A DNA stretch of 64,000 nucleotides, taken from Candidatus Altimarinota bacterium (lineage in GTDB: Bacteria; Patescibacteriota; Gracilibacteria; BD1-5; UBA2023). The notes under the pieces were generated by a model. It was not told where the DNA came from. It saw nothing but the letters and a program-made list of their open reading frames with translations, and ran no database searches. The position numbers were made by a program, and so were the translations under genes. Positions 1 through 64,000 of the stretch are shown here, piece by piece; within the stretch, counting starts at the first letter, position 1; every line of letters begins with the position of its first letter. The stretch is from positions 990 through 64,989 of the forward strand of contig JAYVJC010000042.1 of the NCBI GenBank assembly GCA_043769645.1, given 5' to 3'.

Positions 1-2530
1 CAGTGTAGGCAACGCCATTGAATTTCTCATATCCATACCCCTTCGTCCCATCCCAATCCGATATTGTCTCTCCCGAGTATGTGAGTACCGTATTGTCATT
101 CATCGTGACCGTGAATCCTACTCCGACCGTATTGACCGTGACGACTATCTCTCCGGTTGAGAACTTCGTGACATTCGTCATCACATCTCCAATATCGAGA
201 GATGAGGTCGAGACATTCCAGTCGAGCTGATCCAGGTAAAAAGTGGTAGACCCGGTTCGAGTATTTCCCTGATTATCCTTGACCGTGACGTCGAATTTGT
301 ACTTTCCAAAGGCTCTCCCTGAGGAAGTATAGATGGCAGAACCCGAATTGATAGTTGTCGCCGTCAGAACTCCAGTCTGAGTAATCCAGGTTGAAGAACC
401 CGTACTCCACTTTGCAAGGGTTCCCGTCGCGGTGGTCTGATTGATCGCGCTTCCAGTATCGGAGTAATTGAATGAGAGGGTCACCGTGTTTCCAGTAGGA
501 AGTAGTGATCCTGTGAGTGGAGAAATACTCGAAATCACGGGAGGAGTCGTATCCGCCGGAGGGGCAGAAACCGCAACCGTGAAGGTCGAGAAGGCGGTAT
601 TATTGGTATTGTCGGAATCGGAAGCATTGGTGAGTGCGACATCAAACCTGGTCGTGAGTCCTGAAGCGGCTGGTTTGGGTTGGACGATAATATTAAATGT
701 ATCACTGGCAAGGGAGGCAAGTGTCATCGACTTCGTACAAGTAACCGTCGCTCCGGAAGCGGCACCACACGACCAACTATTTGAGGTAAATGGAGTGAGT
801 GGTCCCGTCATCAGAGTGCCAGAATATGAAAAAACAATGGTATGGGTTCCTGTAGAACTCGCATTTCCCGCATTGGTGACAGTAATCGGAAGTGAGGAAT
901 CGACTCCGACCTGCATCGGGAGTGAGCTTGGAGAACCGATTCCGGGTATTGGATCTGGAACATTCGCGGCTACATACGGAAGCATGCGCCATTCAAGAGA
1001 GCCAGTACGAGTTCCGGCACCCGTTCCGAAATTCCAATTCACTCAAAAACCAAGATCTCATGAAGTCGCCTGAATTGTATTCGCAAAATCAGTTCCTCCA
1101 GTAATTCTCGAGGCAACAGTCGCATATGGACCAGCTTCGGCCGCTGTCCACATCGCTCCAGAAAGATAGCGGATAGCAGAGAGTTGATTGAGAACGCTAT
1201 CGAATACTCATACCGTTTGTGATGGTGCCGATCCTGAGTATCAGACATCATTTGCGTCCGCTCCACCAATAGTAGTATCATTTCCTATATAGAATCGCAC
1301 ATTATTGGTATTAGTCACAGGAATACTAACTGACCAGTCAATCGTAAAGTATTTATTCGGAGCGGTGTATTTCCAGTTGAGTATACCGGTATAGGTCAAT
1401 CATCCAACGACTCGAGTAAGGGTCGTAATCCCAGTATAGGTATTTCCAATTTGGCTTCCCACGGTTGTATTGGTAGACCATGCCGTAGAAGTAGTAGTGT
1501 AGGTAGCAGCTCAGTATGTCGTTGCTCCAATACGCATATTAATCCAAGTACCAAGGTTCGTAGTACATCCACTTGCTGGAGGATCCCCCTGATAAATATT
1601 GGCAGCTCCGTTGTAATAGAGCTGGAATTGTCCGCAATCTCCGATGATGAGCTTGAGATCATTGGAACCCGCAACTCCACCCGTCGTATTCATCGTATAG
1701 CTTGAAGCTCCACAGGTATAGAAAGTAATTTTTCCCCCCTTGACGGTTGCTATCGCCGAAGGCGCATCAGTCGTTCCATCGCTATTACAGTGTGAATTGG
1801 CATCTGTGCTGAGACCCATAGTAGAGTAATCAGCATCTCCGGTATGTTTGACTAAGATATCGAGAAAGGTTCCATCTCGAAAATCAGCATCCATTGTCAC
1901 CTTGACGGGCTTCGAGAAGAGGAGATGCTCGCCAGGAATCCCGAACTCGAAATTTTTTGATTCATCTGGCGTAAATTTGATAGCTTCACCCGCAAATACT
2001 TCGCTCGGACGGAGTACATCGGCAATCATATCGAGCCAGGAGAATTTTTTCGGAGTGATACGCTTCCCCTGTCGAGTCCGTTCACTCTGATAGACCTTCA
2101 TAGAGCGCTTAGCAGATATTTTTTCTTCATCAGAAAGGTCTCGAACCGCAAGTAGTGATGGATCAATTACATCCCCACTCGCTGACTGTATTTCCACTCC
2201 CGCTGGGAATTCGACCGAGAGATTATTCTTCGCAAGGGAACCACTACTCATCACAAGTCTCCCTGATTTTTCGAGGTGGACTTTTTTCGATTTCTGGAGG
2301 TATCCGAAAATAAGCGATGATTCGCGCTTCTCCTCCTGGATAGAGGGAAGCTGATCCAGGACCGTATCATCGATCGATTCCACACTCGAGTAGGTTTCCA
2401 TCTCGGTACTCGGAAGCTCATCGAGGGAGTGCTCATACGCAAAAGCTGACTCCAAAGGAAGTGTCACATCCATACAAAATACTGCGACAATAATGGTGAG
2501 CGAGATGCAGCGACGGACGACTCCTTTCAT
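1..2530 (-). CDS. Large secreted cell-surface repeat protein (N-terminal ~840 aa in window; C-terminus runs off the window start)
   Basis: Track ORF 1511..2530 has a signal-peptide-like N-terminus (MKGVVRRCISLTIIVAVF) and ends at a TGA. The same frame stays open toward position 1, with only TGA and no TAA/TAG in the stretches I translated by hand (722-900, 1202-1510). The sequence is Thr/Ser/Gly/Asn-rich. Around 720-880 it reads PITVTNAGNASSTGTHTIVFSYSG...NSWSCGAASGATVTCT, the pattern of DUF11/CARDB-like Ig-fold surface repeats. Confidence 0.65.
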
Positions 2531-2828
2531 AAAAATTTATTTTTGTTCTTGAGTCAATTTTAGCACAATAGCCAGAGAAAAAACAGAAAATCAGCTTGTA
2601 GTAATCTATAGAATATTCGTAATATAGAATATCGGTCGATTTCCCTTGACTTTCCCTTTGGAAGGAGGATACTACGCAAACAAAAAGTTCGAAAAAACCT
2701 CGACTTTCCATTTCAGAAAAGATCCCGTCTTCCCATTCTTCCTAAGCTGCAAATCAGCTCATCAGCTTTTTCCTTCCCAGCATCCCAGTAAACTAGCCAA
2801 TCAACATTCAAATTATAGCATCGACTGG

Positions 2829-2851
2829 ATTCCCGTTTTCACGGGAATGAC
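2829..2851. repeat. REP-like hairpin ATTCCCGTTTTCACGGGAATGAC (family copy)
   Basis: Inverted repeat TTCCCG-loop-CGGGAA followed by TGAC. Near-identical copies occur in either orientation at 40013-40035, 40131-40153 and 42435-42457. All copies are intergenic. Confidence 0.8.
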
Positions 2852-2978
2852 AGAACCAGCTAACCAGCCAACTTGCAAACTAGCCTTCCCTCCCCTCCCA
2901 GCATCCCAGCTTACCAGCTCCCTCTTCCCAACATCCCAGCTTAACCAACCTTCCTAATCTCCCAACCTTCCTACTTCT

Positions 2979-4049
2979 ATGCGTTTTACCCTCACCTGCC
3001 AGTCATGACTCGAATCCCTCGTCCGACGAGAAACCGAACGACTCTGACTCACCGAACTCTCTGGTAGAGATCGAATGGTTTCGGCATCTGGAAGCGAGAA
3101 AAATATGTATGAACTCCTGATTTGGAGTCGATTTGCCAATCGCGTCTATCTCAATCTTCTGGAAGAGAAAATAGTGGATTTTGATGATTTATTTCGAAAG
3201 GTCTATGCTCTTGATTGGCAGAGATTTCTCGGCTCCGAGCTCCGGTATATCGTCGATGCTTCGAGTACTCGTTCTGTCCTCTCGAGTACTCCAGCTCTCC
3301 AGTCCGTCACGGAGCGAGCGATACAGGGAAAGCTCTCAAGAGACAATGGAAAATCTGAGGCTGAGATCCATGTCCTCGTCCTCGTCATCGATGATACCGT
3401 CCAAGTCCTCCTCGATATCACTGGAGAAGCCCTCCATAAACGAGGGTACCGACGAGAAGCTGGAGAAGCTCCTATCAAGGAAAATCTCGCCGCGGCCCTC
3501 GTCGCCTTCTCAGGGTGGAGGTATCGTGAATCCCTCCTTGACCCCTTCGCCGGGAGTGGGACCATCCCGATCGAGGCCGCGATGATGGCACGTAATATCG
3601 CTCCAGGACTCGAGCGGACCTTCCGCATCGAAGACCTCCCCTTCTACAGTATCGCGCTCCTTCGAGAATCCAAACTCGATGCGAAAGCAAAACAATACCC
3701 CAGTGGAGACTATACGCTCTTCGCTTCGGATATCGATACTGGGATGCTCGATATCGCTCGAGAGAATGCGAGGCGAGCTGGAGTCCTCGGTGATATCACA
3801 TTTGAAGCTCGGGATTTTCTCTCAACGGCAAGCCTTTCAAATACGAAATCTACCATCGTCACCAATCCTCCGTACGGAAAACGAATGGGAGGAGACCATC
3901 TTGAGGAAATATATATGAAACTTATTTCAGAAATCGCAGAAAATGGTGGTGGTTTTATCACCTCCTATGAACTTCTGAAGGATCACCACCTCGCCAATAA
4001 AAAACTCCTCAATGGAAATGAGGAGTGTCGGTTCTGGTATAGGAAATAG
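2979..4049 (+). CDS. THUMP-domain SAM-dependent RNA methyltransferase (RlmL/RlmK, COG0116-like)
   Basis: Track ORF 3075..4049 extends in frame (2 TGA=Gly) to ATG 2979. This gives a THUMP-type N-terminus MRFTLTCQSGLESLVRRETERLGL. DPFAGSGTIPIEA (SAM motif I) and NPPYG (motif IV) are present. Confidence 0.85.
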
Positions 4050-4261
4050 GCAATGTGTAGTTTCTTGATACTCTTATTTCTTGATTCTATGAGTGACAGT
4101 TTTTTTATAGAAAAAAGTATTGAAATAAAAACTTGTAGGTATTTTTAAAAGTCACAAAACAAAGTTTACATTTGATTTTCCTGAGAGAATTGATACTGTT
4201 ATTCTGGATTTCTGATTTGTACTAAAGTATACCTTCCGAGTTTAAGAATTTATTCATAAAT

Positions 4262-5725
4262 ATGAAGACAGCACTTGTGATATGATCTGGCATAAGTGGA
4301 CTGGCTATCGCTTGTTATCTTGCGAAGGCAGGCTATAAGGTGCAGCTATATGAGAAAAATAATCAACTCTGATGACGATCTGGCCTCTTCCAAGAAGCAT
4401 CATATACCTTCGATATGTGACCTTCATGGTATCTTATGCCTGAGATATTTGAAGAATTTTTTTCATATTTTTGAAAGAAAACATCTGACTACTATACGAG
4501 CGAAAAGCTTCATCCAGCATATCGGATATTTTTCTCTGATCAGGATTTTGTAGATATATCGACGAAACTCGAAGATAATATAGAGCTTTTTGAGATTCTA
4601 GAGCCATGAGCATGAGAAAGACTATTAGAATATATATCTATCGCAAAAGAGGAGTATGAAGTAGCAATAGGATCTTTGATCCAGAAGAATTATGATTCAT
4701 TCAGTGATTTATTTTCACTGAAGGGTCTCCGATTTATAGCAAAATTCAAAAATTTCATAAGCTATGAGTCATATGTAAGAAAATATTTCTCATCACCGAA
4801 ACTCCAGAAAATTCTCCTCTATACCTCTGTTTTTCTTGGCTGAAGTCCGAAAAATACACCCGCACTCTACTCACTCATCAACCACTGTGACTTCAATGAT
4901 GGGGTATACTTCCCAAAAGGCTGAATATATTCTCTAGTTCAAGCATTCGTATCTCTCGCAGAGGAGCTCTGAGTAGAGATGCATACGAATAGAGAAGTGA
5001 AGAAAATAATGATAGAAGATGGGAGAGCTCTATGAATAGAGCTCGAATCATGAGAAATACTCTGAAGTATCGTGGTATCAAGTGGCGACTATCACTATGC
5101 AGACCAGGTACTCATAGATCCAAAATATAGACAGTATACGCAGAAACAGTGGGATTCTATGACGCTTTCACCGAGTGGATTTATACTGTATCTCGGGATA
5201 CATAAGAAAATCCCAGCATTGCAGCATCATACGTTATTCTTTGATCCTGATTGGGATAATCATTTTGATTCTATATATAAGGATAAAACTCTTTGTGAGA
5301 CTCCCTCATACTATGTATCTTGCGTGAGTAAGACTGATACTTCAGTTGCTCCAGCTTGATGTGAAGCAGTATTTATTTTTGTGCCTACTGCTACATGACT
5401 CAAGCTGAGTGAGTGAGAGAAAAACAAGTATGCAGATAAGATTATCTCTGGACTTTCTCGAGCCATCTGAGAAGATCTTGCATGATGTATAGATATGCGG
5501 AGGATATACACCGGAGATGATTTTTCGAAGGATTATTTTGCCTTTGGAGGCAATGCTCTGGGTCTTGCCCATACTTTTAGGCAGACACTGACACTCAGAC
5601 CCAAGAATAAACATCCGAAAGTTTCTTGACTCTATTTCACTGGACACTATACAACGCCTGGAACGGGTATGCCGATGGTACTTATCTCATCGAAACTCGT
5701 AAAAGATAAAATTTTAGCAGACTAA
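4262..5725 (+). CDS. crtI: Phytoene desaturase
   Basis: ATG at 4262; the frame is open to TAA 5723-5725 with about 13 in-frame TGA. The N-terminus is MKTALVIGSGISGLAIACYLAKAGYKVQLYEKNNQLGGR...FDMGPSWY (FAD Rossmann fold plus CrtI signature, with TGA on the conserved Gly). Track ORF 5072..5359 is the middle of the gene. The C-terminus reads GLYFTGHYTTPGTGMPMVL. Confidence 0.9.
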
Positions 5726-5735
5726 TACATCTACT

Positions 5736-6575
5736 ATGGGTGCCCTACAACAATCTCTCTTCAAAAAATCTTCAAAAACCTTTTATTATAGTACTCTATT
5801 TTTCCCGAAGTATATTCGATCAGATATACATGATCTCTACGCATTTGTAAGAACAGCTGATGACTATGTGGATACTCTGCCTCAGGATAGAGAAGCATTT
5901 TATCGATTTCGTAATAATTCACTCTCGGCCCTCGATCATCCAGATACGCGATCTCATGATCCTATCATTGCTTGATTCGTCGATGTATATAAGAAGTATG
6001 ATTTCAGGAAAGAGTGGGTAGAGTCTTTCTTACAGGCGATGGAGTCAGATCTATCGGTCGTATCTATGACTGATGGAGAAGCGCTAGAGAAATATATGTA
6101 TGGGAGTGCTGCCGTAGTATGATATATGATGTGTGCTATATTTTCTATAGATGATCCCGATAGCCTCTATGCTGCAAAAATGCTCGCATACTCTATGCAG
6201 TGTATAAATTTCATACGCGATGTCGCTGAAGACAATGAACTCGGAAGAAAGTATCTTTATGATATCGGCGGCATACGCCATAGTTGACTGATTATTCAAG
6301 ATGAATATTTATCTCCATTTATAGATCTCCACCTGAAAAACTATTATGCGTATCTCCGCAAAGCACAGGCATGACTCTATGATCTCCCTCTTGCCTTCAG
6401 GGTACCAGTCCTCACAGCAAGCGATATGTACGCATGGACTGCCAGAGAGATAGAGAAGAATCCATCTGTTATCTTCAAAAGAAAAATAAAACCTACAAAG
6501 GGGCAAATTATGATCCATGCAATACGGAACTTTATAGTAGAGTGAGTATGACTTACTCGTTTGATGAAATCATAG
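5736..6575 (+). CDS. crtB: Phytoene synthase
   Basis: Track ORF 5736..5975 continues in frame (5 TGA) to TAG 6573-6575. Squalene/phytoene synthase Asp-rich motifs YAFVRTADDYVD and NFIRDVAEDNELGRKY are present. Confidence 0.9.
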
Positions 6576-6663
6576 AGTGCAAAAAAATCATCTGACCTCT
6601 AGGTTCACCTAAGATGGATTATTTATTAGAATTTGTAGCAGAGTGAACGAGATAAAAATCATT

Positions 6664-7500
6664 CTAGATTTTTATCCTCCTATACATCCTGTGCATCGTG
6701 ATAACATGAGGAAAACTCAAGCAGGCTATAAAAATAAAAAATAATCCCCACTGTGAGTAGGCATCGCTATAATTCGTAAGAGGCCAAAAAAAATAAAATA
6801 ATCCTCATATAATCCAAGCACCTACATGAAATGGAAGCGACTGTAACCAAATATCTTTACTCTCTGTATGAAGGTATATTTTTAGGTGTTTCCAGCCTGT
6901 GAGGCTATGTTGTCCGATAAAGTATATGCCAAATGCGAATAATAGAGGAATTTGACTCGAGAGTATGAGAAAGATTATAGTAAGAAACAGTGAGAACTGT
7001 TTCCTATATATCGCCCAGAGGAGCCAAGGGGTCAAAAACCAAACTGGAATAGCAAATAGGAGTGGAAGACTGCCAATAGAAGTGAGAATGGTATTCGTCT
7101 CATCGAAGTGTGTCCCGAGGATATATACGAGCACAGAGATACCCCAAAGGAGTGAAGTCATACAGTCGAAATCCCAACTCTTTCCATCTGCTTCTCCAAA
7201 ATGCCACATAGAATAGAGTAGGAATACGATAAGTGCTATTTGTGGTATCCAGAGCCATAGTATTCCCATCATTAGAGCAAGGAGAAGATATCTCAAGATA
7301 AATATCGGTGCTTTTCTCTGATTCCATAAACCCGCTCCGAGTAAATGATCGACCGCCCCATGTGGTATACCTACCGTGATCATCCCGAGAGCAAATAATA
7401 TGAATCCTATCTCAGTCTGGAAAGAGGTATACTGTCCAAGAAGTATGAAAAACAGAGTTATAAGTATCAGTACTGACGGTCGAAACCATGGAGAGCTCAT
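6664..7500 (-). CDS. blh: Brp/Blh-family beta-carotene 15,15'-dioxygenase (retinal synthesis)
   Basis: Track ORF 6805..7500 continues past TGA 6805-6807 to TAG 6664-6666 (278 aa). It is a multi-TM protein with His motifs GIPHGAVDH, MWHFGEAD, IGQHS and SFPHV, as in Brp/Blh enzymes. It lies between crtY and crtB, close to a rhodopsin gene. Confidence 0.8.
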
Positions 7501-7518
7501 AATTTTTTTAGAGAGAAC

Positions 7519-8682
7519 TCAGAGAAATGGTTTCCAAGGTAACTGGTAAAAAATAGATATTTCTTCGCGTATATTTGTTTTCTCATCCAGGAATTTGAGT
7601 GTTTTCTGGATATCTATTTTTTGGAGCAATGTCATAAAGATAGACTTGCCATACTCTGGAGTATTTTTTAGGATATCTAAAAGGAGAGAATCATACCATG
7701 TGAAACGACTTTGTAGAATCGCTCTATACTCTCTACTCGGTATATCCATAGTTTCACTTTTCTTGAGAGCTAGAGCAATGTCGAAAGCCTGACGATACAT
7801 ATTCTTGAAGGCATACCCCGTACTTGCCTTGATATTATAGTTTCTTGCCCCGATATTTATGACGCCTTGTATGCTTTCGTTTTGGATCCTCCTCTGAGTC
7901 ATGGGGATACATCCTATTTCGATATCGATTCGCCTGAATGCTCCGTACGATTTCTGGATATATTTTTTTAAGATTATTTCTGCTTCTCGAGTCTCGATAG
8001 CGAGTTCACCAAAACGTGTCACTTCTACTAAGGCTCTCGTAGGAGAAAAAGGGAGTACATAAACAAACTGTGTACATCCTTGTTGTTCTATATCAAAATC
8101 CATAAATCGAAAAACCTCAGGATCTATGATATCACCATCGGTCTCGATCATCCAGCCTACGAAACTCTGGAGGATATGCGGTGTTCCAGTTTTTAGCGCC
8201 TCGTATGAGGGAGTACGTGAATCAAAGACTCTATCTCCTCTCACTTTTATATCATTTAGTTCTACAAAAATCCCTTCATCATTTCTAGAAATATGAGTTA
8301 TAGGATGTATGAGTATATCCCATCTATGAATCTTTATAAGTTCTTCGATCTTATGATAGAGATCACTACTATCGATATGATGGTATGAGAGGGGTGAGAG
8401 ATTTATGGGTTCTTGAGTACAGAGCTCAAGCTTATCCCATGACTTTGTGATGAGATCTTTCAGATGGAGGGAAATAGGCTCATCTGCATACGACCAAAAA
8501 CAAAAAGTTTTATCTTTTCTATTTTTCTCCTCTTTATCTATAAGCAGTACTTTTTTACTCGTCAGAAGGCCATTTCGAAAGAGTTCTAAGATCAAGAGTG
8601 AAGTAGAAGCACCCATGCCACAAAATATATAATCATATTTTGAAATATTTTTTTCTCATATTTGCAGCTTATTTTTTCTCAT
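7519..8682 (-). CDS. crtY: Lycopene beta-cyclase (FAD-dependent CrtY type); its terminal codon is TGA, in frame with blh
   Basis: Track ORF 7519..8616 is extended to ATG 8680-8682 so that the dinucleotide-binding motif KYDYIFCGMGAS is included. Length (~387 aa) and context fit CrtY. The end at 7519-7521 is a TGA, a sense codon under table 25, followed by 6 codons and the blh ATG in the same frame. Confidence 0.8.
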
Positions 8683-8863
8683 TATACTTATAAAAAGCTT
8701 ATAAAACTCATCTCAAATAAAACGATAGAATCCTACAGTTTCTAAGAGAAATGATCAGTTCTTATGAAGTATATCGATTTTTTAAAAAAGCAAAAATATA
8801 CTGCAATTTTTCGCACGTAAGGCTAGAAAAATACTATTGTAAAGGAAAAGTGTATATAAAAAC

Positions 8864-8891
8864 TTGAGTAAAAAAATATATTCATTAATAT
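8864..8891 (+). promoter_or_regulatory. Candidate sigma70-type promoter for the rhodopsin gene
   Basis: TTGAGT, a 16-nt spacer, then TAATAT, about 35 nt upstream of ATG 8925. Pattern match only. Confidence 0.25.
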
Positions 8892-8924
8892 TATATTGTT
8901 TTATTCTTTATCCTTTTCTTTCCT

Positions 8925-9674
8925 ATGGACATCACAGTAGCGCAATTCGACTTGGTATACAATGCCTTCTCATTTGCCTTAGCGGGTATGGGTGCAGCGA
9001 CTCTCTTCCTCTGGCTCGAGCGATCTCAAGTCGCTCCACAGTATCGTACCGCGCTCACTATCTCTGGACTCGTGACGGCGATAGCGACATATCACTATTT
9101 CCGTATTTTCAATAGCTGGGATGCATCCTATTCGGTGGTAAATGGAGTCATCGCATCGACAGGACATGCTTTCAATCATGCATATCGATATGTAGACTGG
9201 CTTCTCACTGTACCTCTTCTTCTCGTAGAACTCCTACTCGTGATGAGCCTATCGAAGAAGGAAACATATTCAAAAGCACTTTGGTTCGGACTCATGGCAG
9301 CGATCATGGTCATCCTCGGGTATCCTGGAGAAACTTCTACTGATATGTCTACGAAGCTTCTGTGGTGGGTTCTTAGTATGATACCATTTGTCTATCTTGT
9401 GTTTCAGCTCTTCGTCGGACTCAGTGATTCTATCAAGTCTCAGCCGGTAGGAGTAAAAGGCCTCATAGTGACAGCACGATGGATCATCCTCGCTACTTGG
9501 TGTTTCTATCCTATAGTCTATATCCTTCCTCTTATCGGATTTAGCGGTGGGGATGCTGATGTTGCAGTACAAGTCGGATATACGATAGCGGATCTTCTCG
9601 CAAAAGCGGTATTTGGTATATATATCTACTTCATCGCCGTACACAAGTCTGAGGGATGAGTTCATAAAGCGTAG
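8925..9674 (+). CDS. Microbial type-1 rhodopsin, proteorhodopsin-like outward proton pump (DTE motif)
   Basis: Track ORF 8925..9659, then TGA plus 4 codons to TAG 9672-9674. Seven hydrophobic helices. Helix C RYVDWLLTVPLLLVEL aligns with proteorhodopsin RYIDWLLTVPLLICEF (D91/T95/E102). Leu99 sits at the spectral tuning site (green type). Helix B TYHYF carries the conserved His. Helix G TIADLLAKAVFG carries Schiff-base Lys227 (codon 9603-9605). Confidence 0.9.
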
Positions 9675-9723
9675 AACTAAATACTATGCATAGCATAATA
9701 GTCAAGCCGGTGTAAAATCATAA

Positions 9724-9758
9724 AAACCAGTGAGTCTGATGACTTCATTGGTTTTTTT
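9724..9758 (+). terminator. Intrinsic terminator downstream of the rhodopsin gene
   Basis: AAACCAGTGA-loop-TCATTGGTTT stem (10 bp including one G-T pair) followed by a T7 run. Confidence 0.7.
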
Positions 9759-9790
9759 AAAAAACTGATACCCGTATCTGAATCATAAGT

Positions 9791-9826
9791 AAAAAAACCT
9801 CTCAGGACCCTGAGAGGTTTGATTTT
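9791..9826. terminator. Bidirectional hairpin terminator
   Basis: Perfect 11-bp stem AAACCTCTCAG / CTGAGAGGTTT with a 4-nt loop. It has an A-run on the 5' side and a T-rich 3' side. Confidence 0.6.
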
Positions 9827-10130
9827 GGTATAAGAAAAACTAGCCTCCAATAAAAAAACCATCTTGATCTGGCTCCGAATTTGGATTTCAAGAAACGATA
9901 TCATCTTTTACTCATCTACAACCAAGAATCCTATCAAAAGCTTGTAAACGAAGCTGCCGAGCAAGATCTGGATTATGTCAGTATCGAATATCTATGGCAT
10001 GATAAACACTAGAAAGATGTGGACCTCAGTCTGGTTTTTCCATTGTTTGATGAGTTATATAAATCTCATAGTAGACTTTTTCATTTAATTTCAAGTAATT
10101 TTTTATTTTATAATCTTATAGAATAGGGCT

Positions 10131-10481
10131 CTATAACAGATTCACTCCGAATTTCCTCATAACAATTGCCAAGGAGAGAAAAAGAATAATCGTAAGCAAG
10201 GCGGAAGCTATAAGGGCCCAGGTGAACCCGAGTTTTGTGAGGAGCGTCGGGAATAAGTAAAACATCGGGAGCGTCGGAAGCACGTACCAGAAGGTATAGT
10301 ACGCATGATTCGATATCTTCTCGAGTGGCGTCTTCTCTACGTACATCCAGATCATCACGAGGATGGTGACAAGAGGTAGTGAGGCGATAAGCGCTCCGAC
10401 TCGATCATATCGCTTCGCGACTTCGGAGATGAAGACCACCATACCAGCAGTGAGGAGGTACTTGAAGAGAAGGTAGTACAT
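10131..10481 (-). CDS. DUF3147-family small membrane protein
   Basis: Track ORF of 116 aa with a true TAG stop and four hydrophobic segments. The sequence (..VSEVAKRYDRVGALIASLPLVTILVMIWMY..FWYVLPTLPMF..) matches my recollection of DUF3147 proteins. Confidence 0.6.
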   Translation of the reverse strand: MYYLLFKYLLTAGMVVFISEVAKRYDRVGALIASLPLVTILVMIWMYVEKTPLEKISNHAYYTFWYVLPTLPMFYLFPTLLTKLGFTWALIASALLTIILFLSLAIVMRKFGVNLL

Positions 10482-10546
10482 ACTGTATAATTATTTAGGG
10501 GTAATTCCTTCTATTATATAGGAAAAGCGATATCTGCGAAAATAAT

Positions 10547-10577
10547 CCCTCTCTTTTCGGAGAGGGTTAATTTTTTT
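10547..10577. repeat. CCCTCTC-loop-GAGAGGG hairpin element with T-run
   Basis: Stem CCCTCTC / GAGAGGG followed by TTAATTTTTTT. The same hairpin core occurs twice inside lysS (30894-30916, 30939-30961). Confidence 0.6.
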
Positions 10578-10699
10578 ACTGATAGCCGGTTGGAGGGGAA
10601 AATTCAAAAAGTTACTAGATTATTTCTTAAATCTTTATTAAAAATAATTTGACTTTTATAATAATAATTTATAATAAATATATATTAATTCTTTCAAAT

Positions 10700-11125
10700 A
10701 TGAATCAACAAAGACTTAACCAACCACACATACAATCCAAAATCAGGAAATCTGGAGGGATGGGGACAATAAAAGAAGCAACAACAAGAACACGAGTTAA
10801 TGATATGTTAGAAGCAAAAGGTTGAACTATCGAGTTACAACTTCAGGACATGATAGAAAGGCCATCGTTATATGCCCATTTGGATGATTCCCGTCATACA
10901 CTCTTATGACTAGCATTGTTAGAAGCTGATAGAAAATGAATAGTTTGACCAAAAAATAGTCACAGACCGAAATTAGATAAACTTAGAGAACTAGAAAGAG
11001 CTGCTGGAGTAGCTATCGGAAGAATGAAAATTGAAATTGCAAATACACTTCCGGTATGAATAGAGAGAATTAGATTTATGACGATTTGAAAGGTGAAAGT
11101 TACATTGTGAGGAGAGCTTATTTAG
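10700..11125 (+). CDS. Hypothetical protein (141 aa after recoding)
   Basis: ATG 10700 to TAG 11123-11125, open only if 7 TGA are read as sense. The translation looks protein-like (..LELQLQDMIERPSLYAHLDDSRHTLLGLALLEADRKG..). No family recognised. Confidence 0.4.
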
Positions 11126-11187
11126 TGCGAAATACAAAAAATCTCTCAGAAATTGTATACTAACTTATAATTCTTAACTTTGCATCT

Positions 11188-11748
11188 ATGCTAAATAATT
11201 ATGTAGCTCCAGGGGTACCTTCTGCGAAATTTCTTCTTCCTACAGGAAAATCACTATCTATTAGTGTAATTGAATCAAACAGGGATCTAGTATCTTGAAT
11301 AACAAGTTCGATTGATTGATTTAAACATACGGATATTCATTGGCTAGCAAGAGAAGTAGATTACCATATGCTATGGAATTGGCGAGATGAAGAAAACTGA
11401 AAATGAGAAAAAGAAGATCTAGAAGCAAAGATGGATACCATACTCGAGTGAAGTGAGAGTGTTGGCTTTTTACAAAATATACAACTTCTTATCAATTTCA
11501 TGAGGCAACTACTGACAAAGTATGGAGAAAAATTTTATGAAAAAATGCTTAGTTTCGATGCTGGAGAAAAAGAAGATGATTGTGGAAACAATAAAATGTT
11601 TCAAAGTGATAGACTATGAGAATGTGTTCTTTTATGAATCAGGCTTGGAATCGATAGTACTATCATTGATCGTTGGAAATGAAAACTCAGAGAAGAAAAC
11701 TCAGAATATATATCAGAAAATACCTTTCCTGAAGATAGAAAGTACTAA
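11188..11748 (+). CDS. Hypothetical protein (186 aa after recoding)
   Basis: ATG 11188 to TAA 11746-11748 with about 8 in-frame TGA. It competes with track ORF 11522..11827 in another frame, which overlaps a tRNA gene. No family recognised. Confidence 0.35.
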
Positions 11749-11805
11749 TTGGAGCACTTCAACAAAATCTCCCACATTTCGTGAGAGATTTTTTGAATTT
11801 TTTGC

Positions 11806-11880
11806 TGGTAGCGATACGGAGAATTGAACTCCGGTTCCGGGAATGAGAATCCCGTGTCCTAGCCACTAGACGATATCGCC
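11806..11880 (-). tRNA. tRNA-Glu (anticodon CUC)
   Basis: The reverse complement folds as a cloverleaf. Acceptor GGCGATA/TATCGCT, D-arm GTCT..GGAC, anticodon stem CGGGA/TCCCG with loop TTCTCAT, T-arm CGGAG-TTCAATT-CTCCG, discriminator A and an encoded CCA. Confidence 0.85.
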
Positions 11881-11960
11881 AAAGAAAGTATCAAGTTTTC
11901 AAGTAAAAAGTCTTCAAGTAAAAACTTGAGAACTTTATCACCTTCTACTTGATAACTCTA

Positions 11961-12395
11961 TTATTTCTTCAAATCCGTCGTAATCCCCATCGATCGAGCA
12001 GAACCCGCGACGATAGTGATTGCGGCGTCGATATCATTGGCATTGAGATCGGGCATTTTCCCCTCAGCGATGACTCGCATCTGATCCATCGTGAGGTGTC
12101 CGACCTTGACTTTGTGAGACTCCTTCGATCCGGAAGCGAGCTTGAGTGCATCCTTGATCCACCACGTCATCGGAGGTTGCTTCGTATAGAAGTCGAAGGT
12201 TCGGTCTTCGTAGATATTGATAACCGTCGGAAGGATCTTCCCCATCTGATCTTTGGTTTTGTCGTTGAACTGCTTACAGAAGTCAGCAATTTGGATACCG
12301 GTAGGCCCGAGAGCCGTACCGACTGGAGGTGCAGGGTTAGCCTGACCTGCCTTGAGCTGGAGTTTCACCACTCTGGTTGGTTTTTTTGGAGCCAT
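11961..12395 (-). CDS. rplK: 50S ribosomal protein L11
   Basis: Track ORF of 144 aa with a TAA stop. MAPKKPTRVVKLQLKAGQANPAPPVGTALGPTGIQIADFCKQFN is canonical L11. Confidence 0.97.
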   Translation of the reverse strand: MAPKKPTRVVKLQLKAGQANPAPPVGTALGPTGIQIADFCKQFNDKTKDQMGKILPTVINIYEDRTFDFYTKQPPMTWWIKDALKLASGSKESHKVKVGHLTMDQMRVIAEGKMPDLNANDIDAAITIVAGSARSMGITTDLKK

Positions 12396-12817
12396 AATAA
12401 TAGTTGATAGATACGATTACCGTTCGGGAAGTTCGGTAACAATACGAGGAAATATGAACAGAAGCTCGTGTATTATAAAAAAAATCGTGAAAATGCAAGT
12501 GAAAAAGTGACAGAATGGAAAAAATAAGATAAGATACGGGTATGGAAAATAATTTAGAAAAAAATAGAGAGGATTCACCTCCCGAAGTGCGACTTCCTAT
12601 AGTATCGCGTGAGCTGAGACAAAAAGCAATAATAATAGCTGAGTTTAGGACCAAGCTCCCTCGCGATTCTGTCGTAAAACCTAGAGTTGAACCTTCCTCC
12701 TTTACGGTAGAAACGAAGTGAGATATCATTATCGACTACGATATCTCCATGGTGGAAGGAGGAACAAAAGTACGAATACGATCCATGGAAAACAAGTACT
12801 TACTTTCACGTTATTGA

Positions 12818-13117
12818 CTACAAATTATACGAACTCCTGAATGAATGATTACTCTTACCACTAATATTCTTCTGCTCATAGATATCATATATAATCCTAA
12901 AAAACATGGACTCAAAGCTATATCTCTCGAGTATATAAACCCAGAAGCGCATATCATAGGAGAATCCCTCTCATGAGAAAAATTCAGACTGAGTGTTTTT
13001 GATGATATAGGGGATATCGAGGAAAGAAATCTTCTTATCAAAGCTATTATAGGTAGTATTCAAAGTTGACCTATCCCCATACCATGAGGAAAAAATTCTT
13101 AGCAATTTCTTCGTCAT
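12818..13117 (-). CDS. Hypothetical protein (99 aa after recoding)
   Basis: ATG 13115-13117 to TAG 12818-12820 with one in-frame TGA. It differs in frame from track ORF 12811..13041. No family recognised. Confidence 0.3.
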
Positions 13118-13184
13118 AAAATTTGCATTTCTCGCACTATTGGATTATGATAGAATAAAGTATGGATTTTATCTTGTGTACTCT

Positions 13185-13898
13185 ATGTCAGAAACTAGTT
13201 CCCTCCCACATACAGAATTGATCGAAGCTATAAGAAAAGCCGTCAGTCCTACAGATAAACTCCTGGTAGGACTTCCTCCGGTGCTCGATTTTGTAGGAAT
13301 TGAATATGAAAAAGATCCTCTGAATCCGGTACACCTCCAAAGTATGATTTCTGGTATTCGTAAAAAACTCGACACCGGAAGACGATCTATCCCTCATAAT
13401 CCGCAGTTCGCAGATGCTATGCGTGAACTCTACCTCGAACTCTCTGGCGTAACCAACAAAGTTCGAAAACTCGCTCCGAAACTGGTCAACTACAATCCAT
13501 ATGCCTACCTTCGTGACCTCGCGGATTACCTCCAAAATCCAGAATATACTGGACTGGACGTGGCCATCATCCAATTCACTCAGACTAATCTCGTAAAGGG
13601 ATGGTTCAGCGGATATTCTCGAGTTTGGAATGTCCTCGAACAAGAAGCTATCGATGCTCTGAAGGAATATGTAGGGATCAGTAAAAACACTGCTATAGAA
13701 GCGGAAGCCCTTTGTGAAAAAATACTCGAATCGATCAATCGGGGATCCAAAACATGGGAATACCTCTCGAGGATCCTTTCAGCATGCGGGGGTGAAGACT
13801 CTGTCTACCATCGATGTCACGAGCAGATCGAATCAGATGGAAGATCTCGCCCACATCGATCGGATCGTAAATTTTTCTCCGATACACTGAACAAATAA
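13185..13898 (+). CDS. Hypothetical protein (237 aa)
   Basis: Track ORF 13140..13898 starts at TTG; the first ATG at 13185 is preferred. TAA stop, followed by a hairpin terminator. Confidence 0.6.
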   Translation: MSETSSLPHTELIEAIRKAVSPTDKLLVGLPPVLDFVGIEYEKDPLNPVHLQSMISGIRKKLDTGRRSIPHNPQFADAMRELYLELSGVTNKVRKLAPKLVNYNPYAYLRDLADYLQNPEYTGLDVAIIQFTQTNLVKGWFSGYSRVWNVLEQEAIDALKEYVGISKNTAIEAEALCEKILESINRGSKTWEYLSRILSACGGEDSVYHRCHEQIESDGRSRPHRSDRKFFSDTLNK

Positions 13899-13915
13899 AC
13901 TATAATCAAATAAAG

Positions 13916-13942
13916 AATCCTGAACTGAGTTCAGGATTTTTT
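13916..13942. terminator. Bidirectional intrinsic terminator
   Basis: 9-bp stem AATCCTGAA / TTCAGGATT with a 5-nt loop and a T-run. It lies between convergent genes. Confidence 0.7.
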
Positions 13943-13980
13943 ATAAATCCATACAAGATAATAGTAAAGAAGGAATTATT

Positions 13981-15375
13981 TTATCGACGGTAGTATTCAA
14001 AATACGCTGATTCGATATCAGTCGAGGTAAGATTGAGCTTATCATTCGGAGTGGCATTTTTGACCGGTACTCTGTAAAACGTCTGGGACTTCTGATCTTG
14101 CCAGTCACAGCTTGTTTCACTACACTCGCTGTTCTCATATCAAGACTTCAGATTGCAGACCTTCGTATCTATATTTTCCTCATAAATGGTTTCTAGAGTG
14201 GCAAAGTTGATATAGGTAAAGAGTTTCTTCCCCCCTCCTCCACAAGAAGTTCCCTCTCCAAAGCGATTATAGAAGATAGCCCCATATGGAGTAATCTTAT
14301 AGAGACCTCCGATGTCTTTTCCGATGGGTAATTTCTCGTTTCGATTGATCCCAGCGATATAGTTCGTATAGAGGATTTTTCCATCTTTTGTGATGAAATT
14401 AATACAGACAGAATCTCAGAAATCCAGACAAGAGGGTTCGATAAAATTATTTGTCTGAATCCCTGATCTTCTCGGATCGGTCGTATAGACAGTATAGGCT
14501 CCGGTTGAGTCTTGTCTCACGATCGAATAGTCATATCCATCAAGGTACTCATCCATGGTAAAATCAACCTTGAAATATTCGCAACCACTTGCGGTACAAG
14601 TTTCCTTGAGGCGGATCCCATTCTCATCTGCGAGATATACCGTACCCGTATTTGATACTAAAGCTCCTGTACTCGAGACTATAGAGTTGAGAGGATCATC
14701 TCATGCTTCAAGAACTCGAGGGATTTCTTTGAGTGTTTTAGCGTCAATTCACTTGATATATCGGAGTTCTCAGGACTCGGGATACTCAGCAATATAGACG
14801 CCTGAACCGTCAGAAAGGCCTATGGCTTCACATCGTTTATTGACTGGAAGTTTTCGAGTAGTATACTCTTTCCCATACACGTAGAATTTCTTATCAAGTT
14901 CGATCCCTCCGACACAGGGATATCGCTTGATTTTTCTGGGTTCATATTTCCCGAGAGGCTCTTCCTTTGAGACGAAATAGAGTTTCTTTCCTATTGTATA
15001 ATACCCTTTGGCAGTATCAACGACTCGAAAATCATCTCGCCATTTTCCCACCTCCCGAGGAGCGTCATCTGCGGTATGAAGCACGAGAATATCATCGACA
15101 ACATAGAGCTTCGTCCGAAGTGATCCAGTGCCGAGAATCAGTGGCTCATAAATAGGTGGTTTTACTACAACAGTATCTTCCGAAGGAAAGACTCCACCAC
15201 TATCGCTGAAACCAGGGATCACCGTATCCTCATCATGGATAGCTGGATTTCCGGTTACCATCGAAGTACTTGGTGGGTAAGGAGTACTCGGGTTCATAGG
15301 AGTTACTCCAGGAGTACTACTACAAGCGGAAAGAAATAAAAGAAGTGAAACTATCACACCCAGAGAGTAGCGCAT
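13981..15375 (-). CDS. Putative lipoprotein (464 aa after recoding)
   Basis: Track ORF 14770..15375 has a lipobox (LLFLSAC). It continues through TGA 14770-14772 and about 4 more TGA to TAA 13981-13983. I translated the C-terminal part by hand without finding TAA/TAG. Confidence 0.7.
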
Positions 15376-15385
15376 AAAAAAAGGG

Positions 15386-16450
15386 TTATAAAACTCTTAC
15401 CGTGATTATATGTTTATTTTTTGAAAGGTGAAGTTTTGCTATAGTTTTTGTCGTCCCTCCATGTGCTGTCAAGATAAATTTGAGCATCTCTTCTATGTTT
15501 CATTCCGAAAGTCCGATAGTCCCAAGATTTGCCACTTCATAGCAGTAGCGGATGATTTCTTTCTGAAAAAATGGAGATTTTTTCTCGAAATCCTCGACTC
15601 AGAAGCTGGTTTTCCCCGCAAGAAATATCCGTATTTCGTCATCAATCCAGTACTTGGTCTCTTCAGTATATTCGATAAAGTTTCCGAGCGCCTGTCTATA
15701 CACAGGATTAATGGTTTCGAATTTCGGGAGGACTTCGTGGCGGAGATAGTTTCTCTGATAGTCAAGACTGATGTTGGTCGAATCCTCTCGGTAGGAGATA
15801 CTATTTTCTGTTGCGTAGATGAGTAATTCTGATTTCGAGATGTGGAGAAGGGGGCGAAGGAGAAGTGATGAGGATGGTAGATGGTGGATGGTGCGTGAAT
15901 TTTCAACAAGAGGGTCAATTGCATATTGAGTCGTCATTCCTACATCGTTAGTATGCTTAACTATTCGCTCTGCATCCTGTAACATTCAACTTGTAACTTG
16001 TAACTGACTCAAAGCATGAATCCCTCCGAGTTTCGATCACCTGATGAGATTGAACACCGCCGTCTCGATACGATCATCGAGATGGTGTGCGGTCAATATA
16101 TATTTTGCTCGATACTTCCGAGCCATGCGAAATAAGAATTCGTATCGGTACTTCCGTGCAGTCGCCTCCACACTCATTTTCTCATCCTGGGCAAGGGCTC
16201 CAATATCGATTTTCTCGACTTCACTCCTCACTCATTTCTCACGACAATACTCGGCTACAAAGTCTCGATCTCCATCACTCTCAGCCCCCCGAAGTGAGTG
16301 ATCAAAATGGGCGACGATAATATTTTGCTTCTGATGATGTCTCAGCAAGAGATCAAGGAGTACCATACTATCGACTCCCCCACTCACCCCGAGGATAAGG
16401 ATATCTTCTCTTTCTATATATCGGTGGTATGTTTCGAGGAATTGCTGCAT
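15386..16450 (-). CDS. tilS: tRNA(Ile)-lysidine synthase
   Basis: Track ORFs 16232..16570, 16037..16231 and 15599..15985 share one frame and are separated only by TGA. PP-loop ILGVSGGVDS lies 20 aa after the internal Met chosen as start (16450). Stop is TAA 15386-15388. Confidence 0.85.
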
Positions 16451-16516
16451 AAAAAGTATTTTATAGAGAAATGTGGAAATACCAAAAAATGATATTTTCT
16501 GGAAATATTCAGATAT

Positions 16517-16545
16517 TTGCAAAAGAAAAAAAGGAATGGTAGAAT
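16517..16545 (+). promoter_or_regulatory. Candidate promoter (TTGCAA-N17-TAGAAT)
   Basis: The -35 and -10 hexamers have 17-nt spacing, 30 nt upstream of ATG 16575. Confidence 0.35.
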
Positions 16546-16574
16546 AAAGGTAATTACTTTCTAAAAACATAAAT

Positions 16575-17684
16575 ATGTCTCAAGAAAAATTAGACGTTTA
16601 TCAGTCTACCAATTATGCTGCTTTGACTGGAAAACTCACATGAAAACAAGTGCTTGAGCTTGCAAATGCTCGGATCAAAAGTAGAATTGACCTACAAAAA
16701 AAAGAGGAACCAGCTAGTGTAGAAGATAGAAAAGCAGCTGAAACATCTCTTTTAGAACTTTCTTTCATACCCACTCCAACTATAATAACAAAATTAGATA
16801 CAGGAAGTTCTCTCGCTACCAAATGAGTTCCAACTGATGCCCTTGCAACAGCAGATACTTTAACTCTCCCTAAAGTGCCAGAGTTATGAGATCTTGCTAG
16901 GGCATTACCACCAATTGCTCCAAAAGTAATTCAGGCCTCGGGAAATGAGGTAGGAGAAGTCAATGTTGATACCCTTATCAATCAAATTCGCGCGGAAAAA
17001 GATATCAATAGAAAAATAGCTCTCGTCCTACCAATGATATGAAAACATCTCTGACTTTCTCTTCCGACTGAACTATCAAAACCGGATAGTCAAAAGTTGG
17101 TACGGAGTTGAGAGTGACAGGTTCGAGTAGTCAACATACGAGGAATATCAAGCATCCTTGGAGATATCGACACGGCGAATCTCGCTCACAAATCGTGAGG
17201 GAAAGAGATTCCAGCCTCACCAGAGCTTTGAAAAATCATAGGTTTACTCTTAGAGGATATTACACCGAAGTACGAACCATGAAAAAAACCTCTCGTCACC
17301 TTTAATAACTATTATCAACTTGAAGATCTCTCCAGAATACTCAATTGAGGACTATGATTTGGAGTGGATCTTCCAGTCAATGATATAATAAGCACTTTTG
17401 CAAGAGCAAATATAAAAGATAGGTTCTTGCTTGGTATCAAAGAATTTACATCAGCTCAAAAAGATGAGGTCAAAGCACTTTTGAAAACATATACTTGATG
17501 AGTTGATTCTCCAGAATGAGTATATAACACTATTATTGCCCGTATGAAGGTATGATGAAATATGCAATCGATTATTGCTAAACTTATGATAGCTATGTGA
17601 TGAGAATACGAGATAAAGTGAAAAGAGCTTCAACAACGAATCAATAGATGAGATTTACAAGGATACACATCAAGGGTTTCCTAG
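16575..17684 (+). CDS. Hypothetical protein (369 aa after recoding, 21 TGA codons)
   Basis: ATG 16575 to TAG 17682-17684. It is open only with TGA read as sense. I translated the whole ORF by hand. No family recognised. Confidence 0.55.
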
Positions 17685-17733
17685 AAGTGTGTGTACGACT
17701 GGAGAGTATTCTCGAAACCATCAGAATTTTAAA

Positions 17734-18042
17734 CTATTTGGAAAGTTTTTCCAGGTTCAACCTCCTCACGAATCCGAGAAAATCATCATCCGGAGCGACC
17801 ATATTCACCATTTCTTTTTCACATTTCTGACACTTTTGGCGGATCATATCTCCCTTATTTTTCCGATAATCGATCCCGATCGGCTTCATGAGTCCATGAC
17901 AATCGGAAAGTCTATCCCCTGGTTTTTCCTCATCGACATGAAGCGAGGTAAGGCAGTAAGGGCAATGGTTTCGAGCAGATCCCGTTGGATGTTTTGCTAC
18001 TTCTTTTTTGCAGTAAAGACAAATAAAGGACTCATTTCGCAT
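17734..18042 (-). CDS. RNHCP domain-containing protein
   Basis: Track ORF of 102 aa with a TAG stop. It contains the literal RNHCPYC motif plus further Cys pairs (CLYC, CQKC). Confidence 0.8.
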   Translation of the reverse strand: MRNESFICLYCKKEVAKHPTGSARNHCPYCLTSLHVDEEKPGDRLSDCHGLMKPIGIDYRKNKGDMIRQKCQKCEKEMVNMVAPDDDFLGFVRRLNLEKLSK

Positions 18043-18133
18043 GATAAATCACATAGGTTGAAAGTTGAAAGTTGAAGAATACTAAGAAAGTATAAAACGA
18101 TAGCAAGTTATTTTTTGACGAAATTGAATAGTT

Positions 18134-18163
18134 GTCATCCCGAGGCATTCGAGGGATCCCTTT
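18134..18163. repeat. Dispersed repeat GTCATCCCGAGGCAYTCGAGGGATCCCTTT
   Basis: A 30-nt copy here and at 38345-38374 (1 mismatch). Both are intergenic. Confidence 0.8.
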
Positions 18164-18497
18164 AGCTGAAATACAAAGATTGTATCATAGAATAGCGATT
18201 CCTCCGCTCCGGTCGGAATGACATATCAAAAGCGATTCCTCCCCTTCAGTCTAACGAGGACTTGAGATCGCTTCGATCAGAATGACAATACTTCTTCTCT
18301 ACCATTTCTACCCTTCTACCTTTTACTTTTCTACCATTCTTACTATTCTCCTCAACTCCGCTTAAACTATAAAACTGTTATATTCTCAAACTCTGTTCCT
18401 TTTCTCCCTTTCCATCGTCTCTCCCGTTCCATCTTTTCTACCTTCTCTACCGCTTCTCCTATTTGCAAAAAAAGAATATTTCTGCTATACTCATACT

Positions 18498-19886
18498 ATG
18501 CCAGAAATGAAAGTACCAACATCAGTGAATGATCCTCTTGCTACTATGGGTGCTGAAGAAGAAAAGGAAATCATCCTCTGAACTATAAAGGATGAAGAAG
18601 ACCTCCACAGTGTTATCCTTTCGACGAAAAGTAAAACTGAGCATATTTCTCATGAGGAAGATTTTATCAAGCTCGCTGCTGCCATCCATGAGTGTTTACA
18701 ACGACAAGATAGTGAAGGAGCCCTTGCCCTCATGACGCGTGGAGCCCTCGCGATCGGTTCCTCAGATATCCACTACGATACTGGTGAGAAAAATATCGAC
18801 GTCCGGCTTCGTATCGATGGAGAGCTCTCAGTGATAATGACTCTCGAACCTCGCGAGTACAAGCTCATGCTCGAACGACTCAAGTACAAGTCGGATCTCA
18901 AGCTCAATATCACGGATATCCCTCAGGATGGAAAGTATCGAATCAGCGGAGAAAAAGGAAATATCGATGTACGTATCTCGACCCTCCCCGTGAAATACGG
19001 TGAAAATGCGGTCTGCCGAATACTTGACTCGACGAAGTCTATCCCGGGTCTTATCGAGCTCGGATTTATCTGGACGTCGAAGCGTCAGCTTGACCAGAGT
19101 GTGAAGAAAAAAAATGGAACCATCCTCGTCACGTGACCAACCGGAAGTGGTAAGACGACGACCCTTTATTCCCTCCTCCAGACGCTCAATACCCGTGAGA
19201 AAAAAATCATCACCCTCGAAGATCCGGTCGAATATGAAATCCCCGGCATCGTCCAGAGTGAGGTCAATGAGCTCAAAAACTATACCTACGCGACCGGACT
19301 CAAGGCCCTCCTGCGTCAGGATCCAGATATCATCATGATCGGGGAAATCCGAGATCTCGAGTCTGGGACGATCGCGATGCAGGCGGCGATGACCGGTCAC
19401 CTCGTCCTCTCGACCCTCCATACGAAGAGCTCGAGTGAGACGATCGAACGACTCATGAATATGGGGATTCCGAACTATATCCTCGCCTCGGGTATCGATA
19501 TCATCATCGCCCAGCGCCTCGTCAGGAAGCTCTGCCCTCACTGTATGACAGAGTATGAAGCAGACTCGGGAGAAATGGATATCATCAAATATATGCTCAA
19601 GGATATCGGTCTCGCGGGCTTCGTGACTCGCAAGGAACGCCACAAACTCTTCCGAGCCAATGGGTGTCTCGAGTGTGGGATGACCGGCTACAAAGGCCGT
19701 ATCGGTATCTACGAAGTGCTCTCCTTTTCCGAAGATATCCGCAGGATGGTACGAGACGGTGCCAGTCCAAATGACATCCTCGAAGCCTCTCGCAAGAACG
19801 GCCTCATCCTCATGCGAGAAGATGGGATTATGAAGGCAATGCGTGGGAAAACGACACTGGAGGAGTTATTTAAGGTGATAGAGTAA
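18498..19886 (+). CDS. Type II secretion / type IV pilus assembly ATPase (GspE/PilB family, short form)
   Basis: ATG 18498. Track ORFs 18732..19136 and 19335..19886 share the frame. Walker A reads VT-G(TGA 19134-19136)-PTGSGKTTT. Also present: the Asp box, Walker B IIMIGEIRD, the His box and a tetracysteine CPHC...CLEC. Confidence 0.9.
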
Positions 19887-19891
19887 TATAT

Positions 19892-20797
19892 ATGTCTGAT
19901 ATAATCTCACCCATAGATACTGGAATTGAAGGAGTTGATAATGTGCGGGAGGTAGTTCCTTTCCCCTGGTTTTTCAGGCAAAATATCAGCAACATAAAAT
20001 GACGTGTAGATGATCCTTTGGGGATAGGTCTCGAAATACAAAAGAAGAAGCTAAAACATATATTAAAAGATGGTTTTAATATAGATGTAGCTTCTTTGTC
20101 TGATCAGGAAGTTCAGGATATAAGTATACTATTTCACTTTTTACTACAGAGAGTAGTCCATGCTCAGATTCAGTTTTGAGGTCTACAGAATGAAAAGAAG
20201 CAACAAAAAATACCAAGAATTGGAAGATCGAGTATCGTTTGGCATGATATGGCTCATTGTGCCGCTCGATACATACTCGACCCGGAAAATAGTATGAAAG
20301 ACCCTTCTCGATTTACTCCTACTCCTCTAAAGTATAGATACAACTGATACGCAGAACACTATGATGCTCTTGTGGAAGAACTCTATGCAACACTGTGGAT
20401 GGGATCTGGCGTATGAAGATGAAAGAATTTATATATATTTGAGATGTTACGCGAACATCCTGAAATAACATGAGAGTCAATTTATAAGATATATATTGAA
20501 AAGTGTTTATGAGGAATTCGTGAATTTAAGGTAGGTATGAATCTTCTAGAGAATCTTGTTGATGCTTTTAGTCTCGGATATATAGAGCTCCCTTTTCGTA
20601 CAAATAGAAAAAATATAGTCAATCATCTCAGGGAAAGAATTCGTAATGATCATTTCGAGAAATTACAAATACTTCTTGCGGATATATATAAAGATCGTGA
20701 TAATCCTCGTGTTTTATTTGATCTTTTTTATAGAGAAATGAAACCTTTAATCGAGCAACTCAAGAGAAGAAAAGTGTACAGATGTTTGGAAAGATAA
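19892..20797 (+). CDS. Hypothetical protein (301 aa after recoding)
   Basis: ATG 19892, 5 nt after the pilB-like stop. Track ORF 20537..20797 forms its C-terminus in the same frame. There are about 8 in-frame TGA. Confidence 0.5.
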
Positions 20798-20890
20798 TGC
20801 TAAAAGTATAGGCTTTATATCAAGGTAATAAGTAAGAATAAAAACTTTCTAGATTTGACAAGAAGAAGAAGAAGTAGTAAAATAATTTTG

Positions 20891-20920
20891 TCAGCCCATC
20901 ATGGCTGAGGGTTATTTTTT
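20891..20920 (+). terminator. Candidate intrinsic terminator
   Basis: TCAGCC-loop-GGCTGA stem followed by GGGTTATTTTTT. Confidence 0.45.
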
Positions 20921-20975
20921 CATAAACAATTCCTCGACCAGATAGACTGTGTTGGGGGGATCTGGAGATCGCATC

Positions 20976-21407
20976 ATGACGACAGCAAATATGGGTTTCA
21001 AGTTTCACGTTTCCACAGCAGTAAGGGCTATGACTGCGGGTGTGATTTTCACACTAGTAGCGCTCATCATCCTGTTTATGCTTTACTTCAGTGTCCATCT
21101 GGACCCTGAGGAAACACGAAACCCTGTGTTCCTTCTTTTAGCTTTCATCGCGTTGTTCGTTATACCAATGACGATACTCGGTGTGACCTACAAAATCCTC
21201 CGAGAAATGGTCTCGGAAAAAAATGAAGAAAACCGCCAGATAGACCTGACAACGGCAATGGGTGCCATAACAACCTTTGCCATATACTGTCCTACGGTTT
21301 ATGGGATTGCCATCTTCATCGCCTTTCAAGCATCCAAGAGATGCTGACGATTTTCCCCCAACCCACGAAGCTCCCGCCTGTTCACAGGCGGGGCTTTGCC
21401 TTTTTAG
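20976..21407 (+). CDS. Small membrane protein. It ends at TGA 21345-21347 under the standard code and at TAG 21405-21407 under table 25
   Basis: Track ORF 20949..21347, with the first ATG at 20976. It has 3 hydrophobic helices. Read-through of the TGA would carry translation across the terminator hairpin at 21373-21392. Confidence 0.5.
21373..21405 (+). terminator. Intrinsic terminator
   Basis: 8-bp GC-rich stem CCCGCCTG / CAGGCGGG with loop TTCA, followed by GCTTTGCCTTTTT. Confidence 0.75.
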
Positions 21408-21473
21408 TAAGTTGAAGATTATGAATTATATCCATTTTCTCTCTACTATAAGGTGCCTGCTATAATCTATCTG

Positions 21474-21563
21474 CTCTCATTTTTTATCTTTTCGTTTTTA
21501 TCTTTTATCTGGACTCACCTATTCCACCGTCACACTCTTCGCGAGGTTGCGAGGCTTGTCGAC
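21474..21563. repeat. Direct repeat copy A (includes a pseudo-copy of the last 15 codons of glmS)
   Basis: 90 nt, about 94% identical to 22298-22387. A 41-nt block TCCACCGTCACACTCTTCGCGAGGTTGCGAGGCTTGTCGAC is identical in both copies. Confidence 0.85.
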
Positions 21564-21587
21564 GTCTCGGCCCGAGGGTTTACAAAT

Positions 21588-21878
21588 TTATTTCTTCTCG
21601 ACAAGACGTCATTCCGTCCATTTTTTTGCGAGAGAAATCAGAATAGTCTGGTAGGGGATAGCATCTTCTTTTGCCTGTTTTTTCAGACTCGCGAGTATGG
21701 ATACTGGCATCTTCAGTGAGATGGCTTGCCTGGCTTCGGGTTCTCTATCTTCGAATTTTGCTTTCTGAAAAGCATCGACAAGAGCCTGCTCTTCGAGGGT
21801 ATCCACTGATGAACCAAACTTCCCCTCTAACATGAGATCTTCGAGTTCAGTATAGTAGGAGTATGGTTTTGCTGGCAT
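21588..21878 (-). CDS. Putative antitoxin, BrnA/CopG-like
   Basis: Track ORF 21609..21878. The C-terminus ..ISLKMPVSILASLKKQAKEDAIPYQTILISLAKKW resembles BrnA-type antitoxins (RHH-like, GIPYQ motif). TGA at 21609-21611 is followed by 6 codons to TAA. Confidence 0.5.
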
Positions 21879-21908
21879 AGAGGAAAAATTAGAGAAATAA
21901 TCTGGTAG

Positions 21909-22133
21909 CTACTCGGCTTCGGTAGGCGGTCTTGAGAAAGTATCATCATTCGATAGGAACACAGGGGACCATGCACACATACCCGCCAATATCAACATAG
22001 AGTATTTTCTGATGAGGATATTTCTCAGAATCAGGATGATTACGGATGGCAAGAAGTCATCCATCATTGATGGCATCTTGTATGCGGGAGAATGAAATAT
22101 GGTGTTTCTCTTGTACAAGAGAATCTTTTTCAT
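21909..22133 (-). CDS. Putative toxin partner of the upstream-toxin/downstream-antitoxin pair (BrnT-like?)
   Basis: 74-aa track ORF lying 30 nt upstream of the antitoxin-like gene on the same strand, with a TAG stop. Only weak resemblance to BrnT (C-terminal ..FSRPPTEAE). The call rests mainly on gene arrangement. Confidence 0.3.
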   Translation of the reverse strand: MKKILLYKRNTIFHSPAYKMPSMMDDFLPSVIILILRNILIRKYSMLILAGMCAWSPVFLSNDDTFSRPPTEAE

Positions 22134-22297
22134 CCGACCAAAGTAATATCATATACTGAGTATATACTATATATATTCTAAATCAACTTTTTTACTAGAA
22201 ATTCTGAATTCCATTTATATGAATTATCTATGATCAATGACTTTTATCAATTCCTGTCTTATTTCTCTTCTATTTCCTATCTACTATAAGCTATCTA

Positions 22298-22387
22298 CTC
22301 TCATCTTTCATCTTTTCGTTTTTATCTTTTATCTAGACTCTCCTACTCCACCGTCACACTCTTCGCGAGGTTGCGAGGCTTGTCGAC
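22298..22387. repeat. Direct repeat copy B (overlaps the genuine 3' end of glmS)
   Basis: See copy A at 21474-21563. The two copies are 824 bp apart. Confidence 0.85.
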
Positions 22388-24190
22388 ATCACGACCGAGC
22401 GCGTTAGCGATGTGGTACGAGAAGAGTTGCATGATGACGACCTCGAGGAATGGATTGACTTCCGCGAGGTTAGCATCGAAGGTGATAACATCAGTATAGA
22501 GACCTTTGTGGTCATCATCGTCAGCGATAATCCCGAGTACCTTTCCTCCACGAGCCTTGATCTCTTCGACACTGGAGTTATTCTTAGCGACCAGTGGTCC
22601 TCCCCCGTTCACCATAATGGTCGGGAAGTTCTCATCGATCAGAGCGATCGATCCATGCTTAAGCTCTCAGGAAGAGTACGCTTCCGAGTGGATATAGGTC
22701 AGTTCTTTGAGTTTGAGGGATCCCTCCATCGCGATCGGAAGCTCATGAGAACGACCGAGGTAGAAGAAGTTCGAATACTTCGCATATTTCTCTGCTACAA
22801 GACGGATCGCTTCGGACTCAAGGAGGATCTTCTCCATGGCTTCTGGAAGTTTCGAGAGACCATCGAGCACTTCACGATACTTGCGATAATCAAGTCCTGT
22901 CTTCTTTCCGAGATAGAGGGCGAGGAAGAGAAAACAAGCCACTTGGGCCGTAAATGCCTTCGTCGAGGCCACTCCGACTTCGATACCGGCACGCGTGAAA
23001 AGCCCCTGTCCAGCAGTTCGAGCGATCGCGGAACCTGGGACATTGACTACCCCGAAGACATGACATCATTGTTCTTTCACGATCTTGAGTGAATCAAGGG
23101 TATCGATCGTCTCTCCGGACTGGGAGACGAAGATAAAGAGTTCATCCGAAGTGATGAATTTTTTCTTATACTTGAACTCAGTCGAGACGACCACATCGGT
23201 CGGAAGCCCCGCGAATTCCTCGAGATAGTACTTCCCCATAAGACCTGAGTGATAGCTCGTCCCCGAGGCCACGATCGTAACTCGCTTGATACCAAGCATA
23301 GATATATGCTCGAGGGTATCGGAGTGGAGTTCTGCGGTTTCGAAATTGATACGGCCACGAAAGACATTTTCGAGGACTTCTCGTTGTTCGTGGATTTCCT
23401 TCAGCATAAAGTGAGGAAAGTCCCCAAGTTCTGCTGGCTTCTCAGCATCATCGACCGTATGAAGGGACCGCTCGACCTCGCCATCTCCGGCGACGATTGT
23501 ATAATCCTCGGGCGTCATCAGAAATACATCCCCATCCTCGAGGATGATGTAGTCATCGATAAGACCGATCAGGGAACGGTAATCCGAAGAGACAAACCGA
23601 TCTCCATTTGAGTTTTCTACGGAGGATTTCTGTCCAAATCCAAGCACCATCGGACTTCCTCGTTTCGTTCCGAATATCCGATCTGGATGTTCTCGATCGA
23701 TAAATACGAGTCCATAGGCTCCTTCGATACGTTGTACAAGTACTTTCAAAGTTTCGAGGTGATCTCCGGTAAATATATCTTCATAGAGCTTCGCGACAAC
23801 TTCGGTATCAGTTTCTGAATAAAACGTATATCCTTTTTCGAGGAGTTCTTCCTTGAGCTCTCGGTAGTTTTCGATAATGCCGTTGTGGATGACGATAAAT
23901 CGCTCTGACTGAGACATATGCGGATGACAGTTTGGTTCCGTGACTCCCCCGTGGGTCGCCCATCTGGTATGACCGACACCGACATGGTACGAGGCAAGAT
24001 CATAGGTATCAGCCTTGAGCTTGAGATTCGAAACTTTTCCGACGGATTTGATGAGCGCGAACTCTTTCCTATGATTCACGACACAAATGCCCGCACTATC
24101 ATACCCACGGTATTCGAGACGCTGAAGTCCTGCGAGTATTTCTTTCTCCGCTTGTCCCGGTCTTCCGAGATATCAAAATATTCAGCACAT
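22343..24190 (-). CDS. glmS: Glutamine--fructose-6-phosphate aminotransferase
   Basis: Track ORFs 23066..24079, 22667..22972 and 22343..22615 share one frame and are separated by TGA. The N-terminus is restored as M-C-G(TGA)-I-F-G(TGA)-YLG from ATG 24188-24190. The SIS domains are present and the C-terminus is ..RNLAKSVTVE. TAG stop. Confidence 0.95.
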
Positions 24191-24402
24191 AGGAGAGAAA
24201 GTGAGAAATTAAAAAGATGCAATAAACTTTTCTATAAGTGATACGCTATCCATCTCCGGTAAGAGAAATGTAAGAATCTTTCTTCACAAACCAGTATAAA
24301 AAAATGACCTCGGAAATCAAAGGAGAAAATAAAATCAAATATTCGTTCCCTTATCCCTAATATTTTCCTATTTCTCTCACTCAATACTTATCGAACAGAA
24401 AC

Positions 24403-25602
24403 CTATTGTCACTTTACTCGTTCATGAGTCTTCTTCCAATACCACTCTCAGCCAATATCAATCATATCGTCCGTGGGCTCAAAAACACGATCCCGACGTG
24501 GTAATCTCACCAGTGGTTCTGCCTGAATAATGTTTTGGTTTACAAGAGTCCCATTCTCTTTGGAAGATTTCTTTTCCTTAGCGGCACTTTCAAAGAGTGG
24601 GTTTGATTTTTTCGAAGCTTTAGGTCGAATGGGTCAAGGATTTTTATTTTTTTTGATTACAGGTTTTTTAGCACGCTTTCTGGGAATACTCACGGCCTTC
24701 TCTTTTTCTTCTTGAATTCTCTGGGGAACTCCTATCCCACAGAGCGTACAGAAGTCCGTTTTTTTCAGGGAAACATTTCCAAAACACTGCTGACCGATAG
24801 ACTGAAAATGAATGGGCAGAGTTTGCGAAGAAAATTCAACAGAAGCATTGTATGAAATCAAAACGGGCTTGATAGTCGCAAACCAATGAGTAGATACTTG
24901 TTGAATGGTGAGGGCTTCTTGAATTGCAGTACGAAGAGTTACAGAAGATCCCTTCTCAGAAGGTCCATCGAGAGCCTGTAGAAATCTCTCCCGAAGAGGA
25001 AGAGATTTCTGTTTTCCTTCAGGATCAAGAGCGCATATTTCTATGAATTCCTGCTTCTTGATCCTCCCGTTCTTCCCAATATTAATAGTTGATTTTTCTC
25101 ATCACCTCAGGCAGAGTGATACTCCATCAAGAGAAATAGGGAGTCAGAGGATGCTTGGAAATTGTGTATTGTAACTTCTAAAAATTGCGGAAACTTCATG
25201 TATCCAGTGAGTATTTTTTCGAAAAATCGCCGATGCTAGAGCTTGTCGTATAGTTTGATTTTTTCCATCATAGTGAAAAACTGTGTCAAGAGTCTGGAGA
25301 AATGCGCTCTTGCTCATGCATTTCTGGAGATGGAGTTCTTCACTTCAGACTTCTCCGCGCTCTTCCTGCCATTTCGAGAGAAGTCGAACCTGCGATCGAA
25401 TCGTTTGGATAAGTCGAGGTGCGCCTCAAGACGAGCTTTTGAGAAGTGATTCAAGTTGCCACTGAAGCTGCTTGACTCGCTTCTTATCTTGAGTTTCTAG
25501 AACACTTTTTACAAGTCACTTCACTTTACTGATACTTAGTACCGTTCATCATAGGGCTAATCTTCTAGAAACCTCTGGTGGTGGGGTATCAAGTTTTCAC
25601 AT
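24403..25602 (-). CDS. Hypothetical protein (399 aa after recoding; Lys-rich C-terminal tail)
   Basis: I walked the frame of track ORF 24634..24861 codon by codon from ATG 25600-25602 to TAG 24403-24405. It contains about 14 TGA and no TAA/TAG. No family recognised. Confidence 0.5.
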
Positions 25603-25619
25603 TTTTTATAAAAGTACTA

Positions 25620-25871
25620 TTATTGCCTTGTTGAAGTCTTTACAATTCCTTGGAGAATTTCTTGGACTCGAGCTTTTGTTGTTCACTTAGTTTGTAGCTC
25701 TGAAAGTTCGCTTTGAGTAATAGCAAATTTGTCTACCCAATAGTGTCCACTTTTATCTATATCAAGAAAATTATAGTTTCCATCTATCCAGCAAAGGGTG
25801 CGATCCTTTAGCATTCCTGGTTCACCACTATCAATTTCAGATTCAGCAATATAGATAGAGAAAAAACTCAT
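25620..25871 (-). CDS. Hypothetical small protein (83 aa after recoding)
   Basis: Track ORF 25683..25871 plus read-through of TGA to TAA 25620-25622. It lies 10 nt downstream of the preceding gene. Confidence 0.4.
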
Positions 25872-25880
25872 AAAGAAAAA

Positions 25881-26840
25881 TTAATTTTGATATTGAGTAA
25901 AAATTTGTTCTAGATTCCCTCAGGTTTTTAGAATTGATGCGATATTTATTTCGGGCATCATAGGAGGAAGACTAATGCCCAATGGATTTTGTCAAAGATC
26001 AGTTTTTTGACTGGCTTCAGGATTGATAAACGAAAGCTTACCTCCCGTCAAGTGTGTCCCACTTGGAAGGCAAAGAATGCGTGAAACCATAGCTGCTGTA
26101 TGTGCAGATCGGATATCTCCAGTTCAAATTATAGAGGAAGGTTGAAATTTGCTTTTATCAATTCTAAGACTAATAAACTCTGCTAATCTTTGGAGGTTGT
26201 CAAAATTTCCCTCGGGGGAAAAATTATGTTCAGGAGTGCATATAATTTTCGCAATATTATTTCCAGGTGTTTTTGGGTCCCAGTACTCCTGAGGTTGAAG
26301 CACCCAACGTTTTGATACCCTTTGCACAACATGATCGGCATCTTCAGTACTACTTTCTTTTTGTATAGCCACTCCCCACCTTTGTCCATTTATAGAATGC
26401 TGTCCAGCCCACTTATCGATTGCGATCTTGGATCTTGCAGAGTCAAACATATCATCAAGAAAGAGTGGCTTCTCTCCTGGTCATCAACCGTTGAGAAATG
26501 AAATACAATCAGCTATATGTACCTCTTTTTGATCTCACTCTCCTTCATACGAAGCGGCATGAAGTACTCCAAATCTCAGGTTTGTAGGTAGTACCCCTTT
26601 CCCATATTTTTCCATCATTGCAAGGATTGGCAACCCTCATCGAGCAACAGCTATAATACTCGTGTATCCTGCATCTTTTATTTGTTCGATGAGAACTCTT
26701 GTAAGAGTTTCATATTGAGCACTGGAGTATACTTCTTTAGCGACTGGTTTTCCATTTCGATCTAATGATGGAACCACCATGGGTTTTGCATACTTGTAAT
26801 TTCAACCTGATGTATCGAGAGATAAATCTAATCAATTCAT
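25881..26840 (-). CDS. Phosphoribosyltransferase-domain protein (319 aa after recoding)
   Basis: ATG 26838-26840 to TAA 25881-25883. Track ORF 26124..26450 is the central part. PRT-type motifs YTSIIAVARGGLPILAMM and PLFLDDMFDSARS (PRPP loop) are present. The C-terminal ~130 aa are unassigned. Confidence 0.6.
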
Positions 26841-27007
26841 AATAAATAATTTTAGTAAATTAACTTCTCGTTAGAATATGTTTTCGTATACTTTTGTCAA
26901 ATTATTTATTCTTACGCTGGGAGAAGGCATTATCTTATGAAATTTTTGCATTTTCATTCATTTTCTCTATCCTCATTACATAGATTGTAGTCAATAATTT
27001 TCTTGAT

Positions 27008-28381
27008 ATGGATACCCTTCGATTTCTTACACCGGAGATGATTACTGATATTCGAAACCGTTTTGATACTCCCGTATTTATCTACTCGGAAAAAATCCTC
27101 CGAGAACAAGCGCGTAAGGTTGTCGGTTTTCCCCATCACTTTGGGATCACGACACGCTACGCGATGAAGACGAGTTCGAATATGAATCTGTTGAAGATTT
27201 TTTCGAGTGAATGACTCCATATCGATGCCTCGAGCGAGTATGAAGTCTATCGCGCGCTCAAAGCGGGAATATCAGCTTCCCATATCCAGCTCACGGGACA
27301 AGAAATGCCAAAAGATCTGAAGAAAATTGTCGATTTGGGTGTAGAGTTCAATGCGACGAGCCTACATCAACTCGAAAGCTATGGAAAGCTCTTTCCTGAT
27401 ACAAATGCATCTATCCGAGTGAATCCTGGTATGGGTTCATGAGGTACCAACCGTACCAATGTTGGAGGGCTCGGATCGAGCTTCGGTATCTGGCACGAAT
27501 ACCTCGAAGAAGTTCTGAGTATCACCAAAAAATATCATCTTACCATCACGAAGCTTCATACCCATATCGGTTCCGGATCAGATCCAGAAGTCTGGAAAAA
27601 AGTCGCTAGTATGGTCCTCTCGATCGTCGAGAAACTTCCTGATGTCATCACAGTTTCCCTCGGTGGAGGATACAAAATAGCTCGAATGGACTATGAAAAA
27701 ACTGCAAATCTTGAGGAAATCGGAACGCACGTAAAAGAGTTATTTTGGGATTTTTTCGAAAAAACTTGACGTAAACTCCATCTCGAAATCGAACCGGGCA
27801 CCTTTCTCGCCGCCAATAGTGCCAGTCTCATTACCGAGATCATCGATATCGTCGACACAGGAAAAGATGGTTATACCTTCATCAAGGTGAATGCCGGGAT
27901 GACCGAAGTCACACGTCCTTCGCTCTATGGCGCCCAACACCCGATCATCGTTGTTCCCAGGAGAAATAACTCGGAAGATACTCAAAAACAAGAAAATCGA
28001 GGAGAGAAATTTTTTTCGAAAGGAGTTTACTGAAACAATGTAAATGACTGAGAAATAAATTTTTCTGACGATGAAGTTCGCAGTTTTTCAGAATCTTCCT
28101 ACATAGTTGTCGGTCATAACTGCGAAAGTGGTGATATCTTCACTCCCGCCCCTGGAGACCCGGAGTGACTCCTTCCACGGACACTTACTGAAGCGAGAAT
28201 CGGATATGCACTCGTCATCGAATCCGTCGGCTCCTACTGCGCGTCGATGAGTACGCACGGATACAATAGCTTCCCCGAAGCCTGAGAACTCCTCCTTCGA
28301 GAAGATGGAACTATCGTCGAAATCAGAAAACGCGCGAAGATAGAAGAACTATGGAGGAATGAGATAATGGTAGCAGAATAG
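27008..28381 (+). CDS. lysA: PLP-dependent decarboxylase, diaminopimelate decarboxylase family
   Basis: Track ORF 27008..27214 continues in frame (about 6 TGA) to TAG 28379-28381. Motifs present: YAMKTSSN (PLP Lys), [26 protein letters not shown] and [15 protein letters not shown]. Confidence 0.85.
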
Positions 28382-28441
28382 TAATTTTACATTTAGAAGG
28401 AAGCTGCTTGTATCTCAAAAAAATCTCAACAGAATTTCGTA

Positions 28442-28469
28442 TTGACTTCCCTCCCTTTTTTCATACATT
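28442..28469 (+). promoter_or_regulatory. Candidate promoter TTGACT-N16-TACATT driving the leader region
   Basis: Good -35 and acceptable -10 hexamers. The first leader ATG lies only 8 nt downstream of the -10, so the transcript is near-leaderless. Confidence 0.45.
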
Positions 28470-28476
28470 CGAATCT

Positions 28477-28548
28477 ATGAATCACCTCGCTCACATGATT
28501 ATCATGAAGATTTGCTTTTCCCGAGTGGAAGAGAAGTTTTCTATGTAA
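28477..28548 (+). promoter_or_regulatory. Leader peptide ORF 1 (MNHLAHMIIMKICFSRVEEKFSM, TAA stop)
   Basis: 23-codon ORF with the cluster Met-Ile-Ile-Met-Lys-Ile. Its 3' part (28519-28533, TCCCGAGTGGAAGAG) is complementary (12 of 15) to the 5' arm region of terminator 1 (28568-28582). Confidence 0.55.
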
Positions 28549-28570
28549 TCAAATACAAGAAATCACTCTC

Positions 28571-28599
28571 AACCACCCGGGAAACTGGGTGGTTTTTTA
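28571..28599 (+). terminator. Attenuator terminator 1
   Basis: ACCACCCGG-GAAA-CTGGGTGGT stem-loop followed by a T6 run. Confidence 0.75.
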
Positions 28600-28612
28600 T
28601 TTATTTGAATCT

Positions 28613-28678
28613 ATGCATTACGAGCTTACTATCATGATTACCAAGAAGACGTATCCACCAAGAGCGGATTTTTGATGA
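28613..28678 (+). promoter_or_regulatory. Leader peptide ORF 2 (MHYELTIMITKKTYPPRADF followed by TGA TGA)
   Basis: It has the same GAATCTATG start context as leader 1. The codon run is Thr-Ile-Met-Ile-Thr-Lys-Lys-Thr. GAGCGGAT (28662-28669) is perfectly complementary to ATCCGCTC (28700-28707), the 5' arm of terminator 2. Confidence 0.55.
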
Positions 28679-28700
28679 GGAAAGCCTATCAAAACTACCA

Positions 28701-28725
28701 TCCGCTCAAAACTGGGCGGATTTTT
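28701..28725 (+). terminator. Attenuator terminator 2
   Basis: TCCGCTC-AAAACT-GGGCGGA stem (one G-T pair) followed by a T5 run. Confidence 0.7.
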
Positions 28726-28815
28726 CTTGGCTCAAGTATTCGGAACGAGCTATCGACTGATCGTCTTCGAGAAGCCTCTAAAAATTCCTTCTTTTTAATT
28801 TTTTACTTTTCTTCT

Positions 28816-30264
28816 ATGCTAACTCGAAACCACTATCAACATCACACTACTCCTCAACCATGAGCCATTCACGTTATCAAAGTCGGTGGCGAAAATGCCT
28901 CTGATAATCGCACTGCTGAATGGCTCGCTCAGGCACAATCCAGAGGAGAGGATATCGCCGTTGCCATATCGGCTCTCAGAACCAAACCACTCAATACGAC
29001 CAATGAACTCATCGAAGCACGGAATGCCTATAAAAGTGGAGGGATGGGTCTTGCTCTTCCTATTCTAGAAAATCTTTTTCGAGTTCACCTCGATACTCTC
29101 AGAGAAGCCAGTATGTACGATGGTGAACTGGAAGATAAACTGCGCTTATTATTTCAGCAATATTTTCCAGCTAATCTTTCATTTCCTACTGACTTACTCA
29201 AACAAGATCCCGATGTCGCCATGGAACAAAGATTCATCGGATATGGAGAGGTGATGTCCTCTCATGTGCTCCTACATTTACTAAGTACTCACTTTCGAGT
29301 GGCAAGTACCCTTCTGGATCATACCATCGATGCAGGAGAATCTGAGGAGAGAACTCTCTCAAGAATTCTCCGAGATGACGTAGGTTCGAGAGTACATTCG
29401 AGTCTCGCGCAAGGAATCGTCATCGTTCCTGGATACGTTTCTGTCAAAGAAAAAAGTCTTCTCTGAGCATATGGAAGAGGATATACCGATAAAACTGCGG
29501 AACGAATGGCAGTATGACTCAGGAAGTTAGGTCACTCCCCAATTCTCCACATACAGAAACAAGTAGCATTGCTCTCCTCCAATCCGGTTAATATTCCTGG
29601 CGTCTTACCTATCCATAATATCTCCTACTACTCGGCAGCGGAAATCACAGGTGCCCGCTGAGCCAACGCGAGAGTCCTCAATGAAAATACTATTTCCAAA
29701 GAACTCGCAGATTACGGTATTCCTATCTGGGTGTACAATCCGTTCGAAATAGATGGACCAAAAACTATCATTTCTCGCCAGGGGAATACGGAGTCAAAGG
29801 TGCTCTATGTTGATAACAGGGATCACGTCAATACTATAACTATTTCAGGTTTTGCTATGTCAGGTCCAGGCCTCCTTGCTCGGCTCACTAGTATTTTTAG
29901 CCAAAGATGAATATCTGTTGATACAATTTCATCATCAGAAACAGAGGTCACCTTTTCTACCTATGGAAGTATGTCTGAATTCGAAAAAACTTCACTCGCT
30001 GAAGTCCTCAAAACATCTCTCTGAGATGAATATGATGTAGAGGTGAAAAATAACCTATGACTCATATATTGTACTGGAGATAACCTTTCTGGAAACCCTG
30101 GACTGCTCGGAAGAATAGGAGCCATTCTTTCAAATGCTGGTATCGATGTCGAATGTATCTCACAATCCCGTGGACAAAGAGCCGTTACCATAGGAGTCGC
30201 GTCTGAGAGGCTTACCGAATGAACCAATATCCTCCATAGAGAGCTTATCGAAGAAAGAAACTAA
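28816..30264 (+). CDS. lysC: Aspartate kinase (amino-acid kinase domain plus two ACT domains)
   Basis: ATG 28816 lies within track ORF 28672..28863, and ORF 29044..29466 is in the same frame. There are about 8 TGA before TAA 30262-30264. Motifs: VIKVGGENAS (KFGG-like), GRGYTDKTA (GRGGSD-like) and ACT repeats (GLLARLTSIFSQRGISVD; GLLGRIGAILSNAGIDVE). Confidence 0.8.
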
Positions 30265-30306
30265 TTTTTGCCTTTTCCCCTCTTTTTTATATAGTGGAAG
30301 GGATTT

Positions 30307-30537
30307 ATGTGGGAAGAAAACCAAGATACACTCTCGAGAACATTTCTATTTGCTGATTTTACAGATGCGATGGCTTTTATCGTGAAAGTATGACTCCTCG
30401 CTGAGAAATCTGATCATCATCCTACCATTACCAATACCTATACCTCAGTACGTATCGAACTCACCACGCATGAAGCTGGCAATACGGTAACCACTCGAGA
30501 TAGAGAAATGTCTCAGATTATTGATTCTTTTTTATAA
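30307..30537 (+). CDS. Pterin-4-alpha-carbinolamine dehydratase (PCD/DCoH family)
   Basis: 76 aa with one TGA. The family signature SDHHPTITNTYTSVRIELTTHEAGNTVTTRD is present. Confidence 0.8.
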
Positions 30538-30540
30538 ACT

Positions 30541-32628
30541 ATGCCGACTCCAAACTACTCCAGTGAAACCCTCGATCGAATGCGCAAACTCGAGCGTATC
30601 CGTGCTCTTGGAGTGAATCCTTTTGCTACGCGATTCGATGCGAGTTCGAGTATCGGAGATATCCTCTTGAAGTATCCTTCCAGTATAGATCCGACACTCC
30701 AAGAATCCAAAAATACAATCTTTCGAACTATAGAAACTATTATCCCAGCTCCGACGGATGAAGTGGCTATCGCGGGTCGAGTGATGCTCCATCGAAGCTT
30801 CGGGAAGATCTGCTTCGCGACTATTTCTGATGGAACGGGACGACTGCAGGTACTGTTCTCAAGGGAGAATTGCTTTATCAACCTCACCCCTAACCCCTCT
30901 CCTGAAGGAGATGGGGATTCAGGAGCGGTCTCTTTACTCCCCCTCTCTGGAGGAGAGGGGGCTGGGGGGTGAGGTGGTGATGAAGTATCCGCCTACAAAT
31001 TCGCCGAGAAGCTCATCGACCTCGGGGATTTTATCGGGGTGCGGGGTGAGCTTTTTTATACGCATAAATGAGAACTCACACTCTTTGTGAAAGAGTTTAC
31101 CTTTCTTACGAAGGCGATTCGTCCCCTTCCTGAGAAATTCCACGGGATAGAAAATGAGGATGAACGATTTCGAAAGCGGTACCTCGATATGACTATGGAT
31201 GATGAGCTTCGTGCTGTATTCATACGAAAATCCAGATTCTGGAAAGCAACTCGAGATTTTCTCGTATCGAAGGGATTCCTCGAAGTCGAGACTCCGACCC
31301 TCGAGCATACGACCGGTGGAGCGGAAGCTCGACCATTTGCCACGCATCACAACGACTACGACGTCGATGTATTCCTACGTATATCGATCGGTGAGCTCTG
31401 GCAGAAACGTCTGATGGCCGGAGGATTTCCGAAGACCTTCGAAATCGGACGCGCCTATCGAAATGAGGGATCGAGTCCAGATCACCTACAAGAGTTTACC
31501 AATATGGAATTCTACTGGGGATATGCAAACTATGAGGCCGGGATGAAACTCGTCGAAGCCATGTACCGATATATCGCTATGGAAGTCTATGGAAAGACGG
31601 TATTCACCGCTAGAGGACATACCTTCGATCTCGCGAACGAGTGGTGACGCGTTGATTATGTGAGTGCAGTACTCGAGAAAACGGGTATTGATATCCTCTC
31701 GGCAACAGATGGTGAAATGCAACAAAAACTCACCGAGCTCGGGGTTAAGTATGATGGTACCAATCGGGAACGCCTCACCGATACGCTCTGGAAGTATACG
31801 AGAAAGCAGATCTCGGGACCCGCATTCCTGATCAACCATCCCTCTCTCATCTCACCTCTGGCGAAAACGAGTGAGAAAAATCCTGGAACCGTTGAACGGT
31901 TTCAGGTCATTCTAGGAGGATCCGAAATCGGAAATGGCTACAGTGAGCTCAATGACCCCCTCGAACAACGCGCTCGATTCGAGAAACAACAGGAGATGCT
32001 TGCGGCTTGAGATGACGAGGCGATGATGCCAGACTGGGATTTCGTCGAGATGCTCGAACACGGGATGCCTCCGACCTGCGGATTCGGATTCGGAGAACGA
32101 CTCTTTGCCTTTCTCGAGGATAAACCCATACGTGAAGTGCAGTACTTCCCATTTATGAAGCCAGTCGGAGAATCACTTTCCATCAAAGAATCTGAGGAAC
32201 GATACCGTTCCAAGAAGATTATCGTGATCGCTGATGAACATCATCCCGCAGGTCCTGGAGCTGTAGCGAATGCTATCGGACAACTCGGCATTGAGATCGG
32301 CATGTTTTCAGAAAACAAACTCGCAGAAACAAAGATCCTTCATGATGCCGATGGGCGTGTTCACTATGCGGATGCCTACTATGGGATGTCGAACCTCTCA
32401 GGAACTCACGAACAAATGGCACACTTTGTGATGAAATGTCATACAGCCAATATCCAAGTTTTTGATTTTTCAGAAATCATGAGAAAAGCTCACTCCGATA
32501 AGCAAATGCTCGAGGGATATAGGTGACTCTCGACCGAAGATATCAGTTATATTGCAGTTGGAGCTGTCATTCCTGCTGACTTCGAGAAAGAATGGCTCGC
32601 AGGACTTAAATTATTCGGGAAACAATAA
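30541..32628 (+). CDS. lysS: Lysine--tRNA ligase (class II) with an internal repeat insertion and a C-terminal extra domain
   Basis: Track ORFs 30541.., 31087.., 31660.. and 32023.. are all in one frame, separated by TGA. Motif 1/2/3 regions are present (FLEVETPTL; [26 protein letters not shown]; GFGFGERL). Stop is TAA 32626-32628. Confidence 0.95.
30882..30974. repeat. Palindromic G/C-clamp element inserted in frame in lysS (31 codons)
   Basis: The outer arms CCTCACCCCTAACCCCTCTCCT and AGGAGAGGGGGCTGGGGGGTGAGG are imperfect reverse complements. Two inner hairpins have the form CCCCTCTC-loop-GAGAGGGG. It is translated as [28 protein letters not shown]. Confidence 0.75.
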
Positions 32629-32706
32629 AAATTTTCTAAGCAATCCAACTTTGGATGTATCTAAAGAGGATATAATCCTTTCATTTTGAAGGAGAATATC
32701 AAATAC

Positions 32707-33471
32707 TTAGGATCATTCGATGGACGATAACTCATGGTAAGACTCCATGAGTCTTGGTATAGAAGCACCAAGATCAGTAATCTTTAGCTTCAAAACCCCG
32801 TCTTGAATGGAGATAACTTTGATATTGGCGTCATGAAGACCATCCCAGTTTACAAAAAGAGGAAAACCCAATAGCTTATCAAGTTCTTTTCCGATTTTCA
32901 TCAGTATATCCATATTATACTGTATTCTGAAGAAACGATTTCCTCGAAAAACAGGAACATCAATGAGGGTATCACCTGGGACAAATTCAACTTCAGAAGT
33001 TACTACTGCAACATGATCCCCTTTAGTGTAGATTTCTGAAATACTACTTCAAAGTTCGAGTACTTCCACCTCTAGAGATGAAATTGGCTCGGGAAATCCT
33101 TGTTTATTTTTCATAAATACTCACTTAGGTAGCATGATACTATGCAGATGATCTGCAAGACGTTTGTGGAGGATATGATATTGCTCTACGAGATCTCTTG
33201 ATACTCAAGGGTGATAGAGCTTTTGCACGGTTCCTTGCGGCGTCAAGAGCACAGTACTATCGACGGAATATCTCTTCACAAAAAGTGGGCGACTCCCCTG
33301 GATAATCTTTTCTCCTGATAAAACCAGTTCTGTTCTTGAACGTAAGTAATTTATGACTTTTTGGATTCTAGGAAGAACTGTATTTTTGTTCGGCCCCCCT
33401 GGCGGGGTAGCACTTCATTCCAGATTCCATAGGATTCAGATTTTGCTTTTTCAAAATGATTTGAACTGCAT
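32707..33471 (-). CDS. Hypothetical protein with a kinase-like catalytic motif (254 aa after recoding)
   Basis: I walked the frame of track ORF 32713..32913 up to ATG 33469-33471; it contains about 9 TGA. The C-terminal part carries LHDANIKV...LKITDLG, resembling the HxDxxxxN...DxG loops of the protein-kinase/APH fold. Confidence 0.4.
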
Positions 33472-33586
33472 AATAACAATAGAGATATATTTTCTCTCAT
33501 GCTACCATACTAAAATCAATAAGTCAACTCATTTATCGGTTTCACTTTCTCAGTTTTTCTCTATAATCTTTTCTAATTACTTACCC

Positions 33587-34444
33587 ATGAAACCACTTAC
33601 TCATACTCTTTCTTTCCTCTGACTCGGCCTCATGTGAGTACCGATGGCTCGAAACATCATCACGAAGTGACACACACTCACGGTCTATAATCGTACGCCT
33701 GGAAAAGCCAAAGAACTTACCGATCTTGGAGCAATAGAGGCAATGACTCTCGAGGAGGCCCTCGCGTCTGATGTCATCATCACCATGCTTACGGATGGTC
33801 AGGCAGTCTATGATATGATCGTACAGCATAAAGATTCCATACAATCTGGAAGTATACTCATCGATATGTCGACCATCGGGGTCGAGTGGGCGGAGCGGAT
33901 TGGAAATGAACTCGGAGAAAAGTGAATCCACTTCATCGATGCCCCCGTGACGGGCAGTACTCCGAAAGCCATTACGGGAGAGCTCACGATATTTATCTGA
34001 GGAGATCAAGAAATAGTCGAGAAAGTAAGGCCCATACTCGAGTGTATGGGAACCAATCTTCAGTATATGGGAGGGGCCGGGACCGGGCAAGCGATGAAGC
34101 TCGTGAACAATCACCTCGTCGCCCTCTCGATGGTAAGCCTCGTCGAATGCATCTTCGCGGGGGAAAGACTCGGACTTGACCGGAAGAGAATCCTCGATGT
34201 CCTCGCAACCGTGCCCGTCACTTCCGCTTATCATCGGATGAAGCTTCCGATGCTCGCAAACTGAGAGTATCCGCCGATGTTCTCAGGAGACAATATGCTC
34301 AAAGATATCGAGCTCGCCCTCTCAAGTCCAGGATCACGAGAAGAGCTTCCTCTCCTTGATATCTCCGAGAAACTCTATAGGAAAATTCACGACCTCGGAT
34401 ACGGAGGAGAAGATCTCGCGAGCATCGATCGGCTCTATAGATAG
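33587..34444 (+). CDS. NAD(P)-dependent beta-hydroxyacid dehydrogenase (3-hydroxyisobutyrate dehydrogenase family)
   Basis: ATG 33587. The motif FL-G(TGA 33620)-LGLM-G(TGA 33635)-VPMARN is the GxGxxG Rossmann motif. Track ORFs 33743.. and 34046.. are in the same frame. DAPVTGS and GAGTGQAMKLVNN motifs are present. Stop is TAG 34442-34444. Confidence 0.85.
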
Positions 34445-34474
34445 CTTTCGAATTTTGAGATTGATTCTATCGTG

Positions 34475-35254
34475 CTACTCATCTATCGTGACCACTCAAT
34501 ACATACGAGAGGTATCGTTTTTATCTACGATAGTAAATCATGGAGTATTACTATACTCAATACCATTTGGACCCTGTTTTGGTAGATTTGGAATCGAGCC
34601 AAATACTGGTATTCGAGAACGAATGGATATATTTGAAGGAGATTGTTGACTTAATTCTGAACGAGGATTTATTTTTTTAGCCCACTCTATAAATAATTCT
34701 TTTATTCGTTGAACACTCACATCCGAAACAGTATTCCACTCTCGGATAATACTTTTTTGAATAAGAGAATTATCGACCAGGTCTTTTGCTTGTATACTCC
34801 TATTGGCGAGTTGAGTATCGATTGCTTTGGCATCTAGAAAACGTTCTTCTGGTTTTATTTTTTCAAATATAATATAATCTGTTGTACCATCTCTGTTTTT
34901 AGAAATAATCCTCAGTGGTGCATTCGGATTATTATATCCATCTCATTTTAGTGAGGAAAGGCTTAATTCCTTCGTTCCGCTATCAAGAGCTATAGCTCAT
35001 CCTGGTACTTCTTGAGGAATCCCATCATCAGTTCAGAGAAATGCGCGAAATTTTTTATCTTTGTTCATTATTACAATTCCGTCTCCATTCCCATTTCTAC
35101 CTTGTTCTATTTTGATTCCATAATCAGTTATAGTATTCAAGGTTCGAGTATCTATTCTTCCGATAGTATATCCTGGGTCTTTCATTGCTTCCTGGGCACT
35201 CACTCACCTGGTAGAAAGATACTGTTCACGGTTATCTGGGACTTCTTGTGGCAT
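34475..35254 (-). CDS. Hypothetical protein (259 aa after recoding)
   Basis: ATG 35252-35254 to TAG 34475-34477. Track ORF 34538..34720 is its C-terminal part. There are about 7 TGA. Confidence 0.45.
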
Positions 35255-35325
35255 ATATAGTATAAAGTAATAAACTATGTATAGTATACCACATTCATTC
35301 CTTTACTGTCAATATTTCTTACTTT

Positions 35326-35359
35326 AAAAAATCCCTCTTATTTCTAAGGGGGATTTTTT
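35326..35359 (-). terminator. Intrinsic terminator after the LysM/CHAP gene (bidirectional architecture)
   Basis: 12-bp stem AAATCCCTCTTA / TAAGGGGGATTT flanked by an A-run and a T-run. Confidence 0.7.
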
Positions 35360-35370
35360 ATAGATATTCT

Positions 35371-36507
35371 TTAGTCAGCGTAGATATATCCATCGATTGC
35401 GTTATCATCTTTTGAGAGTTTTCGGACGGTGACTTCATTGATCCGGCGATAGTTCATATCCTTGATAATCACTTCATCATCGGTGACATCGACGACGATG
35501 GCTACATGTCCATAACGTCAGTTATATTTAGGTCCTGAAAGCTGTAAGATCGCTCCTGGTACAGGTATTGATCCCGTCTTGACTCCGGCCGCTTTCGCAT
35601 GAGATATCCACTGATTCGCATTTCCTCTCCAAGTGACATTTTTATGCGTTGCGACATACCACGTACAGTTTCCCCAAGCAAATCCAGAATTCTTTCCCGT
35701 ATATTCGATCGGATAGCGGTCTTTTATACCCTCTGATTGTGTTTGTTTTTTGGTTTTTGACTTAACTGCTGCGGGAGTTTCAGAAACTGCAACTTTTTTC
35801 TGAGTGACAACGGCCACCACTTTCTGAGCTACTGCCTTGATCGCTCCTGGAATTATGAGATCTCGACCTTCTCGAATTGCCTCGGCATTTGTGAGGTTGT
35901 TGACTCGTACGATATCTTCTACATCGACCTTATAGTTCATAGCGATTTCTGAGAGCGTATCATTTTTTCCGACCGTATACACCACCCCAGAAACGGGAGG
36001 GATACGCAGATTCATTCTGGGCTTGATGCCATCAGACTCGGTCATATCATTGGCCCAGCGGATGGTATCTACGCTTATATCGTATTTACTCGATATTTTA
36101 CTGAGGGAATCTCCAGATTTGACCGTATAGTAAGATAAACTCGCGATCCGAGTGTCTGTGACCGAAGGGGGCGTATCTTGAGGAGTGGCATGAGGGGACT
36201 CGGTACTCGCGACAACGGCTGAGTCCTCTGAGGTTTGAACGAGTCCATTATCAGAAACAGATAAACTTGTAGTATCTACTGGAGTATCTCCAGTATAGGC
36301 CGTGATGATACTTGAGTTATCGTATTGTCCCACATCAGTTTCCAAGTTTTGTCCGAGAACGGAGAGTGAAGGATAGATCGGAAGGAGGGTTACCATAGTC
36401 AGAGTAAACCACTTAAAGGTCCGAAATGTTTCCCACACAGTCTGCACCGTATGATTATTACGGAGCGCTCGTTCGAGACGTGCTTGGGTATTGAGAGATG
36501 TACGCAT
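35371..36507 (-). CDS. Peptidoglycan hydrolase with two LysM repeats and a C-terminal CHAP/NlpC-P60-like domain
   Basis: Track ORF 35518..36507 continues past a TGA to TAA 35371-35373. LysM repeats: YYTVKSGDSLSKISSKYDISVDTIRWAN and VYTVGKNDTLSEIAMNYKVDVEDIVRVNN. Catalytic region: GNCTWYVA...GHVAIV. Confidence 0.85.
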
Positions 36508-36574
36508 TCATAATTTTTAGGAATAAAAGCGGTATCGGGAGCTTCGAGGAAAACATTCCCCTTCTCCCATACGG

Positions 36575-36886
36575 CTACGCTATCGAATCGACACTAAGTC
36601 GAGTCTTCTGAGCGCGGAATCCATAGGTTCGCATATAGCGTTTTTTAGCTTTCATTTTGAACACTCGGATTTTATCAGCTTTGAAATTTTCGAGAACAGT
36701 AAGTTGTACTTTAGATCCAGCTACCGTAGGAGTTCCGACGGTTGTCGTTTTTCCATCTTCTGAAGCCACAAGAAGGGCTTCCATGGTCATCACTTTTCCG
36801 ACTTCGAGATTCTGATTATCGAGGACGATAGTCATTTTCTCAGAAACAGTATATTGATGTCCACTGATTTGTAAAACTGCAATCAT
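36575..36886 (-). CDS. rplU: 50S ribosomal protein L21
   Basis: Track ORF of 103 aa with a TAG stop. MIAVLQISGHQYTVSE...KIRVFKMKAKKRYMRTYGFRAQKT is canonical L21. Confidence 0.95.
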   Translation of the reverse strand: MIAVLQISGHQYTVSEKMTIVLDNQNLEVGKVMTMEALLVASEDGKTTTVGTPTVAGSKVQLTVLENFKADKIRVFKMKAKKRYMRTYGFRAQKTRLSVDSIA

Positions 36887-37074
36887 AAAAAAGAAATGGT
36901 AATGCTCAGATAAGGGGCAATAAATGCACTTGAAGTCCTTATCACGAAGCGAAAATAGGTTTTAACGTTTAGGGTTTACATATGAGAGAAGTATTCTTCT
37001 CGCGGGTAAACTCTAAATACTAACGGCTATTTTTAATTACTTCGGAGTTTATTAGTTCCATTCCTCACTATTCA

Positions 37075-37416
<342 letters not shown>

Positions 37417-37865
37417 CTAACTGTGAACTGCTCGTATTTCTGGACCCGGGGATTATAGTGAGAAATCGTAAAAGTCAAAATTATTCTCTCACCCCTTTCT
37501 CATCCCAATGGTGAGGTCAGTACTGATGTGAAAGTTCGCGTCGTCCAAGACAGTATACCACAACATTTTCTGAGAAAGGAAAAGAAAATATATTGACTTT
37601 AAATTTTAATATTCAATTATATTAATTTAATGACGTTTACGTCGAGAGAATCTAAAGAATCCTTGTTATGAAAATTTTGAACTTTTCCCTTTTACGATAT
37701 ACTCTATAGGTACTCCTGGGTGCTTGATACTGACTCTCTCATCCATAGCAACCATATATCCCAACCCTATCGATCTACCTGCTACCATCTATCTGCTAAC
37801 TGCTATTTGCTTTAATCTATCTGCTACAAGCTTACGCCTATCTGCTATAATCTATCATCCCTCCT

Positions 37866-38333
37866 ATGCCTCCCTCCAAAACTACCATCGAACTTCTCGT
37901 CCATATTGCCCACCTCGGGAAGATCGGGGACATTGTCGAAGTTTCGACCGCTCAGGCTCGCAATCTTTTTATCCCGAAAAAAATGGCCCGTGAGATAACC
38001 CCAGAAAGACTCAAGCAGATAGAACTCGAGAAAAAACGAGCGCAGGATCAAGCTCGCCTTCGTCTCCTCGATGCCTACAAAATCAAGGAAGCCATCGATG
38101 GACAGATCCTCGAATTCACTCTCAAGGGAAAGAATGGAAAAGTATTCGGAGGTCTCGATGAACACGCGATTATCACTCGCGTCAAGCACAAGTGGGGCTA
38201 TGATTTCGAAAAATCTGAGGTTAAGCTCCCAAACCGTACCCATATCAAAACCGTCGGTACTCACCTCGTCTACATACACATAACGAAAGATACTCTCGCG
38301 AAGATACAAGTAGAGGTGAAACTCGATGCATAA
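37866..38333 (+). CDS. rplI: 50S ribosomal protein L9
   Basis: Track ORF of 155 aa. The N-terminal domain reads IELLVHIAHLGKIGDIVEVSTAQARNLFIPKKMA, the L9 signature. Confidence 0.9.
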   Translation: MPPSKTTIELLVHIAHLGKIGDIVEVSTAQARNLFIPKKMAREITPERLKQIELEKKRAQDQARLRLLDAYKIKEAIDGQILEFTLKGKNGKVFGGLDEHAIITRVKHKWGYDFEKSEVKLPNRTHIKTVGTHLVYIHITKDTLAKIQVEVKLDA

Positions 38334-38344
38334 GTCGCTTTCTT

Positions 38345-38374
38345 GTCATCCCGAGGCACTCGAGGGATCCCTTT
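38345..38374. repeat. Dispersed repeat GTCATCCCGAGGCACTCGAGGGATCCCTTT
   Basis: Second copy of the element at 18134-18163. Confidence 0.8.
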
Positions 38375-38588
38375 GTTTAAATTGTATCATCATGGAGATA
38401 CAGATTCTCATTCGATAGATTCTAGTTTTTATGGGAATGACAAAAACCAGTTCAATAACAAACCAGCCAATCAGCAAAACACTTTCCTATAATTCATTTG
38501 AAGTGACAATAAAGATATAACTGCTATCTGCTACATTCTACCTGCTATAAGCTTAGACCTACCTACTCCCTAATCTCATACCAATCAA

Positions 38589-39170
38589 GTGCTACCAACT
38601 ATTGCCCTCTTCGGTGGAGCCTTCGATCCACCACATCTCGGACATACTGCCATCATCATCAATCTTCTGAAGAGGAGTGAATTTGATAAAATAGTAATCA
38701 TTCCAACTGGTCCACGAAAAGATAAAAACTATCATATTCCCGACATCCTACGCAAAGAAATGATACAACTCTGGAAAGAAACTCTCAGTACCTCAGAAAC
38801 TGAAGCCTCGAGAGTAGTTCTCGACTTCGACGTATTCGATGGAAAAGTGGGTGAAGGAACCTATGAACATGAAGCGTATTTTCAAAAGAAGTATACTGCA
38901 AGAGAAATATTTCATGTATTTGGAAGTGATACCATTTCCACGATGAACGAATGGGAACCTCACGGTGATATCGTCGCCCAAGAACTCCTGAAAATCATAT
39001 TCAACCGGAAGTGATATCCCCTCGATGTTTCGAAAATCAAAAACTATACCCTTCTCGAAGGAGAAATTCCAGAAATTTCCAGTACCGAGATGCGGTCTGG
39101 AAGGGATGAATTCCTTCATCCAACCATCAAGGATTTTATAAAGAAAAATAGACTATACACTCTTCTGTAG
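38589..39170 (+). CDS. nadD: Nicotinate-nucleotide adenylyltransferase
   Basis: Track ORF 38589..39014 (GTG start) continues past one TGA to TAG 39168-39170. Motifs GGAFDPPHLGH and ISSTEMR are present. Confidence 0.85.
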
Positions 39171-39452
39171 TGATACAGTTACTCTTTCTCGAATTCTATA
39201 TAAGGCACTTCTGACTTCATGTCATTTTGCCATCAACTCCAAATGGTCTAAGATAAATTGAGATGTTTCATCTCTTGGGACTTTCCCCCTTCTCGGAGAC
39301 TGTTGAGACGAGTAGATTCGATTTGCTATCTGTTCTGGTGTTTCTCTATTGAGCTGAGCCAGTATCGAATTTATCAATCCAGTATCAAAAATGAGTAGAT
39401 TTCTATTAGAAAATGAATCAATCAGATGATCATTGGAAAACGAATCTAACAT
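39153..39452 (-). CDS. Hypothetical small protein (76 aa to the TGA, 99 aa if read through)
   Basis: Track ORF 39222..39452. Read-through would overlap the nadD 3' end by 18 nt. No family recognised. Confidence 0.3.
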
Positions 39453-39498
39453 ATGAGTTGTAAAAAGTAGTATACTTTATATAATCTTAATTATCGAT

Positions 39499-39885
39499 AT
39501 GTCAACTCTTCTTTGCATAGACTATGGAACTCGGAAATCATGACTCGCCTACTCGGTCGAGGGATTTGCCTTTACCTATAAGACCGTGTCGACTCGAGAA
39601 ATCATCTGAGAAATAGAGAAACTCATCTCCGAAAAATCCCCCAAGTCCATTATCCTCGGAATGCCCTACCATATCGATGGTTCGATGTCGCTCCATGGGA
39701 AACGCGTACAAACCTTCGAAAAAGAACTCCGGAAGTATTTTTCACTTCCCATCATCCTCCATGATGAACGACTTTCGACGAGCGAAGCACGTATACATTT
39801 CTCAGAAAGTGGCCAGTCAGGCGACGTCGATGCCGAAGCCGCACGCCTGATCCTCGAGGATTATATAAAACAAGTAGAAAGGTAG
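39499..39885 (+). CDS. ruvX: Holliday-junction-resolvase-like nuclease YqgF/RuvX
   Basis: ATG 39499. The N-terminus CIDYGTRKS-G(TGA)-LAY matches the family motif. Track ORF 39661..39885 is in the same frame. Confidence 0.85.
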
Positions 39886-40012
39886 AAACGATGGAACGGT
39901 AGAGACGCTGGGAAGAGGGTTTGCTGGGAAGGGGAAAGAGTGCTAGAAATGATGGAATGGTAGAGACGCTGGGAAGATAGTGAGCTGGTTAGCAGGTAAG
40001 TGAACCGGTTTA

Positions 40013-40035
40013 GTCATTCCCGTGAAAACGGGAAT
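40013..40035. repeat. REP-like hairpin GTCATTCCCGTGAAAACGGGAAT
   Basis: Same family as 2829-2851, in the opposite orientation. Confidence 0.8.
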
Positions 40036-40130
40036 CCAGTGCGTGATAAATATGAGGGATTTTTTATAATTCTGACCTCAGTGGAGGTATCCTGAATGCT
40101 GGTTTGCAGGTTAGAAGTTTAGTTAATATT

Positions 40131-40153
40131 GTCATTCCCGTGAAAAAGGGAAT
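40131..40153. repeat. REP-like hairpin GTCATTCCCGTGAAAAAGGGAAT (degenerate)
   Basis: Same family as 40013-40035. Confidence 0.7.
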
Positions 40154-40200
40154 CTAAACCAATGAATCTAGATCCCCGCAATTGCAAGGATAACAAAGAT

Positions 40201-40222
40201 AAAAAAGGCGCCCGAAGGCGCC
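40201..40222 (-). terminator. Intrinsic terminator (GGCGCC-TTCG-GGCGCC plus T6 on the minus strand)
   Basis: Perfect GC stem with a T-run, starting 5 nt after the TGA-TCC-TGA-TGA end of the small ORF. Confidence 0.8.
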
Positions 40223-40235
40223 GACTTCATCAGGA

Positions 40236-40406
40236 TCAGACGAACCATAGTGTGGCCGTCTCAGCCCCGAATGCTCCCCCATCGTAATCCTGGTCGAGGA
40301 GACCAAAATCACGAGCAACTGTCTTTACTGCTCGTTCCCGACGAGCGGCCAGAAGCCGCCGTAGGGATACGAGAACTGATAAAGCGATAGCAAAAGCATC
40401 CAACAT
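40236..40406 (-). CDS. GC-rich small ORF (56 aa) with a strong SD and a TGA stop; apparently standard-code, foreign-looking
   Basis: AGGAGG lies 6 nt before ATG 40404-40406. The product is MLDAFAIALSVLVSLRRLLAARRERAVKTVARDFGLLDQDYDGGAFGAETATLWFV. It ends TGA TCC TGA TGA, followed by the terminator. Local GC is about 58% against about 40% background. Confidence 0.4.
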   Translation of the reverse strand: MLDAFAIALSVLVSLRRLLAARRERAVKTVARDFGLLDQDYDGGAFGAETATLWFV

Positions 40407-40483
40407 GGATACCTCCTGAATTTTGAGAGGCGATATATATAGTGAGAATTACAGGAAAATCAAGTCTTTTTTCTTTTTCTTAC

Positions 40484-40495
40484 GCAAATATTTGC
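40484..40495. promoter_or_regulatory. Perfect 12-bp AT-rich palindrome GCAAATATTTGC (possible operator)
   Basis: It lies between the GC-rich ORF (78 nt from its ATG) and the Fur-family gene (290 nt upstream of its ATG). Seen in the sequence; function not established. Confidence 0.25.
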
Positions 40496-40784
40496 ATTAT
40501 AAAATATTTCACTATACTGCATATCTCTGAGTTATCAAGCTGGAGAAAAAGTTCTCAAGTAGAAAGTTTTAAATTGATTAAATAGAAAGTATAGGGTTTT
40601 ATAGTAAAAAACTTTCAATTCGAACTCTTCACAAAAACCATAATTATTCTCCTCACTCCTAGCTCGTTAAACTATACCCTGAAACTCTAAATTTTATACT
40701 TGAGAACCTGAAAACTTGAGAACTTTCTTCCTGTAACTTGTAACCTGTAACTCTTCCCTTTTATTTCTTATCTTTTCACTTCCT

Positions 40785-41153
40785 ATGGATTCTCGTATCA
40801 CGATGCACCGCCGACGATTTGCTGAAGTCGTCAGTCAGAAACCTCACATCACATTCACCGAACTCAAGAAGCTCTTCGTCACCAAAAAAGAAGGGATGAA
40901 CCTCGCAACCCTCTATCGTATCATCGATGCTTTCAAACTCCAAGGACTCATCCATGAGATCGAACTCGGTGGTGAGCGCGTCATATTTCTCTGCCACTGT
41001 ATGGATCGAGCCGAGACGGAGAAAGGTATCATCATCACCGCTTGTACGAACTGTCTCTCGATCGTCGATAATCACTTCGCCCTCGAAGCTCCCGTCACCG
41101 ATAGTACGACCATCCAGTACGTCCGATCATGTGGGAACTGTGTACTTCGATAG
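40785..41153 (+). CDS. Fur-family metalloregulator (Fur/Zur/PerR-like)
   Basis: Track ORF of 122 aa. Winged-helix part ..ATLYRIIDAFKLQGLIHEIE.. and C-terminal Cys pairs (CHC..CTNC, CGNC) are present. Confidence 0.8.
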   Translation: MDSRITMHRRRFAEVVSQKPHITFTELKKLFVTKKEGMNLATLYRIIDAFKLQGLIHEIELGGERVIFLCHCMDRAETEKGIIITACTNCLSIVDNHFALEAPVTDSTTIQYVRSCGNCVLR

Positions 41154-41198
41154 AAAAAAACCCAAACTTGGGTCTTTTTTTGAGTGAATTGATACCTA

Positions 41199-41804
41199 TT
41201 ATTCTCAAAGAGTCGGATTTCCTTCAGGGGGAATTTTATCTTGAGATTTTGGCTCAATATCTAGTAAAATCTTCTTGTGATTCCACTTATCAAAAGTAAC
41301 AAGAGGTTCAATTGCACGTGTGAAATCAGGAACGGGCACGCTCTCTCCAAATCTTAGGCTTGTATCATCAGATTTACTGAATCAAAGTCTTTCCTGGGAT
41401 AATTTTTTCATTTTTAGATCGCGAATTTCATCAGGAGAAATTCTAGTTCTTACATCGAAACGACGTACCTGAAGAAAAGCACCTACAGGAGGTCGACTTG
41501 CATCAAAGAGAGTATCTGAATCAGAAAATCTTTTAATTCTGAGTTTTTTTGGAAATGTATAAACATCAAAAACTTGAGTTACTCCAATTTCTTGATACTG
41601 AACTCATACTCATTTCGAAAAGTGATCTGCCATTAGCTTGACAGCAGCAGAAACTGGAATCATATTACTATTAACTTCTTCAAGTGAGAAACGTTTAATA
41701 CCTACATCAGTAACTCCATCATATGAAAAGACCATCCTAGCTTCAACCAAGTCACCATCTATGATAGGTCGTTTCCAAACTTTATATAATACCCCTCCGC
41801 TCAT
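41199..41804 (-). CDS. Hypothetical protein (201 aa after recoding)
   Basis: I walked track ORF 41610..41804 through 4 TGA to TAA 41199-41201. Confidence 0.45.
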
Positions 41805-41894
41805 AAAATATGAATCCGAACTTATCTTAGTATTTATTTCTCTTTCAAGAGTATAAGCAGGTTTTCGAGGAGGATTGAGGGGAGTTTTTTTGTT

Positions 41895-42113
41895 TTAGAT
41901 AGTATCTAAAATGTGTTTGAAAGGGAAGTTATTTTCAAGTGATTCCATTCAAAGAATAATTGTAATTTGCTGACTTTTATCTGGATACAGATTTTCAAAG
42001 GGAAGTATCTCGATTGCTTCTCAGGGAGGGGTTTCCTTTCGAGACGTTTTCGATCGTACTGGCCTTCCATCGATCGAAGAGAGTTCGCCTTCTCAAGCTT
42101 GTGTGGCTTTCAT
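41895..42113 (-). CDS. Hypothetical small protein (72 aa after recoding)
   Basis: ATG 42111-42113 to TAA 41895-41897 with 3 TGA. It is absent from the standard-code track. Confidence 0.3.
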
Positions 42114-42434
42114 GAGAAATATATTATCAAATAATAAGATTATTGTATTCTTACCCCTACTATTTGTCAAGTAATTTTTATAGTGTAGAGTATGACTTGC
42201 GAAAATGTCCATTTCGGGTAGTATTGGTAGGTAAATAGGTGTCATTCAGAGGTACTTGGGAATCCACTTTGTGATTGGTGTCATACCAGCCCCGAGTACT
42301 CGTGAGAAAGTTCCCTTTGGTTTCGAATACAGATTGAATACTCTAAGAAAAGGGATTCCTCCGCTTCTTTTCACTTCGCTCCACTCCGGTCGGAATGACA
42401 AAAAATGTCTCCACTCGTAATAGTTTAAGACTGG

Positions 42435-42457
42435 ACTCCCTTTTTCACGGGAATGAC
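42435..42457. repeat. REP-like hairpin (ACTCCCTTTTTCACGGGAATGAC, degenerate)
   Basis: Same family as 2829-2851. Confidence 0.7.
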
Positions 42458-42478
42458 AAAACTAACTTCCCTACTTCA

Positions 42479-42596
42479 CAGCCCACCTTCTTTCTATCGT
42501 CTCTACCGTTCCATCACTTCTACCGTCCCAACCTTATCAGCCCACCTTCTTTCTATCGTCTCTACCGTTCCATCACTTCTACCGTCCCAACCTTCC
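42479..42596. repeat. Tandem duplication, 2 x 59 nt (CAGCCCACCTTCTTTCTATCGTCTCTACCGTTCCATCACTTCTACCGTCCCAACCTT..)
   Basis: The two adjacent units differ only in their last 2 nt. The array is pyrimidine-rich and lies immediately upstream of the ZIP transporter gene. Confidence 0.9.
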
Positions 42597-42631
42597 CAGC
42601 GTCCCTGTATACTAGCTAACCAGCTTCCCCC

Positions 42632-43423
42632 ATGTTCCTCCCCCTCTTCATCCTCTTCCTGATATCGAGTGTCGGTATACTCCTCATCGCTCTGAGACAG
42701 ATCAATCAGACATTTATCAACCTCCTCATCGCCCTTGGAGCGGGATCGATGCTCGCGGTTTCACTCGTCCATATCCTCAGAGAATCACTCGAGCAGAGCG
42801 AGTATGCAATCTACACATTCGTAGCTGGGTTTCTCCTCATCTACCTCATAGAGGAACTCCTCACTCCACACCATCATGACCACGCGCACGAAGACCATGC
42901 GCATGAAGACCCACATGAACACCTGGATCATGTCGCCATCGTATCATTCATCTCGATCGGTATCCATACACTCTTCGATGGCCTTGCTATACGAGCGGGA
43001 TTCGGGATTTCCGAAACGGTCGGATATGCTGCCCTCGTAGGGATCGCGATTCACCAGGTTCCTGTTTCTCTCTCGCTCGCAGCCATTTTCCGGGCTTCCC
43101 ATTTCACCCGAAAGATGCAAATGCTCTTCTTATTCCTGTTTGCCCTCGCGGCACCACTCGGATTCTGGATTTCCGATATCCTCCTCGACCACTCGAATAT
43201 GATCCTCACCGCTCTCGCTACAGCACTTGCTGGAGGATCCCTCCTCTATGTGGCAACCGCGGATCTCCTACCGGTCATCCATTCACAAACGAAACATAAA
43301 TATGCGACGGTATGCCTCTTCCTCATAGGTACTATAGCGATGACGAGCCTCGGACTCTTCGAAAAGAAAACTACTCCTTCCAAACCTATTCCTGAGTTTC
43401 AAGAAGGCATGGGAGTACAGTAA
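42632..43423 (+). CDS. ZIP-family divalent metal (zinc) transporter
   Basis: Track ORF of 263 aa. It has a His-rich loop HHHDHAHEDHAHEDPHEH and the motifs HTLFDGLAI and HQVPVSLSL. Confidence 0.9.
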   Translation: MFLPLFILFLISSVGILLIALRQINQTFINLLIALGAGSMLAVSLVHILRESLEQSEYAIYTFVAGFLLIYLIEELLTPHHHDHAHEDHAHEDPHEHLDHVAIVSFISIGIHTLFDGLAIRAGFGISETVGYAALVGIAIHQVPVSLSLAAIFRASHFTRKMQMLFLFLFALAAPLGFWISDILLDHSNMILTALATALAGGSLLYVATADLLPVIHSQTKHKYATVCLFLIGTIAMTSLGLFEKKTTPSKPIPEFQEGMGVQ

Positions 43424-43437
43424 TATATAAGATCTGT

Positions 43438-43992
43438 CTAATGGAATCTAACAGGCGCTCCTTTTAAAGTAGCTAAACGAAGTTCATCTTCAGTATTTCT
43501 GATATGAAATTCCTGGAGGACTCTATCTGCCTGAGCTTCCATTATGAGGTCTGATTCACGCAATATAGTATTCACAGCGTCCAAACTTCTCTCTATTTGT
43601 GATACATTTTCACCCAACGAATCTATAACATCCTTAATATTTCATACAAGAAAGCGCATCATCGGTTCGGACATTTTTGCCTCATCAGAATCATAAAGGA
43701 TAGAATCTATAATGAGTAACTGATCCTCTCTAGAACAATGGTGATAATACTCTATAAATTCTGGAATGAATACGTCACTCTCGATGAATGACTGAAGTCA
43801 TTCAGAGGCTGTTTTTGCTTGAGAGGGTTCGATTACTACACCATCGCACATATCGAGGAGGAAATATTCGACTCTTTCTTGCGTTTCTTCAGAAAGTTCT
43901 GAAGTCTTCGCTCCAATGGCATGAATCATTTCATCAAACTCGATAAGCTCGGGCGTCCATGCTTCTTCCGAAGATGGTAGTGGTTCTTCCAT
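43438..43992 (-). CDS. Hypothetical acidic protein (184 aa after recoding)
   Basis: Track ORF 43798..43992 continues through TGA to TAG 43438-43440. Confidence 0.45.
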
Positions 43993-44126
43993 AAGAGAAA
44001 ATTAATATTATTAGTAATATATACTAATAAAATACATTGTCAAAATACTTTTGGCCCCTCTGAATCTGCGAGCTACTTACTTCAACTGGAGAGTACTTTT
44101 CTGAATTGAGCTTCCTAAAAAATCCC

Positions 44127-44783
44127 CTACTTTCGGATATCTCGCAGTCTCAAAAGCGGATAGACCAGAGTCTGCATTCCATCAGCAAATGAATTGTGCT
44201 GGTACTCCTGACCGTAGACGATAAGCACATTTGAGGTGAGTACGAATGACTGGTAGTGCAATATATTAGTCGTTCCATCAAGAATCCAGGCTCTGTCAGC
44301 ATTGGAAAGTGGTCCCATCCGCAAACTCAGTCGTGACTCGATATTTTTTCTCCATACTGGTCCAAGTCGAAAAGGAAGCCCTTGTGAATCATAGAGGTCG
44401 GATATTTGGAGTCGCTTCTTCGTATTCTTATCGATGACGATACCGATTCGAGCATTGCTTCCATGAGCTCCTCCTGTATACTGGTAGCTTGTAATCAGGA
44501 GAGAGATAATATCAGTATTTTCATATAGCTTCTGAACTCGAATATCATATTCCCAAGTAGCTGGATCTTGAGAGGTTCCCTTTTCATCATTTCCGAGTGA
44601 GAATGCAAGGACTGGATTTTCTGGGAGGAATTTCTGGATTTCTCAGTCAATAATCATATCCACATAGGCCTCCAGATGAGGACGTTCGATACTAACTTTT
44701 GATCCATCAGTATTCATATAGTTCGAAGCCGAAACTCCAGAAATGAGCGCAATGGAAATCAAGAGTGCTAACAAATATTTCAT
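44127..44783 (-). CDS. Secreted DUF3298/DUF4163-type protein
   Basis: Track ORFs 44643..44897 and 44127..44324 are in one frame. The start is set at the internal Met (44783), which gives the signal peptide MKYLLALLISIALISGVSA. It contains the YTGGAHG motif typical of DUF3298. Confidence 0.65.
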
Positions 44784-44933
44784 ATGAAGAACGAATAAAT
44801 AAAGTGCTTGAATCATAGGGATTCTAGAAAAAAAGTAAATATAAAAGAGAGAAAACTCTTGGAAGGAAAAGGATTCAAGATATAGTATGAGGTACATAGA
44901 GTCTATAAAAAAAATCCTACTATCCTCTCCTCT

Positions 44934-45821
44934 ATGAAATACGCCCTCCCCACTACCCCAGCCTCCGGTATAGAGTTTGCTCTTGGGATTTCGATTGTTC
45001 TTACGATTCTGAAAGCAATAATCGGATTCACGTCGGGATCGCTCGCGATCCTGGGTTCAGCACTCGACTCATTGATGGATATCTTCGTTTCCGGGGTAAA
45101 TGTCACCGCTCTCAAGCTCTCTGAGCGAGTACGAAGTCGCGATTTTACCTATGGTCTTGGCAAAGTACAAGGTTTTGCGGCTATTTTTGAGGGAATTGTT
45201 GTCCTCTCTTCAGGAGTATTTCTCGGATACCACGGTATTCTCAATTTCATAGCCAAAAAAGCCCCAGAAGTCACCTCCATAGAAATCATTATCATGCTCG
45301 TCGCCATCGTAGGAACATCTGTAATCATGTGGAATTTTCTGCGCATTAGTAAGCTACACAATTCCCTCCTTATTAAGGCAGATGCGCTTCACTACTCCTC
45401 TGACCTCTACATGAATGGAGGTATTCTCATCGCTCTCATCGCGAGTAAGTACCTCGGTCTCTGGTGGTGTGACTCAGTATTCGCATTGGGGATCGGTCTC
45501 TGGATACTCTCCAACGCCCTTCCGATTATCGGAAGTGGTATCTCGATGCTCCTGGATCGATCTCTTGACCCGACGAGTATCGAAAAGATCGAAAAAATGC
45601 TCCTCACAAATCCTGCCATAGAAAGCTTCCACTATCTCAAAACTCGCAAATCCTGAGATGATATCTTTATCGAGGCCCATATTGTTTTTCGAGATAAGAC
45701 GATATCGCTAAGAAAGGCTCATGATACGGGAGAAATACTCGAGAATGCGCTGAGAAAAATATTCCCAGGATCGACGATCACCCTCCACCTTGATACGGAA
45801 GGACTCGAGGAAGGAGAATAG
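44934..45821 (+). CDS. Cation diffusion facilitator (CDF) family metal efflux transporter
   Basis: Track ORF 44934..45656 continues past one TGA into the cytoplasmic C-terminal domain, ending at TAG 45819-45821. Motifs: ALDSLMD and HYSSD. Confidence 0.9.
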
Positions 45822-45886
45822 TGTTCTCTTTTAGTATTACTGGAGGTTGTTCACTACTGGAACTCATAAAGATATGTCAGATAAAA

Positions 45887-45913
45887 AAATCTCCTTTCTT
45901 AGGAGATTTTTTT
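45887..45913. terminator. Bidirectional intrinsic terminator
   Basis: 9-bp stem AAATCTCCT / AGGAGATTT flanked by an A-run and a T-run. Confidence 0.7.
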
Positions 45914-46264
45914 AAATTAAATTTTCATTAGTCAGCAAATGGTTTTCCTGGCTTAAACATATCAGATTCCATAAGGCGTGCTGCCCTTTCTTGAAAATCT
46001 ATTTGAGTTCATGGAGCCTGAAGCCAATCTTTGTTGGCTCAAGCAATAACATTTTTTGGAACTGTAAGTCAAGTTTGTCTACTTATTGGTTCTTCATTCA
46101 TAGGTATCCCATTAAAATCTTTTCACATAGTTATAAATTATTAAGAATAGATTGAACGTATTCATTGTATTACATTTTTATTACTTGTCAAATATACTAT
46201 TGAAAATAATATTTCCTCGATTTCGAACGGATATATCTATCTGCTAAAATCTATCTGCTACAAA

Positions 46265-46888
46265 CTACTTCACTTCCGTGAAGAGCGCTTCTTTCGTAAA
46301 TCGTGATTTTGGACGAGGAGCTTCATCAGGAGCTCGGTACCCGATCGGGAGGAGAACGACCGCCTTTTGAGATTCTGGAAGTGAGAGAATAGACGTGACC
46401 GCCGTAGGATCGAATCCTTCCATCGGACATGAGTCGATCTCGAGCTCTGCCAGAGCCGCCATCGCAAATCCATGAGCGATATAGGTTTGCTTCGCTGACC
46501 AAGCAAGGACATCTTTCGGGTCAGTCTTCCCTTCCACGAATCCTCCTACCATATCTTCATATCCCTTGAGCATAGCGCGAACATCTGGATTCCCACCAGA
46601 AAGGAGCGTGAAGAACTCCTCCTTCAGCGGAGCGAGATCCGTTCGGGCAGTAAAGACTATAAGATGAGAACAACTTCCGATCTGAGGCTGATTCCATGCT
46701 ACCGCTTGGATTTTATCTTTTACCTCTTGGTTTGTGACCACGTAGAAATGGTACGGCTGCATCCCGAATGATGTCGGAGTGAGTCGGATGGCTTCGAGGA
46801 CCGAGTCGAGATCCGCATCAGAAACCTTTCGAGAACTATCGAATTTTTTGGTCGCATAGCGCCAGTTGAGGTTGGTAAGGAAAGACAT
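46265..46888 (-). CDS. NAD(P)H nitroreductase family oxidoreductase
   Basis: Track ORF of 207 aa with a TAG stop. The N-terminus NWRYATKKFD and overall layout fit the NfsB/FRase-I-like family. It is divergent from an HxlR regulator gene. Confidence 0.85.
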   Translation of the reverse strand: MSFLTNLNWRYATKKFDSSRKVSDADLDSVLEAIRLTPTSFGMQPYHFYVVTNQEVKDKIQAVAWNQPQIGSCSHLIVFTARTDLAPLKEEFFTLLSGGNPDVRAMLKGYEDMVGGFVEGKTDPKDVLAWSAKQTYIAHGFAMAALAELEIDSCPMEGFDPTAVTSILSLPESQKAVVLLPIGYRAPDEAPRPKSRFTKEALFTEVK

Positions 46889-47170
46889 AGGAAGGGAGTT
46901 AATAATTAATAATTAAAAATTAAAAATAAAGAATATAGAAACAGGGAGAAACGGTAATCTCTGTAGATAAAGATATCTATACTTTCATGAGTAATATTTG
47001 AAAATACTTTACTTTATAAACTAATCTGATAGTATGCAAAAGTTCAGGGAATGCAAATTTATTGCAATCAAAATAAAATTATATACTATAAATACATAGA
47101 CAAAGCTTGTTCATAGTGTCTTCTGAATTTATAGAACTTTCTTTTGATTCTCAAATCTAAATACTCTTTT

Positions 47171-47488
47171 ATGGTAAAATCTCCCCAGTGTACCTGTCCG
47201 AAAGCCCAAACCCTCTTTACCCTCCTCGGAAAGAAATGGGTCATCTTTATCATGCAGGCGGTCGGTGATGGCAATCATAGCTTCAAGACTATCCGTGAAG
47301 CGATCGGAAGTCCGAATACGAAAATCCTGACAGATCGGCTCGAAGAACTCACTGAGTGTGGGATACTCGTGAGAAAAGTCGGTGCCGAAACACCAGGTGC
47401 TATTCGCTATACCCTATCTTCCATAGGTTCTGATCTCGAGAAAAAACTCATCGAAGTAAGCCACTGGTGGGGAGAAATGGTACAATAA
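47171..47488 (+). CDS. HxlR-family transcriptional regulator
   Basis: Track ORF 47144..47488 starts at TTG; ATG 47171 is preferred. It carries the CPKAQTLFTLLGKKWVIFIM signature. Confidence 0.85.
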   Translation: MVKSPQCTCPKAQTLFTLLGKKWVIFIMQAVGDGNHSFKTIREAIGSPNTKILTDRLEELTECGILVRKVGAETPGAIRYTLSSIGSDLEKKLIEVSHWWGEMVQ

Positions 47489-47497
47489 ATATAATAA

Positions 47498-47749
47498 TTA
47501 CTCTTGTTCAAAAGCGAAAGTACGAGTATTTATATGATGCTTAAATCATCGTAATTTTCGTCTTTCCCGAAGTTGTAGAAGTCTTTTTTCTAAATTTGAA
47601 CCCAAGTTATTTAGATCTCCGATTCCACGATCAATACTTTCAGATTCATTTAAATTACTTGCGAAAGGCCTTATCGATAAAAGTAACTTAATGTCCCATT
47701 GTATTTTCTGAATTAATGCCCGAGTTCTCCTACCTTTCTTATCGCTCAT
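47498..47749 (-). CDS. Hypothetical small protein
   Basis: Track ORF 47546..47749 (67 aa) plus 16 codons of TGA read-through to TAA. Confidence 0.3.
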
Positions 47750-47941
47750 TTAGATTCTATCTCAAGCCAGAGCTTATAAATATTTCAAAGTTTTGTTTCG
47801 GTTCAGATATTCATAAGAAGATGTGACTATTATTTTTAGGTAATTTAAACTAAGGTTATAAATAGTCAATTTATTCTCTACTTTATTCCAAATAGAATCA
47901 AAAATGAATAATTTACTATAGTATATTACGCGAAGCTCGTT

Positions 47942-48322
47942 CTAATTTTTCAATACCCTAGTATCATTCGATAGATTTGTATCTGATCAAAAAATCTTTT
48001 TAACGGTATCGAGCGTCGCTCAAAGAGTAGGATATCTTGTAATAATCTCGCATATTTGTTCCACTGGTTCTGGTGATACGTCTTCTTCCCTCTTGGTCAA
48101 GGATTCGAGAAAGATGGTACGAATGCGGTGACGAACTCATCTTACAGTATTGTATACGACATAGAGAGGGTTAGAGTGAAGAGCATTCCTTGTTTCGGCT
48201 TCATAGTTCTCAAATGGATACGTCTCATGGTTTCGTCAGAGCAGATCTAACCTCTTTGCATGAGCTAATTCTTCTTGAGAGCGAGAAACCTCTTCTCGAA
48301 TAATAGAATTAATGACGGGCAT
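47942..48322 (-). CDS. Hypothetical protein (126 aa after recoding)
   Basis: ATG 48320-48322 to TAG 47942-47944 with 4 TGA. It is absent from the standard-code track. Confidence 0.4.
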
Positions 48323-48402
48323 AGTAAAAAGTATTAGGAATTAAATATTGGCAATATCTCTCAGAGCGGAAAGATTTATATTTCAAAATTTGAGTGACTC
48401 AG

Positions 48403-48858
48403 CTATCGTATGTGCGCTTCCCCATTTATCATATCTTTTTCGGTAGGCTCATACAGCCATGCTCGTTCGAATAGATCATTTTGACAATGTACATAAATAA
48501 ACCCATTATCTCGTCCTAGTAACTCCTGAATCTTGTCAGCTACTACTCACATCTTTTCAAGTGTAAGCTCTCTTCTCGTAATAGTTGGTCATAGATATTG
48601 AGTCATCTCTCTCTCAGAATCCAATTTATACCAAGGAATAAGAGAAATAATATGCCGAACTCATATGCTGTATAAGGTTTCCAGTTGATGTGAATAGACG
48701 ATGCCTCAGCGGTAGAGTCACTCTTTTACTTGAGCAAACCGAACTGGAAAATCAGATGGAGAAACCATTTCTACATACCCAACTGGAGCAGGATCCTGGG
48801 CCTTACTTCGAAACTGAGGCTCATCAGGGTGAGATTCCCAGAGAGAAATATACTGCAT
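48403..48858 (-). CDS. Hypothetical protein, dual-specificity/tyrosine-phosphatase-like (motif degenerate)
   Basis: ATG 48856-48858 to TAG 48403-48405 with 5 TGA. GLYRGGIVYSHQLETLYSIGVRHIISL and IYVHCQNDLFER resemble DSP/OCA-type phosphatases. The CX5R loop is not intact. Confidence 0.35.
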
Positions 48859-48979
48859 ACTTTATATACTTATATTGTGTATAATATATAAAATAAATAT
48901 ATGTCAATACTTTATAAAGACTGCACTATATTAGTACTTAGAGAAGTATTATATCTCATATCAAATATGAGATACAAAG

Positions 48980-49369
48980 CTAGAAAAGAAATAAAAATAT
49001 TTTATAAATATGTATCCCGATTAGCATACTAAACCCTGTAAAAGTCATCACCATAGAAGCTATTCGCAATATCATATTTGGCTTGAGAAAAGCGAATAAG
49101 ATGCCATGAATATATCTACCGATTATGAATACCGTACTCGCTACAACAAGGTACATTTGAGGAAAAGTATAGAACTCAGCAAGTCCAAGAAGGATAAGAA
49201 ACAGTGGAGCATATTCAGTGAGGTTTCCATGTCCACGAACCGCTCGTTCGAGTGTTTCAGGAAGAGTATTTTTACCACTCCTTCGAAGTCATATAACTCG
49301 GATGGAAAGAGTGATGAGGAGGATTGAGAGTATAAGACTACTCACTGTGGTGATAAAAAAAGGATACAT
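48980..49369 (-). CDS. MAPEG-family membrane protein
   Basis: 129 aa with one TGA. RAVRGHGNLTEYAPLFLILLGLAE...IIGRYIHG matches bacterial MAPEG proteins. Confidence 0.6.
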
Positions 49370-49392
49370 ATAAAAAATTGAGTATATAAAAA

Positions 49393-50784
49393 TTAGCATC
49401 CCTTACTTTTCAGCCATTCGACAAGGGTATCCAGTTTGACCACCTCCTGTTCTCCAGTATCTCGATCTCGTACGGTGACTTGTCCTTGGTTATAGTTCTC
49501 AGGTTCGACGCAGATGGAAAATGGGATACCGATCTCATCCGCTCGCTGATAGCGTTTCCCGATCGTTCCTGCTTCATCATACTCAGAGACAAAATGAGGC
49601 GAGAGGAGATCATAGAGCGCATTGGCCTCGGGGGCAAATTTCTTCACGAGTGGAAAGATCCCTACCTTAATGGGTGCGACCTGAGGCGCGAATCGCATCA
49701 CGACCTTCGAAGTTCCCTCTTCTCCTGGAACTTCATCATACGCGTCACACATCGCCGCGAGGGTAAGGCGAGAGAGTCCAATCGAGGGTTCGATGACATA
49801 GGGGATATATTTCTCGTTCGTGAATGGGTCGAAGTACGAGAGATCCGCCTTCGAAAGTTCCATATGTGCCTTGAGATCGTAGTCAGTTCTATTGGCAAGT
49901 GTCGAGATCTCTCCCCAACCAAATGGAAAAAGGTATTCGAAATCTCAGGCTCGTTTCGAATAGTGTGGAAGTCCTTCTTTCGGGATTTCGACAAATCGGA
50001 CTTTTTCAGGAGTGAATCCGAGCACTTCCGTGAAAAATTTCCCTTCGTCGAGGAGCCACGTCTCGAAGAGCTCGGCATCCGTTCCGGGCTTACAGAAATA
50101 TTCGATCTCGATCTGCTCGAATTCTCGAGTACGGAAGATGAAGTTCTTCGGAGTGATCTCATTGCGAAATGCTTTTCCACACTGCGCGACACCGAAAGGG
50201 ATCTTCTTGCGAGAACTTCGTGCGATATTTGGGAAATTTACAAAGATTCATTGAGCGGTCTCAGGCCGAAGATAGACAAGCGCAGTGGCATCTTCCGTCA
50301 CTCCCTGATGGGTCGAGAGCATGAGGTTGAATCGTTTAACCTCTCCCCAGTTCTTCGCACCACAGTTCGGACAAGCGAGATATCCGAGAGTATTGAAGCT
50401 ATTGAGATCCTCGAGTGAGGTCTTGTCACCTGCCCAATTCGCAGGAACAGGAAATTTGGTATCTTTTTCGAGTGCTTCCTCAATCAACTTATCTGCACGA
50501 TGACGCGTATGACATTCCTTACATTCCATGAGAGGATCAGAGAAGGATCCGACGTGACCCGATGCTACCCACGTCTGTGGGTTCATCATAATCGCCGCAT
50601 CGAGGAGGACCATATCCTTTCGTTTCTGGACGAATTCTCGAATCCAAAGATTTTTGATATTTTCCTTCAGGAGGGCTCCAAGTGGACCATAATCCCACGA
50701 GTTTGCGAGGCCTCAGTAGATTTCAGAACCTTGGTAGACGAATCCCTTGGTTTTCGCGAAGGTGACGAGTGTGGACATTTCCAT
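49393..50784 (-). CDS. glyQS: Glycine--tRNA ligase (homodimeric GlyQS type)
   Basis: Track ORFs 50248..50613 and 49393..49863 are in one frame and joined across TGAs. The N-terminus is restored as [39 protein letters not shown] stop. Confidence 0.95.
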
Positions 50785-50900
50785 AAGGGTGAGGGTTACA
50801 AGTTATAAAGTTTTAAAGTTGGGATCGGATTTCCCCCTTGATAAAGGGGGGTAAGGGGGATTTGGATTTTGTCATTCTGAAGTTGTTTCTGGATCTTCGA

Positions 50901-51164
50901 TTATTTCTGGTTAACAAATATCCGCTTGAGCCATCCCATCGACAGTGTCGAGAGCGTGTAGCCGAGAGTTGGGATGATAGCATTCATAAGGGAGCGATCA
51001 TTCCCAAGCGACCAGAAAACAAGGATCATCACGAAATATGTCGTCATAATAATCCCAAGTCGGCGTTGCCACGAGGTTTCCCATTTTTTCTCAGCGTCCA
51101 CTCGACTATTGCGAGCCTGGAGAAGCTCGATTTCTTGTTCGAGATGTTCGAGAGAATTCTGCAT
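50901..51164 (-). CDS. Small membrane protein (87 aa)
   Basis: This is the C-terminal part of track ORF 50901..51458. The start is set at the internal Met, because the upstream part of that ORF is translated repeat DNA. It has a coiled N-terminus and 2 TM segments. Confidence 0.45.
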   Translation of the reverse strand: MQNSLEHLEQEIELLQARNSRVDAEKKWETSWQRRLGIIMTTYFVMILVFWSLGNDRSLMNAIIPTLGYTLSTLSMGWLKRIFVNQK

Positions 51165-51225
51165 ATTCAGAAACAAAAAAAGAACCCACAAAAAAGATTG
51201 TACTTTCTTGGGGTCCTTGTATTCG

Positions 51226-51262
51226 TAATTCGTAATTGATGAATTCGTAATTATTTGGACGG
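51226..51262. repeat. 37-nt dispersed repeat CTTGTATTCGTAATTCGTAATTGATGAATTCGTAATT
   Basis: Copy of 37233-37269. Confidence 0.85.
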
Positions 51263-51430
51263 TTCCACCCAAGTTTTCTTTCTCGATACGCGTATAAGCT
51301 TGGAGGCCTACGATATAAAAAAAGAACACTTTATCTGTCTCTCTTTCCTCCTCTAGACGCCACTCTAGATTCACGAGAAAAAGAATACTATGCCAAGTGT
51401 ACAAAAAAGAGAAGAAAATGCAAAAAATAT

Positions 51431-51459
51431 TTGCAAAGTAAGATAGATTGTGACACAAT
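51431..51459 (+). promoter_or_regulatory. Candidate promoter (TTGCAA-N17-CACAAT)
   Basis: Hexamers with 17-nt spacing, 48 nt upstream of ATG 51507. Confidence 0.3.
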
Positions 51460-51506
51460 GATTAAGTCGTTTCAAAAAAACATTTATTTCCCTCATCTTC
51501 ACTCAT

Positions 51507-51821
51507 ATGGCTATAGATATTCGTACTCACACTGAAAGTCTCTCCCATAAGAGTAAGACTGAACTTGCTAGTTTTGCACAAACCCGAGTTTCCACAGCAG
51601 TCAATATGGTGTTAAATCCGATTCGGTACACTGTAAACAAAGAAGATACTGTGACTTCAGTTTCTAGTATTTTAGGAATTAGTCCTTCTGTCCTTCAGCA
51701 GAACCTTCTTCTATGAGTAAGAGCTTGAATGGAACTGACCTATGACGGAGTTGAGGTTCGAATAGCTTCAGGGACTCATTTCGCTGCCGCGAGTAATACA
51801 TCATACGCTCTTGCGGCATAA
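51507..51821 (+). CDS. Small protein with a LysM-like segment (104 aa after recoding)
   Basis: Track ORF 51507..51716 plus TGA read-through to TAA 51819-51821. YTVNKEDTVTSVSSILGISPSVLQQN resembles a LysM motif. Confidence 0.4.
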
Positions 51822-51842
51822 TTAATTTATAACTTGTCAAAT

Positions 51843-52220
51843 ATGCCAGAAAAATCTAAAGAAATACCCTACATTACACGAGATGTCCCAGAAGAACCTT
51901 ACGAGGTTTTTAAAGATCCGAAAATTATTCAGCATATTCACGCTAGTATGATTCAGGCAGGTATTCCTAAAGAACAAGTATTTGTTGCAAGTTATAGATC
52001 AGGAACTATATCGATATCTTTAAAGGGGCTTGGGCAGATAAGTTTTGATCTCAACACCCACTATATAAAATCAGGTTGATGAATACAATTCACACCTGTC
52101 TGAATTGAAAGAATAAAATTAGAGTATAAAAAAAATAAACTAATATCAGATAGCTTACCTCGAAAAACGGCTCAGCTTGAACTCGATAAGCTATCTCAAG
52201 AAATTCTCACTACCGCCTAA
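51843..52220 (+). CDS. Hypothetical protein (125 aa after recoding)
   Basis: Track ORF 51834..52079 with ATG at 51843, continued through 3 TGA to TAA 52218-52220. The stop overlaps a terminator hairpin. Confidence 0.4.
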
Positions 52221-52236
52221 CTGGCGGTTTTATTTT
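52212..52236 (+). terminator. Intrinsic terminator
   Basis: ACCGCC-TAACT-GGCGGT stem followed by TTTTATTTT. Confidence 0.65.
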
Positions 52237-52273
52237 GCATTTTGAATTTTTCATTTTGCATTATAATACACGT

Positions 52274-54589
52274 ATGCAAATCACCAAGTCCCTCCTCCAT
52301 ACGACCGATGCGTACATCAAGAAGCTTCGCGAAGCCGGTATAGAAAGCGTGACTGACTTTCTCTCCCTCTTTCCTCGAGGGTACGAGGACAAGAGCGAAG
52401 TTATCGAGCAGTTCTCACTCCTGAATGTTCAAGAAAAGCAGGTCGTGAAGTGCAAGATCGAGCTCCTCACCGAAGAGCAGACTCGCAACAAGAAGCTGCT
52501 GATTAAGGCAGTTCTCACGGATCGGGATGGAATACACGCCGAAGCTGTGTGGTGGAATCGTCGTATGCTCCTGACACAATACTCTCAGTGAGATATCGTC
52601 CTCATCTACGGGCAGCCGAAATACGACTATGGGAGGCTTTCATTCAACTCGTCAGATATCGAACACTATCGAGAAAAGCGTCGAGAAATCGTCCCGATCT
52701 ACAGTGATGTGAACTATATACCGGGGACTTGGATTCGAGAAAAAATGCTTTTTCTCAAGAATTTTATCGAAGAAATCCCTGATACCATCCCTCGAGAAAT
52801 ACGCTTGAAGAAGTGACTTTCACCACGTACGACGAATATTCGCAATATTCATTTCCCACAGAGTATCGAAGATTTTGACCGAGCAAGAACCGAGCTCGGA
52901 TATGAGGAACTCTTTCACTTCCAGATGGTCGGTGTGGAAAAGAAGTATTCGATGATGGCGAATTCGGAGTGACTGGCACCAGCCACCCCACTCGATACGG
53001 ACCTCATCAAATCTCTCATTGCGGATCTCCCCTTTCCCCTTACGAATAAGCAGAAAATCGTCCTCTTCCAAATCCTCAAGGATATGGAAAAGCCGCACGC
53101 GATGGCCCGCCTCCTTCAAGGAGATGTCGGAACGGGGAAAACGGTGGTCGCCATGATCGCCGCGATACATATTATCAAGAGTCAAAACCTCATCCCTCAT
53201 CTTTGAGAACCAGGTTCATACGATTTGAAATCTGAATTCTCCCCCTTGATAAACGGTACTGAGAGTGAGGTACAAGTCGCCATCATGGCTCCGACGGAAA
53301 TCCTCGCCCGACAGCACTTCGCTGGGAATGAGGCGTGGCTGATGAAGTGGTGAATCCGATCAGATCTCCTCGTCGGCTCTCTCACTCCTCGGATGAAAGA
53401 GGACGCACGAGAACGACTGAGAAGTGGACAGACCGATATCGTCTTCGGAACCCATGCCCTCATCCAGGACTCAGTCCAATTCGCTCGTCTCGGCTTCGTC
53501 GTGGTCGATGAACAGCACCGATTCGGCGTCGAACAGCGAAAGGCACTCGAAGAGTATTGTAGTTCTCAAGTAATCAAGTTATCAAGTAATCAAGAATGAG
53601 AATGAGCTAATAAAGAACTTGAAAACTTGAAAACTTGAAAACTTTCTCAAAAATCGATCCTCCCCCACCGTCTCAATATGTCCGCAACACCTATTCCTCG
53701 GACCCTGGCTCTGACAATCTACGGTGACCAGGATGTCTCGGTTCTCGATGAGTACCCGGTCGGTCGCAAGCCGATCCATACTCGAGTCGTTCGAGAAGAT
53801 CAGCGAATCGAGATGTATCGGTTCATCGAAGAACAAGTCAGAGAAGGAAGACAAGTATACTGGATTTCTCCATTGGTAGATGGTTTAAAAAAGCAAAATA
53901 TAGCACCTGATGAAGGAAAGAAAAATAGGGGTTCGGGGATGAAAACTGTCTGAGAACGAAAAGAGAATGATATCTGATGAGCGGAGCGAACGAGTTTTTT
54001 CACCCCCGAGACTTTTGATACTTTTGGTCTCAAAAGTATATCAAATAGCTGATGAAATGAATCTAAAGAAGATATCGCCTCTGCCGTCGAAATGCAGATT
54101 ACACTTTCTGCTATCTTTCCGAAGCTCACCATCGGACTCATCCATGGGAAAATGAGTGGGAAAGAGAAAGATCGGGTGATGCAAGAGTTCTATGAAAATA
54201 AGATCCATATCCTCTCCTCAACCTCGGTCGTCGAAGTCGGAGTAAATAATCCCAATGCGACGGTCATGTGTATCGAAGCAGCTGAAAGGTTTGGCCTCTC
54301 ACAACTCCATCAGTTCCGAGGCCGAGTCGGTCGTGGAGAACACCAGTCCTACTGCTACCTCTTCACGACGAAAGAATACAAAACTGACCGACTTCGAGCG
54401 ATGGAGCAAACCAACGACGGCTTCGAGCTCGCTGAGATTGACCTCGAACTTCGCGGTCCGGGTGAGGTATATGGAGTCCGCCAGTCAGGAGTTCCAGACT
54501 TCCACTTCGCCGATCTTCGAGATGTCAATCTTATCTCAGAAATACAAGAAGATATAGAAGAGTGGATGAAATGAAAAAAGAATTTGTAA
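52274..54589 (+). CDS. recG: ATP-dependent DNA helicase RecG carrying three in-frame repeat insertions
   Basis: Track ORFs 52235.., 53393.., 53678.. and 54092.. share one frame. Motif I QGDVGTGKTVVA, MAPTEILARQH, DEQHRFG, MSATPIPRTLA, and GRVGRGEHQSYC are present. The terminal TGA 54572 is followed by 4 codons to TAA 54587-54589. Confidence 0.9.
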
Positions 54590-54626
54590 TATATTTATTA
54601 TTCAATAATATAGAGTTTGACAAATT

Positions 54627-55103
54627 ATGAATACTGCATATGTAATTAACATCCTCCCAAAGCAGAAACTGAAAGAAATTGAGAAAGCAAGTAAAAAAGT
54701 TGTAAAACTCATAGAGGCTATACGAGTAAATATTGCCCCCATTTTTTTAGCAGAGGAAGGAAAATGACGTTTGCATACGCGATATTTAAAGCAGAGAAAA
54801 GATAAAGTATGGGGAGCCCTTGAGGAAATTGGAATAATATTTAAACAACTGAGTGAAAGCCCAAATATTCAAATGGTGCTCATTGAACAAGTACTGAGAA
54901 TATTGATTGTTACACGATGAGATGTTGAAAATATCCTGGAATGATCTGTGGTGAGCTCAAAAGCTAAGCAATTAGTAGAACAACAATCTCGGCAAAGAGA
55001 TCTAAGCTGAACCTTATTAGTTATGGAAATTATTCATGAATCTTGAATATCAATAAAAGGTCTTGAAAGATTCATTACGGTAACTTCAAGAAGAATTTGA
55101 TAA
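54627..55103 (+). CDS. Hypothetical protein (158 aa after recoding)
   Basis: ATG 54627 to TAA 55101-55103 with 6 TGA. It is absent from the standard-code track. Confidence 0.4.
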
Positions 55104-55113
55104 TAAACTTACT

Positions 55114-57315
55114 ATGAAAAGACTCGGACTCGTTGCCCACCCTACTCCAATCGAGCAAAAATATACTCAAGCCATAGACGAAATACAACGTCGTATCATT
55201 GAAAATCCTCTCTTTGAAAAAAATCTAGAAACACCTCGTGATGCCTCGATACTCCTAGATAAAATAGTTCGATTTTTCTATTATGAAAATACCGATTATC
55301 TCACTGAAGATATTGACTTTAAAAATTTGATTTTAGAGGCTCTTTCAGAACTCCATGCTTTCCTTAGTAAAAGCTGACTCGATAGCATATTTCGAATGTA
55401 TGCGAATTTTGAAACTTCTGGAGAAATCACCTCAAACATAATCTACGAAAAATCTAAAGAGCTTTTCGCAACAATCTGAAAAAATGATCTTCCTATGTTC
55501 CTCAGTATTCTGTTCAGCCCTTTCGAAACACTCGCTGGATACCGTGAAGAGAATACTCATGGAAGTAAAAAACTACAAGAATTCTCTGCATATTGAAAAA
55601 TTCTTTGAAGATGACTCCTCTATCCGGAACATAGAGTGGCTGGTATAACTCGACCAGCTCCTTGAATTGCTGCACTTACATCACTTTTATGTAAAGAACC
55701 AGAAGTATCGACTATAATTTGAAAGATTTCTTTTGAAGTTCATGGAGTTACTAGTTGATCCTCCCTAGCCCCTTGATCAAATATTATTCCATTATCATGA
55801 AGCATTAGTACTGGAAAGATCATACGATTAGTCCCTAATAGAATTTGAAAAGGTTTAGAGAAAAACGCCGAAGTCGTCGAGGAGAGTAAAACTACCTCAA
55901 ATAATCCAGAAAGTGAAAATTTAGATGTATGAGAAGACAAACCAAGCGAAGCAGTAATTGGTAGAATTCGTAGGAGAGAAAACGATAGGGAAATTCGAAT
56001 CGGAAAAGAAGAAAATAGAGAACAACAGAAGAACCAAGAATGGTATGTTACGGAACTCGAAAAGCTCAGAGGACTGAGAACTTTTCTCCACCAACGATTT
56101 GAGGAACTCAGAAATCATCTCCTGGAACACGTACCCTATGTTGAAGAGGTACTTAATTATATTAGACTTATTGATCGACTCAATGAGAAATGATATGAAG
56201 TGAAAAGCCTTGGAGTGAGTGGAGTACGTGAAGAGGTTTCGCGAAAAATAAGTGATTATGAAAACCTCATTTCACAACTAAATAAGATAAATATTAAGCT
56301 ATTGCAAGATATAACTTCCTTGCAGGACTCTCTTCCAAGTGCCACTGAACTCGAGCAAAAGAAACTCAGTCGGAGATTAGTAAAGTTACAATCAAAACTA
56401 GACAGAGGTATACGAGATGTCACTGCTTATGAAAGAGAAGTTGTAGTCCGAAAAACAGAAGCTCAAGAGCTTTTTTCTCATATTGTATGATATAGACTTC
56501 CTACCTTACCAAATAGAGAGCAGTTCTCTCTCGCCTTTCATCATTCACTCAAAGCTGAAGAGCTCTACTCTGCGCCTGATTTCATCCCAGAAACTCCAGT
56601 CACACACGAATGGATTGATGCGAATGTTATTCCACTTTTTGTTTCAATATTGGGTACTCATCTCCATGAATATCATGGGGTCAATATAAGGGATCTCTAT
56701 GAGCTTATGGGAAAAATTGATGAGCTACCAGAAATACACAATAACGAAGTTCGGCTGCCAGATACTGATGGTATAACTCAGAAAAAAGTAAGCGATTTTT
56801 TTACAATGCTCATACCTATAATACCAAATGAGTATTTAACTGAACTTCCGAATCTTCCTACGATTATTACTCCAGAGTGAATTTCACCAGAGGTATTATC
56901 AAAAGTTAAATTACCAAAAGTCAAAAAGACCCATCGAGAAATACGAAAGGCAGTAAGTTTCAAAAAAGCTAGAATAGAAAAAGAACGTAAAGCTTTAATA
57001 GAAAAATTGCATTCTATCGAGGAAAGCCTTAAGGAGTATGAACGATACTGGAAAGAACGTTTGAAACAAAACTTGAGAACTCGAAGTCGATATATCGCAG
57101 ATATAGAAAAATTGGATTCTCAGGTACGAATGAGTATATGACGTCCAACTAAAACAAAAGATGAGCTCGAAAAATTAATCGATGCCTCTAATACTGAAGT
57201 GGAGAATACTCAAATGCTGATACATGAATGAGGTCTAAATACTGATGAAATATGATATAAGAAACTTCTAGATGAACGATCTAGAATGTCTGGGAAAGTA
57301 AAAAGGGTTAAATAA
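55114..57315 (+). CDS. Large hypothetical coiled-coil protein (733 aa after recoding)
   Basis: Track ORFs 55114.., 56200.. and 56650.. share one frame. I translated the whole interval by hand and found 22 TGA and no TAA/TAG until 57313-57315. The middle and C-terminal parts are Glu/Lys/Leu-rich heptad-like segments. Confidence 0.55.
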
Positions 57316-57350
57316 AATTGGTTTTCTAGTAATTTCGGTATGATAATTTT

Positions 57351-57986
57351 ATGTCGCCCTCCATTACCACCTACATAAAAAATCTCAAAGCTTTCGGACT
57401 TGCCAGAAAGATCCCCAATATTTCTGAAGAAAATGCGGAGTTTATCAAAAATCTGATTCGTGAGCAAAAACCTCACCATATCCTCGAGATCGGCACGGCG
57501 AATGGATATTCTACGCTCTGCTTCGCACAAGCTGTAATGAGTGATGAGGCATGAGTTATGAGTTCGGTCGAACTACAACTGAAAACTCTAAACTCTCAAC
57601 TCACAACTGACATCACCACCATCGAATCTGCCTGGAACGCTCATATAGAAGCCGTAGAGCACTTCAAGAACTGTAAAATCAAACATATCCATGCCATCTT
57701 GGGGGATGCAAAGGCCGTCATACCGAGCCTTCAGGATGATTATTTTGACTTCGTATATATCGATGCGATGAAGCGTGAGTATCTTGACTATCTGGTCCTC
57801 GCGCTCCCGAAAATGACACAGAATGCTCTCATAGTAATCGATGATGTAGAGAAATTTCGCGATAAGATGGAAAATCTCTTTACATGGCTTGACTCCCGAG
57901 GCATAACCTATAGAATAGAAAAAACAGATATCGATGATAGTATTATGATCCTCTATCGTCGAGATATCGGCATCAAGAGAATATAA
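57351..57986 (+). CDS. Class I SAM-dependent O-methyltransferase (family 3, YrrM/COMT-like) with an in-frame low-complexity insertion
   Basis: Track ORFs 57351..57554 and 57558..57986 are in one frame, joined by a TGA. Motifs: ILEIGTANGYSTL and FDFVYIDAMKREYLDY. Confidence 0.8.
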
Positions 57987-58003
57987 TCTCTAACCTTGTT
58001 TTT

Positions 58004-58507
58004 ATGAATCCTTCCCTCTCAACTCTAGTTGTCGCTACTACGCTCGGCTTCTGATCTATCTCGAGTCATGCATGAGAAGATATCGATACTCGGATACGTC
58101 TCCTTCCTCAAACAATATGAACCTCGGAAGGAATCAAGTGAAAACCATTTCCCATTATTCCTACTGGGGGGAATTCTCACAAATGGGAACTTGGAAGCTG
58201 AGTTATAGAAGGTATAAATAGAAGTAATGAAGTCGAAAATTATAAGGAGGTTCTCTCAAATTCAAGAAAAGCACTTGCTTCCATACTTCCTGGAAATGCA
58301 CTTATTTGGAATCAAGATGCAGTACGAAGTCGGACAACCTATGTCGGATACGAAGTCTTCGATAATCGGTACCCAAAGATCAACATGAAGATCATGTTCG
58401 TACTCTACCGTCAGGCTCGGTTCAGTGAGTGAGCCTTGATCGATGGAGTGAGCGGTGCTCAGACCACGAAATGAGCAGGGATTCTTATAAATATCCCCAT
58501 CAATTAA
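58004..58507 (+). CDS. Hypothetical secreted protein (167 aa after recoding)
   Basis: ATG 58004 with a signal-like N-terminus MNPSLSTLVVATTLGFGSISSHA. There are 8 TGA before TAA 58505-58507. Confidence 0.4.
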
Positions 58508-58650
58508 TCAAGTATAAGGACTAAATCCTATCAGATAGCCTTTGTACTTCTGCTTGCTTTTCAAGCATTTCTTCATAAAATGTCATCGTAAAAATAACAA
58601 AACTTGATGTTATTCTTCATCATTCATTCTTAATTATTCATTTACTATAT

Positions 58651-58965
58651 ATGTCTCTCAAAATATCTAAAGATACTGAATTCGCGGCCAATATCGCTTC
58701 TGGAGTCACTCTAGTCGACTTCTGGGCAGAGTGGTGTGGTCCGTGTCAGATTATGCTTCCACGTCTGACTGAGCTCGCTTCCAAGATCGAAGGAAAGGCG
58801 ACCGTCATGAAGCACGATGTCGACTCTGAGCCACAAACTCCGACGAGTTTCCGCATCATGAGCATCCCGACGATTATCGTCTTCAAAGATGGTCAACCGG
58901 TTGAAAAATTTATCGGAGTTCAAGACGTCGCGACCCTCGAAGCAGCAATTGCAAAACACGTATAA
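58651..58965 (+). CDS. trxA: Thioredoxin
   Basis: Track ORF of 104 aa with the WCGPC active site. Confidence 0.95.
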   Translation: MSLKISKDTEFAANIASGVTLVDFWAEWCGPCQIMLPRLTELASKIEGKATVMKHDVDSEPQTPTSFRIMSIPTIIVFKDGQPVEKFIGVQDVATLEAAIAKHV

Positions 58966-59047
58966 TTCCTAGCATAGAGACATAGTCATAGGTATAGGAA
59001 GATTCCTTTCTCTGTACTATGCCTATGTCCTTTTTTTATTTTATATT

Positions 59048-60154
59048 ATGGCGTTTGAATACTACTCAACCCTCCGTATAGAGCGAAATGCCTCTGCCGA
59101 GGAAATCAAGAAAGCATATCGAAAAAAAGCGATGGAATGTCATCCAGATCGACACGCTGGAGATAAGACCAAAGAGGCTGAATTCAAAAAGGTAAATGAG
59201 GCCTACTCAACCCTCTCAGATAGTGCGAAGAAAGCCCAGTATGATCAATTCGGTTCGGCCGATGGAGGAGGCGGATTTGGTGGAGGTTTTTGAGGATTTC
59301 AATGAGGATTCGAAGGAGATATTTCAGATATTTTTTCTTCATTTTTCGGAGGAGGGACTCGTGGGGGATCTCGAAAACGAGCCGATATCGGAGAGGACAT
59401 CGAGGTACGCCTTCGGATTTCTCTCGAAGATGCAATCCGTGGGACCAGTCGTGTCGTAGAGCTCAAGCGAAAATCCCCCTGTACAAGTTGCGGAGGCAAT
59501 GGGGCAAAAAATGGAACCGAAATCAAAACCTGTGATACCTGTCATGGATCAGGTCAGGTAAGACAGCGGATGCAGACAATGTTTGGGACTATCGAACAGG
59601 CAGTTGCCTGCCATATTTGTGGAGGTGCTGGGAAAATTATTTCTGAGAAGTGCAGTGACTGTCATGGGAAGGGATGGAAGGAATCCGTCATCAAAAAAGA
59701 TATAGAAGTGCCCGCGGGTATCGAAAACGGTATGAGCATAAAAATCCGTGGTGAAGGACATGCCGGTCGAGATGGAAGTGGAGACCTCTACGTTGGATTT
59801 GAAATCCCGGATCGAGAAGCCGGACTCGTACGAGATGGGGTCGATCTCCACTGTGAAGTACGTATCTCTCCTGCGGAAGCTACGCTTGGAAGTGAGCGAT
59901 CCATCGATATTCCGATCATCGGCAAGAAAACGCTCCATATCAAGCCTGGAACGCAGAATGATACGGAAATCCTCTATAAACAAGAAGGGATTGATTCGGT
60001 AGAAAGAAAAGGAGTAAAGGGGCATCTCATCATCCATCTCATCATCGATATCTCCACAAAACTTACTGGGGAGGAAAAACAACTCTATGAAGCACTCCTC
60101 GTATGCCAAGGGAAGAAGATGGAAAAAGGATGGCTCGGGAACTTTTTCGGATAG
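59048..60154 (+). CDS. dnaJ: Molecular chaperone DnaJ
   Basis: Track ORFs 59048..59293 and 59570..60154 are in one frame. It has a J domain with HPD, a G/F region in which several Gly are TGA, and four CxxCxGxG zinc-finger repeats. Confidence 0.95.
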
Positions 60155-60288
60155 ATTTTCACAAGTTCAAACCTATTTTACCTCGCTATCTCGAATGTTC
60201 ACGTACTCCTAAAAATCAAACCTTTTAAAACTGGATGATTCGTCCCAGAGAATGACAAAGTAGTCATTTTACTCGAATAACTCAACAT

Positions 60289-60321
60289 AAAAATAGCTTC
60301 CTAAGTATGGAAGCTATTTTT
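60289..60321. terminator. Bidirectional intrinsic terminator between convergent dnaJ and the PiT gene
   Basis: 11-bp stem AAATAGCTTCC / GGAAGCTATTT with a 7-nt loop, flanked by A and T runs. Confidence 0.75.
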
Positions 60322-60336
60322 ATGTAAGTATATCCT

Positions 60337-61755
60337 CTATTTTACAAAGACGGCATGGAGGGAGAGGAATATAGTGGCAGCAAGTATCGTCGCAACTGGA
60401 AGGGTGAGTACCCACGCCATAAGGATAGAGCGAATCGTATCTCCACGAAGACCGCCTTTTCCATGTTCGTGAGCCATCGTCCCGGCCACACTCGAAGAGA
60501 GGATATGTGTCGTCGAAACGGGGAGACTATAGAAGGTAGAACCTGCGATCGTGAGTGCTGTCATCAGAGTTGCGACCGTTCCCTGAGCATAGGTAAGCTT
60601 ATCCTTTCCGATTTTTTCTCCGATGGTGATCACGATACGCTTCCATCCGACCATCGTACCAAGTCCGAGAGAGATAGAAATCATCGCGATAATCCACATA
60701 GGAGCATAATCCGTCACCGTCGAAATAGCACTGATACTCGGGGAAATATCTGTGATACTGTTCGAAGTTCCCGCAGCACTCGCGCTTGGGATGAGAGCAA
60801 ACTGTTTCTTCGAAAGACTCGTATAGTCCTTCTGGATCTTGAGGATATGTTTACGAACGAGTATGCGTTCACTTACTTCTACATTTTCTTTACTCAGAAT
60901 CGTTTGAATAGCTTGGATATTATCTTTCGTTTCTTGTATAACTACCGCATCAGCCGAAGATACCGTCGTCATATCGAGCTCATTGAATCGTGCCTGAACG
61001 ACTTCTATATTCTTTTTGACAACCGTGAGATCCGCTGCAGGATTCATAGCAAAATAACCAGGGGCAAGGGAAATAAGGATAAGCATGGCAAGACCAACTC
61101 CCTTTTGTCCGTCGTTGGAACCGTGGAAAAAGCTCACAAACCAGCTTGAGACGATAAGTCCTCCTCGAGTCCACTTTTCAGGATACTTATTCCAGAAACG
61201 TCCTGGGTGCTGGTAAAAGTTTTTATTTTTGATAAAGAGGTGAAGCATATGGAGAAGTCCAAATGCAAGGAGAAATCAGACTACAGGAGAGACGAGGAGA
61301 GACTTTCCTGCATCGAGAACTTTCGGCCAAGGAATCGTAACCCCATGAGGATCGAGATAGTACATAGCAAGTGATACCCCGAGGATAGAACCGATAAGGG
61401 TATGTGAGCTTGAAGCTGGGATTCCGAGGTACCACGTTCCGAAGTTCCATATGATTGCAGCGACGAGTAGAGAAAGTACGATACAGATTCCGAATGAAAT
61501 CGGCTGGCTCGCGATCATATCGAGTGGGAGAAGATGGATAATTCCCATCGCCACACCGATCCCTCCGAGAAGCACTCCACAGAAGTTAAAAAATGCCGCA
61601 AAAAGAACTGCTACTTTAGGTGGAAGCGCATTGGTATAGATGACCGGAGCGACGGCATTGGCCGTATCGTGAAATCAGTTGATAAACTCAAAAGCACAGA
61701 CGAGAGCCAGACAGAGAAAGAGGAGGATAAACACTCAGATATCGATTCCAAACAT
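60337..61755 (-). CDS. pitA: Inorganic phosphate transporter, PiT family
   Basis: Track ORFs 61276..61575 and 60337..61248 are in one frame. The N-terminus is restored from ATG 61753-61755 with the signature FEFIN-G(TGA 61675-61677)-FHDTANAVA. A second half-repeat reads FFHGSNDGQKG. Confidence 0.9.
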
Positions 61756-61883
61756 AGAGAAAAATTAGATGACCTGATCATCATATCATATTTCTATAGG
61801 AAAAGTCAAAATACACGAGACAAAATGTTTGATTCAATTTTTTTCTTCATATACTTAGGACATCTTTATAAAAATAAGAATTT

Positions 61884-62906
61884 ATGAAGAATCGCGTTCA
61901 CCTATGATGAGTCTTCGTCCTAGCCTTCCTTCTCGGGGGAATTTCTGTGTATGTTTCTCTGAAATCGAATATGCATAGCGACTCCTTGCAAGCAAGCAAA
62001 ACCCGAGAAAGATGAACCGACTACTCTATACGCCAGTCTTGATATACCTTTATCAATCCCCTTCTCGAATGTGAAATATCAAATACCGGCGATCGCATGA
62101 AGTACATACCATTCGAAGAGATAACCAAACAGAGAATCAGGAAAGAAATCATAGACACCAATCCTGACGTAGAAATCGGTCTCTACGTGCGTAATCTCAA
62201 TAATGGTCCCTGGTTCGGCATCAATGAGAATACTCTCTACTCTCCTGCGAGCCTTATGAAACTTCCAGTATTGATGACTTACCTGAAATGGATCGAGGAA
62301 GACCCGAAGATTGCCAATAAAAAAGTAATCTTTCACGATACCAATTCCGGGTCATTGCAGTACTTTCAACCCTCGACTCGCATGATCGAAGGAAAAGAGT
62401 ATAGCGTACGCGAGCTTCTGGAAGAGATGATTGTCTACTCTGATAATCAGTCGATGCACATCCTCCTCGATGCAGTTCCAGGAGAATTTTATACGAAAGT
62501 AAGTAAGGATCTCGGGATCACCGTACCGGGGGTCAGAACTCCTGAAGACTTCCTCTCGGTCAAAGATGTCGCCACATTTTTCCGAATTCTCTATAACGCT
62601 TCCTATCTAGATCGAGATACTTCAGAATACGCTCTTAGTATGCTCTCTCGGGCAACCTTTCATGAAGGACTCAATCTCTGAGTTCCAGACACTATCAAGA
62701 TCGCTCACAAATTCGGCGAACGGGGATATGCTGGCGACTCGGGAAAAGGATCCAAACAACTTCATGATTGTGGGATAGTGTACTACGCAAAGTACCCCTA
62801 TCTGGCGTGCATCGTCACAAAATGAGATGATTTCGAGAAACTCTCTCATGTGATCGGTGGAGTTTCGAAAATCGTGTACGAAGAAATATCGAAAGCCTTC
62901 CCATAA
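61884..62906 (+). CDS. Membrane-anchored class-A-beta-lactamase-like serine hydrolase
   Basis: ATG 61884 in the frame of track ORF 62097..62681. It has an N-terminal TM segment, SLMK (SxxK), YSDN (SDN) and HKFG (KTG-like) motifs. Stop is TAA 62904-62906. Confidence 0.65.
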
Positions 62907-63228
62907 ATTAGGCTCTTGAACTCCTTTCTGCTGTTCAACACTTTTTTACCTTTACATCCTTTTCTTTTTCTATTGTTCCATCATTTCTACCCTTCTCCCA
63001 TCTCTACTGTCGTTCGTGTTAAACGAAGATACCTAAGAGTTTCCTCCTAAGTTCTACCTTTCCCTACCCCCCTTGTTCCCCTCGAAAGGGGGATCCAAAA
63101 TCTTCTTACTTGCTAATTGCTCATCTTTAGTTACCTAGGACTGTTTGTTAACTTAGCTTTTCTCTCACGTCTCTACCTTTCTACCGTTTCAATCGTTTCT
63201 CCCCTTCTATCGTTTCTCCCCTCCTCTT

Positions 63229-64000
<772 letters not shown>

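Follow-up and report, generated by a model that had tools for sequence, protein, structure and literature searches.

Results

The window, by which we mean the whole 64-kb stretch of DNA analyzed here, contains four neighboring genes, crtI, crtB, a fused crtY::blh, and a type-1 opsin gene, that in our judgment probably constitute a rhodopsin photosystem module in a code-25 bacterium, itself probably a member of Candidatus Gracilibacteria, with the cassette history laid out below. Family profile scores agree with the preliminary description of this DNA in assigning the steps from GGPP to retinal to this cluster, and profile searches recovered each of the genes it had named, at the coordinates it gave, once TGA was read as a sense codon.

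TGA encodes glycine here (table 25), as had been proposed, and not tryptophan. For the window, open-frame coverage was 58 kb with TGA as a stop and rose to 164 kb once TGA was freed, with a far smaller gain when TAG or TAA was freed instead. Among 42 standard-code homologs of crtI, glycine fills 510 of the 798 cells at its 19 TGA columns (64%, against a background of 6.6%), six of these columns being invariant glycine, and tryptophan falls outside the eight commonest residues. The GxGxxG and GGR motifs of CrtI likewise need TGA as glycine for completion. All 28 TGA sites are kept in comparison with two related loci (L007 and L008), and 22 of 28 in comparison with a locus from another recoded lineage (L010), where GGN is the commonest exchange at the differing sites; TGA codons are also present in housekeeping genes on either side of the cluster. 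Neither the window nor the short related loci yielded a tRNA-Gly(UCA).

The crtI gene (positions 4262 to 5725, forward strand; 487 aa) is assigned as a phytoene desaturase by TIGR02734 (445 bits; cut-off, 238) and PF01593, and it scores 609.5 bits against the CrtID model NF058655 (cut-off, 640). Starting 10 nt 3′ of crtI, crtB (5736 to 6575, forward strand; 279 aa) encodes a phytoene synthase of the SQS_PSY family (PF00494, 153.8 bits). Scores of CrtB against the NCBIfam CrtB and HpnD equivalogs all fell below their cut-offs, so that a C40 product is inferred from gene context. The two genes carry 19 and 6 in-frame TGA codons, respectively, correcting earlier counts of about 13 and 5.

The preliminary description credited the opsin with its own, self-sufficient retinal pathway, a view at odds with the removal of crtE, the GGPP synthase gene, from the cassette by a deletion of ∼815 bp. 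The readable scar of this deletion is a 29-codon 3′ remnant (6566 to 6652, forward strand), which was recovered by tblastn with residues 269 to 297 of L007 CrtE (83% identity; E = 3e-9) and makes up the 88-nt spacer between crtB and the fusion gene. The close relative L007 retains crtE intact (its positions 2379 to 3272; polyprenyl_synt, PF00348, 150 bits), with the segment that is deleted here flanked by the microhomology TA(T/C)GATTT(C/A)A, while a further relative, L001, has a deletion junction identical to that of the window. Consistent with the earlier observation that crtE and idi lie outside the window, the 64 kb contain no intact crtE or other GGPP synthase, IDI, mevalonate or MEP pathway gene, or ATP synthase. 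With crtE deleted, GGPP must come from elsewhere, a different prenyltransferase or a host being the presumed source. In Gracilibacteria the gene content usually includes an F-type ATPase and a mevalonate route to C5 units (PMC9166423), which makes a supply of isoprenoid precursors plausible. No TAA or TAG codon interrupts any of the four remaining cassette genes, which are intact and under purifying selection, with dN/dS values between the two crtE-deleted genomes of 0.18, 0.22, 0.35, and 0.11 by the simple Nei-Gojobori method.

Lycopene beta-cyclase and beta-carotene 15,15′-dioxygenase are encoded by one fused gene of 672 aa (6664 to 8682, reverse strand), joined through a TGA glycine codon. 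Separate crtY and blh genes, as previously described, are rejected, since the organism's code gives a single frame; both the fusion and its Bacteroidota origin had been overlooked. The CrtY domain, an FAD-dependent lycopene cyclase (residues 17 to 386; 7525 to 8634, reverse strand), matches PF05834 at 126 bits, scores below the cut-off of TIGR01790, and is assigned by Foldseek to the geranylgeranyl-reductase/flavin-monooxygenase fold (match to 3oz2, E = 1e-12). The Blh/Brp dioxygenase domain (residues 429 to 666; 6685 to 7398, reverse strand) scores 126.9 bits against TIGR03753 (cut-off, 95.25) and 111 bits against PF15461 (residues 433 to 666); it is an integral membrane domain with at least seven hydrophobic segments, none being found in residues 1 to 397 of the fusion. 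Four of its histidines (H441, H494, H525, and H592) are invariant among the Bacteroidota fusions, and H659 is present in 72 of 73.

The fusion gene has TGA codons at residues 9, 388, and 626 (the last at 6805 to 6807), and the codon for Gly388 (7519 to 7521, reverse strand) sits at the domain junction, where a table-11 gene caller takes it as the stop of crtY. It falls within a conserved QLPWKPFL-x-AL-KK segment that is uninterrupted in Bacteroidota, with whose fusions the junction is collinear, and L010 has GGA as its orthologous codon, with no internal ATG there. In an AF2 model of the fusion (pLDDT, 88.2; pTM, 0.81), Gly388 lies in a helix spanning residues 383 to 395 with a pLDDT of about 95. 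The fusion is a single standard-code open reading frame in 73 of 80 related loci, and both Pfam domains were present in all of its best 120 database matches.

The opsin gene (8925 to 9674, forward strand; 249 aa, with TGA at codon 245; PF01036, 131 bits) had been called proteorhodopsin-type. We reject this label, as the protein scores 258 bits against Gloeobacter rhodopsin (6nwd), 255 against psXR, and 239 against xanthorhodopsin (3ddl), compared with only about 87 to 101 bits against proteorhodopsins, which places it by sequence in the xanthorhodopsin/Gloeobacter-rhodopsin clade. The residues noted earlier are confirmed: the DTE triad (D91, T95, and E102), helix-B H57, and K227 pair in a gap-free alignment with D121, T125, E132, H87, and K257 of Gloeobacter rhodopsin, D223 aligns to D253, and the tuning residue L99 aligns to L105 of GPR. 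The motif residues are conserved in 130 of 130 sequences (the window opsin and its 129 closest homologs). Gloeobacter rhodopsin is a characterized outward H+ pump, and the window opsin bears every sequence hallmark of such a pump, so that outward pumping is its predicted direction. A tryptophan (W148) occupies the antenna-window glycine position (G178 in Gloeobacter rhodopsin, G156 in xanthorhodopsin); a carotenoid antenna is therefore not expected.

The opsin is divergent from crtY::blh, as reported; crtI and crtB converge on the fusion gene and not, as had also been stated, on the opsin. The 242-nt region between the divergent genes (8683 to 8924) is presumed from its position to hold divergent promoters, with 21 sigma-70-like matches against 21.6 expected from shuffled sequence, that is, no excess. 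A consensus scan placed a palindromic hairpin with an 11-bp stem 3′ of the opsin (9795 to 9820), a possible bidirectional terminator for which the evidence is weak (four terminator-like sites found versus 2.9 expected).

The fusions of recoded lineages are monophyletic (100/100) and nested within Bacteroidota in a tree built by neighbor-joining only, suggesting that a gene widespread in Bacteroidota entered the recoded lineages once. The cassette is ∼95% identical in nucleotide sequence between genomes whose neighboring RlmL proteins are 55% identical, and in L010 it stands beside an NDQ, sodium-pump-type opsin; this divergence pattern and the varied opsin partner show that the cassette moves horizontally among recoded lineages. 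The proposal that the cluster is native thus holds insofar as its genes have long evolved in genomes that read TGA as glycine, but not in the sense of a fixed possession of one lineage.

Discussion

The module has features in common with several known systems. Gloeobacter rhodopsin and xanthorhodopsin are the best matches to the opsin, gap-free through helices A to D and identical at the D-T-E, helix-B His, helix-G Asp and Lys, and tuning Leu positions; the window opsin differs in Trp148, with a single chromophore expected, in its code-25, CPR-type host, and in having one codon read as TGA glycine. The fusion resembles those of freshwater and marine Flavobacteriales, Chitinophagales, Saprospiraceae, and unclassified Bacteroidota MAGs (660 to 700 aa, 35 to 61% identity, with the junction motif and conserved histidines in common), but there the fusion gene is immediately preceded, in 42 of 46 loci, by a co-oriented DTE/Met105 proteorhodopsin gene, with neither crtI nor crtB within 8 kb, whereas here crtI and crtB are adjacent and the opsin is divergent, of the xanthorhodopsin clade, and 31 to 34% identical to those proteorhodopsins. 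The classical proteorhodopsin photosystem cluster of marine Proteobacteria comprises the opsin with crtE, crtI, crtB, crtY, and blh and is sufficient for light-driven proton pumping in Escherichia coli. The window shares its clustering of the same enzymatic steps with an opsin, and its logic of a transferable, self-contained photosystem, but it has lost crtE, lacks idi, carries crtY and blh as a fusion, and has TGA-recoded genes. Consecutive carotenoid and retinal enzymes, including a cyclase followed by Blh, also share one polypeptide in eukaryotes (thraustochytrid CrtIBY and Thecamonas CrtI-CrtB-CrtYc/d-Blh; PMC10016063), where the cyclase is of the heterodimer-type CrtYc/d in place of the FAD-dependent CrtY of this two-domain bacterial protein.

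Could the cluster be foreign, for example Bacteroidota, DNA joined to a recoded contig in assembly or binning? Its GC content (37 to 39%, below flanks of 41 to 48%) and the Bacteroidota affinity of the fusion's closest standard-code relatives would fit, yet this reading is effectively refuted: an assembly of run SRR22198278 matches window positions 131 to 19341 with zero mismatches across both cluster boundaries, a second run covers the right-hand junction of the opsin, and the RlmL-crtI junction recurs in L007. Moreover, none of the four cluster genes can be read without TGA as glycine, TGA sites are conserved among three recoded lineages, and TGA also occurs in the flanking housekeeping genes; chimerism of the contig with standard-code DNA is therefore rejected, in agreement with the preliminary description. 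It is also very improbable that the opsin acts as a light sensor, pumps inward, or moves a different ion; outward pumping is a prediction and the NDQ opsin of L010 demonstrates functional variety among opsins at this locus, but the DTE, helix-B His, D223, and K227 residues match their Gloeobacter rhodopsin positions, the motif is common to all 129 closest homologs, and no transducer gene adjoins the opsin.

The cassette might instead serve chiefly to make a photoprotective carotenoid in a high-UV habitat, with retinal supply secondary, given that its relatives are glacier-fed stream and lake MAGs and that an opsin lies among photolyase genes in L003 and L004, which suggests a light-stress context. 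We find this improbable, because covalent fusion of the cyclase to the cleaving dioxygenase, through a residue in a confident helix, favors cleavage of beta-carotene over its accumulation, the cassette adjoins an opsin wherever a recoded locus extends far enough (the window, L001, and L010), and the carotenoid-modifying genes crtZ and crtW are absent. Another unlikely alternative is a decaying pathway in which the crt genes make no retinal since the loss of crtE and the opsin, if it works, uses retinal scavenged from a host or neighbors, as suggested by the scar, by the lack of a further polyprenyl synthase in the window, by some Gracilibacteria whose opsin lacks crt neighbors within 10 kb (L003 and L004), and by the CPR precedent for scavenging (PMC9296517). 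Against it, the four genes are intact, with dN/dS of 0.11 to 0.35 between two genomes sharing the deletion, and C5 isoprenoid routes are reported in Gracilibacteria. Housekeeping prenyltransferases, moreover, can supply GGPP.

Other CPR bacteria with type-1 rhodopsins are the Saccharibacteria, whose rhodopsins (SacR) pump protons outward, with a proposed role in supplementing the energy supply of a reduced, fermentative cell; these have a DTS motif, belong to a different clade, and occur in genomes lacking blh and carotenoid genes, in bacteria proposed, as the preliminary description had noted, to scavenge retinal (PMC9296517). The window locus differs in combining a DTE opsin with the GGPP-to-retinal enzymes. 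A DTE-motif rhodopsin in Gracilibacteria has already been mentioned in passing (PMC8406219, PMC9166423), and we found no literature report that any CPR lineage synthesizes retinal; the retinal pathway alone therefore appears unreported.

In the photosystem module that we favor, CrtB would condense two GGPP to phytoene, which CrtI would desaturate to lycopene; cyclization of lycopene to beta-carotene would fall to the N-terminal FAD domain of CrtY::Blh, and the membrane-embedded C-terminal Blh domain tethered to it would cleave beta-carotene with O2 into two all-trans-retinal. Retinal would then bind Lys227 of a green-tuned (Leu99) DTE opsin, whose putative physiological role would be light-driven proton pumping. 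The fusion may have been acquired once from freshwater Bacteroidota, where a proteorhodopsin gene normally precedes it, and joined a crtI-crtB(-crtE) operon long resident in recoded genomes. The resulting cassette would circulate among code-25 lineages beside differing opsins, and in the window genome and one relative, where crtE has been deleted, the pathway would depend on another prenyltransferase or on GGPP from a host.

Gene content and genetic code

With TGA translated as glycine, matches to family profiles recover all of the genes that a preliminary description had reported at positions 4262 to 9674 (crtI, crtB, crtY, blh, and an opsin gene), and since every gene could be read and scored on this translation, the observation is confirmed. 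Under table 11 the intact open reading frames (ORFs) of the region are an opsin of 244 amino acids (aa), a Blh-like product of 231 aa, and a CrtY-like product of 365 aa, and positions 4262 to 6600 are broken into fragments. When TGA is freed, the ORFs of 100 aa or longer in the window add up to 164 kb instead of 58 kb, compared with only 84 to 92 kb for freeing TAG or TAA, and about 85% of the window is coding once TGA is taken as sense.

The first gene, crtI (4262 to 5725, forward strand), encodes 487 aa with 19 TGA codons and belongs to the CrtI family by its TIGR02734 score (445.1 bits; cut-off, 238.1) and its N-terminal FAD-binding GxGxxG motif (VIGSGISG, where a TGA encodes the first glycine); its NF058655 score of 609.5 bits is slightly below the cut-off of 640. 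The adjacent crtB (5736 to 6575, forward strand; 279 aa, 6 TGA codons) contains an SQS_PSY domain at residues 10 to 255 (PF00494, 153.8 bits; cut-off, 26), and its best NCBIfam equivalogs are all under their cut-offs (94.8 versus 278.6 bits for HpnD and 50 to 86 versus 480 to 550 bits for the CrtB models); it is a putative 15-cis-phytoene synthase, by its operon context with crtI and crtY. In-frame TGA codons had already been recognized in both genes, although the numbers given were too low. On the reverse strand, crtY and blh form a single frame under code 25 (6664 to 8682; 672 aa, three TGA codons), with a Lycopene_cycl domain at residues 17 to 386 (PF05834, 126.2 bits; cut-off, 23.4) and a Blh domain at residues 433 to 666 (PF15461; TIGR03753, 126.9 bits; cut-off, 95.25). 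The cyclase domain scores merely 61.7 bits against TIGR01790 (cut-off, 209.5), and the Lycopene_cycl domain together with a flavoprotein fold identifies it as a CrtY-type, FAD-dependent lycopene beta-cyclase. The opsin gene (8925 to 9674, forward strand) encodes 249 aa with one TGA codon and matches PF01036 at residues 16 to 238 (130.9 bits; cut-off, 24.6). A scan for sigma-70 promoters gave no enrichment (21 sites versus 21.6 expected), and a weak candidate for a terminator-like hairpin lies at 9795 to 9820. Convergent with the opsin gene is a gene for a 116-aa PRK09272/BV97_02767-like membrane protein (10131 to 10481, reverse strand), not conserved beside the opsin in relatives, which may be a recent import, given its lack of TGA codons and a GC3 (0.65) above that of any other gene in the window.

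The meaning of TGA was assessed by aligning CrtI with 42 apparently standard-code homologs of 42 to 49% identity. At the 19 TGA columns, glycine occupies 510 of 798 homolog cells, compared with a background glycine frequency of 6.6%, and 6 of these columns are invariant glycines, including those of the GxGxxG and GGR motifs. A reading of TGA as tryptophan (code 4) was rejected, as the eight most frequent residues of these columns do not include tryptophan. The 28 TGA positions that we compared are all TGA in both L007 and L008, two loci from Candidatus Gracilibacteria, and 22 are TGA in L010, a distant recoded relative; where recoded relatives differ, TGA is most often paired with a GGN codon. 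Both the glycine columns and this exchange uphold the earlier assignment of table 25, and comparison of sequences thus identifies the predicted code as code 25 rather than code 4. A tRNA-Gly(UCA) was not found in the window, where tRNA-Glu and tRNA-Gln are the only tRNA genes, or in nine short related loci. Treating TGA as sense also inflates spurious ORFs, and our TGA-open map includes some on the opposite strand; the gene for ribosomal protein L11 (about 11961 to 12371, reverse strand), hidden in this map by a longer spurious forward ORF (11949 to 12410), is visible among the genes called on the Logan contig of identical sequence.

Integrity of the contig

In our view an assembly artefact is, for practical purposes, ruled out, in agreement with the earlier view that the contig is not chimeric. 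Assemblies of two runs match the window, with a Logan contig from SRR22198278 covering 131 to 19341 without mismatches and with a single 7-nt gap at 18056, and a second from SRR23617290 covering 8492 to 11844 at 100%. The ordinary housekeeping genes that flank the cluster (RlmL, TilS, PilB, GlmS, LysRS, GlyRS, RecG, and DnaJ) have TGA codons of their own, and the genes for L21, a nitroreductase, HxlR, the crtY::blh fusion, and the opsin are all on one 83,749-bp NCBI contig. Elsewhere in the window, the lysyl-tRNA synthetase (30541 to 32628) carries a C-terminal DUF2000 domain, and two unusually TGA-rich forward ORFs have no Pfam match: one of 369 aa with 21 TGA codons (16575 to 17684) and one of 733 aa with 18, apparently rich in coiled coils (55114 to 57315). 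A Thr/Ser/Gly-rich protein of more than 842 aa, also with no Pfam match, runs off the window start (2 to 2530, reverse strand), and its N-terminal hydrophobic segment accompanies a likely secreted or surface location.

A xanthorhodopsin-clade opsin

The opsin had been described as proteorhodopsin-type, a label that does not hold in the strict sense. Against solved structures it scores 258 bits to Gloeobacter rhodopsin (GR; 6nwd), 255 to psXR, 239 to Salinibacter xanthorhodopsin (XR; 3ddl), and 227 to Kin4B8, compared with 87 to 101 bits for proteorhodopsins, about 104 for chloride pumps, and about 73 for sodium pumps, scores which place it in the XR-like clade; the proteorhodopsins encoded beside the fusion gene in Bacteroidota are only 31 to 34% identical to it. 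Its own relatives form a small clade of at least 80% identity that includes other recoded contigs, followed by sequences of 65 to 68% identity from Proteobacteria and others.

The alignment with GR is gap-free through the functional core and pairs D91, T95, E102, H57, D223, and K227 with GR D121, T125, E132, H87, D253, and K257, so that the DTE triad, the helix-B histidine, and the Schiff-base lysine proposed previously occupy homologous positions. The lysine, in helix G, and D223, four residues upstream of it, are kept in all 127 sequences that reach helix G. Leucine 99, at the position of L105 in green proteorhodopsin, indicates predicted green tuning. At the position of XR G156 and GR G178, the glycine that opens the fenestration for the ring of a carotenoid antenna, the opsin has W148 (LLWWVLS versus LWGFLS in XR), and tryptophan occupies this position in all 130 sequences compared (the window and its 129 closest database homologs). 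We would thus expect a single-chromophore pump and not a dual-chromophore xanthorhodopsin sensu stricto. No transducer gene adjoins the opsin. Two recoded relatives (ERZ27315200 and GCA_043770315.1; positions 1 to 10747) carry an orthologous opsin of 80% identity in an island that also encodes a flavin reductase, a DPRP protein related to photolyases, and two DNA photolyases, with no crt or blh gene within 10 kb.

Loss of crtE

The pathway had been called self-sufficient, a claim that is not sustained by the spacer between crtB and the fusion gene. In L007 (JANNCQ010000080.1), a close Gracilibacteria relative, an extra segment of about 800 nt at this place holds an intact crtE (2379 to 3272, reverse strand) for a 297-aa protein with 7 TGA codons, both Asp-rich motifs, and a PF00348 score of 150 bits, giving an operon crtI-crtB-crtE and, with crtY::blh, a complete set. 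The 88-nt spacer of the window encodes CrtE residues 269 to 297 (6566 to 6652; 83% identity, E = 3e-9), a 29-codon remnant of the 3' end, so by comparison with L007 the cassette has evidently lost its geranylgeranyl diphosphate (GGPP) synthase, and a complete self-contained cluster of crtE-crtI-crtB-crtY-blh with an opsin is not present. An identical deletion junction occurs in L001, from the Gracilibacteria genome GFS_7187, and the deleted segment in L007 is flanked by the microhomology TA(T/C)GATTT(C/A)A.

Elsewhere in the 64-kb window we found no gene for a polyprenyl synthase, for IDI, or for the mevalonate or MEP pathways, and a tblastn search with the L007 CrtE, added because of the spurious ORFs in the TGA-open map, likewise gave no other polyprenyl synthase; the earlier remark that crtE and idi are missing from the window is borne out for intact genes. 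Purifying selection nonetheless persists between the two genomes with the common crtE deletion (dN/dS of 0.18 for crtI, 0.22 for crtB, 0.35 for crtY::blh, and 0.11 for the opsin), and the pathway is therefore probably still in use, with GGPP from elsewhere. Freshwater Gracilibacteria are reported to possess, as a rule, an F-type ATPase, an NADH dehydrogenase, and a mevalonate route to C5 units (PMC9166423).

A single gene for lycopene cyclase and Blh dioxygenase

The preliminary description treated crtY and blh as two genes and overlooked their common frame; five lines of evidence establish that the fusion is real and is one gene. The TGA at 7519 to 7521, which table-11 gene callers take as the crtY stop, is inside a conserved segment, QLPWKPFL-x-AL-KK, across which the window is collinear with fusion ORFs of Bacteroidota. 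Of 80 related genome loci, 73 have one uninterrupted ORF of about 655 to 720 aa over both domains, and these include every standard-code Bacteroidota locus where the gene is uncut by a contig end, with the possible exception of L064. In the independently recoded L010 the orthologous junction codon is GGA (glycine), and there is no downstream ATG usable as a separate blh start. Among the histidines of the Blh domain in the Bacteroidota fusions, four are invariant (H441, H494, H525, and H592) and a fifth, H659, is kept in 72 of 73; all are present in the window, and as H659 is past a second internal TGA (codon 626), Blh is complete solely with read-through. The 672-aa product is a single protein in NCBI (P0250), and all of the best 120 database matches contain both Pfam domains, under the names "lycopene beta-cyclase," "Brp/Blh dioxygenase," or "hypothetical protein" only. 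Finally, AlphaFold2 modeling from 60 homologs gave a mean pLDDT of 88.2 and a pTM of 0.81, with a junction pLDDT of about 95; residue 388 is predicted in a helix (383 to 395) that continues into the first membrane helix (400 to 414).

Hydropathy analysis finds no membrane segment in residues 1 to 397 and at least seven in 398 to 663, and Foldseek assigns the N-terminal half to the geranylgeranyl-reductase/flavin-monooxygenase fold. The protein is thus predicted to be a soluble FAD cyclase tethered straight to the membrane-bound dioxygenase for which it makes the substrate, and we infer that this tethering favors hand-over of beta-carotene between the two domains. No bacterial CrtY-Blh fusion was described in the open-access papers that we searched, an absence that is no proof. 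Among the loci L009 to L086, the fusion gene is widely distributed in Bacteroidota of both freshwater and marine origin, mostly right after a proteorhodopsin gene.

Mobility and origin of the cassette

Comparisons among recoded loci point to a mobile cassette with an exchangeable opsin. The window and L007 (Candidatus Gracilibacteria bacterium OTE_78_metabat_157) have the RlmL-crtI junction in common, and their nucleotide identity is 92 to 97% over 4200 to 8700 and falls to 53 to 77% in RlmL, whose proteins are 55% identical. Against GFS_7187 (L001/L008), dS is 0.10 to 0.14 for the cassette and 0.78 for the opsin, which there is on the opposite side of the cassette, in a genomic neighborhood that differs from that of the window. 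L010 (JAGXIV010000027.1, isolate LH_M94; 29% GC) has crtY::blh, crtB, and crtI in the order found in the window (4737 to 10093) together with an opsin whose motif is NDQ and whose score against KR2-type sodium pumps is about 250 bits; a Na+/Ca2+ exchanger gene adjoins this opsin. In another recoded contig, L089 (OMKS01018206.1, 20 to 3609; 34% GC), crtI is followed by crtB and by a convergent, unfused crtY ending at a TAA stop 13 residues past the PWxPF motif. A metagenome scan with CrtI found only one close relative. No integrase or transposase is among the neighbor genes of the cluster, and a search around it for direct or inverted repeats and IS elements gave only short, low-identity, chance-like matches.

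A neighbor-joining tree of 77 fusion proteins (100 bootstraps) recovers the fusions of the window, L007, L008, and L010 as monophyletic (100/100) and nested within Bacteroidota, with pond and lake metagenome-assembled genomes as their sister (L009, L012, L013, L035, and L045; 87/100). In Bacteroidota, 42 of 46 opsin-containing loci have the fusion gene after, and codirectional with, a flavobacterial-type proteorhodopsin (DTE, with methionine at the tuning site), and crtI and crtB were not found within 8 kb of it. CrtI has relatives of 67 to 92% identity in a tight clade and then of at most 51%, the same kind of gap as that of the opsin. TGA makes up 47% of glycine codons in crtI (p = 3e-8) and 46% in crtB (p = 0.002), compared with 12% (79 of 657) in the housekeeping genes of the window, and GC content is 38 to 39% in these two genes versus about 47% in housekeeping genes; TGA shares in the fusion (8%) and the opsin (6%) are at about host level. 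In L010-type genomes, TGA accounts for 43 to 64% of glycine codons in flanking genes. From the tree, identity gaps, and codon usage, we infer that crtI and crtB were probably long resident in a TGA-rich, low-GC recoded lineage and that the fusion would have entered recoded lineages once, from Bacteroidota, with a separate history for the opsin.

Discussion

The locus is a real rhodopsin photosystem module, comprising a predicted XR-clade proton pump and predicted enzymes leading from GGPP to retinal, and we regard its functioning as such as likely; it lies in a code-25 genome, probably of the Gracilibacteria. Jaffe et al. 2021 reported a DTE motif for rhodopsins of Gracilibacteria and an NDQ motif for those of Absconditabacteria (PMC8406219), and in Chiriac et al. 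2022 the count of putative proton-pumping rhodopsins in Gracilibacteria was one (PMC9166423); neither study mentions blh or carotene. Rhodopsin-bearing Saccharibacteria were shown by Jaffe et al. 2022 to be without blh, and retinal scavenging, which the preliminary description had also mentioned, was proposed (PMC9296517). In the open-access literature we found no report of a retinal pathway in CPR bacteria or of carotenoid synthesis in Gracilibacteria, though this does not prove that none exists.

This kind of module is well known, and the sequences are already public. What appears to be new is that a CPR lineage has such a module, that a genetic-code boundary has been crossed, that CrtY and Blh are fused, that the module is paired with different opsins, and that the crtE deletion can still be read, points which qualify the description of the pathway as self-sufficient. 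With moderate confidence, we read these results jointly as the first evidence of CPR/Patescibacteria making retinal, by means of a TGA-recoded crtI-crtB-[crtE] cassette with a Bacteroidota-derived bifunctional CrtY::Blh that would move horizontally among code-25 lineages, beside an XR-type proton pump in Gracilibacteria or an NDQ sodium-pump-type opsin in the 29%-GC recoded lineage, and that would be selected even without its own GGPP synthase; on the same reading, CrtY::Blh would be a new bifunctional enzyme converting lycopene, by way of beta-carotene, into retinal at the membrane.

In addition, the locus is a clear case of genes crossing a genetic-code boundary, in which a gene from standard-code Bacteroidota entered TGA=Gly genomes and later gained TGA codons, one of them at the domain junction, so that standard gene callers split the fusion in two. 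As a natural single-polypeptide lycopene-to-retinal module, currently annotated by just one of its two predicted functions, CrtY::Blh could serve retinal production or the engineering of optogenetic strains. The prevailing view of CPR bacteria is of fermentative episymbionts with minimal biosynthesis, for which almost no means of building a proton gradient is known. If carotenoid-to-retinal enzymes are kept under selection in a Gracilibacteria lineage, then some CPR bacteria invest in an O2-dependent, membrane-based cofactor pathway for phototrophy, an investment that would change what host dependence means in these organisms.

Follow-up and report, generated by a model that had tools for sequence, protein, structure and literature searches.

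A TGA at the seam of a predicted CrtY-Blh protein from a recoded Gracilibacteria genome is predicted to encode glycine in a gene that was already fused

Where a lycopene cyclase (crtY) reading frame meets a beta-carotene dioxygenase (blh) frame, does an in-frame TGA mark the end of a gene, the relic of a former end, or simply a glycine? The question arises in a 64,000-nucleotide stretch of DNA (the window) from a genome whose nearest named relatives are MAGs labelled "Candidatus Gracilibacteria bacterium". The junction reads ...TGG AAA CCA TTT CTC TGA GTT CTC TCT AAA AAA ATT ATG AGC..., or ...WKPFL-TGA-VLSKKI-M-SSPW. The original prediction took the ATG as the start of blh and offered two readings – either a fossil stop has created a fusion or the TGA is still read as a stop. 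The sequence agrees with its observations that no TAA or TAG separates the TGA from the ATG and that the two share a frame, being codons 388 and 395 of one 672-codon ORF. The analyses below indicate that 8682..6664 is very probably a single gene, encoding a predicted bifunctional CrtY-Blh protein, that was already fused on entry into this lineage and in which TGA388 is a glycine codon (Table 1).

Table 1. Features of the crtY-blh locus and neighbouring genes, in window coordinates
Feature	Coordinates	Strand	Description
crtY-blh fusion gene (predicted)	6664..8682	minus	672 codons plus TAG (6666..6664), with TGA as Gly; ORF, Pfam and TIGR03753
CrtY-type lycopene cyclase domain	7525..8634	minus	Residues 17-386; with dinucleotide-binding motif YDYIFCGMGAS
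Blh (Brp/Blh beta-carotene 15,15'-dioxygenase) membrane domain	6685..7488	minus	Residues 399-666
TGA codon 9 (predicted Gly)	8656..8658	minus	Non-conserved N-terminal tail; TGA also in congener G296
TGA codon 388 (predicted Gly)	7519..7521	minus	Variable position within conserved inter-domain linker
TGA codon 626 (predicted Gly)	6805..6807	minus	Point where table-11 gene calls truncate Blh
ATG codon 395	7498..7500	minus	Internal Met; column not conserved as start
Linker helix (modelled), residues 383-395 (WKPFLGVLSKKIM)	7498..7536	minus	Covers supposed stop, spacer and start
crtI (phytoene desaturase)	4262..5725	plus	19 TGA codons; profile matches
crtB (phytoene synthase)	5736..6575	plus	PF00494, 153.8 bits; convergent with crtY-blh
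Xanthorhodopsin/Gloeobacter-rhodopsin-type opsin	8925..9674	plus	PF01036; DTE motif, Schiff-base Lys; divergent from crtY-blh

Several features of the genome (1.20 Mb in 56 contigs, 41% GC, 92.6% complete) bear on how UGA is read. The single release factor identified scores 457.8 bits with the RF1 model, above its cut-off of 423, and UGA is not among the codons that RF1 recognises. A search of this 92.6%-complete assembly for RF2 matched only the RF1 locus, below the cut-off, and RF2 is probably absent. We found one tRNA(UCA) gene, with an acceptor end (G1-C72, C2-G71, G3-C70, U73) that matches both tRNA-Gly genes and is unlike that of tRNA-Trp. ARAGORN labels this gene a selenocysteine tRNA – a label we rejected because the 7-bp acceptor stem, U73 and the GCG/CGC identity set are those of tRNA-Gly, and because TGA is far too frequent.

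Across 664 long, non-overlapping ORFs, TGA supplies 20.5% of glycine codons and is present in 635, and all stops are TAA (425) or TAG (239). When crtI is aligned with PDB 4rep_A, 10 of its 19 TGA codons coincide with glycines, including those of the GxGxxG motif. Two other recoded contigs show a similar pattern: their crtY-blh genes have TGAs at six columns occupied by glycine in 26 of 26 standard-code sequences. The lack of RF2, the glycine-type tRNA(UCA) and the pattern of TGA usage together indicate that UGA is decoded as glycine, with no terminator to compete for it. On this sequence evidence the genome uses code 25, and all three in-frame TGAs of crtY-blh (codons 9, 388 and 626) are predicted to be translated as glycine.

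Read with this code, the locus yields one polypeptide of ~670 aa; the single product of ~650 aa that had been proposed thus holds as a fusion, at a slightly greater length. Table-11 gene calls split the region into two pieces, 7519..8616 and 6805..7500. The CrtY piece would start at Met23, which falls inside the dinucleotide-binding motif – implying that a start at 8682 and reading of TGA codon 9 are needed. The other piece corresponds to a 231-aa database entry (P0122) that is 100% identical, and public table-11 fragments of this kind (P0122, P0130) would wrongly imply separate crtY and blh genes. Translation through the junction would be expected to produce the peptide ...PFLGVLSKKIMSSPW..., with glycine at the TGA. 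An assembly error at TGA388 is ruled out because the codon is present in three separate MAGs, the two nearest genomes (L013 and L014/G296) carrying it too.

Profile matches identify the two halves of the protein. The N-terminal half matches PF05834 (Lycopene_cycl) at 126.2 bits, above the cut-off of 23.4, and the match runs from residue 17 to 386 and over model positions 1-375 of 380. It carries a GxGxxG-type dinucleotide (FAD/NAD(P)) motif, YDYIFCGMGAS, in which D17, F20 and G22 are invariant. A PDB fold search found that this half resembles FAD-dependent reductases and hydroxylases; the flavoprotein half alone was recognised, with no solved Blh-like structure among the top matches. Scores against the NCBIfam CrtY models lie far below the cut-offs (equivalog TIGR01789, 29.4 versus 215.2 bits; subfamily TIGR01790, 61.7 versus 209.5 bits), and the sequence represents a divergent CrtY subfamily for which beta-cyclase activity is predicted rather than assured.

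The C-terminal half matches PF15461 (BCD/Blh) over residues 433-666 (111.1 bits, cut-off 28) and passes TIGR03753 (Blh; 126.9 bits, cut-off 95.25). Six histidines (H441, H446, H494, H525, H592 and H659) do not vary across 29 sequences and lie within helices of an AlphaFold model that gives this half 12 helices. Mutagenesis of a marine Blh reportedly identified conserved histidines in membrane helices as iron ligands, for which the six seen here are candidate counterparts.

The CrtY model ends at ~386-391 and homology to stand-alone Blh proteins begins at "FRP" (~residue 399), which places TGA388 near the seam. The TGA had been said to sit exactly where a CrtY of normal length should stop; it does lie at the domain boundary, and its placement there is not beyond chance. 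Three TGAs spread over 672 codons would put at least one in the ~14-codon boundary zone (386-399) with a probability of ~6%, and at the mean TGA density of the genome (15.4 per 1000 codons) the probability is ~20%.

We found that the fusion is far from unique to this genome. A protein search with the 672-aa query returned 639 matches, the best 120 of which are all 599-714 aa long and contain both Pfam domains. In a scan of one genome per species, a relative is encoded in 326 genomes, of which we examined 80. These comprise two Gracilibacteria MAGs, one further recoded MAG and genomes labelled almost entirely as Bacteroidota (Flavobacteriales, Cryomorphaceae, Crocinitomicaceae, Saprospiraceae, Chitinophaga, Cytophagales, Sphingobacteriales and Kapaibacterium). 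A single tblastn HSP spans residues 370-420 in all 80, and in-frame TGA is confined to the three recoded genomes, two of them named Gracilibacteria.

The orthologous loci offered a check proposed with the original prediction, namely whether a TAA, a TAG or a frame shift separates the two genes elsewhere. Neither was seen: the junction contains no stop in any of the 80 genomes and is read in one frame throughout. At 68 of the 71 loci where both end motifs could be anchored, no standard-code stop occurs across ~536 codons. The nearest standard-code genes (L002 and L006, 57% identity) can be translated with table 11 and contain zero TGAs. By this sequence evidence, the fusion is uninterrupted in at least 68 standard-code species genomes, almost all of them labelled Bacteroidota.

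The Bacteroidota proteins share with the window gene a length of ~660-680 aa, the domain order, 45-58% full-length identity and an indel-free linker (LPWxPFLxALxxK...WFRP), and a rhodopsin gene is often adjacent. They differ in using the standard code and in lacking in-frame TGA, and the rhodopsins beside them are only ~32-35% identical to the window's xanthorhodopsin-type opsin. Examples, mostly freshwater, include FGM41_02425 of 'Bacteroidetes bacterium ZLKRG02' (VEQB01000033.1), AD998_20975 of 'bacterium 336/3' and genes in Flavobacteriales, Saprospiraceae and Cryomorphaceae MAGs. Database labels for these proteins are only 'hypothetical', 'lycopene beta-cyclase' or 'Brp/Blh family', and we found no description of a bacterial CrtY-Blh fusion in the literature searched. 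Lycopene-cyclase/carotene-dioxygenase fusions thus occur widely among Bacteroidota, many of which were sampled from lakes or ponds, and the window gene, acquired horizontally, adds one more member to a fusion family that already existed.

Stand-alone Blh proteins of the same subfamily (TIGR03753; P0126 and P0148 in Bacteroidota) are 47-55% identical to residues 399-672 and share the invariant histidines and helices; P0126 adjoins a rhodopsin gene. Unlike the fusion, they have no CrtY domain, and the short tails at their N-termini bear no relation to the linker. A cyclase domain also directly precedes Blh within one polypeptide in Thecamonas trahens, whose four-domain CrtI-CrtB-CrtYc/d-Blh protein has been tied to retinal production (PMC10016063). 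That protein differs from CrtY-Blh in being eukaryotic, in having two extra domains and in using a membrane-type CrtYc/d cyclase that is unrelated to the flavoprotein CrtY. The Thecamonas cyclase-Blh protein is an independent fusion event. Natural joining of consecutive or related carotenoid-pathway enzymes is also seen in the fungal lycopene cyclase-phytoene synthase fusions CarRA and CrtYB, which differ from CrtY-Blh in partner enzyme, cyclase family and organism.

We next consider the junction itself. Residues 380-405 are indel-free in 119 of the 121 full-length sequences compared. Conservation is high within the linker (L381 97%, P382 95%, F386 100%, A389 70%, L390 82%) and just past it (F400 75%, R401 79%, P402 88%), and the apparent spacer of the window gene, V-L-S-K-K-I, is by homology the A-L-F-K-K-I of the family. 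An AlphaFold model built with a 29-sequence alignment (pLDDT 86, pTM 0.77) predicts one helix at residues 383-395 (block pLDDT 94 for 381-390 and 88 for 391-400), with the first membrane helix coming next, at 400-415. In this model, one conserved and confidently predicted helix takes in the supposed stop, the spacer and the start.

Column 388 is a variable position within this conserved stretch, occupied by serine (24 sequences), lysine (21), glutamine (18), tryptophan (13), alanine (10), arginine (9) and others, among them glycine (4) and leucine. Among the loci compared, TGA at codon 388 is restricted to the window, L013 (93% identity) and L014/G296 (91% identity). The next recoded relative, L001/L016 (61% identity), has GGA – the glycine-codon replacement that had been suggested as a check. 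Another recoded sequence (L004) has AAA, the sister Bacteroidota clade (L002/L006) has CAA and other relatives have AGC, AAA, AGA, CGC, TGG and others. The proposed blh start fared less well: the column of ATG395 holds methionine in only 6 of 121 sequences, with ACT, ATT, CTT and ACA among the codons of relatives.

Phylogenetic analysis places the recoded genes within this family. The tree built from the 121 full-length sequences unites the seven recoded ones (recognised by DNA, or by tryptophan at invariant-glycine columns of code-4 translations) in one clade (SH-aLRT 99), whose sister group (100) is a small clade of Bacteroidota. When the Blh half is analysed by itself and rooted with distant stand-alone Blh, the recoded clade falls several nodes deep within the standard-code fusions, though both trees were obtained by quick searches and some of the nesting supports are 84-94, below 95. 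The fused standard-code relatives and the nested position of the recoded clade together imply that the gene was already fused on entry.

Of 401 sampled genomes of the class to which the window belongs, just two encode the fusion, namely the window's own genome and that of a congener. We considered and rejected the possibility that the fusion was born in recoded bacteria and then spread outward, given the rooted Blh tree, this rarity within the class and the barrier posed by TGA-Gly codons – which would be unworkable in a standard-code recipient, whereas transfer in the opposite direction does no harm.

The most economical history that fits these sequences would have the fusion arise in Bacteroidota and pass once, already fused, to an ancestor of certain recoded bacteria. 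A change of codon 388 to a glycine codon (GGA) would have come next, with a later synonymous change from GGA to TGA in this genus. We infer both the direction of transfer and the order of GGA before TGA. The fusion predates entry into the lineage, and TGA388 is a later synonymous glycine codon, not a relic stop.

How do the alternatives compare with this history? The proposal that a fossil stop created the fusion would have crtY and blh begin as separate genes, with a code change, or transfer into a recoded host, turning the crtY TGA into glycine. It would account for TGA388 lying within a few codons of the CrtY Pfam model end, for an in-frame ATG six codons beyond it and for the existence of same-subfamily stand-alone Blh genes whose homology starts just past the TGA. 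However, at least 68 standard-code genomes have sense codons at this point, within a linker that is open, conserved and free of indels, and recoded relatives have GGA (the next relative) or AAA, or lysine, glutamine or tyrosine in translation. A TGA-Gly-rich gene, moreover, could not have passed from recoded bacteria to Bacteroidota. The standard-code fusions with a sense codon 388 and the nested recoded clade contradict a fossil stop, which we consider very improbable. We give equally little credence to the other proposed reading, in which TGA388 still terminates and CrtY and Blh are two proteins from a coupled pair. The 18-nt spacing before an ATG does resemble such a pair, and gene calling with table 11 yields precisely this pair of pieces, but termination would have to occur in a genome in which no RF2 was found, by an RF1 blind to UGA and in the presence of a cognate tRNA(UCA). 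Moreover, TGA codon 9 must be read if the dinucleotide-binding strand is to be kept, L001/L016 carries a synonymous GGA at codon 388 and the six codons of the supposed spacer are conserved coding sequence in a predicted helix.

Two further possibilities accept that the TGA is translated. In one, the fusion is made together with some free Blh from a start at ATG395. The 20 nt before this codon are rich in A and T, poor in G and have T at -1, which is the usual start context of a genome without a Shine-Dalgarno signal; Met395 is kept in the three closest genomes; and stand-alone Blh of the same subfamily is viable in Bacteroidota. AT-rich, G-poor stretches are, however, common within genes at 41% GC, and the rarity of Met395 across the family also weighs against a conserved start, making such dual output unlikely. 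In the other, the boundary TGA has been retained as a slowly read codon that pauses translation for CrtY folding or for membrane targeting of the first Blh helix. A boundary TGA in three related genomes and a single detected tRNA(UCA) gene fit a pause, but TGA is a common glycine codon here, other recoded relatives have GGA, AAA or codons for lysine, glutamine or tyrosine, and the three TGA genomes are 91-93% identical, so that they represent one event. We think a pause highly improbable. That the gene entered already fused and that TGA388 is an ordinary glycine codon remains the reading we prefer, and it carries a caution for annotating table 25 genomes: relatives should be checked before a TGA found at a domain boundary is taken as a gene boundary or relic stop.

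The neighbourhood of crtY-blh suggests a role in supplying retinal. We predict a protein composed of an N-terminal flavoprotein lycopene beta-cyclase, a short structured helix and a multi-pass membrane beta-carotene 15,15'-dioxygenase. Alongside the neighbouring crtI and crtB, it would convert lycopene to beta-carotene and cleave this to two retinal for the adjacent xanthorhodopsin-type pump; both enzyme activities are predictions from sequence. The opsin matches 6nwd_A (E=6e-76) and 3ddl_A (4e-70), with yryvDwllTvplllvE and adllaK aligned. Its DTE motif is in line with published reports of DTE rhodopsins in Gracilibacteria (PMC8406219). The presence of crtY-blh distinguishes this genome from rhodopsin-bearing Saccharibacteria, which lack blh (PMC9296517). 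The combination of the fusion, crtI, crtB and a proton-pump-type rhodopsin suggests that some host-dependent Gracilibacteria may make their own chromophore.

The fixed linker and defined domain packing make channelling of beta-carotene between the domains plausible, and the natural fusion offers both a template for retinal production and a case for testing possible substrate channelling. No IPP pathway that could supply the isoprenoid substrate was found: the 92.6%-complete genome yielded one polyprenyl synthase and no IspH, HMG-CoA reductase or GHMP kinase. A joint reading would make the protein a dedicated 'retinal synthase' that channels carotene, evolved in Bacteroidota and was captured whole by an ancestor of some Gracilibacteria, giving them their own retinal supply. 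Under it, a rigid, length-invariant helix would hold the cyclase against the dioxygenase, leaving no free carotene pool, and the 1.2-Mb genome, with no visible IPP pathway, would use host-derived isoprenoid precursors. We offer this combination tentatively and regard it as possible though somewhat doubtful.

The window holds another candidate of the fossil-stop kind, in which the rhodopsin gene has a TGA followed by four codons. A regex search for this rhodopsin C-terminus returned only the window's own, and the loci of close relatives end, by tblastn, before the rhodopsin 3' end. TGA codons in the window number on the order of 300 – a large pool from which to pick striking cases.

Stand-alone Blh genes encoding proteins of 309–339 amino acids are present in standard-code Bacteroidota (loci L094–L097), and some of them are placed among the CrtY-Blh fusions in a tree of Blh. 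Their N-terminal tails bear no relation to CrtY, and a rhodopsin gene adjoins one of them. Loss of the CrtY domain, or undoing of the fusion, seems to have occurred more than once. Certain other ‘stand-alone’ Blh entries are fragments derived from short contigs.

The standard-code fusion gene of a Saprospiraceae metagenome-assembled genome sequenced at 1.2x coverage (L051) carries a single in-frame stop, located outside the junction region, and is otherwise intact; this stop is probably a sequencing error or the mark of a young pseudogene. A genome from another family within the same class as the window has a distant CrtY-like frame (L012) with 26% identity that contains 16 TGA and 2 TAA codons within the match.

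We identified the opsin adjoining crtY-blh as a xanthorhodopsin/Gloeobacter-type protein (6nwd match, E=6e-76). It shares only ~32–35% identity with the rhodopsins that adjoin the fusion gene in Bacteroidota relatives (L006, L018, L022, and others). It is probable that this opsin and crtY-blh come from different sources. At the 3′ end the opsin frame reads ...HKSEG TGA GTT CAT AAA GCG TAG. The TGA, a candidate relic stop, falls close to where the protein should end, and four more codons precede the true stop, TAG.

Use of TGA varies among the pathway genes. In-frame TGAs occupy 19 of the 487 codons of crtI versus 3 of the 672 codons of the neighboring crtY-blh, a density approximately ninefold higher in crtI. 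The crtY-blh of two other TGA-recoded lineages contains 14 TGAs. Public protein collections hold the correct 672 amino acid crtY-blh call alongside fragments from recoded contigs (P0122, 231 amino acids; P0130, 331 amino acids) that represent table 11 or TGA-truncated versions. Entries for several relatives (P0003, P0028, P0033, P0039, and P0049) are code 4 translations, with tryptophan at invariant glycine positions.

Locations of genes and loci discussed in the text
Feature	Sequence	Positions	Strand
crtI	window	4262–5725	
crtY-blh	window	6664–8682	-
Opsin	window	8925–9674	+
Opsin 3′ end	window	9657–9674	+
Polyprenyl synthase	window's own genome, C48	4025–4699	
Stand-alone Blh	L094	4001–5020	
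CrtY-like frame (L012)	G218, C23	1896–3050	

A search of all 56 contigs of the window's own genome (92.6% complete) found no IspH, HMG-CoA reductase, or GHMP-kinase domain. Hence the genome shows no sign of IPP synthesis by either the MEP or the mevalonate pathway. Despite this, the genome encodes a polyprenyl synthase, crtB, crtI, and crtY-blh. Synthesis of carotenoids and retinal may therefore rely on isoprenoid precursors taken up from outside the cell.

Across the same genome, gene starts lack a Shine-Dalgarno signal: Shine-Dalgarno-like 4-mers lie upstream of 26 of 662 starts, compared to 81 of 656 internal ATGs. The regions upstream of gene starts are G-poor, and 67% of starts have a T at position -1.

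Follow-up and report, generated by a model that had tools for sequence, protein, structure and literature searches.

The region at 28442-28815 of the window (the whole stretch of DNA that was analysed, 64,000 nt corresponding to positions 990-64,989 of the forward strand of JAYVJC010000042.1, GCA_043769645.1; all coordinates are the window's own) is very likely a two-stage, ribosome-mediated leader-peptide transcription attenuator. It would control the gene for aspartate kinase (AK), and probably that for lysyl-tRNA synthetase (LysRS), through the charging of tRNA-Ile, tRNA-Thr and tRNA-Lys. An earlier note on this DNA had proposed tandem attenuators based on ribosome stalling ahead of aspartokinase, and the comparative and thermodynamic tests, which draw on sequence and on modelling, agree with that proposal. 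The analysis was computational and addressed the anatomy of the region, its conservation and synteny, selection at the codon level, the competing helices and how they respond to ribosome position in a model, and the frame of the second leader ORF.

Organization of the leader region

The intergenic stretch between a lysA-like gene and AK is 434 nt long and contains a promoter, leader ORF 1, terminator 1, leader ORF 2 and terminator 2 (Table 1). The two units form a direct repeat of about 136 nt, and GAATCTATG precedes the ATG of both, the shared start context that the earlier note had pointed out. Its other anatomical observations were also borne out: the TTGACT-N16-TACATT promoter, a unit 1 leader ORF ending in TAA, a first terminator with a GAAA loop and a T6 tract, a second terminator followed by T5, and the perfect complementarity of 28662-69 to the 5' arm of terminator 2.

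Table 1. Features of the attenuator region and of the neighbouring genes.
Feature	Position	Strand	Description
lysA-like gene (diaminopimelate-decarboxylase-like)	27008..28381	+	Pfam Orn_Arg_deC_N + Orn_DAP_Arg_deC; context, outside the switch
Sigma-70-type promoter	28442..28469	+	TTGACT 28442-47, 16-nt spacer, TACATT 28464-69
Leader ORF 1	28477..28548	+	MNHLAHMIIMKICFSRVEEKFSM, TAA at 28546-48
Regulatory codons, unit 1	28495..28512	+	ATG ATT ATC ATG AAG ATT = M I I M K I
Antiterminator 1 (2:3), predicted	28517..28584	+	28517-28534 x 28567-28584, 15/18 complementary
Terminator 1, predicted	28571..28600	+	AACCACCCGG-GAAA-CTGGGTGGTT then T6; hairpin 28571-28594, 10 bp
Leader ORF 2	28613..28798	+	61 codons, code 25: MHYELTIMITKKTYPPRADF-G(TGA)-G(TGA)-GKPIKTTIRSKLGGFFLAQVFGTSYRLIVFEKPLKIPSF, TAA 28796-98
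Regulatory codons, unit 2	28628..28651	+	ACT ATC ATG ATT ACC AAG AAG ACG = T I M I T K K T
Antiterminator 2, predicted	28662..28707	+	GAGCGGAT (28662-69) x ATCCGCTC (28700-07), perfect complementarity
TGA TGA, in frame, Gly-Gly under code 25	28673..28678	+	1-3 TGA codons here in all two-unit loci
Terminator 2, predicted	28700..28726	+	ATCCGCTCA-AAAC-TGGGCGGAT then T5; hairpin 28700-28721, 9 bp
C-terminal peptide motif, ORF 2	28736..28774	+	VFGTSYRLIVFEK, consensus IFGTxFRLIVF[E/D]K
Aspartate kinase (AK), predicted regulated gene	28816..30264	+	AA_kinase + 2 ACT; matched over its full length by NCBIfam aspartate kinase models
Lysyl-tRNA synthetase (LysRS) with C-terminal DUF2000	30541..32628	+	Pfam tRNA-synt_2, tRNA_anti-codon, DUF2000

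The host genome reads TGA as a sense codon for Gly (code 25). ORFs of at least 100 codons amount to 164 kb with TAA and TAG as the sole stops, compared with 58 kb under table 11. TGA supplies 21% of the Gly codons in the genes of the window, and tandem TGA-TGA codon pairs occur 11 times in 14.9k codons. No Shine-Dalgarno motifs were seen upstream of the genes. The product of the lysA-like gene scores 241 bits against the NCBIfam lysA model, which is under the curated cut-off. AK carries an N-terminal extension, MLTRNHYQHHTT, that is common to the window and one relative (L010). A small gene (PCD) and a promoter-like site at 30268-30295 lie between AK and LysRS in the window.

In the window the -10 box of the promoter ends 7 nt ahead of ATG 1. 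The motif TTGACT-N16-TA(T/C)A(T/C)T lies 6-7 nt ahead of the leader ATG in 17/17 other loci with upstream sequence, giving the same 6-7 nt spacing from the end of the -10 hexamer in 18 loci including the window. Because the -10 box is so close to ATG 1, the transcript is probably leaderless, starting at or beside the AUG of ATG 1. For unit 2, inspection by eye for a promoter of its own showed that a -35 box is absent and that the -10 box is poor.

The arrangement at 28442-28815 is not the product of chance, since a scan of the window finds it to be nearly unique, its terminators rank among the best in the neighbourhood and it is kept in relatives (see below). The scan covered both strands of the 64 kb for short ORFs with at least 6/8 I/T/K/M residues together with a hairpin and a T-run, and returned the two units and one unrelated site. 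Terminators 1 and 2 hold ranks 2 and 3 among the terminator-like sites in 20 kb; the window as a whole contains 37 such sites, compared with 15.9 +/- 4.1 in shuffled sequences.

Unit 1

Leader ORF 1 has homologues in the relatives, where the leaders are 16-17 codons long and share the consensus M..(R)TIIT(K/I)K(I/T)(I/S)SPLG-TAG. In the minimum-free-energy fold without a ribosome, 28496-28516 pairs with 28530-28551, and the regulatory codons form strand 1 of this 1:2 protector hairpin (28496-28551). The complementarity between the leader and terminator 1 that the earlier note had described is real and slightly longer than the 12 of 15 positions given there, extending to the 15/18 pairs listed in Table 1. 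The resulting antiterminator is predicted at -26.9 kcal/mol (z = -4.2) and is the best duplex for the 5' arm of terminator 1 (p = 0.03), with a 3' strand that overlaps both the 5' arm and the loop of that hairpin. Terminator 1 itself is predicted at -17.8 kcal/mol (z = -5.0). In our own sequence comparison, three of its stem pairs are unlike those of the relatives' CCTCTCCGA/TCGGAGAGG while the pairing is kept. The sequence CCCGAGTGG, like GAGCGGAT, is a candidate strand for pairing with the 5' arm of the terminator.

The unit in the window is the least typical member of its family: it has four I/T/K residues and two Met, its stop codon is displaced by seven codons and its pairing register is different. 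Formal covariation in unit 1 is nil; the stems of the relatives are almost invariant and the window copy is aligned one register off. Since the stems are so nearly invariant and do not covary, the support for unit 1 comes from conservation, energetics and the comparison of stem classes. The earlier note had looked to conservation and compensatory changes in relatives as a check on its model; the codon runs are conserved and unit 2 covaries, but no covariation was found in unit 1.

Unit 2

All eight residues of the unit 2 regulatory codons belong to the set {I,T,K,M}, for which the chance is about 7e-6 per eight-residue window. Antiterminator 2 is predicted at -20.5 kcal/mol (z = -6.3; p < 0.002 against shuffles), with TGATGA within its apical stem. 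Terminator 2, predicted at -13.3 kcal/mol (z = -5.1), lies inside ORF 2, where it encodes the residues ..IRSKLGGFF; its stem is kept in 14 loci, with one compensatory base pair (U-A to A-U).

Covariation is found in this unit. The helix between the regulatory codons and the TGA run, taken with terminator 2, is 90.5% paired compared with 27-56% in slid controls, and there are 15 double-change cells, a score reached by 0/500 shuffles. In the relatives the TGA run pairs with the regulatory codons ATC ATC AC and four of the eight pairs covary, as in L006, where the regulatory codon ACC is paired with TGG.

Reading frame of leader ORF 2

The earlier note had observed that leader 2 ends in TGA TGA, that these are sense codons here and that the frame then remains open to the TAA at 28796-98. 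The comparison of loci bears this out. A stop codon before terminator 2 is absent from all 14 two-unit loci, in each of which the frame is open through one to three TGA codons and the hairpin. The ATG of ORF 2 and its C-terminal motif share one open frame in 14/14 loci despite five different lengths, with the IFGTxFRLIVFEK motif starting at varying positions (codons 40-45). In one locus (L017) an extra nucleotide in the hairpin loop is matched by the loss of one past the T-tract, which restores the frame. Pairwise differences in the motif region number 79/67/235 at codon positions 1/2/3, and synonymous to non-synonymous differences number 154:129 in the frame of ORF 2, compared with 10:258 and 14:251 in the other frames. 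This pattern of substitution indicates that the motif is under codon-level purifying selection. In L043 the conserved Gly of the motif is itself a TGA codon. Because 14/14 loci are in frame and the downstream motif has a protein-coding substitution pattern, we regard read-through of TGA TGA, as judged by these comparisons, as real and conserved. Translation of ORF 2 across terminator 2, which would end 17 nt 5' of the AK start, would give a peptide containing GGFFLAQVFGTSYR.

Two other frames were considered. A separate third ORF, starting at an ATG or TTG past the T-tract, does not suffice as the whole explanation of the motif: L017 and L043 are without an in-frame ATG, GTG or TTG there, and the frame-restoring indels of L017 also count against it. 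An internal start past the T-tract could still be used in the other 12 two-unit loci. The frame from the ATG inside TGATGA, which in L005 as in the window continues into AK, was rejected on its substitutions (at most 14 synonymous compared with about 250 non-synonymous).

The ORF 2 protein has no match in Pfam and its AF2 prediction is of low confidence (pLDDT 51, pTM 0.19). The family is small, since just seven members were recovered when 1.84 billion representative proteins were searched with a profile; homologues in Gracilibacteria MAGs are annotated as hypothetical proteins.

Conservation in relatives

The same promoter-leader-terminator layout, with one or two units, was found in about 18 distinct loci from Gracilibacteria MAGs (JANNYQ01, JAYVUT01, JANMWJ01, JABFSX01, JAGORX01) and from JGI, ENA and Logan metagenome contigs. 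A metagenome scan with the AK protein alignment gave no matches; the scan that replaced it used the 17-mer TCTCCAMTCGGATAGGT and returned 70 stretches, five of which are real, the rest being chance. The layout is kept ahead of AK in Gracilibacteria relatives with an AK identity of just 51-63%. Unit 2 is absent from three close relatives (L001-L003). At a more distant AK-asd locus (L011), the leader is MSVAFTTKTKKTTFPQRKGIFL followed by a stop, with its own matched antiterminator and terminator.

The genes 3' of the leader are AK-LysRS, asd-lysA-hom (L089) or LysRS without AK (L043); in L066 it is a Peptidase_M23 gene, with no evident tie to amino-acid supply, that follows the leader. The upstream genes vary by locus (lysA, PHO4, HxlR, unknown) and some are on the opposite strand. 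LysRS lies about 50-270 nt past AK in the relatives. Because it is 3' of AK in all of them, LysRS is probably co-regulated with AK. The target that the earlier note had described as a lysC-type gene is thus correctly placed as AK, but is likely, on synteny, to be the AK-LysRS pair, since LysRS adjoins AK in the relatives and the leader of L043 precedes LysRS without AK.

The regulatory window of eight codons holds 6-8 Ile/Thr/Lys residues in the leaders compared, with window unit 1 lower. Among 32 units (28 distinct leader peptides), nearly all have 7-8/8 residues in {I,T,K}, where the chance of at least 7/8 is about 9e-5 per window; the exceptions are window unit 1 with four (six with Met) and, with six each, unit 1 of L017 and unit 2 of L007. 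Of the Ile/Met/Lys/Thr codons to which the earlier note had drawn attention, Ile, Thr and Lys are therefore conserved, but Met is essentially peculiar to this window. Differences between orthologous regulatory windows comprise 117 that are synonymous, 64 that stay inside {I,T,K} and 81 that bring in another residue, the last mostly at the eighth codon. The I/T/K cluster is, by this comparison of sequences, maintained through synonymous and within-set changes. The Lys codons show a 54:1 bias to AAG.

Predicted intrinsic-terminator hairpins are present in all loci. The best duplex with the terminator 5' arm falls at nucleotides 43-60 of the leader ORF in 27/27 units (each p <= 0.06 against shuffles), and this position holds over four classes of stem sequence: the relatives' unit 1, window unit 1, unit 2 and L011. 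The unit 1 position that matches the TGA run of unit 2 is a genuine stop codon.

Modelled dependence of the terminators on ribosome position

Folding with the leader masked, which the earlier note had put forward as a check, agrees with the attenuation model for both units of the window, where the modelled probability of the terminator depends on where the ribosome stands. Both terminators and both antiterminators have z scores of -4 to -6. In the ribosome-position scan, an equilibrium thermodynamic masking model, P(terminator) for window unit 1 is 0.06-0.45 with the A site at codons 7-11 and 0.80-0.97 elsewhere. For window unit 2 it is 0.02-0.04 with the A site at or before codon 11 and 0.46-0.61 later. 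The predicted drop occurs only with the A site on I/T/K(M) codons in both units of the window, in both units of L010 and in L001. The same equilibrium model gives a weak or flat response in some relatives: L009 unit 2 stays at 0.69, and the effect is weak in L011 and in unit 1 of L009.

Alternative explanations

The TGA run could itself be a decoding signal, either as a pseudo-stop, where slow reading of UGA by tRNA-Gly(UCA) would keep the ribosome on segment 2 and behind the polymerase, or as a sensor of Gly-tRNA(UCA), in addition to the attenuation described above. We consider this unlikely. It would fit the presence of one to three in-frame TGA codons in all two-unit loci even though TGA is a minority of Gly codons and GGN is synonymous, as well as the real stop codon at the equivalent position of unit 1; in the masking model, too, a ribosome on TGA TGA leaves the terminator free with segment 2 covered, and one five codons further along would occlude the hairpin. 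However, the run is the complement of ATC ATC A, and the covariation of four of the eight pairs (ACC/TGG in L006) explains its conservation without a decoding role. TGA and its tandem pairs are also common in this genome, TGA occurs within the conserved motif, and repression of AK under Gly starvation has no obvious logic. The sensing of tRNA-Gly(UCA) suggested in the earlier note is therefore unneeded. A still less probable reading makes ORF 2 a plain small-protein gene with an intragenic, translation-suppressed terminator 2 and leaves unit 1 as the sole attenuator, so that stalling in ORF 2 would raise termination. ORF 2 is indeed conserved, is selected at the amino-acid level in its C-terminal part and is annotated as a hypothetical protein in MAGs; unit 2 is missing entirely from L001-L003, and a ribosome past about codon 26 occludes the hairpin in the masking model. 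Yet its N-terminal I/T/K cluster is the same as that of leader 1, its regulatory codons pair with the TGA run like a 1:2 protector helix, and its segment 2 is complementary to the terminator 5' arm in 14/14 loci (z to -6.3), a pairing that would be purposeless under pure polarity. The low pLDDT of the predicted structure also weighs against it.

The two remaining explanations dispense with leader-peptide sensing, and we rate both as very improbable. The hairpins might be ordinary terminators of the upstream gene, of small genes or of sRNAs, with chance short ORFs and no amino-acid response; short ORFs are frequent when TAA and TAG are the sole stops, and unit 1 gives no formal covariation. This is countered by the conserved promoter between the upstream gene and leader 1, by upstream genes that differ in identity and strand, by downstream genes that are aspartate-family or LysRS, and by the survival of the I/T/K cluster and stop position through many nucleotide changes; the combination is also unique to this site in the window-wide scan, bar the one unrelated site. 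Alternatively, the leader might be a metabolite- or tRNA-binding RNA, such as a lysine riboswitch or a T-box, or a protein-bound attenuator. In other phyla, lysine riboswitches often control lysC and T-boxes tRNA synthetase genes (PMC1262725). In the present region, however, no Rfam family reaches its gathering score and neither Lysine nor T-box appears at E <= 10 (28250-28950). The units, at about 120 nt, are too short and have no conserved core beyond the helices described, and conservation tracks the codons.

Proposed mechanism

The mechanism that we infer takes in the transcription start site, termination, stalling, the amino-acid response and a coupling role for ORF 2. Transcription would begin at or beside ATG 1 and give a leaderless mRNA. 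Stage 1 would involve three mutually exclusive helices: 1:2 (28496-28516 x 28530-28551), 2:3 (28517-34 x 28567-84) and 3:4 (28571-94 and the T6 tract). A ribosome stalled on MIIMK would melt strand 1, so that strand 2 could take the 5' arm of terminator 1 and RNA polymerase would continue. A ribosome reaching the stop of ORF 1 would cover strand 2 and allow terminator 1 to form; with no ribosome present, 1:2 and 3:4 would both form and again lead to termination. Stage 2 would repeat the test in ORF 2 with the TIMITKKT codons, the GAGCGGAT segment and terminator 2. The read-through probabilities of the two stages would multiply, and a steeper response is expected.

Since TGA encodes glycine here, ORF 2 is without a stop ahead of terminator 2. 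In transcripts that extend past this terminator, translation of ORF 2 would pass over the hairpin and via the 13-residue motif to the stop beside the AK start, and would probably hand ribosomes to AK in a genome without Shine-Dalgarno sites. A stop-less leader ORF should also carry a cost, with ribosomes left on non-stop RNA after termination.

More tentatively, and with less than an even chance in our estimation, ORF 2 could represent a leader of a new type with three serial functions: an N-terminus that senses Ile/Thr/Lys; a stop-less passage through the terminator, in which the UGA run would serve for timing or pausing in place of a stop; and the IFGTxFRLIVFEK motif, which as a nascent peptide might cause arrest or act as a sensor in cis (cf. 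TnaC, SpeFL, SecM) or deliver ribosomes to a start without a Shine-Dalgarno site. The stop-less passage would be possible only because UGA is reassigned to Gly. If this doubtful reading were true, a translational layer would lie on top of the two transcriptional ones.

Comparison with known attenuators

A close parallel in layout is the enterobacterial thr leader thrL (RF00506), whose short ORF likewise carries clustered Thr and Ile codons. As is predicted here, it has alternative 1:2, 2:3 and 3:4 helices and an intrinsic terminator, senses more than one end product and precedes aspartokinase as first regulated gene. The region studied here differs in showing no sequence or covariance-model membership of that family, in the presence of Lys codons in the set, the probably leaderless transcript, the two serial units, the code-25 CPR host and the LysRS gene past AK. 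In mechanism the region would fall with the leader-peptide attenuators known for trp, his, phe, leu and ilv in Proteobacteria and Actinobacteria, in which ribosome position on the regulatory codons selects between antiterminator and terminator. In classical leaders the stop codon lies before or inside segment 2, whereas leader 2 runs stop-less through the terminator into a conserved peptide. We therefore class the region, on its sequence, as a variant of the classical attenuator: unit 2 lacks a stop before its terminator, which unit 1 has (TAA 28546-48).

At the gathering threshold, Rfam finds only two tRNAs in the whole window. Matches in the region at E <= 10 are all sub-threshold, among them Phe_leader (RF01859; 25.4 bits, gathering 55) and His_leader (RF00514; 17.0, gathering 49); Thr_leader (RF00506) matches L010 (24.7 bits, gathering 55) but not the window. 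The best sub-threshold matches thus include the leader attenuators Phe_leader, Thr_leader and His_leader at 17-27 bits, and the similarity to Phe_leader and His_leader arises because the architecture is shared with classical attenuators. Sub-threshold matches to mir-7 and to sRNAs were discounted, as they merely reflect the long antiterminator hairpin. Among the papers searched, none links attenuation with Patescibacteria or Gracilibacteria.

Aminoacyl-tRNA synthetase genes are also known to be controlled in this way, as by the leader-peptide attenuator of E. coli pheST, and we know of no Lys-codon attenuator described for lysS. Attenuators of trpS and leuS have been predicted in Streptomyces (PMC1262725). 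Such leaders use codons for the amino acid of the synthetase, as with the AAG AAG codons that precede LysRS in L043 and AK-LysRS at other loci; in contrast, the leader here is common to biosynthetic genes and its Ile/Thr/Lys codons are mixed. In mycobacteria, leaderless polycysteine short ORFs have been described as Cys-responsive attenuators (bioRxiv 10.1101/834739; PMC4633059). As summarised in these two sources, they are regulatory short ORFs on AUG-initial transcripts upstream of amino-acid-related operons, as is predicted for the present leaders. The phylum and the amino acid are different, and the leaders here have clear predicted terminators and antiterminators and a tandem layout. Tandem riboswitches and T-boxes share the arrangement of two full sensor-terminator units in series, for which a sharper response is expected, but sensing here would be done by the translation of leader ORFs and not by an RNA that binds a ligand or tRNA.

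Implications

CPR bacteria (Patescibacteria) are usually portrayed as having minimal biosynthesis and scant known gene regulation. The present prediction places AK, asd, lysA, hom and LysRS of a Gracilibacteria lineage under a tandem-duplicated, ribosome-sensed attenuator, a concrete regulatory element in organisms that so far cannot be grown alone. The conserved regulon offers a sequence-based hint as to the amino acids that these organisms continue to synthesise or monitor. The region may also be viewed as a natural experiment on a change of genetic code. The 1:2 helix needs UGAUGA as the complement of AUC AUC, which under the standard code would be a stop; with UGA read as Gly, the leader would cross its own terminator and appears to have acquired a conserved peptide. 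For annotation, the ORF 2 family is hypothetical in some MAGs and absorbed into over-extended AK models elsewhere (the 512-aa P0009), and both types of entry should be reassigned as part of the leader.

Genetic code and gene neighbourhood

TGA is a sense codon in the genome to which the window belongs. If TAA and TAG are the only stops, ORFs of 100 codons or more amount to 164 kb over six frames, compared with 58 kb under table 11, and TGA makes up 21% of the glycine codons in 43 long ORFs of the window. After retranslation of the window genes with code 25, the attenuator region corresponds to a 434-nt gap between two genes (see table). The promoter, leaders, antiterminators and terminators described in the earlier note were all found in their reported positions, and the two similarly built units represent a tandem duplication of about 136 nt.

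Features of the probable attenuator region and its neighbours (window positions)
Feature	Position	Remarks
Diaminopimelate-decarboxylase-like gene	27008-28381	Upstream of gap
Leader ORF 1	28477-28548	
Unit 1 protector helix (1:2)	28496-28516 : 28530-28551	Contains the regulatory codons
Unit 1 antiterminator (2:3)	28517-34 : 28567-84	-26.9 kcal/mol, z = -4.2
Terminator 1 (3:4)	28571-28600	
Leader ORF 2	28613-28798	
Unit 2 antiterminator	28662-28707	-20.5 kcal/mol, z = -6.3
Terminator 2	28700-28726	-13.3 kcal/mol, z = -5.1
Aspartate kinase (AK) gene	28816-30264	Downstream of gap; AA_kinase and two ACT domains
Promoter-like TTGCCT-N16-TATAGT	30268-30295	Ahead of the pterin-4a-carbinolamine dehydratase gene
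Pterin-4a-carbinolamine dehydratase gene	30307-30537	After AK, within the 276-nt AK-LysRS gap; 76 aa; Pfam Pterin_4a, E = 2.6e-22
Lysyl-tRNA synthetase (LysRS) gene	30541-32628	Follows the dehydratase gene

Because a promoter-like site lies between AK and LysRS, LysRS may have an additional promoter that is independent of the leader. A nearly identical sequence follows AK in L005 and L017, two loci of relatives carrying the leader, but there it precedes a different, 69-residue hydrophobic ORF. The window LysRS (695 aa) has a C-terminal DUF2000 domain, as does that of L005 (671 aa); the LysRS of most relatives has 528-555 residues and lacks DUF2000.

In several window genes, among them those at 18498 and 52274, a TATAxT box precedes the ATG by exactly 6 nt; the regions upstream of window genes are rich in T and A, and no Shine-Dalgarno motif was seen for any gene among the window start contexts examined. 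The position of the -10 box together with the lack of this motif makes leaderless initiation plausible in this genome, where leaderless, Shine-Dalgarno-independent initiation may be the rule.

Alternative RNA structures

The predicted ribosome-free fold of unit 1 of the window consists of two hairpins, with z = -4.0 for the entire unit: the first pairs the regulatory codons with a downstream segment and the second is terminator 1. Together with the competing helix they give the 1:2, 2:3, 3:4 arrangement seen in trp and thr leaders. The antiterminator of unit 2 is more stable than its terminator. The best duplex of upstream RNA with the terminator 5' arm lies at nucleotides 43-60 of the leader ORF in 27 of 27 units (each p <= 0.06), a placement that holds across four stem-sequence classes. 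Segment 2, the leader strand of this duplex, and the terminator 5' arm read TCGGATAGGT and ACCTCTCCGA in unit 1 of the relatives, CCCGAGTGG and CCACCCGGG in unit 1 of the window, GAGCGGAT and ATCCGCTC in unit 2, and CGGAAAGGC and GCCCTTCCG in the more distant locus L011.

In a simple model of translation, a 27-nt stretch was masked around every position of the A site in turn and the probability of the terminator hairpin was computed. For unit 1 of the window this probability was 0.06-0.45 with the A site at codons 7-11 (MIIMK) and 0.80-0.97 at all other codons; for unit 2 it was 0.02-0.04 as far as Lys-11 and 0.46-0.61 thereafter. In this model both window units would lose the terminator when the A site is on the regulatory codons, in keeping with the ribosome-stalling layout recognized in the earlier note. 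A similar trough falls on the Ile/Thr/Lys codons of L001 and of both units of L010, and the effect of masking is weak or flat in L009 and L011.

The conservation and compensatory changes anticipated among relatives were found in part: the leader codon runs are kept and the unit 2 stems covary, but covariation in unit 1 is uninformative because its stems are almost invariant. In the RNAalifold consensus of unit 2 the regulatory codons (TCATCA..) pair with the TGA run (..TGATGA), with four of the eight pairs changed on both sides, and a single compensatory pair occurs in terminator 2. Of the cells in these two unit 2 helices 90.5% are paired, compared with 27-56% in slid controls, and the covariation score was reached by none of 500 shuffles, subject to the usual caveat of kinship between the sequences. 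As a class of mechanism, the element is probably a two-stage classical attenuator.

Leader peptides and regulatory codons

The best eight-residue stretch contains 7-8 Ile, Thr or Lys residues in nearly all of the 32 units (28 distinct peptides), where the chance of at least seven in eight is about 9e-5 for a background I+T+K of 20%. Codon differences between orthologous unit 1 stretches comprise 117 that are synonymous, 64 that are non-synonymous within {I,T,K} and 81 that involve another residue, the last mostly at the eighth codon, which itself already lies within a helix. Of the Ile, Met, Lys and Thr codons originally proposed as regulatory, Ile, Thr and Lys are kept in the relatives, but Met within the cluster is essentially confined to the window and Met sensing is therefore doubtful.

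Within the regulatory stretches of the 32 units Lys is encoded 54 times by AAG and once by AAA, and Ile 87 times by ATC or ATT and once by ATA, although AAA outnumbers AAG in the window's genes (568 versus 347). The skew could arise because the codons pair with an opposite strand that is rich in U, or because a particular tRNA isoacceptor is sensed.

Distribution of the leader

AK relatives are few (about 20 at E < 1e-10 from 5.8 billion clusters searched; 35-63% identity), and those bearing an organism name are Candidatus Gracilibacteria. DNA around these relatives, a metagenome scan with a conserved leader 17-mer and matches to the ORF 2 peptide together yielded about 18 distinct loci. All those with upstream sequence share the start layout TTGACT-16 nt-TA(T/C)A(T/C)T-6-7 nt-ATG. 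The first leader of the relatives has 16-17 codons, with the consensus M..(R)TIIT(K/I)K(I/T)(I/S)SPLG-TAG, and is followed by the hairpin CCTCTCCGA…TCGG(A/G)GAGG and a T-run. L001-L003 and L016 have a single unit only; a second is present in 14 distinct loci, the window included. L011, an AK-asd locus in which AK is 35% identical and TGA is also sense, has a different leader, MSVAFTTKTKKTTFPQRKGIFL followed by a stop, and matched helices of its own.

The leader is followed by AK and then LysRS in most loci, and by asd-lysA-hom in GCA_018062665.1. In L043, where AK is absent, it precedes a 93-residue unknown protein and then LysRS; in L066 it precedes a Peptidase_M23 gene and then an 87-residue homologue of the L043 protein. 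The element therefore marks aspartate-family genes and LysRS, with L066 as the one exception. The AKs of the window (28816-28872) and L010 have an extra N-terminal segment, M(L/V)TR(N/Q)HYQHHTT…, and the unknown proteins in the place of AK (L043 3269-3551; L066 1649-1913) likewise start MLTR…, a shared beginning that suggests rearrangement or fusion at the junction.

Between the gene for a PHO4 phosphate transporter and the promoter of the leader there is a separate conserved small unit in L002 (3732-3825), L007 (approximately 2540-2640), L008 and L082. A promoter of its own, TTGACT…TATACT, is followed by the sequence GACCAATGCCGTTCAA(A)TCATT(T/C)GTCTGAAA and then by a GC-rich hairpin and a T-run; the unit could be a small RNA or a further short leader.

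Comparison with known systems

Among known systems the enterobacterial thr leader comes closest: it carries Thr and Ile codons, and the first gene after it encodes an aspartokinase. Tandem sensors occur among riboswitches and T-boxes. On score the element falls outside the Rfam leader families: no family in Rfam was matched at its gathering score, and the sub-threshold matches include Phe_leader and His_leader because these share its architecture. Searched on both strands for the combination of features, the window yielded the two units and, beyond these, no more than a single unrelated site. In Streptomyces, attenuators have been predicted to precede tRNA synthetase genes (PMC1262725), and for mycobacteria there are descriptions of leaderless regulatory ORFs (10.1101/834739; PMC4633059). 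A literature search found no paper tying attenuation to Gracilibacteria or Patescibacteria. New here is the combination of a CPR host, mixed Ile/Thr/Lys codons (including Lys before LysRS), a probably leaderless start and a tandem layout.

Leader ORF 2 across its terminator

The chief new feature is that leader ORF 2, as read from its sequence, would pass its own terminator because UGA is reassigned, and would end in a conserved peptide. The read-through of TGA TGA that the earlier note had raised is supported throughout: with TGA as Gly, ORF 2 has 56-77 codons, and in all 14 loci one open frame contains the ATG, 1-3 TGA codons, the hairpin (..RS..(S/G)GFF) and the motif [IV]FGTx[FY][RQK][LIM]I[VI]F[ED]K. 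Each of the remaining two frames is open in only nine loci. The start of the motif varies between loci (codon 40, 41, 42, 43 or 45), so several in-frame indels must have occurred; in L017 an additional base in the hairpin loop is offset by the loss of one after the T-tract, restoring the frame. No in-frame ATG, GTG or TTG lies between the T-tract and the motif in L017 or L043, and in L043 the conserved Gly of the motif is encoded by TGA. Pairwise differences within the 42 nt that hold the motif number 79/67/235 at the first, second and third codon positions, and the ratio of synonymous to non-synonymous counts is 154:129 in the ORF 2 frame compared with 10:258 and 14:251 in the others.

In nine of the 14 loci ORF 2 ends 9-17 nt before the next start codon or overlaps it (distances read by eye); according to one proposal, a peak of leader-gene ends 10-11 bp before genes is a sign of ribosome re-initiation (PMC4833913). 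The peptide has no Pfam match, its predicted structure is of low confidence (pLDDT 51) and its family numbers only seven members from 1.84 billion representative proteins searched, some of which appear in Gracilibacteria MAGs under the label hypothetical protein.

The public AK model of L005 (3001-4539; P0009, 512 aa) is over-extended at its 5' end: it takes the ATG within TGATGA of ORF 2 as its start and crosses terminator 2 in the wrong frame. The leader is concealed by automatic annotation. The corresponding frame is also open in the window (28675-30264). The metagenome contigs L012 and L013 (JGI 3300046313 and 3300046096) are near-identical save for an 11-nt indel inside the ORF 2 motif, which in L012 shifts the frame and truncates ORF 2; this may be a population variant without the peptide or an assembly error.

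Follow-up and report, generated by a model that had tools for sequence, protein, structure and literature searches.

An in-frame palindromic element in the lysyl-tRNA synthetase gene of a recoded Gracilibacteria-type bacterium, probably an inverted pair of BoxC/PIT/TM-type units

The lysyl-tRNA synthetase gene (lysS) of the genome studied here (G000) contains a 93-nt palindromic element that lies in frame within the coding sequence. The best overall explanation, and probably the right one, is that this element is a nuclease-less inverted pair of BoxC/PIT/TM-type repeat units, belonging to a family for which genes encoding DUF559 proteins are proposed to provide mobility. The same arms bracket such genes in related genomes. 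As deduced from the open frame, the element would be translated, and its product is predicted to form a disordered segment, rich in Gly, Pro, and Ser, that protrudes between OB strand 3 and the OB helix of the enzyme.

The host gene and its genetic code

G000 is a 56-contig draft genome of the code-25 Gracilibacteria type, which is 92.6% complete and has a GC content of 41%. The lysS gene is found on a contig of 83.7 kb and contains five in-frame TGA codons, which are read as glycine under code 25. A table 11 reading was rejected, as it breaks lysS into five pieces. Code 25 is supported by the uninterrupted 695-aa reading frame, by the alignment of the TGA codons at LysRS residues 177 and 490 with conserved glycines, and by a tRNA with the anticodon UCA. 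The product matches the Pfam family tRNA-synt_2 (E 1e-69), while its match to the OB-fold profile ends at the insert, at position 37 of the 75 in the profile. Only one LysRS match is present in G000; no second LysRS was detected, and a profile search of the genome found no class I LysRS above the cut-off. The features of the gene and the element are as follows.

30541 to 32628, + strand: lysS, the host gene, encoding a class II lysyl-tRNA synthetase (LysRS) of 695 aa (code 25)
30882 to 30974, + strand: the whole element, 93 nt, probably an inverted pair of triplex-hairpin (TM/BoxC-type) units; reads as 31 aa
30882 to 30890, + strand: left outer block CCTCACCCC, which complements the G-rich mirror ("third-strand") block and pairs with 30964 to 30974 in the long hairpin
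30894 to 30916, + strand: left hairpin CCCCTCTCC-TGAA-GGAGATGGGG, found by repeat and profile searches
30917 to 30938, + strand: spacer of 22 nt, specific to the lysS copy, in the position that the DUF559 gene occupies in the full cassettes of relatives
30939 to 30961, + strand: right hairpin CCCCCTCTC-TGGAG-GAGAGGGGG, with a perfect 9 bp stem
30964 to 30974, + strand: right outer block GGGGGGTGAGG, which mirrors the purine arm of the right hairpin (10 triads)
30970 to 30972, + strand: in-frame TGA (Gly144) within the element, which closes the reading frame under the standard code
30975 to 30986, + strand: GGTGATGAAGTA (GDEV), similar to GGGGATGAGGTG (GDEV), the right end of the element that G023 has at this site

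Structure and reading frame of the element

The element has the layout CCTCACCCC-TAA-CCCCTCTCC-TGAA-GGAGATGGGG-(22-nt spacer)-CCCCCTCTC-TGGAG-GAGAGGGGG-CT-GGGGGGTGAGG, in which each unit consists of a CCCTCTCC/GGAGAGGG hairpin and a G-rich mirror block, GGGGTGAGG. A preliminary description of this DNA had proposed a palindromic element with imperfect inverted termini and two inner hairpins, and had noted its contrast in GC content with the surrounding sequence. All of this was borne out. A repeat search recovered outer arms of 21 nt that are 81% complementary, together with both inner hairpins, and the GC content of the element is 63% compared to 41% for the genome. The RNA of the element folds as a single long hairpin of -69.5 kcal/mol, compared to a mean of -45.8 for shuffled sequences (z = -6.3), and none of the 200 shuffles was as stable. 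No other GC island within the 64-kb window, that is, the whole stretch of DNA that was analysed, folds strongly.

The amino acid sequence first quoted for the element is valid under code 25 but not under the standard code, because one of its codons is TGA. The lysS frame is open through the element only because TGA encodes glycine. This means that a length divisible by three, to which tolerance of the element had originally been attributed, does not suffice. Among the element frames used, that of lysS contains one TGA codon and that of rluD contains two.

Distribution in the genome

The search for further copies that the preliminary description called for revealed 11 arms at seven dispersed loci, comprising five pairs and two solo units. 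No arms were found in shuffled genomes, and a reversed pattern gave none in every genome. All seven loci lie in frame inside long code-25 ORFs and are stop-free. The host ORFs are lysS, ligA (two copies), a rluD-type gene, a GT1/GT4 glycosyltransferase gene, miaB, and a Cys-rich gene. Pfam identified LysRS, LigA (two copies), PseudoU_synth_2, GT1/GT4, and MiaB among their products, and the seventh had no Pfam match. The spacers of the arms-only copies have no sequence in common, and their length is insufficient to reveal a derivation from DUF559.

A second occurrence of the hairpin core had been reported at 10547 to 10566 of the window. The 7-8 bp CCCTCTC/GAGAGGG stem is indeed shared, but this site is not a member of the family. 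It does not have the outer CCTCACCCC block, it is followed by a run of T and scores as terminator-like, and its nhmmer match (E = 0.0095) covers the hairpin part only. The true copies are located on contigs other than the lysS contig.

A hairpin of this stability within an essential mRNA could also be taken to indicate that the segment is never translated, owing to its removal from the RNA in the manner of an intron, to ribosome bypass, or to protein splicing. The Rfam search of the element found no group I or group II intron family, giving only sub-threshold matches to microRNA-like hairpins that are uninformative, and the Pfam search found no Hint/intein domain in LysRS. Moreover, neither the seven copies nor their orthologues in relatives break the host frame or contain TAA or TAG. 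There would be no point to this constraint in a segment that is removed, and this explanation is therefore highly improbable.

Relationship to BoxC/PIT/TMECO repeats

Knowledge of BoxC/PIT repeats dates back to the 1990s, and their sequence is conserved across distant phyla. We know of no accepted function for them, nor of an accepted means of spread. In E. coli, the corresponding TMECO consensus is CCCTCNCCC-N3-6-GGGNGAGGG-N3-GGGNGAGGG (Holder et al. 2015, PMC4666352). The E. coli sites have been linked to local rearrangements and deletions, are always intergenic in K-12, and showed no link to mobile elements (PMC4666352).

The arms described here have the same order of parts, which is a pyrimidine block, a loop, a complementary purine block, a short linker, and a G-rich mirror block. 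The core is CCCTCTCC/GGAGAGGG/GGGTGAGG here and CCCTCNCCC/GGGNGAGGG/GGGNGAGGG in E. coli, with the same core 8-mers, and the blocks differ from the TMECO consensus only in the number of terminal G/C residues. Both families are dispersed and G/C-rich and comprise single units as well as inverted ("palindromic") pairs, and both have been associated with sequence change nearby. The strict TMECO consensus has no match in G000. When one substitution per block is allowed, two arms match (C16 and C37), while the lysS arms do not. Taken at the level of sequence, the arms have the BoxC/PIT/TMECO block architecture and core sequence but lie outside the strict consensus. They differ from the E. coli repeats in two further respects. 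The G000 loci are in frame in genes in seven of seven cases, whereas the E. coli copies are intergenic; and in relatives the arms bracket a DUF559 gene.

Nine of the 11 arms can form 8-10 uninterrupted purine-motif triads as counted by a script, which represents a sequence potential for an intrastrand triplex only. The left outer block of the lysS element would allow nine consecutive triads on the G-rich strand. The remaining two arms are of a GAGAAGGGG/GGGGATGAGG variant, for which 10 triads were counted by eye. Among 183 arms, the outer and hairpin blocks covary (CC 147, TT 31, TC 5, CT 0), to which shared descent could contribute.

Palindromic repeats within genes are also found in other bacteria. 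The Rickettsia palindromic elements (RPEs) were reportedly described by Ogata et al. in 2000. They are palindromic repeats located in frame inside protein-coding genes (reviews PMC3184786, PMC10969869). Essential genes are included, and the extra peptide segments are thought to lie on the protein surface, which compares with the position of the lysS copy in a low-confidence loop amid well-predicted OB-fold elements, and with the in-frame placement of every copy in G000. The RPEs are, however, an unrelated sequence family from another phylum, for which we know of no described nuclease partner. They are longer than the present units (81-125 nt), whose tolerance depends in part on the TGA = Gly code. 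The relation is best seen as a functional analogy, and no membership is claimed. A literature search found no published description of the in-frame repeat phenomenon in CPR/Gracilibacteria.

Alleles in relatives and turnover of the LysRS loop

An alignment with LysRS orthologues had been expected to show a gap at the element. In G001, a member of the same genus whose LysRS is 91% identical, the element is absent, and its place is taken by an ordinary loop, VNGELKTELTGETEP, that is common to other genera. Compared to this empty allele, the element stands in for 12 codons and lengthens the gene by a net 19 codons, and it is therefore not a simple insertion. The claim that it had landed in an essential gene holds in that this is the sole LysRS detected and G001 lacks the element, but not in the sense of a plain 93-nt insertion. 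Because G001 has no element, entry into the OB-fold loop of lysS postdates the split between the two. G001 contains one strict arm compared to 11 in G000, and the number among relatives ranges from 0 to 21 per genome. The ligA-b, GT, and miaB-1 copies occur in G000 only, among the genomes compared. Where copies occupy the same site in different genomes, the differences between them are whole codons.

Two independent assemblies, G023 (= P0001) and P0002, have an element of the same family at the same lysS codon. This bears on the possibility that the element is an artefact or chimera of a metagenome-assembled genome, since repeats can misjoin contigs in a 56-contig draft. Such an error is barely conceivable here: apart from the two assemblies, lysS is in frame on either side of the element within one long contig, and G000 has six more in-frame copies. 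Recent transfer from a G023-like donor was considered and rejected. The flanks of the G000 element match G001 and not G023, so that no co-conversion tract is visible. Immediately downstream of the element, GGTGATGAAGTA may be what is left of an earlier right end, to judge from the nine of its 12 bases that are identical to the G023 sequence.

In the predicted structure, the insert lies in the OB-fold loop that joins OB strand 3 to the OB helix, with a pLDDT of ~50, compared to >90 for its flanks. This agrees with the flexible loop proposed in the preliminary description. Inserts in this loop are found in ~37 of ~67 Gracilibacteria-type LysRS and belong to at least six unrelated families; the loop is an insertion hotspot. 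On a tree of LysRS with the loop masked, the TM pair requires two origins and the VILNE insert family eight changes. Near-identical LysRS proteins carry different inserts, and near-identical alleles differ by a patch that comprises the insert and a few flanking codons.

Association of the arms with DUF559 genes

In relatives, a DUF559 nuclease gene is found between arms that are identical to these and face outward as they do here. These arm-DUF559-arm cassettes are read through in frame in miaB, recG, fmt, and mnmA. In miaB of G019, for example, the reading is LTPTLSQKERG-DUF559-PSLSGRGVGGEG, and further cassettes occur in recG of G002, G025, and G052, in fmt of G173, and in mnmA of G029. An arm lies within 200 nt of the DUF559 gene in 12 of 35 cases, compared to 0.17 expected (P ~1e-18). 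Other arrangements include a degraded DUF559 gene flanked by two arms (G098:C24) and a free-standing DUF559 copy with flanking arms (G163). The miaB site holds a solo unit in G002 and cassettes in G019, G000, and G001, and lineages that are not sisters have the cassette at one and the same site (miaB, rarA). Within G000, no DUF559 gene is flanked by this exact arm subfamily. The genome has no matched DUF559 partner today because the hairpins at its three DUF559 copies are of other subfamilies and are arranged the opposite way.

DUF559 proteins are Vsr-like and have the PD-(D/E)xK fold. The nearest solved structure, 3HRL, is that of an uncharacterised "endonuclease-like protein". We are aware of no nuclease activity or target assigned to DUF559, and a literature search found nothing relevant to a mobile or homing role of this nuclease. 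A parallel in organization is offered by the homing endonuclease genes of introns and inteins, which include the Vsr-like EDxHD family (I-Bth0305I): there, too, a small nuclease gene sits within conserved housekeeping genes, turns up at one site in lineages that are not sisters, and leaves decayed remnants without the nuclease. Unlike these, the cassette comes without an intron or intein; it has no way to excise itself, and the host protein is read straight through it. No homing activity has been demonstrated for DUF559, and the sites are not unique; strict single-site homing was rejected on the grounds that recG is hit at three positions in three genomes.

The preliminary description had classed the element as MITE/REP-like. 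That there is a dispersed palindromic family was correct, and MITEs and REP/BIME (RAYT-associated) repeats are likewise short, structured, and non-autonomous. The family assignment was nevertheless wrong, because target-site duplications and a transposase partner are missing and the spacers differ. A classical MITE would be a deletion derivative of an insertion sequence that is moved by a transposase, whether by cut-and-paste or copy-paste. The terminal inverted repeats, the small size, and the dispersed and patchy distribution would fit such an origin. However, the suggested search for target-site duplications revealed none at any copy and no direct repeats at the lysS junctions, where host codons are missing instead. 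Spacers of different copies are unrelated to one another, with no conserved internal sequence, and the arms share their core with the E. coli motif and look constrained rather than recently copied. No match to a Y1 transposase (PF01797), nor a RAYT or other transposase partner, was found in G000, and the gene between the arms in relatives encodes a DUF559 nuclease and not a transposase. A MITE is accordingly a quite improbable source of the element.

A proposal for the origin and spread of the element

The lysS element would be either a cassette whose nuclease gene was lost through an internal deletion or a pair of arms that was mobilised in trans. In the proposed mechanism, DUF559 may nick or cut DNA at empty sites, or at the structured arms or close to them. 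The element would then be copied, by repair or recombination, into those loops of conserved genes that tolerate it, and only copies that are in frame and stop-free would survive selection.

It is also possible that no dedicated enzyme is involved. The G/C-rich motif might stall replication and cause template switching or short-patch recombination, host repair would paste copies between loci and alleles, and DUF559 would be a passenger or a frequent neighbour. The behaviour of TMECO in E. coli, with its rearrangements and deletions and no mobile-element link (PMC4666352), is in keeping with this, as are the replacement of ancestral codons at lysS, the patchwise differences between near-identical LysRS alleles, and the lack of a DUF559 gene with matching arms in G000. 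On the other hand, the observed frequency of adjacency, with symmetric arms oriented as in the arms-only pairs, is unlikely for a passenger. Unrelated palindrome families also occupy the same loops, and for this reason structure alone does not explain why this particular family travels with DUF559. Spread by host repair alone is thus unlikely, although it retains an appreciable chance.

A broader and more tentative form of the DUF559 proposal, to which we would give a little less than an even chance, is that BoxC/PIT arms and DUF559 together make up an unrecognised selfish element. It would have structured, possibly triplex-forming ends, would reside in frame in the loops of housekeeping proteins, and would be translated through, decaying to arms-only pairs and solo units. 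The repeats of E. coli, cyanobacteria, and other phyla would then be fossils or non-autonomous relatives. Reading TGA as glycine opens one more frame of the arm, which would help to explain the many genic copies in recoded Gracilibacteria.

Implications

The presence of the arms around DUF559 genes, together with in-frame sites in essential genes, provides a testable candidate for the mobility machinery of BoxC/PIT repeats. The association with the arms is also a first hint of DUF559 function. For annotation, the combination of inserts and code 25 serves as a warning, since it breaks gene calls and domain matches, such as the OB-fold match of LysRS that ends at the insert. For the organisms themselves, the findings point to fast turnover of loops in core enzymes (LysRS, LigA, MiaB, RecG) via repeat insertion, which inflates and diversifies proteins in very small genomes.

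The lysS element and its host gene

The element in lysS, at 30882-30974, is 93 nt long and has a GC content of 63%, compared to 41% for the genome that carries it (G000, 1.20 Mb in 56 contigs). Its parts occur in the order CCTCACCCC-TAA-CCCCTCTCC-TGAA-GGAGATGGGG-(22-nt spacer)-CCCCCTCTC-TGGAG-GAGAGGGGG-CT-GGGGGGTGAGG. A repeat search recovers both inner hairpins and the outer arms; the G/C-rich palindrome of the preliminary description is confirmed, GC contrast included. The RNA fold is one extended hairpin (-69.5 kcal/mol, z = -6.3; 0 of 200 shuffles as stable), and no GC-rich island elsewhere in the window has a fold strength near it.

With translation table 11, the gene around the element is interrupted by TGA codons. 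With table 25, it reads as follows:

30541-32628, class II LysRS, uninterrupted frame of 695 aa

Code 25, in which TGA encodes Gly, is supported by LysRS residues 177 and 490, which are TGA-encoded and align with conserved Gly, by a tRNA(UCA) found in G000, and by the best named homologues, which carry the label Candidatus Gracilibacteria. Pfam matches on the protein are tRNA-synt_2, an OB-fold match cut off precisely at the insert, and, at the C terminus, DUF2000. Because no class I LysRS was found in G000 above the cut-off and only one class II LysRS was detected, the element lies in the sole LysRS gene found.

The insert is presumably translated. In the AlphaFold2 model of LysRS (91 aligned sequences, mean pLDDT 74.9), it spans residues ~115-147 at a pLDDT of ~50, with both flanks above 90, between OB strand 3 (101-107, 112-114) and the OB helix (151-158). 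This prediction fits a disordered surface excursion of the OB fold, in keeping with the flexible loop that had been proposed.

The DUF2000 domain (window 32212-32565, residues 558-675, Pfam E 1e-8) is poorly modelled by AlphaFold. The metagenomic homologue P0102 has the same LysRS-DUF2000 fusion. LysRS of ~650-695 aa is found in G001, a genome of the same genus, and in a few more distant relatives, and most relatives have ~530-560 aa.

Copies in the genome

The lysS element belongs to a dispersed family, all copies of which are in frame. In G000, 7 left-type arms match the pattern CCTCACCCC-N-CCCTCTCC (an arm being one hairpin plus its outer G-rich mirror block), compared to 0 in shuffled genomes. 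A less stringent pattern raises the number of arms to 11, with 0 for the reversed-pattern control. The arms form five inverted pairs and two solo units:

Loci of the family in G000 (contig, host gene, form)
C42 (the window), LysRS (Pfam), pair
C16, GT1/GT4 glycosyltransferase (Pfam), pair
C26, site a, NAD-dependent DNA ligase (Pfam), pair
C26, site b, NAD-dependent DNA ligase (Pfam), pair with decayed right arm
C37, RluD-type pseudouridine synthase (Pfam), opposite strand, pair
C6, Cys-rich protein with no Pfam match, solo unit
C7, MiaB (Pfam), solo unit

All seven loci, which bear out the expectation of further copies, lie within long code-25 ORFs, in frame and free of TAA and TAG, and three of the six possible reading frames of the element are in use. 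One in-frame TGA codon is used in the lysS copy and two in the rluD copy. This means that both would terminate the protein under the standard code; the lysS copy depends on TGA = Gly.

A hairpin between divergent ORFs (10131-10481, minus strand, and 10649-11125, plus strand), at 10547-10566, had been listed as another copy. It reads CCCTCTC-TTTTCG-GAGAGGG followed by a T-run, has only the stem in common with the family, lacks the outer block, and scores as terminator-like; it is rejected as a copy.

Family assignment

The published triplex-hairpin repeat TMECO (BoxC/PIT) has the consensus CCCTCNCCC-N3-6-GGGNGAGGG-N3-GGGNGAGGG and occurs 23 times in E. coli K-12, always intergenically, in some cases as inverted pairs, and without a link to mobile elements (PMC4666352). 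On their G-rich strand, the G000 units read CCCTCTCC-loop-GGAGAGGG-TT-GGGGTGAGG, with the same build and the same core 8-mers. The strict TMECO pattern has 0 matches in G000, and only 2 arms match with one substitution per block. Uninterrupted purine-motif triads, 8-10 in number, are possible in 9 of the 11 arms and, by eye, likewise in the other two. In a set of 183 arms drawn from 29 genomes, the outer and hairpin blocks each have one variable base, and the two are CC in 147, TT in 31, TC in 5 and CT in 0, a covariation that a mirror constraint predicts but that is suggestive only, since two subfamilies related by descent would yield the same table. On architecture and core sequence, we class the lysS element as a BoxC/PIT-type unit and not as a strict TMECO member.

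Rickettsia palindromic elements (RPE) behave like the lysS element but are unrelated to it. The original MITE/REP-like reading, and with it REP/RAYT membership, is rejected because no target-site duplication, shared internal sequence or transposase partner was found for the family copies in G000.

Gain and turnover in LysRS

The element was gained in this lineage, as seen in an alignment of LysRS genes from 30 related genomes. The G001 protein, 91% identical, lacks it and has the loop CSLSVNGELKTELTGETEPVSAYKF, also found in several other genera, while the G000 loop reads CFIN[31 element codons]GDEVSAYKF. The loop region is 150 nt long in G000 compared to 93 nt in G001, so the element replaced 12 ancestral codons for a net gain of 19; the anticipated gap in orthologues is real, but it is not a simple one.

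The LysRS loop is an insertion hotspot. G023, of a different genus (LysRS 75% identity), carries a same-family pair with a left junction identical in position, and G014 carries an unrelated palindrome. Among metagenomic homologues, inserts in this loop, from at least 6 unrelated families, occur in about 37 of the roughly 67 LysRS of Gracilibacteria type. A maximum-likelihood LysRS tree with the loop masked gives 2 origins for the BoxC-type pair and 8 changes for VILNE, another insert family, and nearly identical LysRS (branches ~0.01) bear different inserts. Turnover is therefore much more rapid in the loop content than in the rest of the enzyme.

The pattern is alike at the other host genes: the ligA-a element is common to G000 and G014, with another palindrome family there in G001; the rluD element is common to G000 and G023; and the ligA-b, glycosyltransferase (GT) and miaB-1 copies occur in G000 alone. 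The whole of G001 contains a single strict arm, compared to 11 in G000. That arm (L055, G001:C27:16969-17015), in frame in uvrC, is a minimal palindrome (FSPHPLTPSPLGEGQGEV), with a near-match arm (one mismatch) opposite on the other strand, four bases off.

In relatives, these protein loops also host palindromic inserts of other families, at loci L004 (G014 lysS), L033 (G001 ligA) and L044 (G023 GT) and in proteins P0004, P0008, P0012 and P0015. Examples are VPVILNEVKDP...SSQAQNDG, SRHSDEGRIQ...SFVPQDDG and HCEERSNP...SPRSARDD. The in-frame habit is thus common to several unrelated hairpin repeats.

DUF559 cassettes

G000 has three DUF559 copies, each lying between G/C-rich inverted repeats that form hairpins and belong to other subfamilies:

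G000:C7:7704-8402, miaB cassette, ~230 aa in frame, complete DUF559 domain (Pfam), ~35-nt inverted repeats TCCACCCCGCC...GCACCCCTCAAWGAGGGG
G000:C4:3628-4782, rarA/mgsA-like AAA+ gene, in-frame cassette after ...ERYPG
G000:C48:1750-2260, free-standing DUF559 downstream of folD, flanked by G/C-rich hairpins

The last may be a pseudogene, given one TAG inside the domain match. The miaB cassette is common to G001 and absent in G005 and G014; G014 has a cassette at the same rarA/mgsA-like position.

In relatives, arms of the lysS-element family bracket DUF559, oriented outward as in lysS. The miaB gene of G019 (...KWNID[LTPTLSQKERG-DUF559-PSLSGRGVGGEG]TFITPFRELL) has BoxC-type arms at the site of the cassette in G000 and G001 and of a solo unit in G002. 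In-frame arm-DUF559 inserts are also found in recG (G002, G025 and the standard-code genome G052), fmt (G173) and mnmA (G029), and free-standing arm-bracketed DUF559 in G098, G088, G163 and G107. Of 151 genomes sampled across the class, 68 have DUF559 and 22 have arms; in arm-bearing genomes, 12 of 35 DUF559 matches have an arm within 200 nt, compared to 0.17 expected (P about 1e-18). The arms are physically associated with DUF559. Contig C24 of G098 has a degraded DUF559 between two arms, which resembles an intermediate stage of decay. Among solved structures, 3HRL, an uncharacterised 'endonuclease-like protein', is the closest to DUF559. In the literature searched, 25 papers mention DUF559, none of them in title or abstract, and no link to these repeats or to homing was seen.

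Proposed mechanism and novelty

DUF559, as a putative nuclease, would nick or cut, and this would let cassettes or arms-only pairs spread to other sites or alleles by copying. The lysS pair would descend from a DUF559 cassette or have moved in trans. Two observations count against this model: none of the DUF559 copies in G000 has matching arms, and three different recG positions are occupied. The chief alternative, which we consider rather unlikely, is that the repeats spread without an enzyme, through structure-induced stalling and patch recombination.

Palindromic repeats in frame within genes (RPE) were already known, and so was the BoxC/PIT motif. A literature search found no published description of in-frame BoxC-type units, a LysRS landing loop or an arm-bracketed nuclease. 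What is new is a BoxC-type unit that lies in frame within essential genes of a CPR lineage with a recoded TGA, a single LysRS loop as a recurrent landing site, and BoxC-type arms that bracket a nuclease gene.

Follow-up and report, generated by a model that had tools for sequence, protein, structure and literature searches.

The window analysed here, a stretch of 64,000 nucleotides from a Candidatus Altimarinota bacterium (contig JAYVJC010000042.1), carries a recG gene with three insertions and a tandem-repeat leader:

52232-52262, + strand: word array (ATTTTGC)x4.4 immediately 5' of recG (TRF and sequence)
52274-54589, + strand: recG coding sequence, 771 aa in code 25, with 14 in-frame TGA codons read as Gly
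53183-53269, + strand: insertion A; separates Walker A (GTGKT) from motif Ia (MAPTEIL) and adds about 27-29 aa (residues ~303-331)
53558-53656, + strand: insertion B; separates motif II (DEQH..RFG) from motif III (SATPIP) and adds about 31 aa; two inverted tandem 8-mer arrays
53879-54061, + strand: insertion C; adds about 59 aa to the loop joining the helicase lobes (between PLV.. and ..DIASAVEM)

Three in-frame insertions in recG

The predicted protein contains the Pfam domains RecG_wedge, DEAD, Helicase_C and RecG_dom3_C, and none of its helicase motifs is disrupted. Aligned to PDB 1GM5 with phmmer, it divides into four blocks with breaks at query residues 298/326, 426/463 and 543/598, while orthologues with empty sites place the insertions at approximately residues 303-331 (A), 431-461 (B) and 537-595 (C). 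The positions proposed in an earlier note on this DNA match the 1GM5 breaks within a few bases, and each insertion preserves the recG frame when TGA is read as Gly, as that note had stated. The reading frame stays open solely with TGA decoded as a residue, and nine of the fourteen TGA codons fall inside A, B and C (odds ratio 10, p = 5e-5). The G+C content of the insertions is 28-43 per cent, compared to 49.5 per cent in the rest of the gene. With this G+C-poor, TGA-rich composition, the insertions resemble non-coding DNA.

If the insertions are translated, the predicted junction-spanning RecG peptides include EEYCSSQVIK, ELENLKTGK and TSFFTPETFDTFGLK. All three sites fall between the blocks aligned to 1GM5, which is consistent with the earlier idea that they form surface loops, but the AlphaFold model is of low quality (mean pLDDT 64, pTM 0.45) and the insertions are its lowest-confidence stretches (residues 306-330, 429-465 and 535-597, pLDDT <50), so it is a weak guide to surface exposure. 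Upstream of the gene, TATAAT (52262-52267) follows the (ATTTTGC)x4.4 array and ends 6 nt 5' of the recG ATG, making this a typical promoter-proximal leader of the host genome, lacking a Shine-Dalgarno (SD) motif.

Among thirty-one related genomes, all three insertions together are restricted to the host genome (G000), its congener G001 and G014, whose RecG proteins are 73-88 per cent identical. A, B and C were not found in twenty-seven other genomes of the same order, which have short canonical loops instead. Orthologue alignment thus sets the insertion bounds by empty sites and reveals presence/absence differences among the thirty-one genomes; judging from these sequences, the three insertions are confined to a small clade made up of the host's own genus and its nearest relatives. 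In a wider set, the nearest RecGs (at least 69 per cent identity) are all occupied at site C, by differing types. A draft genome of fifty-six contigs, and repeats that mis-assemble readily, could in principle yield such insertions through mis-assembly or chimeric joins in the MAG. However, the same three sites are filled in the independent G001, G014, P0003, P0005, P0007 and P0010, and the frames are preserved, which leaves an artefact with a negligible chance of being the explanation.

A dispersed two-hairpin family at insertion C

Most of insertion C belongs to a repeat family with two hairpins:

53917-54049, + strand: core of C, a subtype I copy of the 133-nt two-hairpin family (GGGGTTCGGGG); nhmmer E = 2.8e-34, covariance model R1 129 bits
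53928-54012, + strand: long stem of C, in which ~53928-53950 pairs with ~53992-54012 around a variable ~40-nt loop (RNAalifold)
54011-54037, + strand: 3' hairpin of C (ACTTTTGATAC ... GTCTCAAAAGT), with arms at 54011-54021 and 54027-54037 (inverted-repeat search, RNAalifold)

The palindrome that had been noticed in C is therefore real, and is the 3' hairpin of this larger element. The family model has 133 positions, with copies of 131-145 nt, and the consensus fold of six copies (RNAalifold) contains twenty-seven pairs, eight of them with compensatory double changes. Folded singly, the C copy has z = -3.8 in antisense and -1.8 in sense. Rfam searches of B and C at E <=1 returned just sub-threshold miRNA/snoRNA noise.

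The host genome holds six full copies of the family plus partial ones, with nine covariance-model hits. Five of the six full copies are in frame and in sense orientation within genes (recG, cysS, ksgA, recJ and a radical-SAM gene), and each of these five is open, free of TAA and TAG, and contains at least one in-frame TGA. The full copies are only 52-85 per cent identical to each other, and do not show the repeat system to be active or recently active, as the earlier note had suggested. Across the thirty-one genomes the covariance model finds the family in thirteen, with 0-47 copies per genome, and approximately twelve more genic copies come from relatives. At twenty-eight sampled loci, every copy that falls in a long ORF is oriented in sense, and the copies are read in two phases. 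Stop codons were considered as the reason for the sense-only copies and rejected, since the antisense frames are for the most part open as well.

Individual sites differ between close relatives. Site C of recG holds subtype I in G000 and G001 and subtype II in G014, with the same family element occurring there in two different reading frames. At one shared cysS site, G000 has subtype II and G001 has subtype I, G003 carries a family element at a different cysS site, and the cysS insertion is missing in seventeen of eighteen relatives. Two database RecGs carry the 133-nt family at site A. The elements turn over on the scale of genera, as seen from the differing subtypes that sister genomes carry at a shared site and from the range of copy numbers.

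Substitution patterns separate the insertions from the gene around them. Between G000 and G001, the recG core has dS 0.88, dN 0.022 and dN/dS 0.025, while the C core has dS 0.096, dN 0.131 and dN/dS 1.36. Insertions A and B have reached saturation, and their peptides are unalignable between the congeners. These sequence comparisons indicate that C is conserved between congeners at the nucleotide level and not at the peptide level, though its low dS could reflect recent conversion instead of structural constraint.

One hypothesis makes the insertions adaptive loops specific to the lineage, through which RecG and the other host enzymes would gain a new function such as an interaction surface. 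Their retention in three genomes across 73-88 per cent RecG identity and their invariably sense, open-frame state would fit such a role. We nevertheless consider it very unlikely: the ratio of about 1.4 in C comes with a dS nine-fold lower than that of the gene, the A and B peptides cannot be aligned between congeners, one element occupies the same recG site in two frames, the composition is that of non-coding DNA, and the peptides ELENLKTGKLEN and NGESEG..FGTFQSGKV are found in unrelated enzymes. The peptides added by the insertions may well be neutral. As the earlier note proposed, the insertions are repeat DNA common to the rest of the genome, as seen from family copies and shared words, rather than lineage-specific protein domains.

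No unambiguous target-site duplication was identified when filled and empty recG sites were compared. PF01797 (Y1/RAYT), PF07282 (TnpB), PF01609 (DDE_Tnp_1) and PF00665 (rve) were searched for in G000 (92.6 per cent complete) and not found. With none of these four transposase families found and no definable target-site duplication, transposition is not demonstrated.

Tandem-word modules in genes, leaders and cassettes

Insertion B is of another kind. Its tandem words, already recognized in the earlier note, were resolved by TRF into (TCAAGTAA)x3.6 and (AACTTGAA)x3.6, which form two inverted arms:

53561-53587, + strand: left arm of B, a TCAAGTAA / TCAAGTTA array (inverted repeat I1)
53617-53643, + strand: right arm of B, (AACTTGAA)x3.6, read as ELENLKTGKL

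The arms are 27 nt each and 85 per cent complementary, and the 29-nt loop between them contains no ORF. B is a significant hairpin (z = -3.8 sense and -4.95 antisense, with 0/200 shuffles folding equally well), and (AACTTGAA)n is present at approximately twenty other loci. Insertion A is a degenerate word module (GATTTGAAATCTGAATTCT) without a significant fold (z = -0.34); in the congener and in G014, site A holds clean 7-mer arrays. The elements at 50821-50870 and 63061-63100, once thought similar to A, were dropped as its relatives. The first shares one 14-nt exact match with A (16/17 nt by eye), which is not significant (E = 0.28), and the second has nothing in common with it beyond a C-rich hairpin. 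The motif C4+TTGATAA occurs four times in the genome. The three insertions thus do not form a single system: C is a palindromic element in its own right, and A and B are tandem-word modules of the STRR or heptamer kind.

Similar arrays are found throughout the genome. At a TRF score >=40, we identified eighty-one arrays of period 7 (0 in Markov-3 simulations) and thirty-four of period 8 (1 simulated), for a total of 115 against about one expected. Median array length is 30-33 nt, with lengths clustering near 30 nt regardless of period. The arrays comprise eighty-five different canonical words, with AATAATG, AAAAGTT, AACTTGT and AAAACTTG the most frequent; TAACTGA does not appear in the words listed for this genome. 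Further examples in the window are:

57537-57612, + strand: second in-gene example, (ATGAGTT)x4 and (AACTCAC)x6 inside ORF 57351-57986 (TRF)
40700-40752, + strand: intergenic example, ACTTGAGAACCTGAAAACTTGAGAACTT plus (TGTAACT)x3, 5' of a start codon
11893-11924, + strand: intergenic example, a AAGTYTTCAAGTAAA array adjoining an inverted ACTTGAGAACTT / ACTTGATAACT array

The two intergenic examples and 18057-18076 hold arrays related to the words of B, as had been claimed for the spacers, but a fourth proposed spacer copy (15988-16005) lies inside an ORF by our rough gene calls.

Using these calls, which are based on codon usage in a draft assembly of fifty-six contigs, seventy-six arrays are internal to genes, in at least forty-nine genes. 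From reading their sequences, we take the array-bearing genes to include ArgS, LeuS, MnmA, Mfd and MutY. All seventy-six keep the frame without TAA or TAG, and thirty-four include an in-frame TGA. The vocabulary is common to genes and spacers, as the earlier note had it: fourteen of thirty-six in-gene words are also intergenic (less than one word by chance), and these words cover 34/57 in-gene arrays. Intergenic arrays, ninety-eight by the same calls, have their G-poor strand towards the gene start in sixty-eight cases, and thirty-eight end 0-22 nt before the start codon. An SD-like motif is present in only 25/971 genes, with G making up 8 per cent of positions -20 to -1.

We also asked whether hairpins are a general trait of the arrays, and rejected this idea. 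Reverse-complement partners within 700 nt occur for 9/153 arrays, compared to three with shuffled words, and the reverse complement aligned to 120-nt flanks no better than a complement-only control. Because the arrays mostly lack an inverted partner, the B hairpin is an exception.

The A and B insertions and the other in-gene arrays could have been born and remodelled in place by replication slippage, with shared words reflecting mutational or selective bias. The words are wholly different at the same recG sites in sister genomes (8-mers in G000; 7-mers in G001 and G014), A and B are saturated even though dN for the gene is 0.022, no transposase of the four families was found, regular inverted partners are lacking, and loci that carry the same array have no similarity in their flanks; each of these points favours slippage. 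On the other hand, identical 28-29-nt arrays occur at no fewer than six unrelated loci, the fourteen words common to both compartments exceed chance expectation, and G014 has a near-identical 30-nt module at both site A and site B. Neither is a length of about 30 nt whatever the period predicted by open-ended slippage, and in-gene periods of 7-8 prevail over 3, 6 and 9. We regard slippage as the origin of these arrays as possible but less than probable. Part of the pattern could still stem from conversion between gene copies of the repeats or from slippage in situ.

The same word vocabulary marks a class of gene cassettes. Six PF05635 genes are present in the genome, each between inverted word arrays, and the inverted flanks exceed shuffled expectation for five of them (z = 3.4-10.5; the sixth is weak). 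All genomes in which 7- or 8-mer arrays were seen carry PF05635 genes, a correlative association drawn from related genomes and a biased sample of loci. No PF05635 cassette with the arms of B was found. PF05635 encodes a four-helix-bundle protein of 23S rRNA intervening sequence (IVS) cassettes, and B resembles the inverted word-array ends of the host's PF05635 cassettes minus the gene. Unlike IVS cassettes, B sits in a protein-coding gene rather than in rRNA and has no ORF.

That these words bracket genes for a "23S rRNA intervening sequence protein", together with the significant B and C hairpins, raises the question of whether the insertions are themselves intervening sequences, cut from the mRNA at RNase III-like stems or bypassed by the ribosome. 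Neither removal nor bypass would need the five genic C copies and seventy-six arrays to be in frame without TAA or TAG, mRNAs of essential genes would be lost if cut and not religated, and A is unstructured. We therefore find this highly improbable.

Parallels and interpretation

The earlier comparison with Rickettsia palindromic elements (RPEs) holds for C, with its core of about 133 nt, two hairpins, dispersal and presence in five housekeeping genes; A and B are of another kind. As summarised in a MITE review (PMC10969869), RPEs are hairpin-forming, multi-copy, non-autonomous elements of 100-150 bp that often lie in frame in housekeeping genes (Ogata et al. 2000). C is like them in size, palindromic hairpins, dispersal in multiple copies and the lack of a link to any known transposase, as well as in its frequent in-frame entry into unrelated housekeeping genes (where a conserved peptide is added), its intergenic copies and a copy number that varies among related genomes. 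The two come from different phyla, and hence no sequence relationship is expected. C also differs in using two reading phases, in needing TGA = Gly to keep all its genic copies open, in having different subtypes at orthologous sites, and in being conserved at the nucleotide level with dN/dS around 1. MITEs and REP/BIME elements resemble the host repeats in being short, structured, non-coding and dispersed, but MITEs combine terminal inverted repeats with target-site duplications, a combination that could not be defined here, and REP/BIME elements are associated with a RAYT (Y1 transposase), the PF01797 family not found in G000.

A and B have a different parallel. Mazel and colleagues reportedly described heptanucleotide tandem arrays (STRR) from Cyanobacteria in 1990. 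The STRR and TAACTGA repeats share with A, B and the intergenic words a structure of two to six tandem copies of a 7-nt unit, a position mostly a few nt 5' of SD-less start codons and at times in ORFs, and a patchy phylogenetic distribution. TAACTGA direct repeats are found in Beggiatoaceae, Cyanobacteria and Bacteroidetes, and in Beggiatoaceae the forward repeats are stops in all frames and are restricted to the ends of ORFs (PMC4679880). The host genome has dozens of 7- and 8-nt words rather than one, and approximately half of its arrays fall within genes, some of them in the cores of essential enzymes. TGA recoding removes here the stop barrier seen in Beggiatoaceae.

Taken together, these results make it probable that recG is a functional helicase gene in which repeat DNA of the lineage itself, of two kinds, has settled in three permissive loops and is translated throughout. 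C would be a dispersed, non-autonomous 133-nt element consisting of a long stem-loop and a short 3' hairpin. Such an element may spread or be exchanged between sites, would persist in genes where it has landed in sense and the frame is open, and would be maintained by its nucleotides or structure rather than its peptide. A and B are modules of about 30 nt made of 7-8-nt tandem words, from a vocabulary that also builds the G-poor, SD-less, promoter-proximal leaders and the inverted ends of PF05635 cassettes. These modules probably turn over very fast, with sister genomes differing in the word at the same site. Reading TGA as Gly leaves two stop codons, and many repeats that would otherwise close every frame may thereby become readable.

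A more speculative idea, which we think doubtful, is that the ~30-nt word modules, and perhaps the two-hairpin element as well, are products or non-autonomous kin of the PF05635 (Avd-like) cassettes. A cassette-linked mechanism would write modules into DNA on one strand, and the TGA-to-Gly change would have opened coding sequence, even in the cores of essential enzymes, to DNA that in other bacteria is limited to leaders and spacers.

Patescibacteria, including Gracilibacteria, have small genomes and are regarded as streamlined. The literature on Gracilibacteria and Absconditabacteria yielded no relevant description of such elements, and as far as we could find, dispersed-repeat insertions predicted to be translated like those in recG, a Rickettsia-like case of selfish DNA in essential genes, are undescribed for this group. 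They would extend the Rickettsia paradigm of in-frame selfish DNA in essential genes to Patescibacteria and Gracilibacteria, and link it to heptamer-repeat leaders and PF05635 cassettes. They also offer a testable effect of stop-codon reassignment, as the thirty-four TGA-containing in-gene arrays and five genic hairpin copies are readable here and would terminate under the standard code. For phylogeny and completeness estimates, such insertions distort and inflate marker alignments (RecG, CysS, ArgS, LeuS and KsgA), and as fast-evolving markers they could type strains.

The same recG loops also host DUF559 endonuclease domains and GNAT domains in this group. With word modules and the hairpin element in those loops too, RecG seems to receive insertions repeatedly, and the loops map permissive sites of an SF2 helicase.

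RecG as a landing pad for insertions

The region has protein-coding capacity only when TGA is read as a sense codon, and recG is read here with NCBI table 25. The earlier note had described three insertions in this gene, and the observation as a whole was confirmed. RecG has a complete Pfam architecture. Aligned to RecG of T. maritima (1GM5), it forms four blocks and leaves residues 299-325, 427-462, and 544-597 as query-only stretches, which in DNA are the three insertions:

52232-52262, word array (tandem repeat of a 7-8-nt 'word') 5' of recG, followed by a TATAAT ending 6 nt before the ATG
52274-54589, recG, 771 aa, fourteen in-frame TGA codons
53183-53269, insertion A
53558-53656, insertion B
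53879-54061, insertion C

Their composition is that of non-coding DNA: G+C is 28-43 per cent, versus 49.5 per cent in the rest of recG. Nine of the fourteen TGA codons fall inside A, B, and C (odds ratio 10, P = 5e-5). A 450-aa open frame also runs antisense to recG (52217-53569, minus strand); it is of the spurious long type, because this code has only two stop codons.

Contig C42, which contains the window, belongs to the source genome (G000), a 1.2-Mb draft of 56 contigs that is 92.6 per cent complete. We found recG in all thirty-one related genomes searched. Aligned as proteins, these RecGs show A, B, and C only in G000, its congener G001 (88 per cent RecG identity), and G014 (73 per cent). 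In the other twenty-seven the loops are short and canonical, except where G002, G019, G020, and G026 have independent insertions at site A or B. Among broader database homologues, where the relatives are labelled Candidatus Gracilibacteria or Altimarinota, the closest RecGs (at least 69 per cent identity) are all occupied at site C, by differing kinds of insertion, and in more distant ones site C is empty. A, B, and C are therefore derived and clade-specific.

Other RecGs carry domain inserts. In G019 a DUF559-like endonuclease domain (about 230 aa) occupies site A (L032, G019:C1:117000-121500), and in G002 a domain of the same kind (about 190 aa) occupies site B (L031, G002:C3:62000-66000); both are bordered by repeat peptides of the GEGSRTFS / GEGLGVRA type. 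PF04480 is found in about ten RecGs from databases and GNAT domains in two.

An AlphaFold2 model of RecG built from twenty-five sequences was mediocre (mean pLDDT 64, pTM 0.45). In it, residues 306-330, 429-465, and 535-597 (A, B, and C) are among the stretches below 50 pLDDT and are mostly coil, which is compatible with floppy loops but not proof of them.

Insertion C and a dispersed hairpin element

The palindrome proposed for C is present, and C belongs to a 133-nt family with two hairpins. Searching G000 with C (BLAST and nhmmer) recovered five further full copies as well as partial ones. Five of the six full copies are inside genes: recG and four that, from reading their sequences, we take to be cysS, ksgA, recJ, and a radical-SAM (HemN-like) gene. 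All genic copies lie on the sense strand, free of stops, each with at least one in-frame TGA. The consensus structure of the six is a long stem around a variable loop, then a short 3' hairpin; eight of its twenty-seven pairs show compensatory double changes.

A covariance model built on these six copies found the element in thirteen of thirty-one related genomes, from three families of the order, at 0 to 47 copies per genome. In twenty-eight sampled loci, all copies within long ORFs were in sense orientation and used two reading phases, so that the encoded peptides are of two types (GGSG..TVGER...F.TFG.KS and NGESEG..LSE....EF..PSG.FGTFQSGKV). Antisense frames were mostly open as well, which rules out stop codons as the force behind this orientation.

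At site C of recG, G000 and its congener have subtype I (GGGGTTCGGGG), and G014 has subtype II (GGGGAGTCCGAGGGG), read in the other phase. The element is missing from cysS in seventeen of eighteen relatives. At the same place in cysS, G000 has subtype II and the congener subtype I; G003 has a copy at another site of that gene, and two database RecGs have a family member at site A. Judged by sequence comparison, these subtype swaps and differing sites are evidence for movement or exchange of the element. The system had been called active or recently active, but copies within G000 are only 52-85 per cent identical and there is no sign of recent bursts there.

Between G000 and its congener, the recG core (dS 0.88, dN 0.022, dN/dS 0.025) is under strong purifying selection. 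The core of C (44 codons) gave dS 0.096, dN 0.131, and dN/dS 1.36. Compared with neutral sites in the surrounding gene, the element is thus conserved about ninefold more strongly, and its changes do not favour synonymous positions; constraint, or homogenisation by conversion, acts on nucleotide sequence or structure rather than on the peptide.

Insertions A and B and the word arrays

B does consist of tandem words, (TCAAGTAA)x3.6 and (AACTTGAA)x3.6. The two arrays pair as 27-nt arms (85 per cent complementary) and fold far better than shuffles (z = -3.8 sense, -4.95 antisense). Inverted partners were not found as a general feature of arrays across G000, and the hairpin of B is unusual among them. 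Folding of A revealed no significant structure, and its supposed similarity to 50821-50870 comes down to one 14-mer (E = 0.28). A small hairpin, TTCCCCCTTGATAAAGGGGG(G/T)TA(A/G)GGGGGATTT, is found at that segment and again at G000:C19:1330-1375; both copies lie downstream of genes and are terminator-like in look, and A has 14-16 nt in common with them.

Between the congeners, A and B cannot be aligned. Site B holds (AAGTTAC)x4.4 and (CCTGCAA)x4.1 in G001 and (AAAATTC)x4.7 in G014. Both genomes have clean 7-mer arrays at site A, where G000 has merely a degenerate trace, and in G014 a near-identical 30-nt module occurs at both sites. Site B is occupied by separate heptamer arrays in G020 and G026, from another family.

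With a TRF score of at least 40, G000 contains eighty-one period-7 and thirty-four period-8 arrays, where an order-3 Markov simulation gave zero and one; the arrays have a median length of 30-33 nt irrespective of period. By rough gene calls made for this analysis, seventy-six arrays lie at least 150 nt inside ORFs, spread over forty-nine genes, presumably including ArgS, LeuS, MnmA, Mfd, MutY, and two glycosyltransferases (identified by reading the sequences). In-frame TGA occurs in thirty-four of the seventy-six, and recurrent encoded peptides include ELENLKTGKLEN, VESGKLKVES, and VTSYKLQVTS. Genes and intergenic regions have words in common: fourteen of thirty-six in-gene words (34/57 in-gene arrays) are also intergenic.

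Two individual loci may be added. A 59-nt unit rich in CTACC / CCATC words is perfectly duplicated in tandem at 42479-42594 (2.0 copies, 100 per cent identity). A LeuS-like ORF (G000:C47:7356-10886, 1177 aa) has two word arrays near its C-terminus and, by eye only, an apparent internal alpha/beta-hydrolase-like segment (..ALILHGWEGKAESNWF..GHSLGG..).

Of ninety-eight intergenic arrays, sixty-eight direct their G-poor strand at a gene start and thirty-eight end 0-22 nt from a start codon. Shine-Dalgarno (SD) motifs are nearly absent from G000 (25/971 genes), G falls to 8 per cent at positions -20 to -1, and TATAAT is enriched from -35 to -11; together these suggest very short leaders or leaderless mRNAs. 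Examples in the window are 52262-52276, 40752-40790, and 64330-64340.

Known repeat systems and PF05635 cassettes

C behaves in the ways that define Rickettsia palindromic elements (summarised in PMC10969869). The earlier reading of all three insertions as elements of this type therefore holds for C; insertions A and B belong to another kind of repeat, similar to STRRs. Cyanobacterial STRRs behave much like the word arrays of G000. So do TAACTGA-type heptamer repeats, which lie directly upstream of SD-less start codons and whose forward copies, with stops in every frame, are excluded from ORF interiors (PMC4679880). In G000, by contrast, that barrier is largely removed because TGA encodes glycine. 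A literature search found no paper describing such repeat elements in Gracilibacteria. We infer both the translation of the insertions and their insertion mechanism.

A lead on origin comes from PF05635 ('23S rRNA IVS protein', a four-helix bundle), of which G000 has six genes in 1.2 Mb (L063-L066):

C17:3493-3807, PF05635 gene
C47:14923-15237, PF05635 gene
C9:3006-3320, PF05635 gene
C9:23947-24252, PF05635 gene
C14:35762-36073, PF05635 gene
C35:5344-5655, PF05635 gene

Each lies between inverted word arrays of the same vocabulary as the other arrays, and the downstream array abuts the start of the next gene. Inverted flanks exceed shuffles for five of the six (z = 3.4-10.5), with complement-only controls also high for some. 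PF05635 is present in thirteen of thirty-one genomes. All seven genomes showing 7/8-mer arrays, in a small and biased sample of loci, fall within these thirteen, as do ten of the thirteen with the hairpin element. Because the genomes are related to each other, this co-occurrence is no more than suggestive.

A further repeat type, a C-rich/G-rich palindrome encoding SPQPSPKGEGV / PSPVGEGV-like peptides, lies inside a glycosyltransferase (G000:C16:670-1923) and also occurs at site C of the database RecG P0007.
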